A stretch of 43,351 nt of DNA from Trichosphaerium sp. ATCC 40318 (taxonomy: Eukaryota > Protista > Tubulinea): positions 1 to 43,351 of the forward strand of contig JALMLS010000512.1 of NCBI GenBank assembly GCA_038496445.1, given 5' to 3'. How positions within the stretch are numbered: the first letter of the stretch is position 1; each line of letters begins with the position of its first letter. The notes below the pieces were generated by a model. It did not search any database. It worked only from the letters and a program-made list of their open reading frames with translations, and was not told the origin of the DNA. This document shows positions 1 through 43,351 of the stretch, one piece after another. The position numbers were made by a program, and so were the translations under genes.

Positions 1-577
1 AAGACGAACACTCAAGGTATTTCAAAGCCCCAATACTTTGTGCCATTGATGTTCCTTGTTCGAATGTTATTGGAGCTTGTTTCTTTGCAGCAAGCTTATT
101 TATCGTTGTTTCTTTATCTCTGAGATCAATCTTATTACCAATCAATATGATTGGTACATTAGGACAATGATGAGAAACTTCTGGAAACCACTAGATGAAG
201 ACGTAAGCAACAAACAAGCGAAAAAGATAAAACCGAAGTTTCACACGTGCCTTTTCTCTCACGTTTTCGAAAGATGATGGAGCAACAACTGAGAAACATA
301 TTAAGAACACCTCTGTATCAGGATATGATAAAGGTCTTAATCTAGCATATTGTTCGCGCCCAGAAGAATCCCATAATTGGAGATTGATTTGAAGACCGTC
401 AACCATAACATTTGCAGTGTAATTATCAAACATGAAATCTAACATCTCTACAACAACAGTTACTAACTAGTAAATGAGTATAGGGTCACCAGGCATGGTA
501 TTAGTGGTATAGGATATAAGCATAGCCGTTTTTCCAACAGCACTGTCTCCAACGAGTACTGATTTTATTGTTCTCAT
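1..577 (-). CDS. Atypical Rho/Rac-family small GTPase (at least 3 exons; runs off the left edge)
   Basis: Manual splice gives [26 protein letters not shown]...[60 protein letters not shown]|[25 protein letters not shown]. This carries the Rac signatures LRPLSYP and FDNY plus the G1, G3 and G4 boxes. Introns at ~449-490 (GT-AG) and ~191-250 (GC-AG). Confidence 0.93.
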
Positions 578-702
578 TGTTGTTGTGTGTATTCCTTGCA
601 TTAAAAATACTTGTTTGTGCTGTAGTTAGGCTAACATAAAATAATTTGGCTTTCGCCTAATTTGAATTATTTATCTTCACTGAAACTAAACAGCTGCTGT
701 TA

Positions 703-890
703 AGGCTTGGTGGAACAATGGTAAAATACAAAGGCATTGTAATTACATCAACGACAAGCTAGAAGGAGAGTACAAGGTATGGTATGAGAATATCCAATTG
801 TGGTGGAAGTGTAATTTTGCCAATGACAAACAAGAAGGAGAATACAAGGCCTTGCATTGGGAATGGGTACCCATTGTAATTACATCAATG
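703..890 (+). pseudogene. Remnant of a MORN-variant repeat gene
   Basis: Translates AWWNNGKIQRHCNYINDKLEGEYKVWYENIQLWWKCNFANDKQEGEYKALHW, the same repeat as 14730-15100. No ATG-initiated N-terminus; the repeat breaks down after ~860. Confidence 0.7.
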
Positions 891-916
891 GCAAACGATC
901 ATATCAGGCATTTTTG

Positions 917-3900
917 GCTAGGTTTTGTTCATCACTGTGAGTACGTAGTACATGCTAACAAGCAAAAACTGTTTAGCTATGTTCTAAGGTAACATAGACT
1001 AAGAAAAGCGTCTTACCATTGAACAAGTTTTATTGAAAAATACCGACAATTACTTTTCTACCACTTTCTTTGTTGGCTTTTTTTTTTTGTATTTTTTATA
1101 AGTTTACATAGGTACAAGCCCTAGTTGTTGCTGCTTTGTATAAACCAAACTAACATTACATAAAGTACGTTTTTCCCAATAGCTATTCATTGTTTCAATA
1201 TCTCCAGTGTCAAAGCAATATTGTAATACAACCAAGAAAGAATCAATGTTTATAACTTCTGGATTATTTTCAAGTCCATCATCAAAGAACTTGAATAATT
1301 GTTTCTTTGTACCAGATGTTGCTATTAGTTTAATCATAATCTCATATGAACGTTGATCAATACCAAAATTCTGTTGTATTGTCTTATATAGTTCAAGTCC
1401 TTTCTGTAAGTCACCAATCTTTAAGAAACCTTCAAGTAAAATATTTATCTGACTTGTATTTACTTTTACTTTCATTATCTCACTCATTGTTTCTAAAAGT
1501 TCTGTAGCTGCTGGTATATCTTCACAAATACATGATATAGCTGTGTTTATATGAGGATCCTTATCAGAAAAAACAGAAGTAAGCATAACACACAAAACGT
1601 TACACAAAAAAAAGAATCAGAAAAGAAAAAAAAAAAAAAAAAGAAAAACTAAAAGCGTGTTCAAGCTCTTTTATGTTTTCAGGCAATAACTTGGCATCAT
1701 TGTTTCCTCATGCGTAGTGATTACAGTGATGCAATTAAGAACACTTTCATCCGTCACGGGTTTTTTTTGTTGCTTGAGTTTGAAAAAGAATATGAAGACG
1801 TAGGTTTGGGTTTATACCTTGTCATCATCATTATCACCATAAATCGTGTCATTTATGAAGTTAATCAAAGATAATTTATACTCTTTTCTCTTTTCTTCTG
1901 ATATAACAGACTCAAATATAGCTTTCCATAGAAATGCATAGGTTGCAAGTGTCTCGTCTAAATAGAGAAATGAGCTAGAGCTTGAACCTAAAAAAAAACT
2001 GTCCCGAAAAAAATAGGCAAACACGGCCTTTGTTGTTATTATTATTTTGGAGTATGTAATAAAGTGTAATTACACTGGCAGTAGAAAGTGAATTAAAAGG
2101 AAATTGTGTGATTCTTGAGTCACCACGTGAAGAAAAAAAACCAAAATAAACTAGATAAGTGCGTTTGGAGACTTCTTCTATTTTACCCTCCGCGCTGGCC
2201 AGAGAATAGTAGTTTGTAGTAAAATACGTAAAGTGTAGCAGATATAAATTGTAATAGATTATGCACAAACGTACGTTCAAGTGATTCAGCAAGGGCACGT
2301 TCAAACTCTTCCAAAGGCAATTCCATCAAAATAATAGAAAGAAGGTATGGACGTACAAAGTACTCTTTACACTCTATCATTTTACTCCTTATGGCCATAA
2401 TATGTTGTAATAGATCATTAACACGTGGTACATCCTTTGATATTGTTAATGCTTTAAGGAACCCTTCAGCTATTATCGTAAAGTGCATATACACAGCACG
2501 TTTATGAAGTGCATGCCATAGTTCTGAAGCGCTCTTAATATCACCATTATATAAATAATTCTTTAAAAGACAAGAAAACATTAAATGGGGTATCTCATTA
2601 TCACGCTATGGAAAGGGTGTTAGAAAGACTGTAAGAGAAAAACAGTTTGAAGAGGTTTTTTTTTTTGTATTGTAACACGTACAAGGTCTTTAGCTTGTAG
2701 ACAAAGTTGGTAGAGTAAATATCCAGCTTCTCTATCACAAATAGATAGAGACAATGCCATTTGTTTGTATAAAGCGGTTGCAACGTTGTGTAACGGTACA
2801 TTACGTAGAGGTTCACAGAACTATGACTTAGTTAAAAAAACTGGCTTAATAGACTTAAAGAAAAGAAAGAAAAAAAACAGACAGACGTCTTGCTGAAGCT
2901 TCCAGGCAACCTTGATCAGAAAGAGGTTGTTATTTTTTATACGACGTACTTTTACTATTTTTTCAACTTCCCCAGCCCTTGTATAATGCCGCAACATTGC
3001 TATGTCACTTTCTAATCCTCTTTTATTTTTTCTTTTAACAATATGCATGCATTTGTAAGCTTCTTCAATCTCTGTGATCATATCTCTATCATAAAGAGCA
3101 GCCAATAGACTATGAAAGGCCTATATAAATGATGAACGCTTAGAATAATATATTAAACGTCCTCAAGAGCGTCTAGAGTATAACAAAGCAGCTCAAAAAA
3201 AAACGGAAAAAAAAGGTACCTGGTTAGTTATGAAAGTGTTAGTTGATTTTGCATCTTCTAGTAACTCTAGTGCTGGTTCGATACGACCAGCGGAGCTAAG
3301 TAAATTATTAGATGACGTGTAGATTATTGAAAACCTCAGCACGTTTTTTAATGATGTCTGAAAAAGAGCAAAAATAAAAAAGAAAAAAGCACGATAGTTT
3401 CCTCGTCCTTTCAGTAATTTAGACCACCGTCAGTTATATACTCTGTTTTGTACTATACTGTACACCATAACTGACAAGAGGCCAAACAATCCGTCACATA
3501 GTGAGAGACAAAGAAAAAGTTTCAAAAAACAAGAAAAAAAGCGGAGTTGGGTTAACACCAACGCTAATACGAATAAGACTTGCCTGTATCCCCTAATCAT
3601 CACCGAAAGAAGCACTGACGAAACCAGGTTACGCACTTTATACGCCTGGTAAAAAGAATCAACTTTAAGCAACTGTCCTTGTCTGAATAAAGCGTCTATT
3701 GCTATGGATGTTGTTGTTGGTGTTTTCATATCCATTGGCAACCTTTGGTATAATTCTGTTACCATATCGTATTGTTTTTTAGCCAACGCCAAACGCATTT
3801 TGTCCACCTTTTCTAGTCTGCTATTGTCAGACAATGCAAGGTCCGCTGCACGCACAGACGGTTCAGGTTTGCTCTTTTCGCGTTTAGCGACACTGAAACC

Positions 3901-4047
3901 GTCTCTTTTGATCTTCGGGTGTATGTCAGTGTAGCCTTGTTTAATTTTAAGCACTCTTTGGGAGTGAAACTTTCTGAACGTGGCGGGTCGCTTTGTTTTG
4001 GTGGTATTGCGCGTATTGTGGTACCACACAGCCGATTTGAGGAACAT
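917..4047 (-). CDS. Pentatricopeptide-repeat (PPR) protein, probably mitochondrial, multi-exon
   Basis: Arg/Lys/Thr-rich, acid-free N-terminus (MFLKSAVWYHNTRNTTKTKRPATFRKF). PPR-like helical repeats include SVLLSVMIRGY, QINILLEGFLKIGDLQKGLELYKTI and FSCLLKNYLYNGDIKSASELW. The 3' end is approximate. Confidence 0.75.
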
Positions 4048-4198
4048 TGGTTGGCCGATCTGATTACTTGGCTATTCTTTGTACGAACCCTTTTCTTGAA
4101 GTTATAGCAGCGTGTGACGTAATATTATCTCCAATTAAGTTGGTATAAATGTATTAGCGATCAAGCCATTTCTTTCAGTTTTCTGTTTGAGCTCACTA

Positions 4199-7100
4199 AT
4201 GTCGAGAGCCCTAACGAGGCTTACGTACCTTGTTAGGGGCAAGCAATATTACGCCCCTAGGCAATCAAAGGCATGGAAAAGCTATTTTACTGTCCAAGCT
4301 ATTTTACGCTAACCTCTTAGCACTCAGAGATACTATGCAACCACTAAAAAAACAAACAGTATTCTACGCTCTCGTTCAGGCGGGTTATTGATACGAAAGC
4401 CTACATTACATAATGCACTACCACCGTACGCGACTTTTGTTCGTTAATTGTATACTTTCCTGCCAAACTTCATTAAATCGCTCACCATTCAACCTCTAAT
4501 AGCCATGTACGACGGTATTGCGATGGACCCAAAGAAAACAACGAAAACAATAAAGGCGAAGAAAAGAACGCTGGCGTTGATGAGGATACCAGAAAAAAGG
4601 ATGAGGAGACTAGAAAAAGGATGGAAGAGGAGATGGAAGCTGAGTTTGGGTTCAAACCAGAGCCTGACCTTCCACGTTTAACAAATTACATGGATTACGA
4701 TGAACCTGGAGTACATGGATCATTTGGAGCGAGAGAGCCAATAGCAAAGCGATACGCAGTGAATGACGATGTATACATTATTTCTCCTTTTATACCGCTA
4801 TTTCGCCTTTGATCTCACGTATGAACTAGCCTGAATCGCAAAAGAAGCAGGCAGAATGGAATTCAGAGTTTCAAACTGGTTCCCACGCGACTGAAGAGTT
4901 TATGGATGCCAGAGCTGAACGATTAAAAAAAGATGAAGATGTAAGTAGGAAATGGCGCACGAAGCATTTTTGACTTTTCGTGTTTGTCCAAACGTATTTT
5001 ATCAGATTAATGCTCTAGCACACGCAACACGCATAAATAGTAGCGACTACGCTCAGAGTGCATATTTTAAACGATTTTAAGCGATTTTAAAGCGTTTTTC
5101 CTAAATCAACCTTAAATACCTTGTAGGGCCTTCAAGATGGTATACGTGAATACTATGCTGCAGCAACAGAGGCAGAAAAGGGTGAGGGTGCAGAAGAAGA
5201 AGATATGATACCTCCACGTAAGAATTAAGATCATTATTTATTGGAAGTCATTACCCTTAACACTGTTCTGTCTAGCTTCACAATGGAAATCTCCAGAAGA
5301 GTTTAAACAAACACAAGATTTTTTTTTGGAGCATGGTGTAAAGATAACAGATCCTTCAAAATATCTTCTTGGAAGGAAGTATCCGGAGATTTTCGGTAAG
5401 TTGTCACAATAATTTTTGTTTGTGTTGTTTCTTCTTTTTTTTTTTTTCCAGCGAAAAACTGTCCTTAACATTGATCATATCTTGCTTTACCAATGTCCCT
5501 GTTGTTTAGTTACGCGATTATTACTATGTTAAATTGTACTAAATCCATGGCTTTTTATTAGATCGTGAAGTGGAATGGTTTAGGATGAAGACAGGTCACT
5601 ATGCTGAGATACAGCGTATAAGACGAGATGTACTTCAACCTCGAGTTGATGAAATGGGTAATAAGATGGATCTTAATCCATTACATCCTCGTGATATAAT
5701 GCAAAAGTGGCATGTGTACAATCAATTGCAGACGCTTCCAATATGTACGTCATATTATTATTTGAAGATCTTTTTTTTTTTCTTTTTTTTTTTATTCTAC
5801 TCGCGTTTGTGTGCACGTTTTTTGACTTTTTCGTATTTTAGACAATCCTACACTTGGTGAACGATTTGGTTTATTGCAGAACCCAACATATTTCAGAAAT
5901 GTGCCACCAAGAGATGATACAATATTCCGTCGATTGGGTTTACCTAATCCTATTATTCAACCTTTCCGTCAGATGAGACGTGCACTTGGTGTCTTTACTC
6001 CTCTCGGAAAACCTGCTCGGTTAAGAACTGGTCAATTACATGATGTAGCGGATGATCATGTGTTAGATGTCAATCCACGTGTTGATGCCTATCGTTGGTG
6101 GTATGTCTAAAACAAGATCGAAACTGCTTTTTTTCTATTTTTTTTGTAAACTCAATTCTTACACTTGACGCTCTATTTTTAAATTTGGCTATGCTACGTA
6201 TAGCATAGTGTGTATTTAAAGGAAATATCGAAAGAAAAATAATAGTTATAGCATTTTTAGAGTGGGAAAGGATATTTCTTTTTGAACTTGTTCCTTTCGT
6301 AATTTTTTCTTCTTTTTTGTAATTCAATTGATTTCTTTGCTAATAAAGTACTCTCTAGGCATGAATGGATAACCCCTCCACAAGCTGCTGAATCTGGATA
6401 CGCTGCTGGTGAGATGTATTACTTGAAAGATATTGGATACATATCAAAGCGAGATTATATGAGAGAAATGATTAAGCTTGACAGAATTGCTTACAAACGA
6501 GAACAAGAAGAACAGAATTTAGTAAAGAAGTTGCTTTCTAGAAGTAGAAATGACCTACTTACATACTATGCATCTCAAATTCATTCAAATGATAGTTGGG
6601 CAATAGAGGCTAGAGAAAAGATAGTAGGTATTCTGGCAAACTTGGATACACCAACTTTAAAACAAAGAGTCAGAACTCTTCTTTCACTTCCTGAACCTAA
6701 ACTTATAACTGCACGTCAAATGCCTAAGAAGAAGAAGAAGAAGAAGAAAAAACCAGGTGTAATCAGTAGGTTTGTCTTTCAGCCTATCAAGAATACAAAA
6801 AGGAATATTCAATTATATTTTCGTGGATTAATTGCGGATTGGTTCTTTCATGGTGATAGAGCTCTAGCACGAAGTGCTGTTGTCCGTGCGAAATGGGCAC
6901 CAACTTTTTTCATGAGAAGGATGACAAAGAATGTAAGGATTCCTGCACTCGGTGGTGGTTCTGCGATGGGTATTGCTTGGGTAATTGTAACAATAGGTAA
7001 TTTTTTTTGAAAATTTTTGAATATTTTCGAAACTCTTTAAGCTCTTTTGTACATGAGGGTTTATGCTGAATTTTTTAAATTAAGGGGGAATTATTGTAAG

Positions 7101-9488
7101 TATTCTTGTGGTATATCGTTATATTGGTGAAATATTTGGATTTGCAAACCATGAAGTACGTTCTCAACTTGAACAGAATTGTTATTTGTGAAATAGTATT
7201 CTTGTCACTAACAACTTGTTTTTGTAGTTCAAAACGCCATTGGCGTTTAATATATTAGAAGACTTTGTACAAATAATGCCTAGATTCCGTGAGTTCACTA
7301 TAGGCGGAATGAGTCCTATTTTGGACCCACAAAAGATATCAACTTTATTATCTATAGAAGAAATGGGTTACGGTTGTGGTAAGTTTTTTTTCTTCGAGTT
7401 ATTTTAAGAATTTCTTCTTTATTATTTTCTTCTTTTCCGTATTAATCAATATTAATTAGTAACGTTTCAAATGGACTATCCAGATGAGATAACGTTTCAA
7501 GCAAAAATTTGGTTTGGGGTACACGAGAGCAGTTTTTTTTTTTTTGGATTTGGAAAATCAAGCCATTTTTTCGAAAAAGAATACAGAAAAGAAATCGGAA
7601 TTTTGTCTAACGTTTATTAGAGCGTCAGTGAGGAGGAAAAAGATAAATGGGTGCCTTTCTTGTTCACAGTTACTCCAGCTAAGGTCAGCCCAGCCGGTAT
7701 GATTACTAGTTTATCTAAAAACGATGCTAAAGAGTATACACATCTTTTTGACACGTAAGTTGTTTTTTTTGGATACTTTTTTTTTTTAGTCGTTCTAGGC
7801 AACGCGTATTGCCTTATTTTATTATTTGAAGATACTAATTATTTCTTTTATAGGTTTGTGTATGATTTCAATCAATACTGTAGAAGTGCTAGGAGTAGTA
7901 ACACAAAGTTGGTATGTATTCCTATTTTTTTCTTGTTTTTTTTCCTTTTTGTTTTGTTCTTTTTGTGAGGTTCCACTAAAGTGAGCTAAACAACTTTACA
8001 CCAATGCAAATACTTTATGAATATTGCGTAAATATGATAATAATATGCGCACTACAATTTTAAACGATGGGGATTTCTGAAGAATGTTTTTTTTTCTTGT
8101 CGTTGTTACATTTAATGTTAATGTGCTTGTGCTCTTTACTCTATCCTTGTATTTTACTTATACATAAATATTAGAAATTCAAATTTTGGCATTATGATAA
8201 ATCAAAGATTGTCGGACAACAAGGTCATTTCCCTATGCGTACGTGAACAACAAACGAAAAAGCAACAACAACAAAAAAAAGTTTATTCAGTTTTTTATTT
8301 TTTTTTTACTTACCACTTTTTTCCCTCTTAGCTATTGAACAAAAATACCATATATTCCCACGTGTAGACGGACCAAAACTATGGAAATCAAGCCGACAAT
8401 TTAAAGGAACATCTTATGGTGAAACACGTTATTATGAAGACTTTCCACGTAAAGAAAAAGTGGTAGAAGATACAGTGGATCCAAAGTTAATTGAAGCTGA
8501 GGAAGCTAAATATGATGACCCTAATTCTTTTTGGTATATCGATAAGACAGGTCTTACAGAGGAAGATATAATGTATAAACAAGCAGAACTTATGCGTAAG
8601 TATGTTGAGGAAGCTCCTATAAACCCTGAAGAGCAGGATAAGCCTGTAGATGAAGAGACACGTAAACGACAAGAAAAGTTTAAGGAAGATGTTTATCTTA
8701 AAAGTCTTGGTTTGAGTGAACTACCTCCTCCTGATTTTGTTGCACCTTGGTTTGAGAATAGAGCTATTAAGAGTCTTGGTGATCGTCTTGATTCAACACC
8801 TTTCGAGTATTTGCACTATAAGGGTGATCTTGATACGTGTGATGATGAACAACTTGAGGAACTTTATGAGATGGGTATACAAGAAGGAAAGTTTACTGAA
8901 GAAGAATATGATTTAGATGGTTTCAAAGAAGCGTTCTTAGAATATATTTCTAAAACTCATCCAGTATATCATGATCAACATACTGGAGGAATGGAGGCGT
9001 TCATGTTTGAGTCTCAGGAACCATCTAAGCAGAATATGATAAAAAGGATGCATGATATGGCGAAGACTGTCAACTCTTTGGAAGGTAAGAAATGTTTTCT
9101 TTTTTTTTTCTTTCGCTTTTTTTCTTTCGATTTGTGTTTGTTGATTGCTTATCATTGTTTTTTGTTATAGATGGTCAAGTATATATTGATCCAAAATATA
9201 TTGGTAAGGGAGATGAAATATACTATGGTAAATTACCAGAGAACTATAAGAGGTAAGGAAAAGAGCAAAGGGAAAACACAACATTTTGCTTCTTGTTTTT
9301 TTTCAGAAGTTCGACAACTTTTTTTTGTCTTTCAACTACTAACACTACTGTGTAGGTATGGTGATGAAATTGAGTCTGAATGGTTACGTACATTCGTATT
9401 TGGAAAAGACTACAAAGAATGGCCATATCCATACCCGCCATCCCATCATCTTTTTCAACCACCAGAAGAGGCTTCCGGCACACTTTGA
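4199..9488 (+). CDS. Large uncharacterised multi-exon protein, acidic with a hydrophobic segment, possibly mitochondrial (could be two genes)
   Basis: Chain of purine-rich exons (e.g. 6359-6996, 8331-9083) separated by poly-T GT-AG introns. N-terminus MSRALTRLTYLVRGKQYYAPRQSK resembles a presequence. Hydrophobic stretch AMGIAWVIVTI/GGIIVSILVVY. No family recognised; junctions at 7970-8175 unresolved. Confidence 0.55.
6726..6751 (+). repeat. (AAG)n microsatellite encoding poly-lysine
   Basis: aagaagaagaagaagaagaagaaaaa inside the 6414-7010 ORF (MPKKKKKKKKPG). Confidence 0.9.
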
Positions 9489-10531
9489 AAAAAAAAAAAA
9501 ACCAAAACAACAAAAGAACAAAGCGCCTTTTTTTTTTCTTTGGCAACAAGATGAGTGTTAATAAATAAATGTTTGCCAAAAAGGCCAATACCCATGTTTT
9601 GTTGGCCAACTAGCTTAAAAACACATTTAGAGAAATCATCGTGATAAATTGATGGGCGCGACGGCATGGTACTAACTTGTGTGGAGGTGCGTGTAAGGAA
9701 ATCCAGAGTCTTTCAAGTGTGATAGTGCCTCCAGTATCTGAAAAATCAGAATTTTTTTTAGTTTTACTTCAAATAGCAGAAAAAAGACAGCGCCAAGTAA
9801 ACAGCAGACGTTCTACATGTTTTAATAGTATTCTTTGGAATTATGCTTGTTCTTCGTGAAACTGCTTATCCAAATGAACAATATTTCGTATCATTCAAGT
9901 TACACATTTGTCTAACGGAAGGGCGTGCGTTTGAGTTTAAAAAAATACCAGAAATCGGAAATGTACATAAATTGCCATCGATTTTTTCGCTAAGTGTTTA
10001 TAATTTAAAATATACATTTATATTCCATCTTTTGACCAAGCACCACTATGTTAAGCTTATCAGTGTTTTAGTGAATGACATTCAATAATAAAAGCTATAA
10101 ATGGAATGTTTTATAATAGTAATGGAGTTGGGTCACATTGCAACAATTACTTAGAATGTTTTTCTTGTTTTTTTATTGCACAATTTTAAAAAGCTGTTTT
10201 TGTGCTACAATTCAACACGTGTTCAAAATTTCAACTGGGAACATTGACCACACACTGTATTGTTCTTTCTCAAAAAACTTTTTTGGAGTACAAAGTACAA
10301 CATGTTGCCAAAAACTGTGTTTTTTGTTTGCTCCAACTTTTTAATTAGTGGTATGTTACTTTTAGCGTACGTTACGCTTGTGTTAGCTTATTGTAACGGT
10401 TTCTTGTAAACCTTGCTGTAAGCGGTATTCTACGTTTATTAGGCGCTAAAAAATCATATACTGCATTTACGCAATTAAGTGAAACAGATTGGGATCTTAA
10501 TTATTTCAGTATCAACGCTAACAAGTCAGAA

Positions 10532-13500
10532 ATGGGTAACAAAAAATGTAAGCATGCGGTAGACAGGCTGGATAAGGCTACTAAACTGAAATCTATCAAA
10601 AAAGCTGCAATTGAAGCGAAAAAACTAGAGATAGACGAAATCACGATTCTAGTACTTGGTAGGCGTATTAAACACCGTCAGTTATTTAATTTGAAACTAA
10701 TAAACACCAGGATCGGCATTCAGCGGTTAGCACGAAATAAAAGCGGTTATTAGCTTATTCAGTCACGTAAATAGGCAAATCTACGTTTGTTAAGCATTTT
10801 TGCGTACAATTGCTTCAAGAAGATGTAGAAGCCCGACGAGATTACAACTTCGCTATTACACATCATATATGGTATTGCTTACAGGAATTTAAACGAAGTC
10901 CTTATTTTAGTCGTTGCAAGAAGGCACGGCTTACTTGCTAAAGATCTGGTATTTGATTTGGTTTAATTAATTAACTAGAGCACTCAATCCGTTATTTTGA
11001 GTCTATCGGATCCAGACGATCCTAAGTGTAATTGTAATTATAATTTCGACTCGGAGCAATCTTGTTTTGATGCTGTTAAAAAGTACGTGAAGGGAGAAAA
11101 AAACAGAATTTTCTGAGAAAGAAGTTAATAGTATTTTTACAGGCTCGTCAATTCAGACTTCATGGATGAATGTACTGCATTTAAAGAATCTCTTGTGTAC
11201 AATAGCCCTATGCATAATTTATCTATGTACGTTGATATACAAGCTGAAAATAGAATACAAAATGAACTTTCTTACTAAACTTTTTTCTATTAAGTTTATT
11301 GAACGCTGTTGCAAAAAGAACTAAAGGATGGGAAGTAACAATACCTGAAATTATGAATGTACGTATATGGACAACAGGGGTTGTAGAGAAAGAGTACCTA
11401 GGCCATAATGGTCAACAGTTTAATCTTTTGGATGTTGGTGGTACGTCTTTTTTAGTTTTAAAAGTATTTGTTGCTCAGGCTTATCACGTTTTACTTTGTA
11501 CTCAATAATACTTTTCTTTTAGTATTTGTTTATTAAAATTAGAGTTTTTTAGTATAAGCTGTGGCATTGTTGTGTTGAAGGCTTATGCTACTTTTGTTAT
11601 TTTTTGCAGTTGGCTAAGTTTTTTTTTATTAAGGTCATCGAAATGAATGGAGAAAATGGTTACATTGCTTTGGAAATGTACATTATATTTGCCATGTGGT
11701 GTCACTAACCGAGTATCTTTTTTGAATTCAAGTAAGGCATAGACAAGACACTAATCCATAGTTGTTTCGTGTTGTGACTTGTATTTTTATTGGAATTTCT
11801 TTTTTTGTTTTGTCTTTAACTCTCAAGCTTCATGTACTTGTTGTGTGAAGATTCACAAACAAATTCATACGAAAAAGCAAAACTTTTACTCTCAGAACAA
11901 ATTAGCAGTAAAGGGTTAGCACATGCCAGCGTCATTGTAGTTTTATCAAAATATGATCTTCTCAAAAAGTTAATGCCTGAGAACTTCGTTAAATTCCAAA
12001 AAATGTTTCCACACTACAAAGGTACGTTAAAAACATGCCTTATTGATCCCATAAATTAAACAAAAAGGAATTTAATTTGATTGTGGACCCTTAGACTTCA
12101 ATACAAGAATATTCCTATTTTTTTCTTTCTTTTGATCGATATCAGTTCAATCAATGCCTATAACTTTGTTTGCTTATTTTTATTGAAGGTTCCTCTGATG
12201 TTGATGAAATTGTCTTACACATCATTGAAGATTTGAAAAAGACTATTAATAAAGGAAGATACAATGTAATGTTCATATGCGGCACGCTAACAGAGTTCGA
12301 TTTGCACTTTCCCTTGGTTCGCATAATTGAGAAAATTGCTTATAAGACAAGACGTGAAGGTACTTCACTAGTACTAATTTTATGTAAATACTCACATTTT
12401 TGAAAGAGGAGACTGAGGAGAGTAAAGGGAAGCCTGAAACTCGATTTGGAAAGTCATTTAAGTCTTACTTGTTTCCTGATTTAAGTGATGCTACTATCAT
12501 TCCATCAGAGTTTAGTAGGCTCAGAGGAGATAAATATGAAGTGCTTAATGACTTTGAGTTCGAACTAAACCAAGAGTCATCGCTTAAGATCAGCAGGGTA
12601 AGAAAAAAGCAAAATATGAAATTGTGTAACTTACTTTTTTTTAGGTATTCGTGGAGAGCCAAGTGCCTGAACTGTTTGTAGACGCTGGAGAAAAAGATTC
12701 CATCCTGAAGCTTGACCATTCTTCTAGAGCGTTCAATTGTCTTATTTCTTGTATTTATGGCAAATCAGTTCAATACGATGACGAACCTTCATTTATAAAA
12801 CTGTTACAATCACTAAAAACGAATAAGCTCGTAAAAGAAATCCAAAGCACCAAACCTGGATGCTACTTTATCAATTCGAAGGGTATCAAAAGATCTTTAA
12901 AGAGACTATACAAGCATGAAGAATCAAAGGATTTAATTCTAAAGACTAGCGATGACAACGAACTGAAGTGTCACAAGGTACATTGCTTCTTTTTGCAACT
13001 TTTTTTTCTTTGTTTTGTTTACTTTTCCGAGTTTTCTTTTTATCTAGCGCCAATACTGTGATTGCTCGTAGTATTGTAATATAATAACTGATTGTATTGT
13101 TTTAGGTTATCTTAGTAGCACGCATACCGTTCTTTGAACAAATTCTGGTATCAAATCAATCAACAGATAAGAATGCTAATGTCATCAAAATTGGTGAACC
13201 TCTCCGTGTCGTCAACCTTTTATTGGATTATCTATACAAAGACAGCATTCCCTTAAACGATATATATACTCTATGGATGCTTTACAAGTTAAGTGATAAG
13301 TACCAAATCGAAAGAATGAAAGGATATGTTTTATCAGGCTTTGTAAAACATCAATGTGGTGTTGAATGCCTTGATGTCTTTTTACAGATACTAGAATACA
13401 CAATGCATATGGAAGGAGAGATTATAGAAATGATGTGTCATGATTGGTTTGTACGTCATGCTTGTGACGGACATGATTTTGTTTTAAATGAAGGAACACG

Positions 13501-13591
13501 TGATGATGTTGTTGCTTACTTGAGAACACTTCATCCTGTGCTAAGAGATACAGTTACCATTATTAACGACAACACAAGTACAAGTCTTTAA
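10532..13591 (+). CDS. Divergent heterotrimeric G-protein alpha subunit fused to two BTB/POZ domains
   Basis: Spliced frame: MGNKKC N-terminus; ILVLG-SAFS-GKST (G1); full-length helical domain; VRIWTTG (G2); LLDVGGHRNEWRKWLHCF (G3); VVLSKYDLL (G4); ICGTLT (G5 position). It continues without a stop into FGKSFKSYLFPDLSDATII...AFNCLISCIYG (degenerate BTB), then DLILKTSDDNELKCHKVILVARIPFF...LLLDYLYKD...LSDKYQIERMK (BTB). Confidence 0.85.
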
Positions 13592-14318
13592 ACAACCTGT
13601 AACTCTACAATTATAAACAATAAAGCACGTGACAATGTCCGTTGAGTAATTACGGGTCTCACTCATTATCCACAACATACTTGAAAATACATCCATCTTG
13701 ACTTGATGTAAGAGTTGGGTTACAAGGTCTAGTGCACAGTGTATTCTGTAATATCAGTCTCATTGAGGTGGGCTGCCATCGAACTTGGCTCAAGGCTTTG
13801 ATGTGAAGATTCAGCTTTGGCTGCCATTGGACTTGGCCTCCAGGAGCTTTACTGCACTGCAAAGCTTCTAAGAGCCCTCAACTGCTATCTTCGGGTTCTA
13901 CAACTGATGATTAAGGTAGTTGCGTTGTTTTTTTTTTGCACTATCTATGCAGAAGTACTTTTGACATATTCCACGCTAGTGACTATAGTCGCTCATGTTT
14001 TTTAAGTTACAGCTGTAGCTGTGCAAGATGAGCATTCCTTAAGAGTACATCAAAGTTGCCGAAAACTCTCCTTGCCGTTAGGTCTACTTCCAAGTGTTTG
14101 CTGTCTCCTACCACGTCCTTTTTGTACTTTGGTATAGTTTTCTTTGAAAGTAATTTGCACATGTTTACAACGCTTGTAAGCGTACGATCTAATTTATCCA
14201 AATACATGCCATGCTACGTAATTACTATATACAGCATATGACTTATTTTAGTGAGCGCTAGATAAGTTGCCCACGTGTTAGAGTATCTGAAACCTGTACA
14301 CACAAAGGATAAGAAATC

Positions 14319-15260
14319 ATGATGAGTGCTTTGAAATCAAAGTATTGTCACCTGTTGAACCTTCCGCTTGAGCTACAACTTGATATAGTTGATTTAGACT
14401 TTGCAGTTTATGTACAATGGCCTCTTCTATCAAAATACACGGCAACAACCACAAGGTTTGACGATGAACTAAAAAAACATGGAAAGTGGATAAAAAACAA
14501 AATTTTGTATTACTACGACAGTGAGCGAAATAAGTACTCTATCCACTACAATCGTAAGGTAAAATGGCAAAAAATTACAAGCGCCAATCTAGTGATAGCA
14601 TCAATGACCTCAACTTAAGGCCATAAACGCAGCTGCGAAATAATATTGCCTTTTTGACTTCCTGTGTTCACGTGATCTTTATTTCTTGTGACTAAAATAC
14701 GTTAGGCTGAGTGTAGTTTCAAACATGATGTGCTTCATGGGGAATACAAAGAGTGGAATCAATTTAATGATCATTTACAGCAGCATTGTTACTACATAGA
14801 TGGTTTTCTTGAAGGAGAATACAAGTGTTTTTATGATAATGGCAAAATAACCATGCACAGTTATTACATCAAAGGCAAACAAGAAGGAGAGTTCAAAGGG
14901 TGGCATGATAATGGACAGCTGCGCATGGAATACTGTCGTGTTGATGGGGAGCTGGAAGGAGAGTATAAAGCATGGCACAGAAATGGCCAATTAGCAGCAA
15001 AATACAGCTGTATTAAAAGTAAACCGCATGGAGAGCACAAGATATGGTACAGTGACGGTCAAATTAGATGTGTAATTATGAACAGGTATGGCACATGTGA
15101 ATGGAGCAAACAGTGGGATATTAACGGTCAATTAATTGCAGAATATCATCGCACAATACTTATGGATTGTTGGTGTTATTTTGTTTGCATTGTAATGCTA
15201 GCAGTTGGTTTTTTGATTATTTATGTAATTAGCACTATCTTGTGCTTGTTCTTAATTTGA
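14319..15260 (+). CDS. F-box-like N-terminus, MORN-variant repeats and C-terminal transmembrane anchor
   Basis: LLNLPLELQLDIV (F-box-like); probable intron ~14559-14705; ~5-6 repeats of the type LEGEYKxWxxNGQL; hydrophobic tail YFVCIVMLAVGFLIIYVISTILCLFLI. Confidence 0.75.
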
Positions 15261-15307
15261 TGTTCATTTTTGTTTTGAATCTACATTGTATTTTCCATGT
15301 TTCCAGC

Positions 15308-16161
15308 CTATCCCCTTACATAGTCAATTGCATTACAATGTTCCAGAAGGTATATTTTCAATCTAAAAATGATTGTAAGATTGACACAGTGTTCGCTAAT
15401 AAGTATGCTGGTTGTGGCAACCGTCCAGGAGACGCTTTGCCCTTCGGATGAATGGGTGAGTAGACAGGTTCGGACTACCCAAACTAAGTGATCGCTTGTT
15501 GAAAATTTCAACCGTATAACTCAAGAGATCTATGCTTATTTGTTATGAAGGTTTTAGTGGCGTTTACACGTTCTTGGATATCAAATGCGACAACGAAATA
15601 TTTAATCTCTGACAGAGTGTTTCGCTTTAATAAGACTTCTAATAATTTGCCAACACTTTCAGATTGCTATATTGGTGCCTTCCATGATCCAGTCCGCATC
15701 TTCAACATACATTATTTATCACTAGGCCTTTTACCTGTTAATACTTGTATAACTAGGGAAGTATTGATAACGTTGGATTTGGTTGCATAATGGAAGTGTT
15801 TGATGACAGCTTTTGTGATGGAGATATTGTTGTTGTTCAAAAAGATTTGGTTGTAATAGACACACGTGTCCTTGAAGATAAGCTGGTAGTTAGAGGTACA
15901 CAGAGGTATAATTTTAGCAACACTAACAGTGTTGTATTTCAGGTGATTTTACCTTGGGATCAGGAGGAGCTTATATTCAGTGAGAATACAACAATAACTG
16001 TTGATTGTGACTTTAGAAGGCGAGATTGTATTAAATTTTGTTACCTCTTCCAAGGTATCGCTCATCAGGTGGAAAGAAAATTGTGAAGCTCCGAAGTTAG
16101 ATTCATTCAGCATTCGAAACACCAACGGTTGCTCTGTTGAGGCATCCATATCGATTGGCAA
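15308..16161 (-). CDS. Hypothetical multi-exon protein or decayed gene
   Basis: Several coding-like segments bounded by plausible GT-AG sites (e.g. LIFKDTCVYYNQIFLNNNNISITKAVIKHFHYATKSNVINTSLVIQVLT). No recognisable domain; frame continuity not established. Confidence 0.3.
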
Positions 16162-16470
16162 AAAAAGCGAGTAACAGTCAACGGCTCAAAGTTTGCGCAA
16201 AACAACTTTGTACCTGGTGGTCTATTTTTAAAGGGACATTACTGTATCTTCAAGGTTTATTACAGGTAACCAAAAACGCATTTTGAACTGATTTACAAAC
16301 GCATTAAGCACTTTTTGTAAGTACCACGTGTATATTCTTATTGTCATGTCATCTTGCTTAGCTGATGGAAAATATTATAAATTTTTATTTTGCGGCTTAG
16401 CTCGCACTTAGCGATAAGAGTAATCACGTGCACAATAAAATTTTTACTCGCTAAAAAGCATCTTTATTCT

Positions 16471-17777
16471 TTAACATTTGCACTTGCTTTCCTCTTCTTG
16501 TTGAGCTACAGGACTTGATGATTTTCTTTCTTCTAAAACTATATGATCTTCTTCAGAATCTGATTCTTCCTCACTCTTTTTCTCTGGGACTTCTTTTACT
16601 TTCTTTACTACTGCTTTAACTAAGTATTCTGCAGATTCTGTAATATTGATATCATCCTTTGCGGATGTCTCAAACCATGTGAGAAATCCATGTTCTTGAC
16701 AATAACGTTCCATTTCAGAGTTACTTTTAGTGAAAGCGCTTTTTTCTTTCAAGTCAATCTAAACAGTTTGTCAGTGTTTCTCCGTACAGAGCTACACGTG
16801 ATGTTTCGCATTTAATAAAAGAAAAATATGGTTTAATGTACCTTGTTTAATAGAAGTATGGTAGGAATAGGATCTTCAGTACCAGGGAAGAACACTTTGA
16901 CTTTTAAATCTTCAAGCCATTTTGATGCTGCTTCGAAAGTTGAAAATCTTGTAACGTCACATACTACCATAGCACCCAATGAATTCTTATAGTACACCTA
17001 CAAATATCAAATAATTAATTCAACATAAATCTAGCCAAAACAAACTGTAGGGCGCGAAGCAAGTCGTGAAGAAAATTAACTTTTTTATTGTAAAATCAAA
17101 AAAGCTCCTGGCCAACATACCCTTGTCATATGTCCAAATCGCTCCTGTCCTGCAATATTCTTTTGTTAATACGTACTCACTTCCATTATAAAACGATAAA
17201 AAACGAACCTGCAATATCCTAAGAATAACATTAAAATAAAAAATCACGTGACTTTTAAAAAAAATTAAATTGTACCCATAGTTGAAGCCTCACGGTGGTG
17301 CCATCGACAATGACAGGTTTCCAAGCAAAGTCAACGCCGATCTAAAAGAGCGTCAGCCGAAGAAAAAAATGAAAAAAAAAGAGTTCATTTTTGATGTTAC
17401 TAGCAAATTTCGAAGTGATTAGAATGCACCACACGTTGTATTTCTATATCTTTCTACGTTTAAAAGTGCTTTTGACGTTTTTTAACAGTTTAAAGTGACA
17501 AAACGGAAAAATCTGTTAGATTGTACTTACAGTAGCCTTGTAGCTGTGGGAGAAAATGCCATGCGCGAAGCGACTGATAATTGAAGTTTTACCCGTGGCT
17601 ACATCACCTACGTTTCACCGTTAGTGTCTTTGTGTTGTAAGCAGACAAGTTGTAAAAGCGCGAACCGACAACGAGCACTTTTGCCAATAAATCCTGTTTG
17701 TTGTTTTCTGCCGATATTGAGTCTTCTGATGATTCTGACTACTCATAACATTAGTTGTGGAGCACAATACTACTCAT
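16471..17777 (-). CDS. Rab GTPase of the Rab32/38/29 family, multi-exon
   Basis: [42 protein letters not shown]...LQLW-DIAG-QERFGHMTR-VYYK...WFETSAKDDINI. WDIAGQE (Ile) and FETSAK are typical of Rab32/38. C-terminal CKC prenylation motif. Start exon inferred. Confidence 0.88.
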
Positions 17778-18479
17778 TCTACAACAATTGGCATAAAACA
17801 GCGCTCAATAATTCTTTATGAGTATCCGGAGCGTGTATACATACATAAAAAGAGAATAACAACAGAGTTTAGGTTTGTTTGGAAATTTTCGCGTAGTTGA
17901 CGTCTACACGTGATCATCTACGTACCATTTTCAAATTAGGGTGAGATACGCGGTGTAACTTCTTGAGCTCGTCTGGTCTACGTAAGCCTGGTTTTCTGTA
18001 AGTCATAGGAACCATTGATGCATAAGGTGTCATACTTATTCAAGGAGAAAAAAAAATAGGCTGCCAGGAGCGCAAAAATGGGCGTTAAGTGTACCAATCT
18101 AGTCTTGGGAACGTAATAAATACAATTTTGGAACCTTTCAGATTTTCTTCACAGGCTCAACCTGAAACGCTCTTTTGAGGGCCTTGAACGCCAGACTTAG
18201 TTTCTCAGGATGGATTACGAGCAAATTAACCTCGCTCTAGAATGCAAGCTACCTCAAGCATGTATCTGTGAAATACTTCACATAAAGCTAATCTAGTTAA
18301 ATCCCAAGAGTTTCATTCAATTTTCAAAACCTTTTCACTTGTACTCATTACAGGACGCTTGCGGCTTCAATGGCACTAATTTGTATATACAACCGTTGTA
18401 CTGAGAGTGCTTTAACATGTTTATTTCAACAATTGAAGGCCGCAGTAACAAATATTAAAAAATAGCTTACTGTGTTGTT

Positions 18480-20027
18480 TATCACTCTTTGTCGCTCCCT
18501 TTGAAAGTGAAGAATACTTCGCATTCTCATTTTTTTCCCTAATTAGATGCAGCATTTTTTGTCTTGTTAGTGTAGTTACTCAGAGGATATTGTTGAGCAA
18601 TAAATCCTAATTCAGTACTTTAAGGTATATCATTGTGTTCAAACATGTACCCTGTAGATATTTGCACGTTCTTCAAAAAACACGTTTGTCGGATGATAGT
18701 ACCATGCTTCCCCTCCACAGCTTATAAAAAGATATTCTCCAACCCATGACATTTTGCATTGCCTCATTAAACGTTTTTGCTCTGATGAAAATCTCTTCAA
18801 ACACAAACTAAGATTAAGACGAATGAATGCCTTATTCATGTGTTTATACACATAGAGATTATCGTCATCTACAACCAATATAAAGAATACATCGCTGTCT
18901 GTTTTATCACTCTTTGCCATGGCATGTATTGATCCTTTGAGAGTGGAGAAAGAACATTTCATGTTCTCATTATTTTCTCCCAATTTAAGCAATGTTTCAT
19001 CCTTTGGTTTAAACCCATAACTACCTTTGTAATACTTACAAGAAGCAATGATATTACAACCATGACGTATAGTTTTAATGACTTTGAGTGTGTCAAAATT
19101 ATAAAATTGTAAATCTCTTGAATTTGACGATACTAACACAGTCTCATCTGTATCCCAAAAAAACAGTTGTGAAGCATAAGCCTCTAAGGTTTAGACTTAG
19201 TCAAGTGCAAATATCATAAGAAAACCTTGGTTTAATGGAAAATTTATCAGTGTCATAGTTATAGATAAAAGAGGGTGGGTACAGAAAAAATCAACAAAAA
19301 AAAAGTTATTCTAACAAAAACGTAGTAGTTGACTTCAGACTTTGACATTATATGAACATGTAAAGTTTTAGTAGAAAAGTAAGTAATTGCGTACTTGGCG
19401 TTATAAAGAATACACAATCTTCTCCTCTTGATTGTTTTAAGAGTCCAGGAGAATAGTAATGATTAAGTAAAAATATAAAAGTATCATTTTTTTCTGAATA
19501 AACCATACTGACCACTCTATTATCGCTCACTGGGAAGTTCTTATCTATACACAGTTCACCAGAATCAACGTTCAATATATAAGGTCCTTTACCATTAGTT
19601 ATAACATAAACCTAATAGCAAGAGTAAGCGGTAGTCAATAGCGAGTTTAACATTGAAAAAATTTGAAAAGTCTTGTAACCTTTCCGGAAGGTCCTGCACA
19701 AGCGTAAGTGATCTTTTTTGTTAGTATCTTTGGTACAAACGTTGTAGGGCATATCCAGTTCGTTTTTCTTTTAGTAAAAGCCTGAATCGGGCATTTCCTG
19801 ATTACTACAACTTCATGCTTCTTAAAAGCCTAAAGAACATTAAAATACAGTATGTACAATACCAGCGGTTTCAAATGTACCTCACCAAAAGGTGTTGGTT
19901 GTGATAAATAAAAAAACCTCTTGTTTACTCTGCGAAACGTCTTGAATCCATCGTAGCATAGTTTCAGTGCGATAGTATACCAAAGTTCGTTAGGTAATGT
20001 CTTACATTGTGACATTCTCGAGACCAT
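18480..20027 (-). CDS. F-box protein with a beta-strand-rich (propeller-like) C-terminal region, multi-exon
   Basis: TLPNELWYTIALKLCYDGFKTFRRVNKRFFYL is an F-box. Downstream exons (19348-19575, 18639-19139) are beta-rich. The 3' end is approximate. Confidence 0.65.
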
Positions 20028-20192
20028 TTAAGTCAAGCAGGCCGAAGATTAAGGGCACTTAAACCTAATGATAAAAAAACCCCAAAATTTCATTTATTTT
20101 CAGTGCAAACGTGTTCTAAACTAGGCTCTTTCTTTTTGGTTTCAAGATTTCTAATCACACCAAATCCAATTATTTCTTAGCTTATTCATCTG

Positions 20193-20978
20193 TTACAAAA
20201 TTGCAGTGTGATTTGGCCCCAGTGCTTTAAGACCTTCATCTGTTACTGAAGTAAAAACAAGCTGCATATTGTGAACTCCAATAAGCGCTTTAATGCCTTC
20301 ATCTGATACTGAAGTGTGAGAAAGGCTAATGGTATGAACACCAGCAAGCGCTTTAACACCTTCATCTGTTACTGAAGTGTGAGAAAGGCTAATGGTATGA
20401 ACACCAGCAAGTGCTTTTACACCTTCATCAGTTAGATTGTTACATAAAGAAAGGTCAATTGTATGAACGCCGGCAAGCGCTTTAACACCTTCATCCGTCA
20501 CTGAAGTTCTAGAAAGGTTTATAGAATGCACTCCGGCTAGTGCTTTTACACCTTCATCTGTTACATTACAGCGTTTCAAATTTATAGTGTGTACACCTGC
20601 CAATGCTTTCAATCCTTCATTTGATACTTTTGTGGTTGATACATTTATAGTGTGTACGCCAGCAAACTTTTTGATAACATTGTCATCAAAACAACCACCG
20701 CAAAGTACGATATAAGTATGTCTGAGAATGCCTTGATGTTGTAGAACTGATTTCGCTTGCATTACAGTTCTAACAGTGATAGTGTCGTAGCCAATAACAT
20801 CATGGATGATAGATGCAAGCAAATGGCAGGTCTGGGAAGCGGTAAATCGTGATTTGGTGGTTTGGCGTAGTATATGCGCTAATATCTCTGTGGGCAGTTG
20901 TAGTAAACAAGCACAGGCAGTTTCGTTGATTGTAACGTGTCCTGAGGGGAAAGCACAGTATTTTGTCTTTGTAGTCAT
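20193..20978 (-). CDS. Intronless F-box plus leucine-rich-repeat protein (261 aa)
   Basis: LLQLPTEILAHIL F-box followed by ~7 near-identical 21-22 aa LRRs (GVHTIxLSxTSVTDEGVKALA). Confidence 0.9.
   Translation of the reverse strand: MTTKTKYCAFPSGHVTINETACACLLQLPTEILAHILRQTTKSRFTASQTCHLLASIIHDVIGYDTITVRTVMQAKSVLQHQGILRHTYIVLCGGCFDDNVIKKFAGVHTINVSTTKVSNEGLKALAGVHTINLKRCNVTDEGVKALAGVHSINLSRTSVTDEGVKALAGVHTIDLSLCNNLTDEGVKALAGVHTISLSHTSVTDEGVKALAGVHTISLSHTSVSDEGIKALIGVHNMQLVFTSVTDEGLKALGPNHTAIL
20220..20680 (-). repeat. 63-66 bp tandem repeat encoding the LRR units
   Basis: The recurring unit ccttcatc...gtgtgagaaaggctaatggtatgaacaccagcaagcgcttta is visible at DNA level. Confidence 0.85.
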
Positions 20979-22951
20979 TGTATATTAGCACCTGTTTACG
21001 GCACGTGTTTCTGTTAGGTTGAATGAAGTTTAGTGACTGTCGTTTTAACAATGCTATTTTCCGTGAATGTCTTTCTATGCGTGAGGGTTTGCTACACTAT
21101 TCTCAAACCCTTTAAGAATTTTGTGTATTCGAAGAAGTCTCGTGACCAACAACGTGGTTTGCTTTAACTCCAAAAAAAAACGTTCCTTGGTGCTTGTGCA
21201 CCTTCAGTTTTTTTAGTCAATCATGACTCTATTCAATTTCGAAAAGTAGTACCAACCCGCTGACAAATCTCTTACTTCATGGTGCTTAGGTAATGTCCAT
21301 ATCGTTTCAAAGACAACTTGTGGTTTTCGGCGATAATTTTGACTATTTTGGCAAGTGATTTCCTATTACCCATACTAGAAAAAAACTTATAGTGGTCTAA
21401 TCCTAGCTTATGTACATGATACTGCCTTTGACGAGAATTCTAACAGAAAATTGTTATGATGGTATGATAACGTGAACCAGTACCATACAAAATTCTTCTG
21501 GTAGCAAGTTCTAGCATGACTACAGATAGATTGCAAGTATGCCCCCTTTACCTTACTTAGATGTCAAGTGAAATACCTAGATACCAATCCTTCTATTTCT
21601 GCGCTAGGCGGTGCTGTAGACATATTAAGCACTCGAAGTTCAAAGAAGGGATAAGTAACTGGACGCAGAAAGCTGAAAACAAATATTCTCATAATTTTCT
21701 GACCATCTTTTTGATATTGCCTGGCTTCTAATACCTCAGCGATTAAAATATAGTTTCTTCTGTCATATTTAAAATTGCTGTGGTTGTCAGATTACTGATG
21801 CCATTACTCTCTGGGATTGAAGAAAATGAAAATGACATGTTGATTAAACTGGGACATTTTTATTTGGGCAAAGAGCTAACTTTTGTACCCTATGCCCACA
21901 GATAACTACAAAAGCTAACAGAAAAGTTTGCACAAGAGCATAAAATTATGAGTTTTCTTACGGGCGATTTGGTCGGCAACTTCTCTAAAACACCTGGTAC
22001 GTACCATTTCTTAGTGCAACAAAATGGTTTAAGTAATTATACGCGCCTAGAAAACTCATAAACTTTTATGCTTTTGTGTCCAAAAAATGTCTGTTTTAAA
22101 ATGAAGCCCGACATGTTTTTGATTTTACGTGGGTGACTCTGAAACGCTTTATGTATTGATAGGATGATAAGAAAGTTTAAAGTTTTTCGCTTTCCTTGAG
22201 CGTGATTTGTGACATTTACGCCGTTGCGTGTGTTTCGTGATCTCATGGTGCCACTTAGAGCCGTAATGCAATTTTTTACAGTACTACATCCTAAAAACGA
22301 TCTTGAATGGGTGGAACAGTGCCAACACGCTGAGTGAACAAATATACATAAATCTTGTCTAGTAAGAATACTCTTGAAGATTGCAGTGCGTGGGTACTTC
22401 AACACTCTACCACCTTCTGGTTTAGCTGTTTGGAGAACTTTGTCCCATACTGGTGAATTTAGAAGTAATCAAAGAACTTGATGGTGTACTTAGACTGTTT
22501 GTTGATACTCGGGATATATAAACGCCCTATACTCGGTGTTGGTGTGAAAAAGTCTCCATGTATCTCAACTGGTAGGAAAGCAGTTTCAAGTATTGCTAAG
22601 TACAAAGATACATAAAATAAAGGGCTGTGAGTCTTCGCCACCATTGTACAAAATAGTGCGTTACAAATAAATAAGGAATGTAGAACGCCAAAAGCAAAGT
22701 ACTGTAGCATAATATGGTTCGCTAGGCAGTTGTGAAGAAACGGCTTGTGCTTTGTGTACACAATAATGGCGCGACAATACAACTCAGGCATGTTTTATCC
22801 CTGCTGAATGAACTGTTCCTTCAAAACCATACTGTGTACAATCACTGAACAGTTATCTAGAGTGTTGTACCAGACCCAAAACAAATCAATGAAACTAAAA
22901 GTAATATGAAAAGTATTTTATCTAATATCTCACGTGTTACAACACCGCTTG

Positions 22952-25900
22952 ATGTCTGAACAAAAACAAAGTACAGAAGAAACACTATCGTTCGAAAGTT
23001 AGTAACAATAAATAGAAATATGAACCCTATGCATTTTTAACAGTTCCAAATGTAGACGAATTGGCGATACTGAGCATAATATACGAAAGTATTAAAACAG
23101 GTGCACTTAATCTTAACATTGCTTAAGATGTTTGACAATCTGTAGTAAAGGACCTAAATAGCAGTTTATGTGAAGAAGAGTCAGCTGACACAATACTATT
23201 GCATGCAGGTATGTATCGAACCACAGGTGAATATCAACTGGATTTTAGCACAGAATGGTCTGGCTTTTATTACAACAATGTGTATACATAAGGGTGCGAG
23301 CCTTGAATATGCAAACAGTGATGGTTGGACACCTCTATATTGTGCAGGTAGCTTATTGTCAGAGTATTCTTTTGTAATTTTTATTTCTAGCACGTTATGG
23401 CCATAGTAAAGTTGTCAAAATACTACTTAGTTCAAAAGCAAATATTGAAGCAAAAGATTATTTTGGATCTACAGTTCTCCATCGTGCAGGTACCTTATCA
23501 TTGTCATTATTCAATTATTGTAACTTGTACCTATAGCGCGTCATGGACAGACCGAAGTTGTTACAATATTACTTGGCGCAGGTGCTGATATTAAAAAAAA
23601 AGATAAGTATGGATGGACAGCTCTCCATCGTGCAGGTAGCTTATTTTTGTTGTCGCTACACCTTTGATGGTAATTTGTGTTTATAGCACGTGGTGGATAC
23701 TGTCAAGTTGTTGAAATATTACTTCGTTCAGGTGCTGATATTAAAGCAAAAGATAATTTTCGATTTACAGCTCTCCATCGAGCAGGTAGCTTATTTTTGT
23801 CTTCACACGCTTGCTTAAAACTTTAACTAGCACGTAATGGACACACTAAAGTTGTTGAAATATTGCTTGAATCAAACGCAGATATTGAAGCAAAAAACAA
23901 ATTTAGAGTGGCACCTCTTCATGTTGCAGGTCGCTAATATTGGTGTTACGTATTTGTTTTTACTGCCTACTAGCACATCATGGACAGAGTAAAGTTGTTA
24001 AAATACTACTTGGGTCAAATGTAGATATTGAACCAAAAGACAAAGAAGGAAGGACACCTCTTCATCGTGCAGGTACATTTTGGTATCTTGTTATTACACT
24101 TGTTTTAACTTTTACTCTAGCTAATCAAGGACATAGTAGAGTTGTTGAATTATTACTTGGAGCAAATGCTGATGTAGAAGTAAAGTCTAACAATGGATGG
24201 ACAGTTCTCTATCGCGCAGGTGCCTTACTGTCGTCATTGTACACTTTGTAACTTTTACCTCTAGCGCATCAAGGTCACAATAAAGTTGTTGAAATTTTAC
24301 TTGGTTCAAATGCAGATACTGAAGCTAAAGACAAAGATGGATGGACGGCTCTCCAGTGCGCAGGTACTGTATTGTGTCTATACAATTACTATAACGTTCT
24401 TTAGCATATTATGGACATAATTCTGTAGTTGTTACTTTATTGAAATGTTGTAAAGACATTTCATTGTTTACAGCCATATGGCAAAAGATAGTTGATAAGA
24501 TACTACTGCGTGTTATTGCTAATGATTCTTCATTTGTTGCTGTATTTGAAACTGTGTTGACATTATTCCCAGATGGTAAGCCTTCTATTACGCTATGGTT
24601 AAAATACGCAACAATGAACCAAACACCACAATGGAGACTCAATCTTGCAAAATGGTTGCAACACTTGGTATGTCCTTTCTTTTTCACAAAGCTTGTAAAC
24701 TAATTGTTATCACAACAGCCAACACGATCTTATTTTAAACTTGCATTACAAAAAGGGATTTGTTATTTAATCTGTACATATGATCGCATAGTTGTACAAT
24801 CTTCAGTACGACCACTGTTCATTTTGTGACATTCAAATAACAAGTTGTTTTTTAAAGAGTTTTTGGATTCAGCATGGAGAAGTCATGGAAGGCATACTAT
24901 ATGACTTACCTGAGCGCATGTGGATCAATACAAAACAAAAAAGCTGTATTGAGATATGTAAAAAAGAAGGATGGTGCACAAACTCCCTTAGAGTAGCTAC
25001 GCAAGATGGTACATTAGCTACAATGCAATTTCTTTAACTTCCTGTATAGTTTGGAAGTGCTACAACTGTAAATTGTATTTGTGTCGGTATTGTGTTGGTA
25101 AACATACTCCAAACCATGTAATATCTTTACTAATGTTGGTTATTAACTTGGCATAGATGTTAAAAAAACTGTCCGATACTGTTTATGTGTGTCAGTGCCA
25201 AGATTGTAAACATGGCATTAATCCTACCTCTGTAAATCTTGCACTTGGTTTCTCACGTGCAGGTACACGTTTTTGACAGTGATAAACTAACATGCTGAAA
25301 CCAAGGATTAACAAGCGAAACCTTGTGGGACTTAAACCCAAGATTACAACATGGTCATCACTGGGATAGATCTAACATCAAGTCAGTATTCTTCTACTGA
25401 TAGTTTGTCTAACTTTATTCAAAGGGGAACTGTTGAAAGAGCAACACATTATAGAACGTTGAATCTGTTCGATGACAACACTGTGGCTAAGAGAGAACTT
25501 GAGTTTCTTCATCAACAACTATCAAAAATGCCTGGATATGATAGAGTAACTGTTGTAGAAGCACTTCTTGTATGTAATGATGTCTTGACTCGTAACTTTG
25601 GAATGTACAATACAATAGTGAAACACAGACATCAGTACGTTTAACAAATAATATTAGCTAAACGCCACGAGACCTTACACTTATTTAGAGAGCTCCCCAA
25701 GCTATTTTGTAAAGATGAATGGAAACAAGACAGTCATAAGAGAGCAGTAGCTGCGAGGTTTGAAGCTGTAATCAACGACAACAGCTCCACTTTAGAACAG
25801 GTAATGTCATTCAACATTAATCATCTTACACGTTTTCAGTCACCAGTTTTATTGATGGTTCATGGTACATCTCCTGAAGCTGCTTTGAGTATTGTAAAAG

Positions 25901-26822
25901 CTGGATTTGGTACTGTGAGTTCTTTAGATGGCGGGTATTATGGCCAAGGCATCTACTTTACTGTACATGGACATGTTTCTTAATTTATTCTTAACCTATA
26001 TTGTTTAGCGTAGCCTTGAATATGCTTGCTCATATGATACATCAGGCAATGAAGAAACAACACTTGTTTTAAGTCTAGTTACTCCTGGAAATGTATATCC
26101 TGTACGCTAACTTGTGTTTATTTATTTATGACTTTAATAGGTTACAGAAAAGCCTAATGACGATTTGAACTTTAACGGCAAACCAATAAAACCAGGATAC
26201 CAGAGTCACTACACACTTGTAGACAAGAAAGGGATTGCAGTTGCCGAAGACAAAGTCAATACGGCAGTGTGCGATGAGTTGGTTGTGGCACAAGGTATTA
26301 CAAAAAAGTTGAGTACAACACAAAGTACTAATATTACCATGTTAGATGTTCAAGCTGTGGCACGATACATAATAAAAGTTAAAAAACAACCAAGAAAACG
26401 TAATACAACCAAATCAAAAAAGAGTAAACCAAAAAACATAAAAGCAACGAAAACACCAAAGAACACCACCACCGATGATGAGAGTGCCAACAAAATCAAA
26501 CTTGACATAGACTCAGATAGTGGTGATGAGTTGTCAGACGATGAAGAGAACTTGTTCAAAAACAGGTACAAACGTGCAAACGTGATCACATAGTTTCCTT
26601 ACTTACTTGTGCAGGAAATTATGGGGAGCTACAAATATGAACAAGTCAATACAACTCAAGGAAAAAGATGTGAAACTGGAACAAGGTACCAAAGAAGAAA
26701 AAAATGTGGAACTGGACAAAAAAGATGTGAAATTGAAAGAGCTGGTTGCCAAATTGAAAGAAAAAGATGCCAGAATTGCTGAACTTCTTGCTCGAATTGC
26801 TAAGCTTGAGAGTAAACAGTAG
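22952..26822 (+). CDS. ANK-UBR-PARP protein, copy 1 (ankyrin array, UBR-type Zn finger, PARP-like catalytic domain, C-terminal coiled coil)
   Basis: Start [10 protein letters not shown]. Eight 99-nt ankyrin exons (23249-24363). Zn finger WCTN...VWKCYNCKLYLCRYCVGKHTPNH...YVCQC. PARP motifs [30 protein letters not shown]. Heptad-rich C-terminus. Appears intact. Confidence 0.88.
23249..24363 (+). repeat. Array of eight 99-nt ankyrin exons with ~45-nt phase-1 introns (period ~145 bp)
   Basis: Each exon is bounded by tag|C...GCAG|gt and encodes AxxGHxxVVxILLxxxAxIExKxxxGxTxLHxA. Confidence 0.92.
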
Positions 26823-26954
26823 CTATAAAAAGTATACTGTCAGGACGTGCTTAAACGAAATTGAGTATTGCTACAATAAATGTGCCACGAAGTAGTTTTG
26901 AGCTTGCTATGTGCTAAATTTGCTGCGGGTAGTTGTAGTAACACGCACTGGCGG

Positions 26955-27150
26955 TGTCGTTGATTGTAACGTGTACTGAGGAAAAGCACAGTATATTGTC
27001 TTTGTAGTCATTATATATTAGCACCTTTTTACGGCACGTGTTTCTGTTAGGTTGAATGAAGTCTAGTGACCGTCGTTCTAATATGGGTTTGTACTACTTT
27101 CTCGCAGTCTTCTCAGAATGTTGTGTATTTCAAAGAAGTCACGTGACCAA
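26955..27150 (-). pseudogene. Duplicated 5' fragment and upstream region of the F-box/LRR gene (tandem duplication breakpoint)
   Basis: Near-identical to ~20925-21150 (gttgattgtaacgtgt...gtctttgtagtcat...cggcacgtgtttctgttaggttgaatgaag). Only the first ~17 codons are retained, with an indel. Confidence 0.8.
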
Positions 27151-27910
27151 AACCACTGCTACAAAAGATTAAACAGCAACAATCATGGCTAGAAAGTCGC
27201 ATGTCGGGAAGTTTTGCCTTTTTCGCTTTTTTTAACGCGATTTATACCACACGGCGATGTATGTGTTTTGTGATCTAATGGTGCCATTTAGAGCTGTAGT
27301 ACAGTTTTTCACTGTACTTGATCCTAAAAATAATCTTGAATGCGTAGAGCACAGTGCCAACACTCTGTTGGAGAAACCTACATATGTGTCTTTTCCTTCT
27401 GTACTTTCATAATGTTGTACCAACCGTGGACTAAAACTTATTTTTGCCATGTTTATATTTGTTTTCATTACTTGTCTGAGCCTGTTTTTACGGTGAGCTT
27501 GAAGTGTAGTTTATATGGTTTTGTAACACTGTTACATGGGTTTGTCCCATGTAGAGCCGTAATGCTTAGTGTAAAAACGAGCTTGAATGTGTTACCACAA
27601 CACAAATACTAAAAATTTGGGTCTGAGTTTAGGTGGTGCCTGTCTGGTCCTGAGACAGCCATGATTGTATAGTACTCCAGTTGCCTCTTTGACCAAATTC
27701 AATCTGAATACACGGCGCACCAGGTCTTGTTGCATTCAGTGAACAGAGTGAAAAAACGCTTAAAGGTCTACACAAGAGTGGTATTTGCCACCTCTATTTG
27801 AGCTACTTGCTGTAGTTTGTGGGGAACCGCATCCTTTAAGAAACGGCTTGTGCATCAATGAATCACGGGAACTGAAAATTAGTATATCTAACACACTGCA
27901 ACACCGCTTG

Positions 27911-30900
27911 ATGTCTGAACAAAAGCAAAGTACAGAAGAAACGCTATCGTTCGAAGGTTAGTAACAATGGAATAGGATATATTTTCACGTGCTCTATTAA
28001 AAAGTTCCACTGTAGACGAATTGGCGATACTGAGCAGACAATACGAAAGCATTACAAAAGGTGAGCTTACTCTTAACATGGTTTTAAGGTGTTTGACAAT
28101 CTGTAGAGGACCTAAATAGCAGATTATGTAACGAAAAATTTGATGAGACAATTCTATTGTATGCAGGTATGTATCTGACCGCAAAACAAACATAAATTGT
28201 ATTGTAGCACAGAATGGTCTGGCCATTATTACAACACTGTGTATACATAAGGGTGCGAACCTTGAATATACAAACAACGCTGGATGGGCACCTCTCTACT
28301 GTGCAGGTACTTGTTGTGAATGTGCACTTGTAGCACTTTTAACTTGTATTTCCAGCACGTCATGGACATAGTAATGTTGTTGAAATACTACTTGGCGCAA
28401 AAGCAGATGTTGAAGCAAAAGATAAGTATGGATGGACACCCCTCCACCGTGCAGGTACCTTATTGTTGCAATTTCAAAATTGTTGTAACTACTTGTAACT
28501 GGATACTTCTAGCACGTCAAGGACACAGTGGAGTTGTTGAACTATTACTTGGTTCAAATGCAGATATTGAAGCAAAAGATAATAATGGATACACATCTGT
28601 CCATCATGCTGGTACCTTTATTGTTGTCATATGCGCTTATTTTAACCTGTATATCTAGCACGTCATGGACACAGTACAGTTGTTGAAGTATTACTTGGTT
28701 CGAACGCAGCTATTGAAGTAAAAGACAATTACGGATATACAGCTATGCATCGTGCAGGTACCTACTTATTGTCAAGTACACGTGTAGTAACTGTGTATGT
28801 AGCACGCCATGGACATAGCAAAGTTGTTGAAACACTACTTGGGGCAAAAGCAGATATTGAAGCAACAGGGGTATACAGCTCTCCATTGTGCAGGTACCGT
28901 ATCTTATGTCAAAGTATACTTGATGTAACTTGTACCTCTAGCACGTCATGGACACACTAAAGTTGTTGAAATACTACTTGGCGCAAAAGCAGATGTTAAA
29001 GCAAAAGATAATTATGGATGTACACCTCTCCACCGTGCAGGTACCTTATTGTGAATGTAGACTTTTGGTAACTTGTACCCCTAGCACAGCATGGACATGG
29101 CGAAGTTGTTAAATTGCTACTTTGGGCAAATGCAGATATCATGGTAAAGTCTACCAATGGCTGGACAGCTCTCCATCGTGCAGGTACTTAATTGTTGTCA
29201 TTGCACTTATTTTAACTTGTACCACTAGCGCGTCAAGGACACAATGAAGTTGTTAAAGTACTACTTGGAGCAAGTGCAGGTATTGAAACAACAGACAAAG
29301 ATGGGTGGACAGCTCTCCATTGTGCAGGTACATAGTCGTTGTCATTGCACCTTCATAACTTTCTTTAGCATACTGTGGCCATAATTCTGTTCTTGTTACT
29401 TTACTGAAAATGAGTAAAGCCGTATCACTATCTACTGATACATGGCAACAGATATTTACTAAGATAATCATGGGTGTAATCGACAATAATTCCTCACTTA
29501 TTTCTGTGTTTGAAACTGTGTTGAGCTTATTCCCAAATGGTAAGCAATCACGAAAACTGTGGTTATCTTGTGGTACAATGGACAAAAGGCCACAATGGAG
29601 ACTCAATCTTGCAAAATGGTTGCAATACTTAGCACGTGTCATTTTTTTCAAAGAATTAAACATTGTAAAACTAATTTTAATCACAACAGCCAACACGATC
29701 TTATTTTAAACTTGCATTGCAAAAAGGGATTTGTTATTTAATCTGTACATATGATCGCATAGTTGTACAATCTTCGGTACCATCAATTTAGTCTGTACCA
29801 TTCAAATAACAAAGTCGATTTTAAAGAGCTTTTGGAGAGAGCAGGGAGAATTAATGGAAGGCATACTATTTGACTTGTGGACTAATACAAAACACTCGAG
29901 CTGCATTGAGATATGCAAAAACGAAGGATGGTGTACAAACTCACTTAAAATAACCAAACAAGATGGTACGTTATAATATTAACAGTGCAATTTCTTTTAA
30001 CTTGCTATCAAGTTTGGGTGTGCTATGTGTGTAATGGATTGTATTTGTGCGAGTATTGCGCTAGGAAACATATCTCTAATCACGTACTTTTTGTACTAGT
30101 GTTGGTTATTAACATGTTGTATAGAAACTAACAAAACTGTCAAATACTATTTATGTGTGTCAGTGCAAAGATTGTAAACATGGTATTAATACTACTTCAG
30201 CAAACCTTGTACTTGGTAACTCACTTGCAGGTATTCCAGGATTTTCGCCAACAAACTAACAGACTTTCAGGATTAGCAAGTGAAACCTTTTGGGACTTAA
30301 ATCCAAGATTACAGTATGCTCATCATTGGGATAGATCTAACATAAAGTCAGTGTTCTTTGCTGCTACTTGCCTAACCTTATTGCAGGGGTGCTGTTGAAA
30401 AAGCAACAGATTATAGAACGTTGAATCTGTTTGATGACAACACTGTCGCCAAGAGAGAACTTGAGTTTCTTCATCAACAACTATCAAAAATGCCTGGATA
30501 TGATAGAGTCACTGTTGTAAAAGCACTTCTTGTATGCAATGATGTCTTGAATCGTAACTTTGGAATGTACAATACAATAGTGAAACACAGACATCAGTAC
30601 GTTTAACAAATAATATTAGCTAAACGCCAAGAGACCTTACACTACTCCTTAGAGAACTTCCAAAGTTATTTTGTAAAGATGAATGGAAGCAAGACAGTCA
30701 TAAGAGAGCAGTGTCAGTGAGATTTGAAGCCCTACTCGATAACAGCTCCACTTTAGAACAGGTAATGGCAACATTCAACGTAAATCGTCTTACACAAGTA
30801 CAGTCACCAGTTTTATTGATGGTTCATGGTACATCTCCTGAAGCCGCTTTGAGTATTGTGAAAGCTGGATTTGGTACTGTGAGTTCTTTAGATGGCGGGT

Positions 30901-31840
30901 ATTATGGTCAAGGCATCTACTTTACTGTATGTGAAACTACGTCTCAAACATATGTTTCTTAAATTATTCTTAACCTGTATTGTTTAGAGTAGTCTTGAAT
31001 ATGCTTGCTCATATGATACATCAGGCAACGGAGAAACAACACTCGTTTTAAGCCTAGTCACTCCTGGAAATGTATATCCTGTACGCCAACACCAATATCA
31101 CCTTATCTTTGTATTTGTTCACAACGTAATAGGTTACGGAAAAGCCTAATGACGATTTGAACTTTAACGGCAAACCAATAAAACCAGGATACCAGAGTCA
31201 CTACACACTTGTAGACAAGAAAGGGATTGCAGTTGCCGAAGACAAAGTGAATAAGGCAATGCGTGATGAGTTGGTTGTGGCACAAGGTATTCAACTGTTA
31301 TTAATTGCAAAATACTAATGTTATCATGTTAGATGTTCAAGCTGTGGCACGATACATAATAAAAGTTGTAAAACAACCAAGAAAACATACAACCAAATCA
31401 AAAAAGAGTAAACCAAAAAACAAAAAACAACCAAGACACCAAAAAACAAAAACGCAACCAAAACACCAAAGAACGTTACCACTGATGAGGATAGTGTGAA
31501 AATCGAACTTGACATAAACTCAGATAGTGGTGATGAGTTGTCAGATGACAAAGACAACTGTTTCATAAACAGGTACACGTGATCACAGCATTTTTCTTTG
31601 TTCCTTACTTACATGTACAGGCAATTATGGGGAGCTACAAATTTGAACAAGCCAAAACAACTGAGCGCACATGACATACAAGTGCAAGTATTATCAAATA
31701 CAATCAACAAAAAAGATGCAAAACTAGAAGAAAAAGATGCGAAATTGAAAGAGCAATGCACAAAATTGAAAGAAAAAGATACTCAAATTGCTGAACTTCA
31801 TGCTCGAATTGCTAAGCTTGAGACCAAAAAGTATCAGTAA
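27911..31840 (+). CDS. ANK-UBR-PARP protein, copy 2 (possibly pseudogenising)
   Basis: Same exon structure and motifs as copy 1. Lesions: a 91-nt ankyrin exon at 28803-28893, a donor altered to TTA|GCACGT near 29632, and a 1-nt loss in an A-run near 31425. Confidence 0.8.
28208..29327 (+). repeat. Array of eight ankyrin exons (seven of 99 nt, one of 91 nt)
   Basis: Same splice-bounded unit as in copy 1. Confidence 0.9.
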
Positions 31841-32013
31841 AAAATAATATACTAGTAACTCCCAATGAAAGTTATGTGCACAATAAAGCCATATAACTTT
31901 TTAAATTAGTTTATCGCTGTGCTATTGAACCTTTTCAGGTAGTATATGTTGTTGACGTAATACTGTTTAGTTGAGTTTTATTGAAGATTGTTGGTACTAA
32001 CATTTATTTCCAT

Positions 32014-33075
32014 TTATTCCACTTCTCCAATTTCAATGGTTCTACCTGGAGCAAAGAAGTTCAGTACTTCAGTACTCTTAGCAGAAGTCCATTCTGGTTC
32101 TTTGTCAACCGGCCACACATACAAACCTGAAAAACAGAACTAAGAATCGAGTGTAGAGTCAAAAACAGCATACCTTGAATGGTTCCATTGGATCCAGGCC
32201 ATGCCCAATGATTCACACCGTACACTTGCATTTTACAATTAGTCTCTATGCACAATGCAATTACTTTTTTGCCTTCAGCAGATCTTGTCTTATCGATGAC
32301 ATGCCCTAAACAACCATGTTAAAAAAAGAAAGCGTTTTGAAAAGTGGTTACCTTTGGTATCAAAGTGGATTTGAATACGTGGATGATCATGTACAACACC
32401 ATCATATGACACGGAAGTTATTTTATAACGACGCCATTTTGGAGAGTCTGTTGCATAGCGTAGATCGATACAGCTCGTTGGTGTATCAGCATCAGAAGGA
32501 ACAGGGACTGGTTTGATCTTTGCTTGTTCTTCAGTGAGAATAGACCAAAGTTGATTATCGGTATGGTTGCTTGTGAATTGTAAAAGAGCAGCGCCTTGTT
32601 CGGTTGTTGATCCTGGGACTTCCACACATTTACCAGAGTGAACGTTGATGATTACTTTGTCTAAAAGAGAATTAATTATATTCGGAAGAAAAATTAGGAG
32701 CGTACATCCTTCATGGTCTTCAATGTACCACCTTTGAGTATTACTGCCATGCCAATAGTATGTAATGATTCGTGTACCATCCTTCTTTTCTCCGTATAAG
32801 ATATCTAGAACCTAAAAAAGAACTGTCACAGATTTTCTGACAAGTACAAATTCAACTTACATCGTTGTTGAAAGCAGTGATCTTGTATGTTTGTTTTCCA
32901 GCAACCATATCCGATTTTTCAATCTTGTAAAGCTGTTTGGCATTGTCGGTTTCTTTCAGAGTACTTTGGATAATGTCACACACTTCTTTGTGTTAGCAGT
33001 TAGTCCAGTTTGTTTCGTCTCAAATACAAGACCAGTGTATTTGTTCTTTAAGTAAACAGGTTTGTCGTAACTCAT
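32014..33075 (-). pseudogene. Ricin-B (beta-trefoil) lectin gene, left copy, frameshifted in exon 1
   Basis: Paralogue of 35990-37073. A 14-nt segment at ~32990-33003 replaces 15 nt, giving an early TGA (...ANTKKCVTLSKVL*). This could also be an assembly error. Confidence 0.72.
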
Positions 33076-33611
33076 TTTTTATGTTGTTATTTGTAGAGTT
33101 GTTGTTGCGTGTGTTGTTGAAGATTGTAATTGATATTAAGGAGGGTAACAAGTATTCTCATAACGTGAGAATGACAGTTTTTTGACCGAAGGATATTTTC
33201 AGTTAACAATTAACTAAAACAGCAATGGAGTCTGTACAGTCGCTCAATACAATCAATAAAGAAAATAACTCTTGTGCTTTGACTAAAGATGAACGACAGT
33301 TTTTATAAAAACAACCACGCAGTATTGTAGCACCTAAACAGCCACAATCCTTTTAGCATCACGTGATATTTTCCAGAGAACCAACTTATATTCACACCTT
33401 GCGTAAGTGTCTAGTGTAGTTAGGATTGCTTGTTTATGTTGAAAATTTGTTAAGATACGTCAGCTAGAGAACATGCGTGGGAAACTAAGAAGACCGAAAA
33501 CAAAACGTCACATTTTCAAAACTAATTTATTCTTTTTGTAAACAATGTACTATGAAGTCATATTCCCTTACGACAAGGTCTGCTTCAAGAGTAATAGCCA
33601 TCACTTTATAT

Positions 33612-35096
33612 CTATTCAAGCCGATTTTTATGCACAATAGAAGGACCACATTCGTCATATTCTTCTTTAGGTATACACAATTGGTCAAACATAGGTAGGG
33701 AAGAAAGTACAGAACCACCAGCCCAAACAGAGTACTTTTTCGGTTCAACGATCTCAACTTTTATATTGTCAGATGCAAGAGCACTCACCTCTTTCTTCAT
33801 GCGATCAGTAATACCTGTGAACATACTAGAACCACCAGAGAGTACGATGTTACCGTACAAGTCTTTATAGAGACCACAACCACACTTCAAGATTGAGTTA
33901 TGTACTAACTCATGAATTCCAGGTGATTTAACATCAAGCAATGAAGGTTGAAAGAGTGCTTCAGGGCATCTGAAACGCTCATTACCAACAGTTATTGTTC
34001 TACCGTCAGGGAATTCATGTGACTTCTTGATTGAAGAGGATGATTCAGCTGTGCTCATTTCTTGTTTAAAGTCAAGAGAAACATAGCAGAGCTTCTCTTT
34101 CATGTCACGAATAATTTCTCTCTCGGCTGCTACGAAAGCTTGACCATCCTTTGATGGTGAGGCAAAAGAGTAGCCGCTTTCAGAGAGTATTTTCATCAAA
34201 TAATCAGTGAGATCACGACCAGCTAAATCCATACGCATGATACAGTTATCGATGGTTCTACCTTCGAAAATAGGTACAACATGTGTTACACCATAACCAG
34301 AATCAAGAACAAGACCTGAAGATATCAAAGTTAGTAAGTACGAAAGAAAGCAAAGAATTTGTTTTTGAATTTCTTGTTTTTTTGTTAAGTTGACTAGCAC
34401 ACCTGTTGTTCTTCCAGAAGCATACAAAGACAATACTGACTGTACTTCAGCGTATAACGCCTTCAAATTGAAAGTCTCAAACATGATCTGGGTCCTCTTC
34501 TCTCTAAAGTAACAATAGGTAAGCAAAAACAACAACTTCTTTTTTCGGAATCTTCAAAAAAAACAATAAAAGTGTAAAAGGACAGTTCTGTGTACTTGTC
34601 TGCTTTTGTGGTCAATGGTGCTTCAGAGAGGAGAACTGGGTGATCTTCTGGTGTAACATGGAGTTCGTTGAAGGCGGTATGCCATATTTTCTCCATATCG
34701 TCCCAGTTGGTTACAATACCACGTTCAATTGGGTACGTCAAGGTTTGAACGGCGCGTTTGGCTTGCGCTTCTTTACTTACGTATGATTCCTCTTTTTCCT
34801 TGCTGTGAGCGACAACAGACGCGAAGATAGAACGTGGGCAGTCATCGCCAGAAAAACCAGCTTTACACAACCCGGATCCATTATCTACCACCAAAGCTTT
34901 TACTATGAATGAAATTAGAGCGTGTCCGTTGCGTTTGAGTAAAAACGGGAGTTTTAGCGTAAAACTATGCTGACACGCGCATAAATGCTATAAAACAAGT
35001 TGTGGTTGCGTCACGTATGGTTATAACGCAATGAGGTTTTGTAATACCCGAAAGGGCCTGTTAAGGCTCTTGTACCATACCATTATCGTCACACAT
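33612..35096 (-). CDS. Divergent actin (4 exons)
   Basis: [26 protein letters not shown]..., [77 protein letters not shown]. Many departures from conventional actin. Confidence 0.95.
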
Positions 35097-35989
35097 TTTA
35101 GTTTGTTGTTACGCTTGTTAGATTTTTGGTTTTCTGCTCTAGAAAATGTTACTTTTTAACCAAAAAACCATCAATTAGCCGTTCTGTTTTTAGCCGAAAA
35201 ACTGTCATAAGATTGAACAAAAAGGCCAAATGAATTTAGCAAATAACACTATGGACGGTGTTGCATGGTTCTTTAGGAGTAAACGTCATCAAAATAATGT
35301 TGACGCTCAGTTTTTGTTGCAATTGTTGAAGTGGTGGCACTGTACTTCTCGGCTACAACTTGAATTTTTAACCTGCTATGAGAGCTTACACGCACCTAAG
35401 TCCATCAGTTGTGGAATTCTTGTCTCTTTTTCAAGCTTATCTAGGCTCAAATTGGCCTATCTGACTCAACAAGCACAGTGCTTTGTTGCTGCTACTACTG
35501 CAGGCACAACAGCAGATTATTTTCAAGAACTACACAGTAGGGAATGTTAGTTGGTGTGGGATGAAATACTACGCTGGTTGATTGTAATAGCTGAATACGT
35601 GTTTCTAGTGATACACAAAAGAGAGAAAATAACGTTTCTCTGGAAAATATCACGTGTGACAAAAGGTTTGGGAGATTAGGTGTTCTGTATTTGCTCAATA
35701 GGTATTAACAGTGTATTGTTTAAGGATAGTTCATAGGTTGCTACAATACTGCATGGTAAAAAACTGTCGTTCATCTTGAGTCAATAAACGAATGTATGTA
35801 GTTATCTTATAGATTGCCTTGCGACTACCAAGACTCCATTGCTGTTTTAGTTAATTGTTAACTGAAAATATCCTTCGGTCAAAAAAACTGTCATTCTCAC
35901 GTTATGAGAATACTTGTTACCCTCCTTAATATCAATTACAATCTTCAACAACACACGCAACAACAACTCTACAAATAACAACATAAAAA

Positions 35990-37073
35990 ATGAGTTACGA
36001 CAAACCTGTTTACTTAAAGAACAAATGCACTGGTCTTGTATTCGAGACGAAACAAACTGGACAAATGGTGACAAACAAAGAAGTGTGTGACATTATCCAA
36101 AGTACTTTGAAAGAAACCGACAATGCCAAACAGCTCTACAAGATTGAAAAATCGGATATGGTTGCTGGAAAACAAACATACAAGATCACTGCCTTCAACA
36201 ACGATGTAAGTTGAATGTGTTAGTTTAATATAGTCGCAGCATACTAACAATACCTTAGGTTCTAGATATCTTCTATGGAGACAAAAAGGATGGTGCTCGC
36301 GCCATTACATACTATTGGCATGGAAACAATACTCAAAGGTGGTACATTGAAGACCATGAAGGATGTACGCTCCTAATTTCTGAATACACTTGTATCTTTG
36401 AACTAACTGTCTTTCAGACAAAGTGATTATCAACGTTAACTCTGGTAAATGTGTGGAAGTCCCAGGATCAACAACCGAACAAGGCGCTGCTCTTTTACAA
36501 TTTACAAGCAACCATACCGATAATCAACTTTGGTCTATTCTCACTGAAGAACAAGCAAAGATCAAACCAGTCCCTGTTCCTTCTGATGCTGATACACCAA
36601 CAAGCTGTATCGATCTACGCTATGCAACAGACTCTCCAAAATGGCGTCGTTATAAAATAACTTCTGTATCATACGATGGTGTTGTACATGATCATCCACG
36701 TATTCAAATCCACTTTGATACCAAAGGTGATTATTTTTCAAAGCATGACTTTTTACTTTCTTTTTTAACATGGTTGTTTAGGGCATGTCATCGATAAGAC
36801 AAGATCTGCTGAAGGCAAAAAAGTAATTGCATTGTGCATAGAGACTAATTGTAAAATGGAAGTGTACGGTGTGAATCATTGGGCATGGCCTGGATCCAAC
36901 GGAACCATTCAAGGTATGCTGTTTTTGACTCTACACTCGATTCTTAGTTCTGTTTTTCAGGTTTGTATGTGTGGCCGGTTGACAAAGAACCAGAATGGAC
37001 TTCTGCTAAGAGTACTGAAGTACTGAACTTCTTTGCTCCAGGTAGAACCATTGAAATTGGAGAAGTGGAATAA
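35990..37073 (+). CDS. Ricin-B (beta-trefoil) lectin-domain protein with an unrecognised C-terminal domain, 5 exons, no signal peptide
   Basis: QxW-type motifs: KQLY, VLDIFYGDKKDGARAITYYWHGNNTQRW, IINVNSGKCVEVPGSTTEQGAALLQFTSNHTDNQLW. About 120 aa follow, ending PGRTIEIGEVE*. Confidence 0.88.
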
Positions 37074-37393
37074 ACAGAGATAGACGTTGATAGTACCTAC
37101 AATGTAATGTACTTCAATAAAATTCAAGTAAACATTATGTTGTCAACAACTTATACACGAACTTCAGATTTGTTAAATCTACACTAGTTCTAGATATGAA
37201 CATCAGACTTGCCTATACTAATAGGCCTCCATGAAGTAGTTCTTCAAGAGAGATTGAAATAGCTTTAGTTGTTGTGTTGCTAGATTCGCCTGTCACACTA
37301 CCTGAAAAAGGTTCAATAACACAGCGATATCCTAATTTAAAAGTTCTATTTACTTTATTGTGAGTACATTACTTTTCATTATAAGTTTCAATT

Positions 37394-40300
37394 TTATTTG
37401 AGTGTACTCTCATACTTAGCAATTCGAGAAAGAAGTTCAGCAATTTGAGTATCTTTTTCTTTCAATTTTGTGCATTGCTCTTTCAATTTCGCATCTTTTT
37501 CTTCTAGTTGAGCACCTTGTTCTTCCAGTTTGGTATCTTTTTCCTTGATCTTATTTGATAATACTTGCACTTGTAAATCATGTGCACTCAATTGTTTTGG
37601 CTTGTTCAAATTTGTAGCTCCCCATAATTGCCTGCACATGTATATAAGGAACAAAGTAAATGCTGTGATGACGTGTACCTGTTTTTCAACAAGTTCTCTT
37701 TGTCTTCTGACAACTCATCATCGCTATCTGAGTTTGTTTCAAGTTCGATTTTCTTGGCACTCTCATCATCGGCAACGCTCTTTGGTGTCTTGGTTGTTTT
37801 TTTGTTTTTTGGGTTACTCTTTTTTGATTTGGTTGTATTACGTTTCCTTAGTTGCTTTACAACTTTAATTATGTATCGTGCTACAGCTTGAACATCTAAA
37901 ATGGAATGTTAGTACTTTGTATTTTGTATGCAAGTTACAACAGTTGACTCTTTTTTGGAATACCTTGTGCCACAACCAACTCATCACACACTGCCTCATT
38001 CACTTTGTCATTTGAAACTGCAATTCCAAGTTTGTCTACCAATGCATAGTGACTCTGGTATCCTGGTTTTATGGGTTTACCATAATAGTTATCATCATCA
38101 GTAGGCTTTTCTGTAACCTATTACTGTTGTAAACAAATAAAAAGCTGAGGTAATGTTGGTGTACAGGATATACATTTCCGGGAGTGACTAGACTTAAAAC
38201 AAGAGTCAATTCTCGATTTCCTGATGTATCATATGAGCAAGCATATTCAAGGCTACGCTAAACAATACAGGTTAAGAATAAATTAAGAAACATGGCCATG
38301 TACAGTAAAGTAAACACCCTGACCATAATACCCGCCATCTAAAGAACTCACAGTACCAAATCCAGCTTTTACAATACTCAACGCAGCTTCAGGAGATGTA
38401 CCATGAACCATCAATAAAATGGGTGACTGAAAACGTGTAAGATGATTTAGGGTGAATGTCATTACCTGTTCTAAAGTGTTTGTACTTGGGCTGTTGTCAT
38501 TAATCAGAGCGTTAAACCTCACAGCCACTGCTCTCTTATGACTGTCTTGTTTCCATTCGTCTTTACAAAATAACTTTGGAAGTTCTCTAAATAGTAGTGT
38601 AAGCTCTTGTTTATAAAGAACCTGTAAGTTGTATTGGCGTTGAGTCAAGAGTAAGCTCTGTTGAGTTAATAGAAACTTGTTGTTAAACGTACTGATGTCT
38701 GTGTTTCACTATTGTATTGTACATCCCAAAGTTACAAGTCAAGACATTATTGCATACAAGAAGTGCTTCTACAACAGTGACTCTATCATATCCAGGCATT
38801 TTTGATAGCTGTTGATGAAGAAACTCAAGTTCTCTCTTGGCGACAGTGTTGTCATCAAACAGATTCAACGTTCTATAATCTGTTGCTTTTTCAACAGCAC
38901 CCCTTGCAATAAGGTTAGGCAAGTAGCAGCAAAGAATACTGACTTTATGTTAGATCTATCCCAATGATGAGCATACTGTAATCTTGGATTTAAGTCCCAG
39001 AAGGTTTCACTTTTTAATCCTTGAGTTTCAGCGTGTTAGTGTGACACTATTGAAAGGTGAGCTATACCTGCAAGTGTGTTACCAAGTACAAGATTTACAG
39101 AAGTAGGATTAATACTGTGTTCACAACCCTGGCACTCACACGCAAGCTTAGCAAATGACCATTTTCTAAGTTTCTGGAAGAAAGTTAATAACCAACTCTA
39201 GCACATAAATTACATGGTTTGGGTTATGTTCACCGGCACAATACTGACATAAAGCGACTCCTCTTTTGTTACAGTCATAGCACAGCAAGACTAGATAGTA
39301 ACTTAAAAGAATGCATTGTATAAATTATCACCTACGATTTTGTTTGGATATTTTAAGTGAGTTTGTACACCATCCTTCTTTTTTACATATCTCAATGCAA
39401 CTGGGGTGTTTTGGATTGATCCACATATCCTCAGGTAAGTCGAATAATAGTCCCTCCATTAATTCCCCGTGCTGAATCCAGAAACTCTTTTAAAAAAAAG
39501 CTGTTATTTGAAAGTCAGAGATGAAAGAGTGCCGTACCGAAGATTGTACAACTATGCGATCATATGTACATATTAAATAACAAATCCCTTTTTGTAATGC
39601 AAGTTTAAAATAAGATCGTGTTGGCTGTTATGATTACAATTAGTTTTACAAACTCTTTGAAAATGAAATGACATACCAAGTATTGCAACCATTTTGCAAG
39701 ATTGAGTCTCCATTGTGGCCTTTCTTCCATTGTTGCACAAGATAGCCATAGAGTGCTAGATTGCTTGCCATTTAGCATAACTGTCAACACAGTTTCAAAT
39801 ACAGCAATGAATGAGGAATCATTATCAACAACACCTATTACTATCCTATTAAATAGCATCTTATTGTGCCATATATTTGTAGATAGTGAAATGGCTTTAC
39901 TCATTTTCAATAACCTAACAAGAACAGAATTATGCCCATAATATGCTAAGAAAGGTTACAACAATTGCATAATTTTGACAAATGGGTACCTGAAAGGTGG
40001 AGAGCTGTCAATCCATTGTTATTCTTTACTTCAATATTTGCACTAGAGCCAAGTAATATTTCTACAACTTTAATGTGCCCATTACGTGCTAAGAAACACA
40101 AGTTACATCAAGTATATTAACAGTAAGGTACCTGCTAAGAAGAGAGCTGTCCCACCATTGTTATTTTTTGCTTCGATGTCTGCATTTGAACCAAGTAATA
40201 TTTCAACAACTTTACTATGGCCATCACGTGCTAAGAAGTGAGTTACATCTATCATTTCTTGACAACAAAATGGTACCGGCATGATGAAGAGGTGTCCACC

Positions 40301-41409
40301 CATATATACCCCTTGCTTCAATATTTACTCTTTGACCAAGTAATACTTCTACAACTTTACTGTGTCCATTACGTGCTAAGAAACAAGTTAGATATAAGTT
40401 ATTATATATATTAACAGTAAGGTACCTGCAAAGAGAAGAGCTGTCCATCCTTTGTTATTTTTTGCTTCGATATCTGCATTTGAACCAAGTAATATTTTAA
40501 CAACTTTACTATGGCCATCACGTGCTAAGAAGTGTGAGTTACATCTACCATTTCTTGACAACAGAGGTACCGGCATGATGTAGAGGTGTCCACCCATCTA
40601 TACCCCTTGCTTCTATATCTGCGTTTGATTCAAGTAATATTTCAACAACTTTACTATGGCCATCACGTGCTAAGAAGTGTGGTTACAGCTATCCATTTCT
40701 TTACAACAAGGTACCAGCGTGATGGAGAGCTGTCCATCCATTGTTATTTTTTACTTTAATATCTGCATTTGAACCAAGCAATATATCAACAACTTTAATG
40801 TGTCCATGACGTGCTACGAATTACAAATTACAACATTTGTACACTAAATACACTCAAGTACCTGCATAATGGAGAGGTGTGTATCCATCATTGTCTTTTG
40901 CTTCAATATCTGCATTTGAACCAAGTAATATTTCAACAACTTTAATGTGTCCATTACATGCTAGAGGTACAAGTTACATCAAATGTATATTGACAACGAT
41001 ATAGTAAGTCACCTGCTAGATGCATAGCTGTCCGTCCATCACTGTTTGTATATTCAAGGTTGGTACCCTTATGTATACACAGTGTTGTAATAATGACCAG
41101 ACCATTTTGCGCTAAAATACAGTTTTATATTGTATGAGCGTATTGTACATACCTGAGTACAATAGAATTGTCTCATCAAACTTTTCGTTACATAATCTGC
41201 TGTTTAGGTCATTTACTACAGATTGTCACAAGATATTAAAAGCCATGTTAAGAGTAAGCGCACGTGTTGTAATACTTTCGTATTGTCTGCGAAGTATCGC
41301 CAATTCGTCTACATTGGAACTGTTAAATGCACACGTGAAAATATCATGTTTCTCGTTACTAACCTTCTAACGATAGCGTTTCTTGTGTATGTTGTTTTTG
41401 TTCAGACAT
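37394..41409 (-). CDS. ANK-UBR-PARP protein, copy 3
   Basis: Same exon structure. Eight 99-nt ankyrin exons at 39990-41111; LMVHGTS, GYYGQGVYFT, DELVV; coiled-coil last exon. Confidence 0.87.
39990..41111 (-). repeat. Array of eight 99-nt ankyrin exons
   Basis: Counted at 41013-41111, ~40862-40960, ~40715-40813, 40571-40669, 40426-40524, 40277-40375, 40132-40230 and 39990-40088. Confidence 0.92.
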
Positions 41410-42112
41410 CAAGCGGTGTAACGTGTGCTAGATATTAGATAAAATACTTGTATGTTTGCATGATATTCATTGATTTGTTTTGGGTCTGGTACAACACGTT
41501 AACTAAATGTTCAGTGATAACCCACAGTAACTCTGAAGGTGCTGTTCACCTAGCGAGGATGAAAGAACAGGCCTAAGTTGAAATGTGTGTTACCCAGTGA
41601 TATTGAGTACAAAATCACAACTTTCTAACAAACTATTCTATCCACATTTATATGTAACATGTTTTTGAAGAATAGTGACAACAAGTTATCTGACACATAA
41701 CGCGTACTTCACTGATTAGTGACATGTAAAAATAACAAGAATTTTTTTTGACCACGTGTTACAAAATAAATACTTATTTAGGTTGTAAATTTTTGTCCGG
41801 CAAACAACTGTTGACTCGCAATGTAGTTGACAACAAAGCCATTTTCATTTTCTGCTTATAGCAGAAACTTACTACAATTCTCAGTATGCAAACCAAAGTA
41901 GCAGGTAGCGTAAAAGGTTAATGGGATGCGTAACAGTAGATTCAACTGACAATAAAACGATGTTGATCAAAGACGTGTACCACTTACAGATTTAGTTGGC
42001 GCACAACGTTCAAAGCTCTGTGACAATATTCTAGGTACGAAATGTCATACGAGTATTTTCGTCTTAATGCTCATTTATAGGCTAGAAATGCTCAAAGCAA
42101 AGTGAATCTTAC

Positions 42113-43351
42113 TCAAATAGTATCATTCATATTAGTACCCAAAAGGTTTGCCTTAATTTTCCAAGGAGGATTGTGATAGAAAAGTCTAAAGACGACAGTT
42201 TTTGTTCAACATTTTATGTGACTATCTTTTTCGCATTATGCGTTTGTGTACCTTCTGTTTCTTTGTTGTACTGTATACATCACACATCCAATAATAGCAA
42301 GAAGAGTTAATACTCCCAAAGCAGATAAGACAATATAAGCCGCTCCGAAATCTGTTAGGAAAAAAGTTAAAGTTTGATCTGTTAGCATAACTAACTACAA
42401 GAAAAAATCCGTACTGCTTCCTTTTGGTTTCTGTAAGTGACAATAAAATCCAGTGAATCCTGAGTAGCATGAGCATAATCCTAAGATTGTTAAGTTAGTG
42501 AAAAAACAATCAAAAGAAACGAAAAGAAAGGTTAGTTTTTTATCACCTTTGTTAGCGCCGGTTATTTCGCATGAACCTGCATTACTACAATCAGAAGGGC
42601 ATATAGTTTGTGTCCATATTATCCAATCCTGTGGTTTTTGAGCCGTAGGAGTATGCACAATATAAAACCACGTGCCAGACTAAAAAAACATGAAAAAAGT
42701 AAGAAGTTACAGTTTAAACTTAGTAACAAGTATCAGAGCGTTATTTGCAAAATACCTCAATTGAAAATGTATCTATAACGTAAACAATATTGCAATGTTC
42801 CTCTGTGCAACCTAATTTGACATAAATAAGCGCCCATATATGAGTTAGAGTAAAGCTTTGCTTGTACAGAAAAAAACTGAGATCACCTTGTATGACATGA
42901 TTGTACTCTTCAAGTGCTCCTATAGATGCACGAACAGTAGGCATAGGTGAAAATCTGTGCTCAGGTGATATTGACATCCTATGATGTGACCCCAATTTTG
43001 ATAGTGAAAAGTAGTATGTGGTATCAGGCTCCAAGGTCAAAACTTGAACTAGTAAATGTATGCTTAGCACGTGTATGTAATCATGGTTTTTGTGCTGACG
43101 GTAGAAAATAGAGGCAAAATACTTGGAATAAAAAAGTAATATCAACACGTGGTAGGTCAAATGATAGATTTCTGATTGATATTAAGTCAGTTAATATGGC
43201 TGAATGTGGAAAGCAATTTGGTGCAAATAAAAAACAACGCAAGAAATAAAAGACGCTTGATAGTACCTCCTTTTGCTTCGAGAATTGTTGGCTCTATAAA
43301 CTGTTAGAAATCGAACATCAACACATTTATGAGCGCACGTATATCGCAGTT
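42113..43351 (-). CDS. 3' part of a type-I membrane protein with a juxtamembrane EGF-like domain
   Basis: CPSDCSNAGSC...GLCSCYSGFTGFYC (EGF), then TM helix AAYIVLSALGVLTLLAIIGCVMYTV, a basic stop-transfer QQRNRR and a short tail. The 5' end lies outside the window. Confidence 0.78.

Follow-up and report, generated by a model that had tools for sequence, protein, structure and literature searches.

A single transcribed gene of Trichosphaerium sp. ATCC 40318 very probably encodes a G-alpha protein fused, in one polypeptide, to two tandem BTB domains. The gene occupies positions 10532-13591 (+ strand) of the window, i.e. the whole stretch of DNA that was analysed: positions 1 to 43,351 of the + strand of contig JALMLS010000512.1 (assembly GCA_038496445.1). 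The genome of this protist is AT-rich. The gene is intron-rich, and its 12 or 13 exons, joined across GT-AG introns, form a single frame of 667-692 amino acids. The exon model that we adopted (12 exons, all GT-AG) gives a product of 674 amino acids, whose sole stop is the terminal one. This product comprises, in order, a lipidation-type motif (MGNKKC), a divergent G-alpha, a charged linker, a weak BTB (BTB1) and a clear SPOP-like BTB (BTB2) with 3-box-like helices. An earlier, sequence-only reading had proposed a full G-alpha followed by two BTBs in one frame: the order of the domains and their common frame stand, while the word "full" is not secured, the exon chain of the helical domain being ambiguous. 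Such a protein would extend the known GTPase-BTB fusions, e.g. RhoBTB.

Transcript support and the N-terminal exons

The frame starts with the ATG at 10532 and ends with the TAA at 13589-13591; these and all the features given below are on the + strand. A polyadenylation-type signal, AATAAA, is found at 13619-13624, 28 nt 3' of the stop, and there are contig ends at 13616 and 13633. The joints between exons 1, 2 and 3 and between exons 11 and 12 are confirmed by public contigs that are spliced and RNA-like and share 94-99% identity with the gene; at this identity they could stem from a closely similar paralogue or from a related strain rather than from the gene itself. One of the contigs carries an extra A at 10597. 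No paralogue of the gene was found in the 43,351-nt window, and the introns seen in it, apart from the ambiguous stretch 10872-10980, measure 45-193 nt. The searches of Pfam, the PDB and the representative library and the structure predictions were performed on single exons, and the joined sequence was used for translation checks and for a local HMM comparison.

Exon 1 (10532-10658) ends in phase 1; it codes for MGNKKC, then for the N-terminal helix and for beta1, and reaches the first Gly of the P-loop. Its translation contains the Gly2/Cys6 N-terminus that had been claimed, together with a basic patch, and this N-terminus fits the N-myristoylation pattern of PROSITE, G-{EDRKHPFYW}-x(2)-[STAGCN]-{P}. 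An AG acceptor is present at 10508-10509, 5' of the ATG, so that Gly2 is the probable N-terminal residue. Exon 2 is a micro-exon of 15 nt (10711-10725) that codes for the core of the P-loop, (G)SAFS(G), and is flanked by GT-AG introns of 52 and 49 nt. The micro-exon had been predicted from the letters, and it is real: a contig of run X3 shows its splicing, as it supports exon 1 by spanning 10527-10659, then carries the letters of the micro-exon and then the start of exon 3. The resulting P-loop, GSAFSGKST, is assembled from the first three exons and has the form GxxxxGK[ST], with an Ala at the position equivalent to Gly12 of Ras and Gly42 of G-alpha.

The G-alpha part

Judged from its motifs and profile matches, the G-alpha part is recognisable, yet divergent. 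Exon 7 (11634-11712), which carries the His replacing the catalytic Gln, switch II (RNEWRKWLHCFGNV) and beta4, matches Pfam G-alpha with an E of 2.3e-6 (27.5 bits, profile positions 193-219). Exon 8 (11828-12021), which carries alpha3, beta5 and the G4 motif SKYD, matches it with an E of 1.5e-9 (37.9 bits, profile positions 222-281), colinear with exon 7; each of the two exons taken singly is below the gathering score of PF00503 (48.8 bits). By phmmer against the PDB, exon 7 matches 335 G-alpha sequences, and its residues 2-27 align to residues 205-230 of G-alpha-i1. Thus the preceding residue, a His, is at the position of Gln204. The catalytic Gln of DxxGQ is therefore absent and the motif reads DVGGH, in agreement with the sequence-only reading; the sequence of switch II is close to that of Gq and Gi. 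Exon 8 aligns to residues 256-315 of Gs with LSKYD opposite LNKQD, i.e. the Lys and the Asp are kept and the Asn is changed to Ser, which bears out SKYD as the replacement of NKxD. The Atlas neighbours of this exon are G-alpha clusters. Positions 11749-11982 are represented in a contig of run X1, with the intron sequence 11749-11827 retained.

Exon 6 (11295-11440) has no profile match, and its motifs were identified by inspection. It contains the end of the helical domain, switch I (NVRIWTTG), beta2-beta3 and DVG + G. The Arg and the Thr of switch I (RxxTxGI) are kept in NVRIWTTGVVE, 23 residues upstream of DVGG. All the motifs that had been announced are present in the translation of the spliced frame: GSAFSGKST, DVGGH, SKYD and the switch-I Arg, which stands in RIWTTG. 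The G-alpha evidently keeps, as far as these motifs indicate, the residues that bind the nucleotide and Mg: GxxxxGKS/T, the switch-I Thr, DVGG, and the Lys and Asp of G4. GTP hydrolysis would be expected to be lost. It is uncertain that the domain is "GTPase-dead", because other GTPases, of the EF-Tu type, can use a His in catalysis.

Exon 9 (12189-12359, phase 1) carries the expected G5 (FICGT) and alpha5, and its place and length suit the 52 positions that are left in the Pfam profile; alone, it has no G-alpha match in Pfam or by PDB phmmer. It lacks about the last 3 residues of a normal G-alpha and is spliced in frame to 335 further residues, so that a free alpha5 C-terminus is absent.

Further upstream, exon 3 (10775-10871) codes for GKST, alpha1 and linker 1 and opens the helical domain; its start is confirmed by the X3 contig and its 3' end (donor GTATTG at 10872) is provisional. 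Its codon log-odds are positive to about 10869 and negative beyond, and when introns are required to measure 40 nt or more, the four chains with the best scores all end exon 3 at 10871. In the simplest model it is followed by an intron of 109 nt (10872-10980), covered by no contig. Other chains put 25-120 nt of helical-domain coding sequence in this interval, at the cost of introns of 25/30 nt or of a frame shift of 1 nt. Exon 4 (10981-11082, donor GTACGT at 11083) has an open frame and a positive codon score, and its start is provisional (candidates at 10979, 10981, 11002 and 11027). Exon 5 (11143-11226), placed from the sequence, lies between phase-consistent GT-AG introns of 60 and 68 nt. 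Taken singly, exons 3-6 have no G-alpha match in Pfam, nor do the helical-domain pieces and exon 6 by PDB phmmer. The distance from GKST to the switch-I Arg across these exons is 114-132 residues according to the exon model; the same interval is about 130 residues in Gi1. A full-size helical domain (stop-free, 132 residues) can be obtained with introns of 25 nt (10804-10828) and 30 nt (10949-10978); it was not adopted, the other introns of the window being of at least 45 nt.

This ambiguity raises the possibility that the gene is a decaying member of an expanded family, transcribed, frame-broken in the helical domain and yielding no functional protein from this locus. Codon log-odds prefer one frame to about 10869 and shift to the +1 frame for 10871-10948, so that codon statistics mildly favour a helical-domain reading that requires a frame shift or an intron of 30 nt; moreover, the introns of 25/30 nt needed for a full-size helical domain are unseen elsewhere in the window. 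The codon log-odds signal is too weak for the choice of a chain, the scores being 1-3 bits apart among 174-656 valid chains. From about 10789 to 11056, 174 stop-free GT-AG exon chains are possible with normal introns, the simplest using the single intron of 109 nt. The remaining exons are intact, and several of the differences between the related contigs and the gene are synonymous. A second apparent break, just after switch II (TGA at 11723, strong donor at 11729 out of phase), disappears with the donor GA/GTATCT at 11713, which yields SLTDFMYLLCED and restores the canonical spacing. We consider a decaying gene improbable, and retain a gene with a continuous frame through the G-alpha part.

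The junction and the BTB domains

The G-alpha and BTB parts are joined across an intron of 47 nt (12360-12406, GTACTT...GAAAG) that was placed from the sequence and is outside contig coverage: none of the public RNA-like contigs matching the gene spans 12359/12407. This intron resembles its neighbours (46-52 nt) and its two sides are phase-compatible. The first 231 codons 3' of the junction contain no Met, and the BTB exons therefore cannot be translated on their own. Two separate genes are thus very unlikely, because of the compatible phase, of these 231 Met-less codons and of a gap too small for a gene boundary.

The locus could also give two products, with mainly a stand-alone G-alpha made by retention of the 47-nt intron, and BTB exons that are untranslated or carried by another transcript. 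Retention of 12360-12406 leads to a stop at 12401-12403; this read-through adds 14 codons and would give a hydrophobic, Cys-containing tail ending in CKYSHF. The absence of a contig across the junction fits this possibility, as does the existence of intron-containing RNA of the gene family (the contig at 11749-11982). But the BTB exons are transcribed and spliced, and they are open over 335 codons with a positive codon bias and, for the first 231, without a start codon. In addition the two parts are only 47 nt apart and the intron between them has no polyadenylation signal. A two-product locus thus appears quite improbable, and a single fused product remains the preferred reading.

Exon 10 (12407-12597) codes for the linker between the G-alpha and BTB1 (about 50 residues, acidic/charged, with two Pro) and for the N-terminal part of BTB1. 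Exon 11 (12645-12977) completes BTB1 and continues through the inter-BTB linker into the first strands of BTB2. Neither exon has an in-frame ATG. In a contig of run X1 the stretch 12887-12975 is followed directly by 13104, a joint that skips the GT..AG intron 12978-13105. Exon 12 (13106-13591) codes for the core of BTB2, the 3-box/BACK-like helices, the C-terminal tail and the stop. Thus two tandem BTBs are found downstream of the GTPase, BTB2 being clear and BTB1 weak yet above chance. Exon 12 reaches 27 bits with Pfam BTB (PF00651), for a cut-off of 20.5. For BTB1 the E with Pfam BTB is 0.075 and the local BTB HMM gives 7.8 bits, a score equalled by 1 of 1000 shuffles; exon 11 has no BTB match by PDB phmmer.

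The fold model of exon 12, of middling confidence (pLDDT 69), superposes on the BTB/3-box of SPOP (SPOP 216-329) with a Z of 9.1 and an rmsd of 3.4 A over 111 residues. Its neighbours SPOP, KEAP1 and KLHL22, all Cullin-3 adaptors, have Z values of 8.5-9.3, with a model that was built from an alignment of SPOP-like proteins and leans toward that fold. At the sequence level BTB2 aligns to multi-BTB/BACK_BPM_SPOP proteins (P0003, P0002), into the start of their BACK region; the Pfam BACK/3-box models do not match exon 12. A single-sequence AlphaFold prediction of exon 12 was unusable (pLDDT 40). The acidic residue of the Cul3-contact motif (alpha3-beta4 loop) is not obvious by eye in BTB2.

The fusion may be real and its BTBs merely dimerise or oligomerise and act as a scaffold, making the protein a multimeric, slowly cycling G-alpha platform without a role in ubiquitin ligation. 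BTB domains are primarily self-association modules (PMC4931677). Several of the above results go in the same direction: BTB1 is degenerate, the Pfam BACK/3-box models are unmatched, and BTB2 matches the solved Cul3 adaptors weakly, with an E of 0.14 for KBTBD4 by PDB sequence search and of 0.01-0.2 by Foldseek (best 0.011). However, every one of the best structural neighbours over 111-139 residues, 3-box region included, is a Cul3 adaptor, and BACK_BPM_SPOP is present in the nearest relatives by sequence. We regard a pure scaffold as unlikely, and the Cullin-3 adaptor is the reading developed below.

Proposed mechanism and relation to known systems

Overall, the fusion together with the following mechanism is the best explanation, and we consider it fairly probable. 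The protein is predicted to be located at membranes via its N-terminal lipidation-type motif. It would bind a guanine nucleotide and hydrolyse it slowly or not at all, and it would not couple to receptors, the C-terminus of alpha5 not being free. As in RhoBTB, the BTB/3-box module would dimerise and recruit Cullin-3. The G-alpha module would then be either a substrate-recognition surface or an intramolecular gate acting on the BTB module. Recognition would use the well-conserved face of switch II, which binds G-beta-gamma, RGS proteins and effectors, and the likely output would be the ubiquitination of partners in the G-protein pathway and of the protein itself.

Membrane anchoring and receptor uncoupling are what the N-terminal motif and the occupied C-terminus lead us to infer. 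The Cullin-3 adaptor mechanism, which we derive from the domain comparisons, has a chance that we place slightly under even. A wider proposal is tentative and somewhat unlikely: a lineage-specific family of membrane-anchored Cullin-3 receptors, in which a GTP-locked G-alpha would be the recognition module and would deliver G-beta-gamma, RGS or other partners of the G-protein pathway to ubiquitination in a nucleotide-state-dependent manner. If true, such a GTP-locked G-alpha receptor would be a direct, hard-wired link from heterotrimeric G-protein signalling to the ubiquitin system.

The analogy with RhoBTB drawn by the sequence-only reading is apt, and even slightly stronger than it was put, the equivalent of Ras Gly12 being also replaced and a 3-box-like element following BTB2. 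RhoBTB has an Asn at this position of the P-loop; its tandem BTB binds Cullin-3 through BTB1 and its GTPase domain is thought to be autoinhibitory (PMC4931677). Like RhoBTB1-3 and Dictyostelium RacA, the present protein has an N-terminal GTPase with altered catalytic residues, a linker, two BTBs and a C-terminal 3-box/BACK-like region. Disparities nevertheless appear. The GTPase exons match G-alpha and not Rho, and they add a switch-I Arg, a lipidation motif at the N-terminus and a predicted helical-domain insert; the linker is acidic rather than proline-rich; no bipartite insertion is evident in BTB1 when it is aligned with BTB2; and the well-preserved domain is BTB2 instead of BTB1. The representative-library and PDB sequence searches gave no specific relation of the BTB exons to the BTBs of RhoBTB.

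BTB2 and its helices are similar to SPOP/MATH-BTB, KEAP1 and KLHL22, on whose BTB/3-box they superpose (Z of 9.1-9.3, 8.9 and 8.5 respectively). In contrast to the SPOP, KLHL and KEAP1 adaptors, a G-alpha takes the place of MATH or Kelch, the BTBs are two in tandem and Pfam BACK is unmatched. With respect to Gi, Gq and Gs, XLG and the self-activating protist G-alphas, the P-loop, switch I, switch II, G4, the N-terminal helix and the lipidation motif are shared. The differences from canonical and atypical G-alphas are the changes of Gln204 to His, of the Gly42 equivalent to Ala and of NKxD to SKYD, and a C-terminus that runs into a BTB module of about 335 residues; the plant XLGs are extended N-terminally instead.

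In its proposed logic the protein resembles the KCTD5/KCTD2/KCTD17-Cullin-3 ligases, in which subunits of heterotrimeric G proteins are connected to Cullin-3 ubiquitination through a BTB protein; KCTD5 targets G-beta-gamma to Cul3 (PMC10348674). The KCTD adaptors differ from the present fusion: their BTBs are of the T1/pentameric type, G-beta-gamma is bound by a separate C-terminal domain and the adaptor contains no G-alpha. In animals, heterotrimeric G-protein subunits are known to reach Cullin-3 only through separate adaptors, of which KCTD5 is an example. With a natural G-alpha-BTB-BTB protein, evolution would have wired a G-alpha directly to a probable ligase adaptor, with changes at the Gln204 and Gly42 equivalents that are predicted to impair hydrolysis, and without a free receptor-coupling tail. 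It offers a test of whether the nucleotide state of a G-alpha can gate a BTB adaptor, and is a possible natural tool for the targeted turnover of G-beta-gamma or RGS.

The sequence-only reading did not know this fusion as a characterised family, and the searches agree. The G-alpha-BTB-BTB layout was not found in the literature searches, and when 1.84 billion representative proteins were compared with the BTB2 exon, neither a close relative nor a G-alpha+BTB protein was found. Metagenome contigs scanned with exon 12 contained no relatives. The GTPase-BTB fusions known so far involve Rho (RhoBTB) and a few proteins of the ARF family. ARF-family GTPases repeatedly gained BTB or F-box domains, in a study where G-alpha fusions are not reported (PMC8358228). 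As in these ARF-BTB/F-box fusions, a TRAFAC GTPase, here of a different family, would have gained a ubiquitin-ligase adaptor domain independently, and the fusion illustrates convergent domain recruitment among GTPase families.

The spliced frame and its transcripts

At about 35% GC, the window is AT-rich; it is eukaryotic in character, with short GT-AG introns. We reconstructed the exon chain manually and by script. Twelve exons and 674 codons make up the simplest chain free of internal stops, which runs from the ATG at 10532 (+), opening MGNKKC, to the TAA at 13589-13591 (+); an AATAAA sequence lies at 13619-13624 (+). All its introns are GT-AG, of 46-193 nt, with GTAC at most donors. Two alternative stop-free chains encode 667 and 692 residues. 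With its Pfam G-alpha and BTB matches, the 674-codon chain bears out the sequence-only reading of one spliced frame joining a G-alpha to two BTB-like domains. Exons were queried individually in profile, PDB, representative-library and structure searches, joined sequences being used inside scripts only.

The obvious reading after switch II meets a TGA at 11723. This apparent frame break was rejected: the donor GA/GTATCT at 11713 removes it, giving SLT-D-FMYLLCED, whose spacing equals that of the canonical ALSDYDLVLAED. Within the helical domain, a stop at 10939 closes the frame of exon 3 and the +1 frame holds a helix-like stretch (10829-10948); codon log-odds prefer the exon-3 frame to about 10869 and the +1 frame beyond. 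The entire +1 stretch stays intact only via introns of 25 and 30 nt, and keeping only its last 25 nt (10924-10948) likewise requires a 30-nt intron. Other introns of the window are 45-51 nt, in the ankyrin cassettes, or longer. These cassettes (23380-23930; one repeat per 99-nt exon, introns of about 45-51 nt) served only as a yardstick of intron length. If every intron is required to be 40 nt or longer, 174 chains remain, and two of the best-scoring have a single intron, of 109 or 130 nt, after 10871. The helical-domain exons 10775-10871 (+) and 10981-11082 (+) are provisional. A rival account is that the gene is a decaying family member.

Logan contigs from three public runs of one study match the window at 94-99% identity. 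A 183-nt contig (run X3) covers 10527-10659, then continues with the letters of the micro-exon 10711-10725 and, after them, the opening bases of exon 3. This continuation confirms both flanking splices and the 15-nt micro-exon, which had been read as encoding part of the P-loop and does so in the translation. In a contig of 602 nt, 12975 is followed directly by 13104, the skipped gap being GT..AG (12978-13105 with the cut at +2); thus exons 11 and 12, which carry BTB1 and BTB2, are transcribed and spliced together. After leading Illumina adapter letters, a contig of 251 nt (run X1) spans 11749-11982, of which 79 nt belong to the assigned intron upstream of exon 8 and carry two indels; we take it for either unspliced RNA, probably of a close paralogue, or carried-over DNA. 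No contig of the three runs covers 10733-11731, where the helical-domain exons lie, or 12065-12841, which holds the junction between G-alpha and BTB.

In exon 8, 7 of the 10 differences between contigs and window are non-synonymous; for exons 11-12 the figure is 3 of 8. The exon-1 contig (X3, depth 4) has one additional A, at 10597, in the A-run 10592-10597; it would put that copy out of frame and is either a contig error or the mark of a broken or diverged paralogue. Given these differences and the additional A, the contigs may stem from a related strain or from a paralogue that is almost identical; no paralogue was found elsewhere in the window. The contigs show that a gene of this kind, though not necessarily this very locus, is expressed and spliced as modelled.

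The G-alpha half

Exons 7 and 8 give colinear Pfam G-alpha matches (E 2.3e-6, profile 193-219, and E 1.5e-9, profile 222-281, respectively). Against the PDB, exon 7 matched 335 distinct G-alpha sequences. Its residues 2-27 align with G-alpha-i1 205-230, so the His just before them takes the position of Gln204: the catalytic Gln is indeed substituted, as had been proposed. Switch II (RNEWRKWLHCFGNV) closely resembles that of Gq/Gi. Exon 8 aligns with Gs 256-315, LSKYD standing opposite LNKQD, which agrees with the SKYD earlier read in place of NKxD; in language-model space it lies next to G-alpha clusters. In the translation, read by eye, the P-loop GSAFSGKST retains GxxxxGKS/T, its Ala standing at the Gi1 Gly42 / Ras Gly12 position. 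Switch I (NVRIWTTG) has the Mg-binding Thr and the Arg, retained as claimed, with DVGG 23 residues downstream of that Arg. Exons 3-6 and exon 9, each alone, had no match in the Pfam and PDB searches. The G-alpha domain is very divergent, and FICGT in exon 9, assigned by position alone, is the putative G5.

The sequence-only interpretation stands for architecture and residue pattern, which are observed; its functional part stays predictive, drawn from what is established for G-alpha proteins and, for the BTB half, from comparison with BTB/3-box proteins and RhoBTB. Retention of the P-loop, the Ser/Thr Mg ligands, DVGG and the G4 Lys/Asp suggests that the protein would bind guanine nucleotide, while Gln204 to His and Ala at the Gly42 equivalent point to poor GTP hydrolysis. 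The N-terminus would be N-myristoylated and possibly palmitoylated. By analogy with RhoBTB and BTB/3-box proteins, the conserved switch II face may recognise partners (G-beta-gamma, RGS, effectors) or serve within the molecule as a gate for the BTB module.

The BTB half and its relatives

Exon 12 reaches 27 bits against Pfam BTB (cut-off 20.5). BTB2, taken as exon 12 plus the final portion of exon 11, aligns at 36-44 bits with BTB domains in four library proteins, and the alignment extends into the start of their BACK. All four are multi-BTB proteins with BACK_BPM_SPOP, none with a G-alpha. A model of exon 12 from a 7-row alignment has pLDDT 69, and Foldseek places SPOP and KBTBD4 on top with E of only 0.011-0.2. 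VIA-align yields Z 9.1 against the SPOP BTB/3-box (rmsd 3.4 A, 111 residues), 8.9 against the KEAP1 BTB/3-box and 8.5 against KLHL22 from a Cul3 complex. As the model alignment is made of SPOP-like proteins, this fold agreement is supportive, not independent. BTB1 is degenerate: exon 11 has a Pfam E of 0.075, and BTB1 scores 7.8 bits in a local BTB HMM built without it, a score reached by 1 of 1000 shuffles. Its alignment with BTB2 is colinear but weak.

From the BTB/3-box resemblance and the RhoBTB precedent (PMC4931677), BTB2/3-box would dimerise and recruit Cullin-3; the rival view is that the BTBs serve purely for oligomerisation. Related precedents are ARF-family fusions to BTB or F-box (PMC8358228) and KCTD5/Cul3, which acts on G-beta-gamma (PMC10348674). 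GTPase-BTB fusions are a known kind, of which the G-alpha-BTB-BTB gene is a variant.

With exon 12, phmmer on 1.84 billion representatives returned five matches at E <=1e-3: four distant BTB proteins and one repeat or low-complexity artefact. The latter, P0001 (1950 aa), heads the list at E 9e-35 over 27 stretches; it has a NAM domain and an extended repeat region, Pfam shows no BTB in it, and it was rejected as a relative. A metagenome contig scan gave no relatives. The search for a G-alpha plus BTB architecture, which the sequence-only reading had proposed, found no such protein among the exon-12 matches in the representative library or in full-text literature. De Mendoza et al. (PMC3971589), surveying GPCR-pathway architectures, make no mention of BTB.

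The G-alpha/BTB junction and the neighbourhood

Exon 9 ends at 12359 in phase 1, about three residues short of a normal G-alpha end, and exon 10 starts at 12407 in a compatible phase. The 47 nt between them (GTACTT...GAAAG) have the size of neighbouring introns, too small for a terminator, a promoter and a start codon. Retention of this intron (12360-12406) would lead to a stop at 12401-12403, and the first 231 codons past the junction contain no Met. These three points argue for one gene. The exons past the junction have an open frame and coding-type codon usage, and are transcribed. A single-gene fusion is thus very probable, short of proof. Its product would lack a free alpha5 tail with which to engage receptors.

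The rival here is a G-alpha that mostly stands alone through intron retention; such a form could be an alternative isoform. Read through 12360-12403, the retained intron would give the tail ...EGTSLVLILCKYSHF, which is hydrophobic, has a Cys near its end and loosely recalls the CGLF with which Gi ends.

Elsewhere in the window lies a divergent actin gene (33615-34880, -) with at least two introns, one of them in frame, ~84 nt, within ...ASGRTTG / GLVLDSG.... MORN repeats (14730-15257, +; E 2.7e-16), an F-box with LRR_6 (20196-20978, -; E 7.6e-25) and an open frame with a weak PPR match (1107-1607, -) are unrelated to the G-alpha-BTB gene and add ubiquitin-adaptor content to the window.

Follow-up and report, generated by a model that had tools for sequence, protein, structure and literature searches.

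Tankyrases (PARP5a/5b, clade 4) combine an N-terminal ankyrin array, a PARP domain with an H-Y-E triad and a self-association module, the SAM domain, which lies between the two; the ankyrin repeats recruit the substrate and the PARP domain tags it. Members of the PARP10/12/13/14/15 group carry H-Y-I/L or degenerate triads together with CCCH, WWE or macro domains, and PARP12 and ZAP (PARP13) have a zinc-binding module N-terminal to their ART domain. NLR-like proteins of fungi and brown algae, candidate immune receptors, join NB-ARC or NACHT modules to hypervariable ANK, TPR or WD arrays, which are built of one-repeat units and show intra-array duplication and variation at binding positions. In the Clade 1-ank PARPs (Dictyostelium ADPRT3, C. 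elegans PME-5 and the ANK-WGR-PARP proteins of Mucoromycota), ankyrin repeats again stand N-terminal to PARP, accompanied by WGR and PARP regulatory domains, and these proteins group with DNA-repair PARPs. Amoebozoa are thus among the groups with this ankyrin-PARP order (PMC4245714; bioRxiv 10.64898/2026.07.25.740670), and cellular roles are described for both tankyrases and Clade 1-ank fusions (PMC4245714).

Here we analyse three related ankyrin-PARP genes on a 43,351-nt stretch of DNA (the window) from the marine amoeba Trichosphaerium. Like tankyrases, they encode N-terminal ankyrin repeats, an H-Y-E PARP domain and a module predicted to self-associate; unlike tankyrases, they have no SAM domain but a C-terminal leucine zipper, they place a helical linker and a Cys/His module between ankyrin array and PARP, and they belong to a multi-copy family confined to one lineage. 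From Clade 1-ank PARPs they differ in that neither they nor their homologues carry WGR or the PARP regulatory domain, and from the PARP10/12/13/14/15 group in the H-Y-E triad, an unrelated Cys/His module, the ankyrin repeats and the coiled coil. Our literature search did not turn up this architecture, in line with the sequence-only reading, which had not recognized it either.

Organization of the locus

Comparison of the window with itself by blastn revealed three colinear copies of about 4 kb with 76–79% identity, at 22907–26834 and 27873–31846 on the forward strand and 41435–37297 on the reverse strand. Exon models give each copy 23 exons, eight of them 99-nt phase-1 ankyrin exons with one repeat apiece, and introns of 39–106 nt across the trio; the predicted start codon and first-exon donor vary among copies (46 versus 50 nt). 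Domain calls refer to single exons and to homologues 45–96% identical. The centre of an inverted duplication (31942–37156) is occupied by two inverted ricin-B lectin genes, 89% identical by self-blastn (31942–33336 and 35734–37156; Pfam RicinB_lectin_2), with a single actin gene between them on the reverse strand (33615–34987; Pfam Actin). Two events would account for the trio: about 6 kb were duplicated in tandem, and about 5.5 kb were duplicated in inverted orientation. Tracts of identity are mosaic, with different copy pairs matching in different stretches; duplication and loss of genes, together with patchy gene conversion, would have shaped the family. In the tree, copies 1–3 form a clade (support 99) whose sister is a group of Trichosphaerium transcripts (support 100), and the subfamily occupies a long branch restricted to one lineage. 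GC content and intron lengths agree with those of the published Trichosphaerium genome (PMC10521059).

Copy 1 (22952–26822, forward strand) is intact. Its spliced model runs from the ATG at 22952 to the TAG at 26820–26822, encodes 955 residues without internal stops and has GT-AG introns of 39–54 nt; two homologues derived from transcripts, P0002 and P0157, support the exon order. Copy 3 (37394–41409, reverse strand) is likewise an intact 23-exon gene by spliced model and motifs, encoding 973 residues between the ATG at 41409 and the TAA at 37396–37394, with ankyrin exons at 41111–39990, the zinc module at 39290–39068, PARP exons at 38902–37964 and the coiled coil at 37631–37397. Neither protein search returned a closely matching product for copies 1 and 3.

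Copy 2 (27911–31840, forward strand) retains the 23-exon layout in alignments and models and is probably a recent pseudogene, with three disabling changes. Three-way alignment shows that ankyrin exon 5 (28803–28893) has lost 8 nt between 28868 and 28869; at 91 instead of 99 nt, the exon shifts the frame, and its translation contains stops, unless it is skipped. The donor after exon H1 (29632–29633) is changed from GT to GC (TTA/GCACGT versus TTG/GTATGT in copies 1 and 3). The tail exon (31333–31572) is longer by a net 20 nt, owing to a 26-nt insertion (about 31428–31453) and two 3-nt deletions, and on translation a stop comes early, before the coiled coil. Because the PARP dN/dS of copy 2 is still 0.17–0.26, the decay would be recent. 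The common architecture proposed for three paralogues by the sequence-only reading is largely borne out by the models of all copies, but copy 2 is no longer intact.

Transcripts provide further evidence on the family. P0157 (Trichosphaerium sp. ATCC 40318, MMETSP0405) shares 95.8% identity with the PARP core of copy 2 and runs uninterrupted across four predicted splice junctions; this close paralogue is transcribed and spliced. Ankyrin repeats, helical linker, PARP domain and coiled coil occur together on the single RNA of transcript contig L001, which encodes P0002.

Divergence of the ankyrin array

The copy 1 array (23249–24363) comprises exons at 23249–23347, 23391–23489, 23537–23635, 23687–23785, 23831–23929, 23974–24072, 24121–24219 and 24265–24363, and is capped by half-repeats encoded in the flanking exons. 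The Pfam profiles Ank, Ank_2, Ank_4 and Ank_5 matched above their cut-offs, the first three at E 2e-10 to 1e-9 in copy 1, and the eight 33-codon exons of each copy follow the pattern G-x-TPLH-x-A...GH..VV..LL. Among copies, the ankyrin exons are 69–88% identical in DNA and 61–65% in protein, compared with 82–96% and 88–92% for the PARP exons; the latter are thus less alike than the 'nearly identical' catalytic exons of the sequence-only reading. With dS of 0.2–0.5 in both regions, dN/dS is 0.47–0.67 for ankyrin and 0.17–0.26 for PARP. At binding-face positions of the ankyrin repeats dN/dS is 0.55–1.06, and replacement change per site is higher at the canonical binding face than at framework positions, about threefold for copy 1 versus copy 3 and by a factor of 1.6 to 2.6 for the remaining pairs. 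Repeats at the locus are 60–93% identical to each other in DNA, with intra-array duplicates such as c2.2/c2.6 (93%) and c3.5/c3.7 (92%); for recent duplicates of this kind, pN/pS is 0.59.

These values support part of the proposal that a variable ankyrin module is coupled to a conserved effector, namely the contrast in dN/dS between the two. The ankyrin exons do not show the expected surplus of non-synonymous substitutions, an outcome that had been set beforehand as counting against that proposal: dN/dS is below 1 overall, and no signal of positive selection appears in the three copies or the intra-array duplicates. The binding face would drift almost neutrally while purifying selection holds the enzyme.

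Helical linker and Cys/His module

Downstream of the array, homology to P0002 (residues ~20–120), exon models and conservation define a helical linker in copy 1 (24405–25008), encoded by exons H1 (24405–24667), X (24719–24805) and H2 (24858–25008), for which no Pfam family was found with exons or homologues. The 29-residue protein product of exon X is 100% identical among copies, and any two copies differ at 2 of the exon's 87 nt; the segment was also considered as an ultra-conserved intron, which we rejected since it is a coding exon. Exon L (25306–25381; 26 residues), between the Cys/His module and PARP, was absent from the automatic model but is in frame in all three copies and matches P0001 and P0002 over 'GLKS..WD.N.RL....WDRSK'.

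The putative zinc module of copy 1 (25050–25262) is split between an exon with the pattern C-x2-C-x4-C-x2-C-x3-H-x3-H (25050–25117) and one with C-x-C-x2-C-x-H (25157–25262), and the end of exon H2 contributes three more conserved Cys residues. The module's Cys and His residues are invariant in alignments A1 and A3. It had been read as a UBR finger; however, zf-UBR (PF02207) gave no match at E<=10 to the two finger exons in copy 1 or in copy 3, a search of lower sensitivity because the halves can only be searched apart in the window, and none to the contiguous finger of an environmental relative (L006:3015–3428), so that the finger is not recognizable as a UBR box in these searches. The sole Pfam matches were to B-box profiles (PF00643/PF25287) and fell below threshold, at 20.0–20.3 bits in copy 1 (cut-off 24.1) and 19.4 bits in copy 3 (cut-off 27), in each case over the profile's C-terminal half only. 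A PDB search with the module returned no match, weak zf-AN1 leads stood at 0.82 in the Atlas, and an AlphaFold model was unusable (pLDDT 47.6). It would be a family-specific zinc module, unrelated to the CCCH, WWE or macro domains of the PARP10/12/13/14/15 group.

PARP domain and C-terminal tail

Four exons (25425–25634, 25689–25962, 26009–26101 and 26141–26294) encode the PARP domain of copy 1 (25425–26294), which is identified by a partial PF00644 match, by homologues and by the AlphaFold model of P0002. The exon at 25645–25980 (VHGT...GIYFT) scores 21.6 bits against a PF00644 cut-off of 26.7, since it contains just part of the domain; the homologues P0001, P0002, P0003 and P0004 score above the cut-off (30.9–45.5 bits). 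As the sequence-only reading had noted, translations of all three copies contain the H-Y-E triad, with His in VHGT, Tyr in GIYFT or GVYFT and Glu in DELVV (copy 1 codons 25861–25863, 25954–25956 and 26276–26278). Across 30 aligned family sequences the Tyr never varies and the Glu hardly does. The domain is apparently an active enzyme; H-Y-E does not tell mono- from poly-ADP-ribosylation.

The AlphaFold model of P0002:95–455, a homologue sharing 51% identity with copy 1 between the catalytic exon and the C-terminal end, has a mean pLDDT of 75.8 and exceeds 90 in most of its ART core. Foldseek found over 370 PDB chains that match it at E<=1e-3, and all 50 of those listed are PARP catalytic domains; this prediction of the ART fold applies to the homologue P0002. 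Tankyrases rank first, but PARP3, PARP12, PARP1 and PARP4 score nearly equally (E ~1e-10), and identity to tankyrase (15–18%) is no better than to these four. The best matches of the family profile among solved structures fall in the PARP10/PARP12/PARP13(ZAP)/PARP14/PARP15 group (E 1e-7 to 1e-3), with chains of PARP10, ZAP and PARP12 at E ~1e-7; among the 60 PDB matches listed, the best are PARP10, ZAP, PARP12 and PARP4, and tankyrases are absent. The domain belongs to a divergent PARP-like branch of 196 database relatives, whose varied N-terminal partners include ankyrin, TSP1/EGF, FG-GAP, CUB and COR+SAM. Pfam searches gave no match to SAM on the exons between ankyrin array and PARP or in P0001 and P0002, in agreement with the earlier observation that this domain is missing, and none on exons or homologues to WGR, PARP_reg or an NTPase (NB-ARC/NACHT); nor did we find a TIR, a death fold or another domain of immune signalling.

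The copy 1 tail exon (26346–26565) encodes the end of the ART fold (12 residues), a Lys-rich NLS-like stretch and then an acidic Ser/Asp/Glu segment, and the Trichosphaerium transcripts P0155 and P0157 have the same Lys-rich and acidic layout. A coiled coil or leucine zipper follows (26615–26819). In both copy 1 and copy 3, the best register puts 11 hydrophobic residues, mostly Leu or Ile, at a/d positions of the C-terminal 63 residues, and this heptad register is continuous over about 60 C-terminal residues, as expected for the terminal coiled coil described before; Pfam matches in the tail are weak and confined to coiled-coil families.

Discussion

We think it rather probable that the trio represents a fast-evolving, lineage-specific family of ankyrin-directed ADP-ribosyltransferases. 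The best explanation as a whole, held with the same measured confidence, is that the three genes are paralogues within a family particular to Trichosphaerium, two intact and one decaying. Each protein would consist of a short N-terminus, eight full ankyrin repeats with caps, a roughly 165-residue helical linker that includes the invariant 29-residue exon, the Cys/His zinc module, the H-Y-E PARP domain, the Lys-rich and acidic tail and the leucine-zipper coiled coil. The ankyrin arm would bind a client protein that differs by paralogue, the zipper would dimerize or oligomerize the enzyme, perhaps across paralogues, and the PARP domain would draw on NAD+ for ADP-ribosylation of this client or of the enzyme itself, with the nucleus as a possible site. 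By analogy with tankyrase, recruitment by ankyrin and tagging by PARP is the likely logic; such a 'catch-and-tag' enzyme would work in a tankyrase-like manner but have been assembled independently.

The same contrast between arm and enzyme could belong to an immune repertoire, in which ankyrin arms sense giant-virus or bacterial proteins, the coiled coils oligomerize and PARP responds by ADP-ribosylation or NAD+ consumption. The multi-copy gene undergoes birth and death, with copy 2 decaying; variation focuses on the ankyrin binding face over a conserved effector; the PARP branch is paired with many putative sensor domains; antiviral PARP12 and ZAP are among the nearest solved relatives by profile; and heavy giant-virus gene traffic is reported for the host genome (PMC10521059). 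We nevertheless consider this account unlikely, as non-synonymous change is not in excess overall, at the repeat surface or between recent duplicates, and we found neither an NTPase switch, a feature of the fungal and brown-algal NLR-like proteins, nor a TIR, a death fold or any other domain of immune signalling. The Pfam-identified lectin, actin and F-box/LRR neighbours are uninformative, speaking neither for nor against an immune role. Equally doubtful is the wider proposal of a large, diversifying Trichosphaerium repertoire, in which swapping of one-exon ankyrin cassettes would create new specificities for viruses or bacteria and a zipper-oligomerized PARP would tag the invader or deplete NAD+; if true, it would constitute a class of eukaryotic innate-immune receptor built without an NTPase switch.

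Alternatively, the proteins may be endogenous housekeeping or regulatory enzymes, each of which tags its own host client, for example of the nucleus or cytoskeleton, in tankyrase fashion, the copies then reflecting sub-functionalization rather than conflict. Purifying selection throughout (all domains below 1), the NLS-like tail, the invariant exon X, which suggests a conserved internal partner, and the cellular roles of tankyrase and Clade 1-ank fusions (PMC4245714) are consistent with this idea. It is quite improbable, however, given that one of three copies is already decaying, that the subfamily is lineage-confined on a long branch and that a near-neutral binding face is unusual for a fixed client interface. 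Non-functional relics, whether decaying duplicates or a virus or mobile-element insert making no active enzyme, would accord with the three lesions of copy 2, the lack of transcripts of copies 1–3 in the protein searches and a weak PARP-domain relative on one contig of giant-virus size, but are very improbable: copies 1 and 3 keep 955 and 973 codons over 23 exons with all splice sites intact, the low PARP dN/dS shows selection on protein, the close paralogue of copy 2 is expressed as spliced RNA, and that viral relative is the sole weak match in 2.9 million viral contigs.

Read as ankyrin-directed ADP-ribosyltransferases, the trio would be a third ankyrin-PARP design, assembled independently of tankyrases and of the Clade 1-ank group; its PARP branch is divergent, with only generic coverage by Pfam and by solved structures. 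The genes are also candidates for a part in amoeba-virus conflict, for which the evidence from the locus alone is descriptive. With binding arms that vary and an enzyme that stays constant, these naturally occurring paralogues may be useful for understanding how ADP-ribosyltransferases gain targets.

Three ankyrin-PARP genes and their predicted products

Self-blastn of the window (G+C ~36%) resolved a ~4-kb unit in three colinear copies of 76-79% identity: copy 1 at 22907-26834 (+), copy 2 at 27873-31846 (+) and copy 3 at 41435-37297 (-). Splice models were produced with a small dynamic-programming script and corrected through a three-way DNA alignment and transcript-derived homologues, which reset four junctions and several read-through introns of the first models. 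Each copy comprises 23 exons with GT-AG introns, mostly of 39-68 nt (longest 106 nt), and the commonest splice donor is G/GTAC (slash, exon boundary). For Trichosphaerium, the published genome paper gives 37.7% G+C and short introns and mentions neither PARP nor ankyrin (PMC10521059). Copies 1 (22952-26822, +) and 3 (41409-37394, -) yield stop-free models of 955 and 973 aa, respectively. Alignment and models place three disabling changes in copy 2: ankyrin exon 5 has lost 8 nt (91 nt versus the normal 99), GC replaces the GT donor that should follow linker exon H1 (29632-29633), and the tail exon has a net gain of 20 nt, so that the frame stops ahead of the coiled coil. Because the PARP part of copy 2, compared with copies 1 and 3, still has a dN/dS of 0.17-0.26, its decay appears to be recent.

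The sequence-only reading had proposed a shared ankyrin, Cys/His, PARP and coiled-coil structure; this is real, with some details corrected, but the naming of the finger as a UBR type is not supported. An N-terminus of ~55 residues is followed by an ankyrin array of eight 33-codon exons, to which the flanking exons contribute half-repeats (Pfam Ank families down to E 2e-10), a ~165-residue helical linker without any Pfam match, a Cys/His module in which 10 Cys and 3 His are invariant in the three copies, and a further linker of 26 residues. The PARP catalytic domain is split over four exons and precedes a Lys-rich stretch, an acidic stretch and a coiled coil, with the C-terminal ~60 residues keeping a Leu/Ile heptad register without a break. 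Pfam searches, made exon by exon and on the homologues, gave no sign of a SAM, WGR, PARP-regulatory, macro, WWE or NTPase domain; the missing SAM domain had already been claimed from the sequence. Within the helical linker, exon X (87 nt; 24719-24805, 29690-29776 and 39538-39624) shows the strongest conservation anywhere in the locus: its protein is 100% identical among the copies (dN/dS 0), with 2 nt differing per pair, versus 65-78% protein identity in neighbouring exons. The exon X peptide starts with a 16-residue motif that is kept in the distant paralogue P0002, and this homology led us to reject a reading of the stretch as an ultra-conserved non-coding element of 97 nt, taken for an intron plus a 14-nt micro-exon. 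An Rfam search of the supposed conserved intron returned nothing above chance. Linker exon L (25306-25381) is likewise coding in all three copies.

Relatives of the PARP domain

Taken alone, the exon containing VHGT and GIYFT scores 21.6 bits against PF00644 (cut-off 26.7). With this catalytic exon as query, 1.84 billion representative proteins were searched exhaustively; only 196 qualified as relatives at E<=1e-3, and the best match is 61% identical. The top matches, P0001 and P0002 (JGI sample 3300016894), were taken as transcripts because the reading frames of their contigs are intron-free. They have the helical linker, PARP domain, Lys-rich/acidic tail and coiled coil in common, and the P0002 contig encodes ankyrin repeats upstream; the zinc module is absent from both. 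In a family alignment of 30 sequences, the Tyr of the H-Y-E triad (His of VHGT, Tyr of GIYFT/GVYFT, Glu of DELVV) is invariant and the Glu nearly so. The family profile matched PARP10, ZAP, PARP12 and PARP4 in the PDB at E 1e-7 to 1e-5, with no tankyrase among the 60 matches listed. An AlphaFold model of P0002:95-455 (pLDDT >90 over most of the core) is about equally close to tankyrase 1/2, PARP3, PARP12, PARP1 and PARP4 (E ~1e-10, 14-18% identity). In this model, the exon before the catalytic exon forms the N-terminal beta-alpha part of the ART fold, and a Pfam match of that stretch to a UBA domain (21.3 bits) was therefore rejected as spurious. Among the relatives, the same PARP branch occurs downstream of ankyrin, TSP1/EGF, FG-GAP, CUB/EGF, COR+SAM and DUF4116 modules.

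When the catalytic exon alone was compared with the PDB by phmmer, all matches were TALE-repeat proteins. The likeness was rejected as a repeat-summed artefact arising from PVLxxxHGxxPExxxxI, with 2-5 bits per repeat summing to E ~1e-11. The 24-residue peptide at 25840-25915 carries the chance resemblance, a trap for automated annotation. A mainly viral origin was also rejected, because scanning viral contigs with the family profile gave only one weak match, on the 65-kb contig IMGVR_UViG_3300030118_003411 (L004:5001-5180; 38% identity over 64 residues). Metagenome contigs scanned with the pre-catalytic exon contained one weak relative at 40% identity.

Expression and phylogenetic placement

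A second protein search recovered P0157, whose source label, MMETSP0405 (taxon 498012), is Trichosphaerium sp. ATCC 40318 itself. Over 118 residues, P0157 shares 95.8% identity with the PARP core of copy 2; with copies 1 and 3 it shares 72-74% over ~260 residues. It reads uninterrupted through four predicted junctions: GIYFT/SSLEY, NVYP/VTEKP, VVAQ/DVQAV and FKNR/QLWGAT. A close paralogue of the copies is thus transcribed, and its splicing agrees with the models. In neither protein search was there a close match to the product of copy 1 or 3. In a quick IQ-TREE tree, copies 1-3 group together (SH-aLRT 99), and the transcripts P0155, P0001 and P0002 are their sister group (support 100); the clade of the copies sits on a long branch within the environmental family. 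Given this placement and the common tail and coiled coil, we take P0155, P0001 and P0002 to be Trichosphaerium transcripts; an organism label stands only in the record of P0157.

The zinc module

The finger follows the pattern C-x2-C-x4-7-C-x2-C-x3-H-x3-H ... C-x-C-x2-C-x-H, which we take to be reminiscent of several cross-brace fingers, the UBR box included. No zf-UBR match was obtained with Pfam at E<=10 on the finger exons, and the proposed UBR label is not supported. The first half of the finger gave B-box matches below threshold only (19-20 bits) and the second half none. A PDB sequence search to type the finger also returned nothing. The environmental locus L006 (ENA ERZ25072490) encodes a relative with a weak ankyrin match, an exon resembling linker exon H2, and PARP exons; here both finger halves lie in one open frame (3015-3428), in which Pfam found nothing. 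Atlas features gave weak zf-AN1, ZZ and C1 leads for this finger (0.82), and its AlphaFold model (pLDDT 47.6) was unusable. The finger of this relative is encoded without an intron. L006 (1478-4300 of ctg168336) and a second locus, L005, are low-coverage environmental metagenome contigs with an intron at the same position after GIYFT, and their relatives imply that a related organism occurs in nature.

Duplication history and selection

Copy 2 plus the next 1.4 kb (27884-33336) and copy 3 plus the preceding 1.4 kb (41435-35734) form an inverted repeat with arms of ~5.5 kb, each holding one PARP gene and one ricin-B lectin gene, around a single actin gene (33615-34987, -). Identity between the arms is higher in the lectin parts (89%) than in the PARP genes (77%). 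Copies 1 and 2 are in tandem, with the same upstream material in both units. A 176-nt fragment from the 5' end of the F-box/LRR gene upstream of copy 1 (20196-20984) recurs between copies 1 and 2 (20873-21048 versus 26908-27081, 88% identical) and marks the boundary of a ~6 kb tandem duplication unit. Copies 1 and 2 are each preceded by one of two similar minus-strand open frames (22040-22468 and 27235-27510, respectively), which share 77% DNA identity over ~170 nt.

By Nei-Gojobori, dN/dS is 0.17-0.26 for the PARP domain (protein identity 88-92%), 0.47-0.67 for the ankyrin array (61-65%), 0.35-0.68 for the zinc module (53-69%) and 0.86 for the coiled coil of copy 1 versus 3 (59%). As dS is similar in most parts of the genes (0.2-0.5), the contrast between ankyrin and PARP regions reflects constraint and not age. 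Within the arrays, canonical binding-face positions have a dN/dS of 0.55-1.06 versus 0.37-0.55 for framework positions, and a dN up to three times that of the framework. Ankyrin repeats are not strictly one-to-one across copies, and pairs within one array (c2.2/c2.6 and c3.5/c3.7) are 92-93% identical, which indicates intra-array duplication or conversion. Along the genes, different copy pairs are nearly identical in different tracts of ~60-110 nt; identical tracts of 59-110 bases lie in 25326-25517 (copies 2/3), 26147-26256 (copies 1/2) and 25885-25943 (copies 1/3). This mosaic suggests patchy gene conversion among the three genes.

Positive selection was found neither over whole arrays, nor at surface versus framework positions, nor among recent intra-array duplicates (pN/pS 0.59). 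Excess non-synonymous change in the ankyrin exons, set beforehand as a test of a defence role, is absent here, so the immune reading fails this test at this locus.

Relation to known ankyrin-PARP proteins

Tankyrases combine ANK, SAM and PARP, whereas Clade 1-ank PARPs (Dictyostelium ADPRT3, PME-5 and some Mucoromycota proteins) combine ANK, WGR and PARP. The window family lacks the defining SAM domain of the former and the WGR and regulatory domains of the latter, and therefore falls outside both groups. The architecture was unfamiliar to the sequence-only reading, and our literature search likewise found no published description of it. These proteins plausibly work like a tankyrase. A sensor-effector immune role is a possible, candidate reading.
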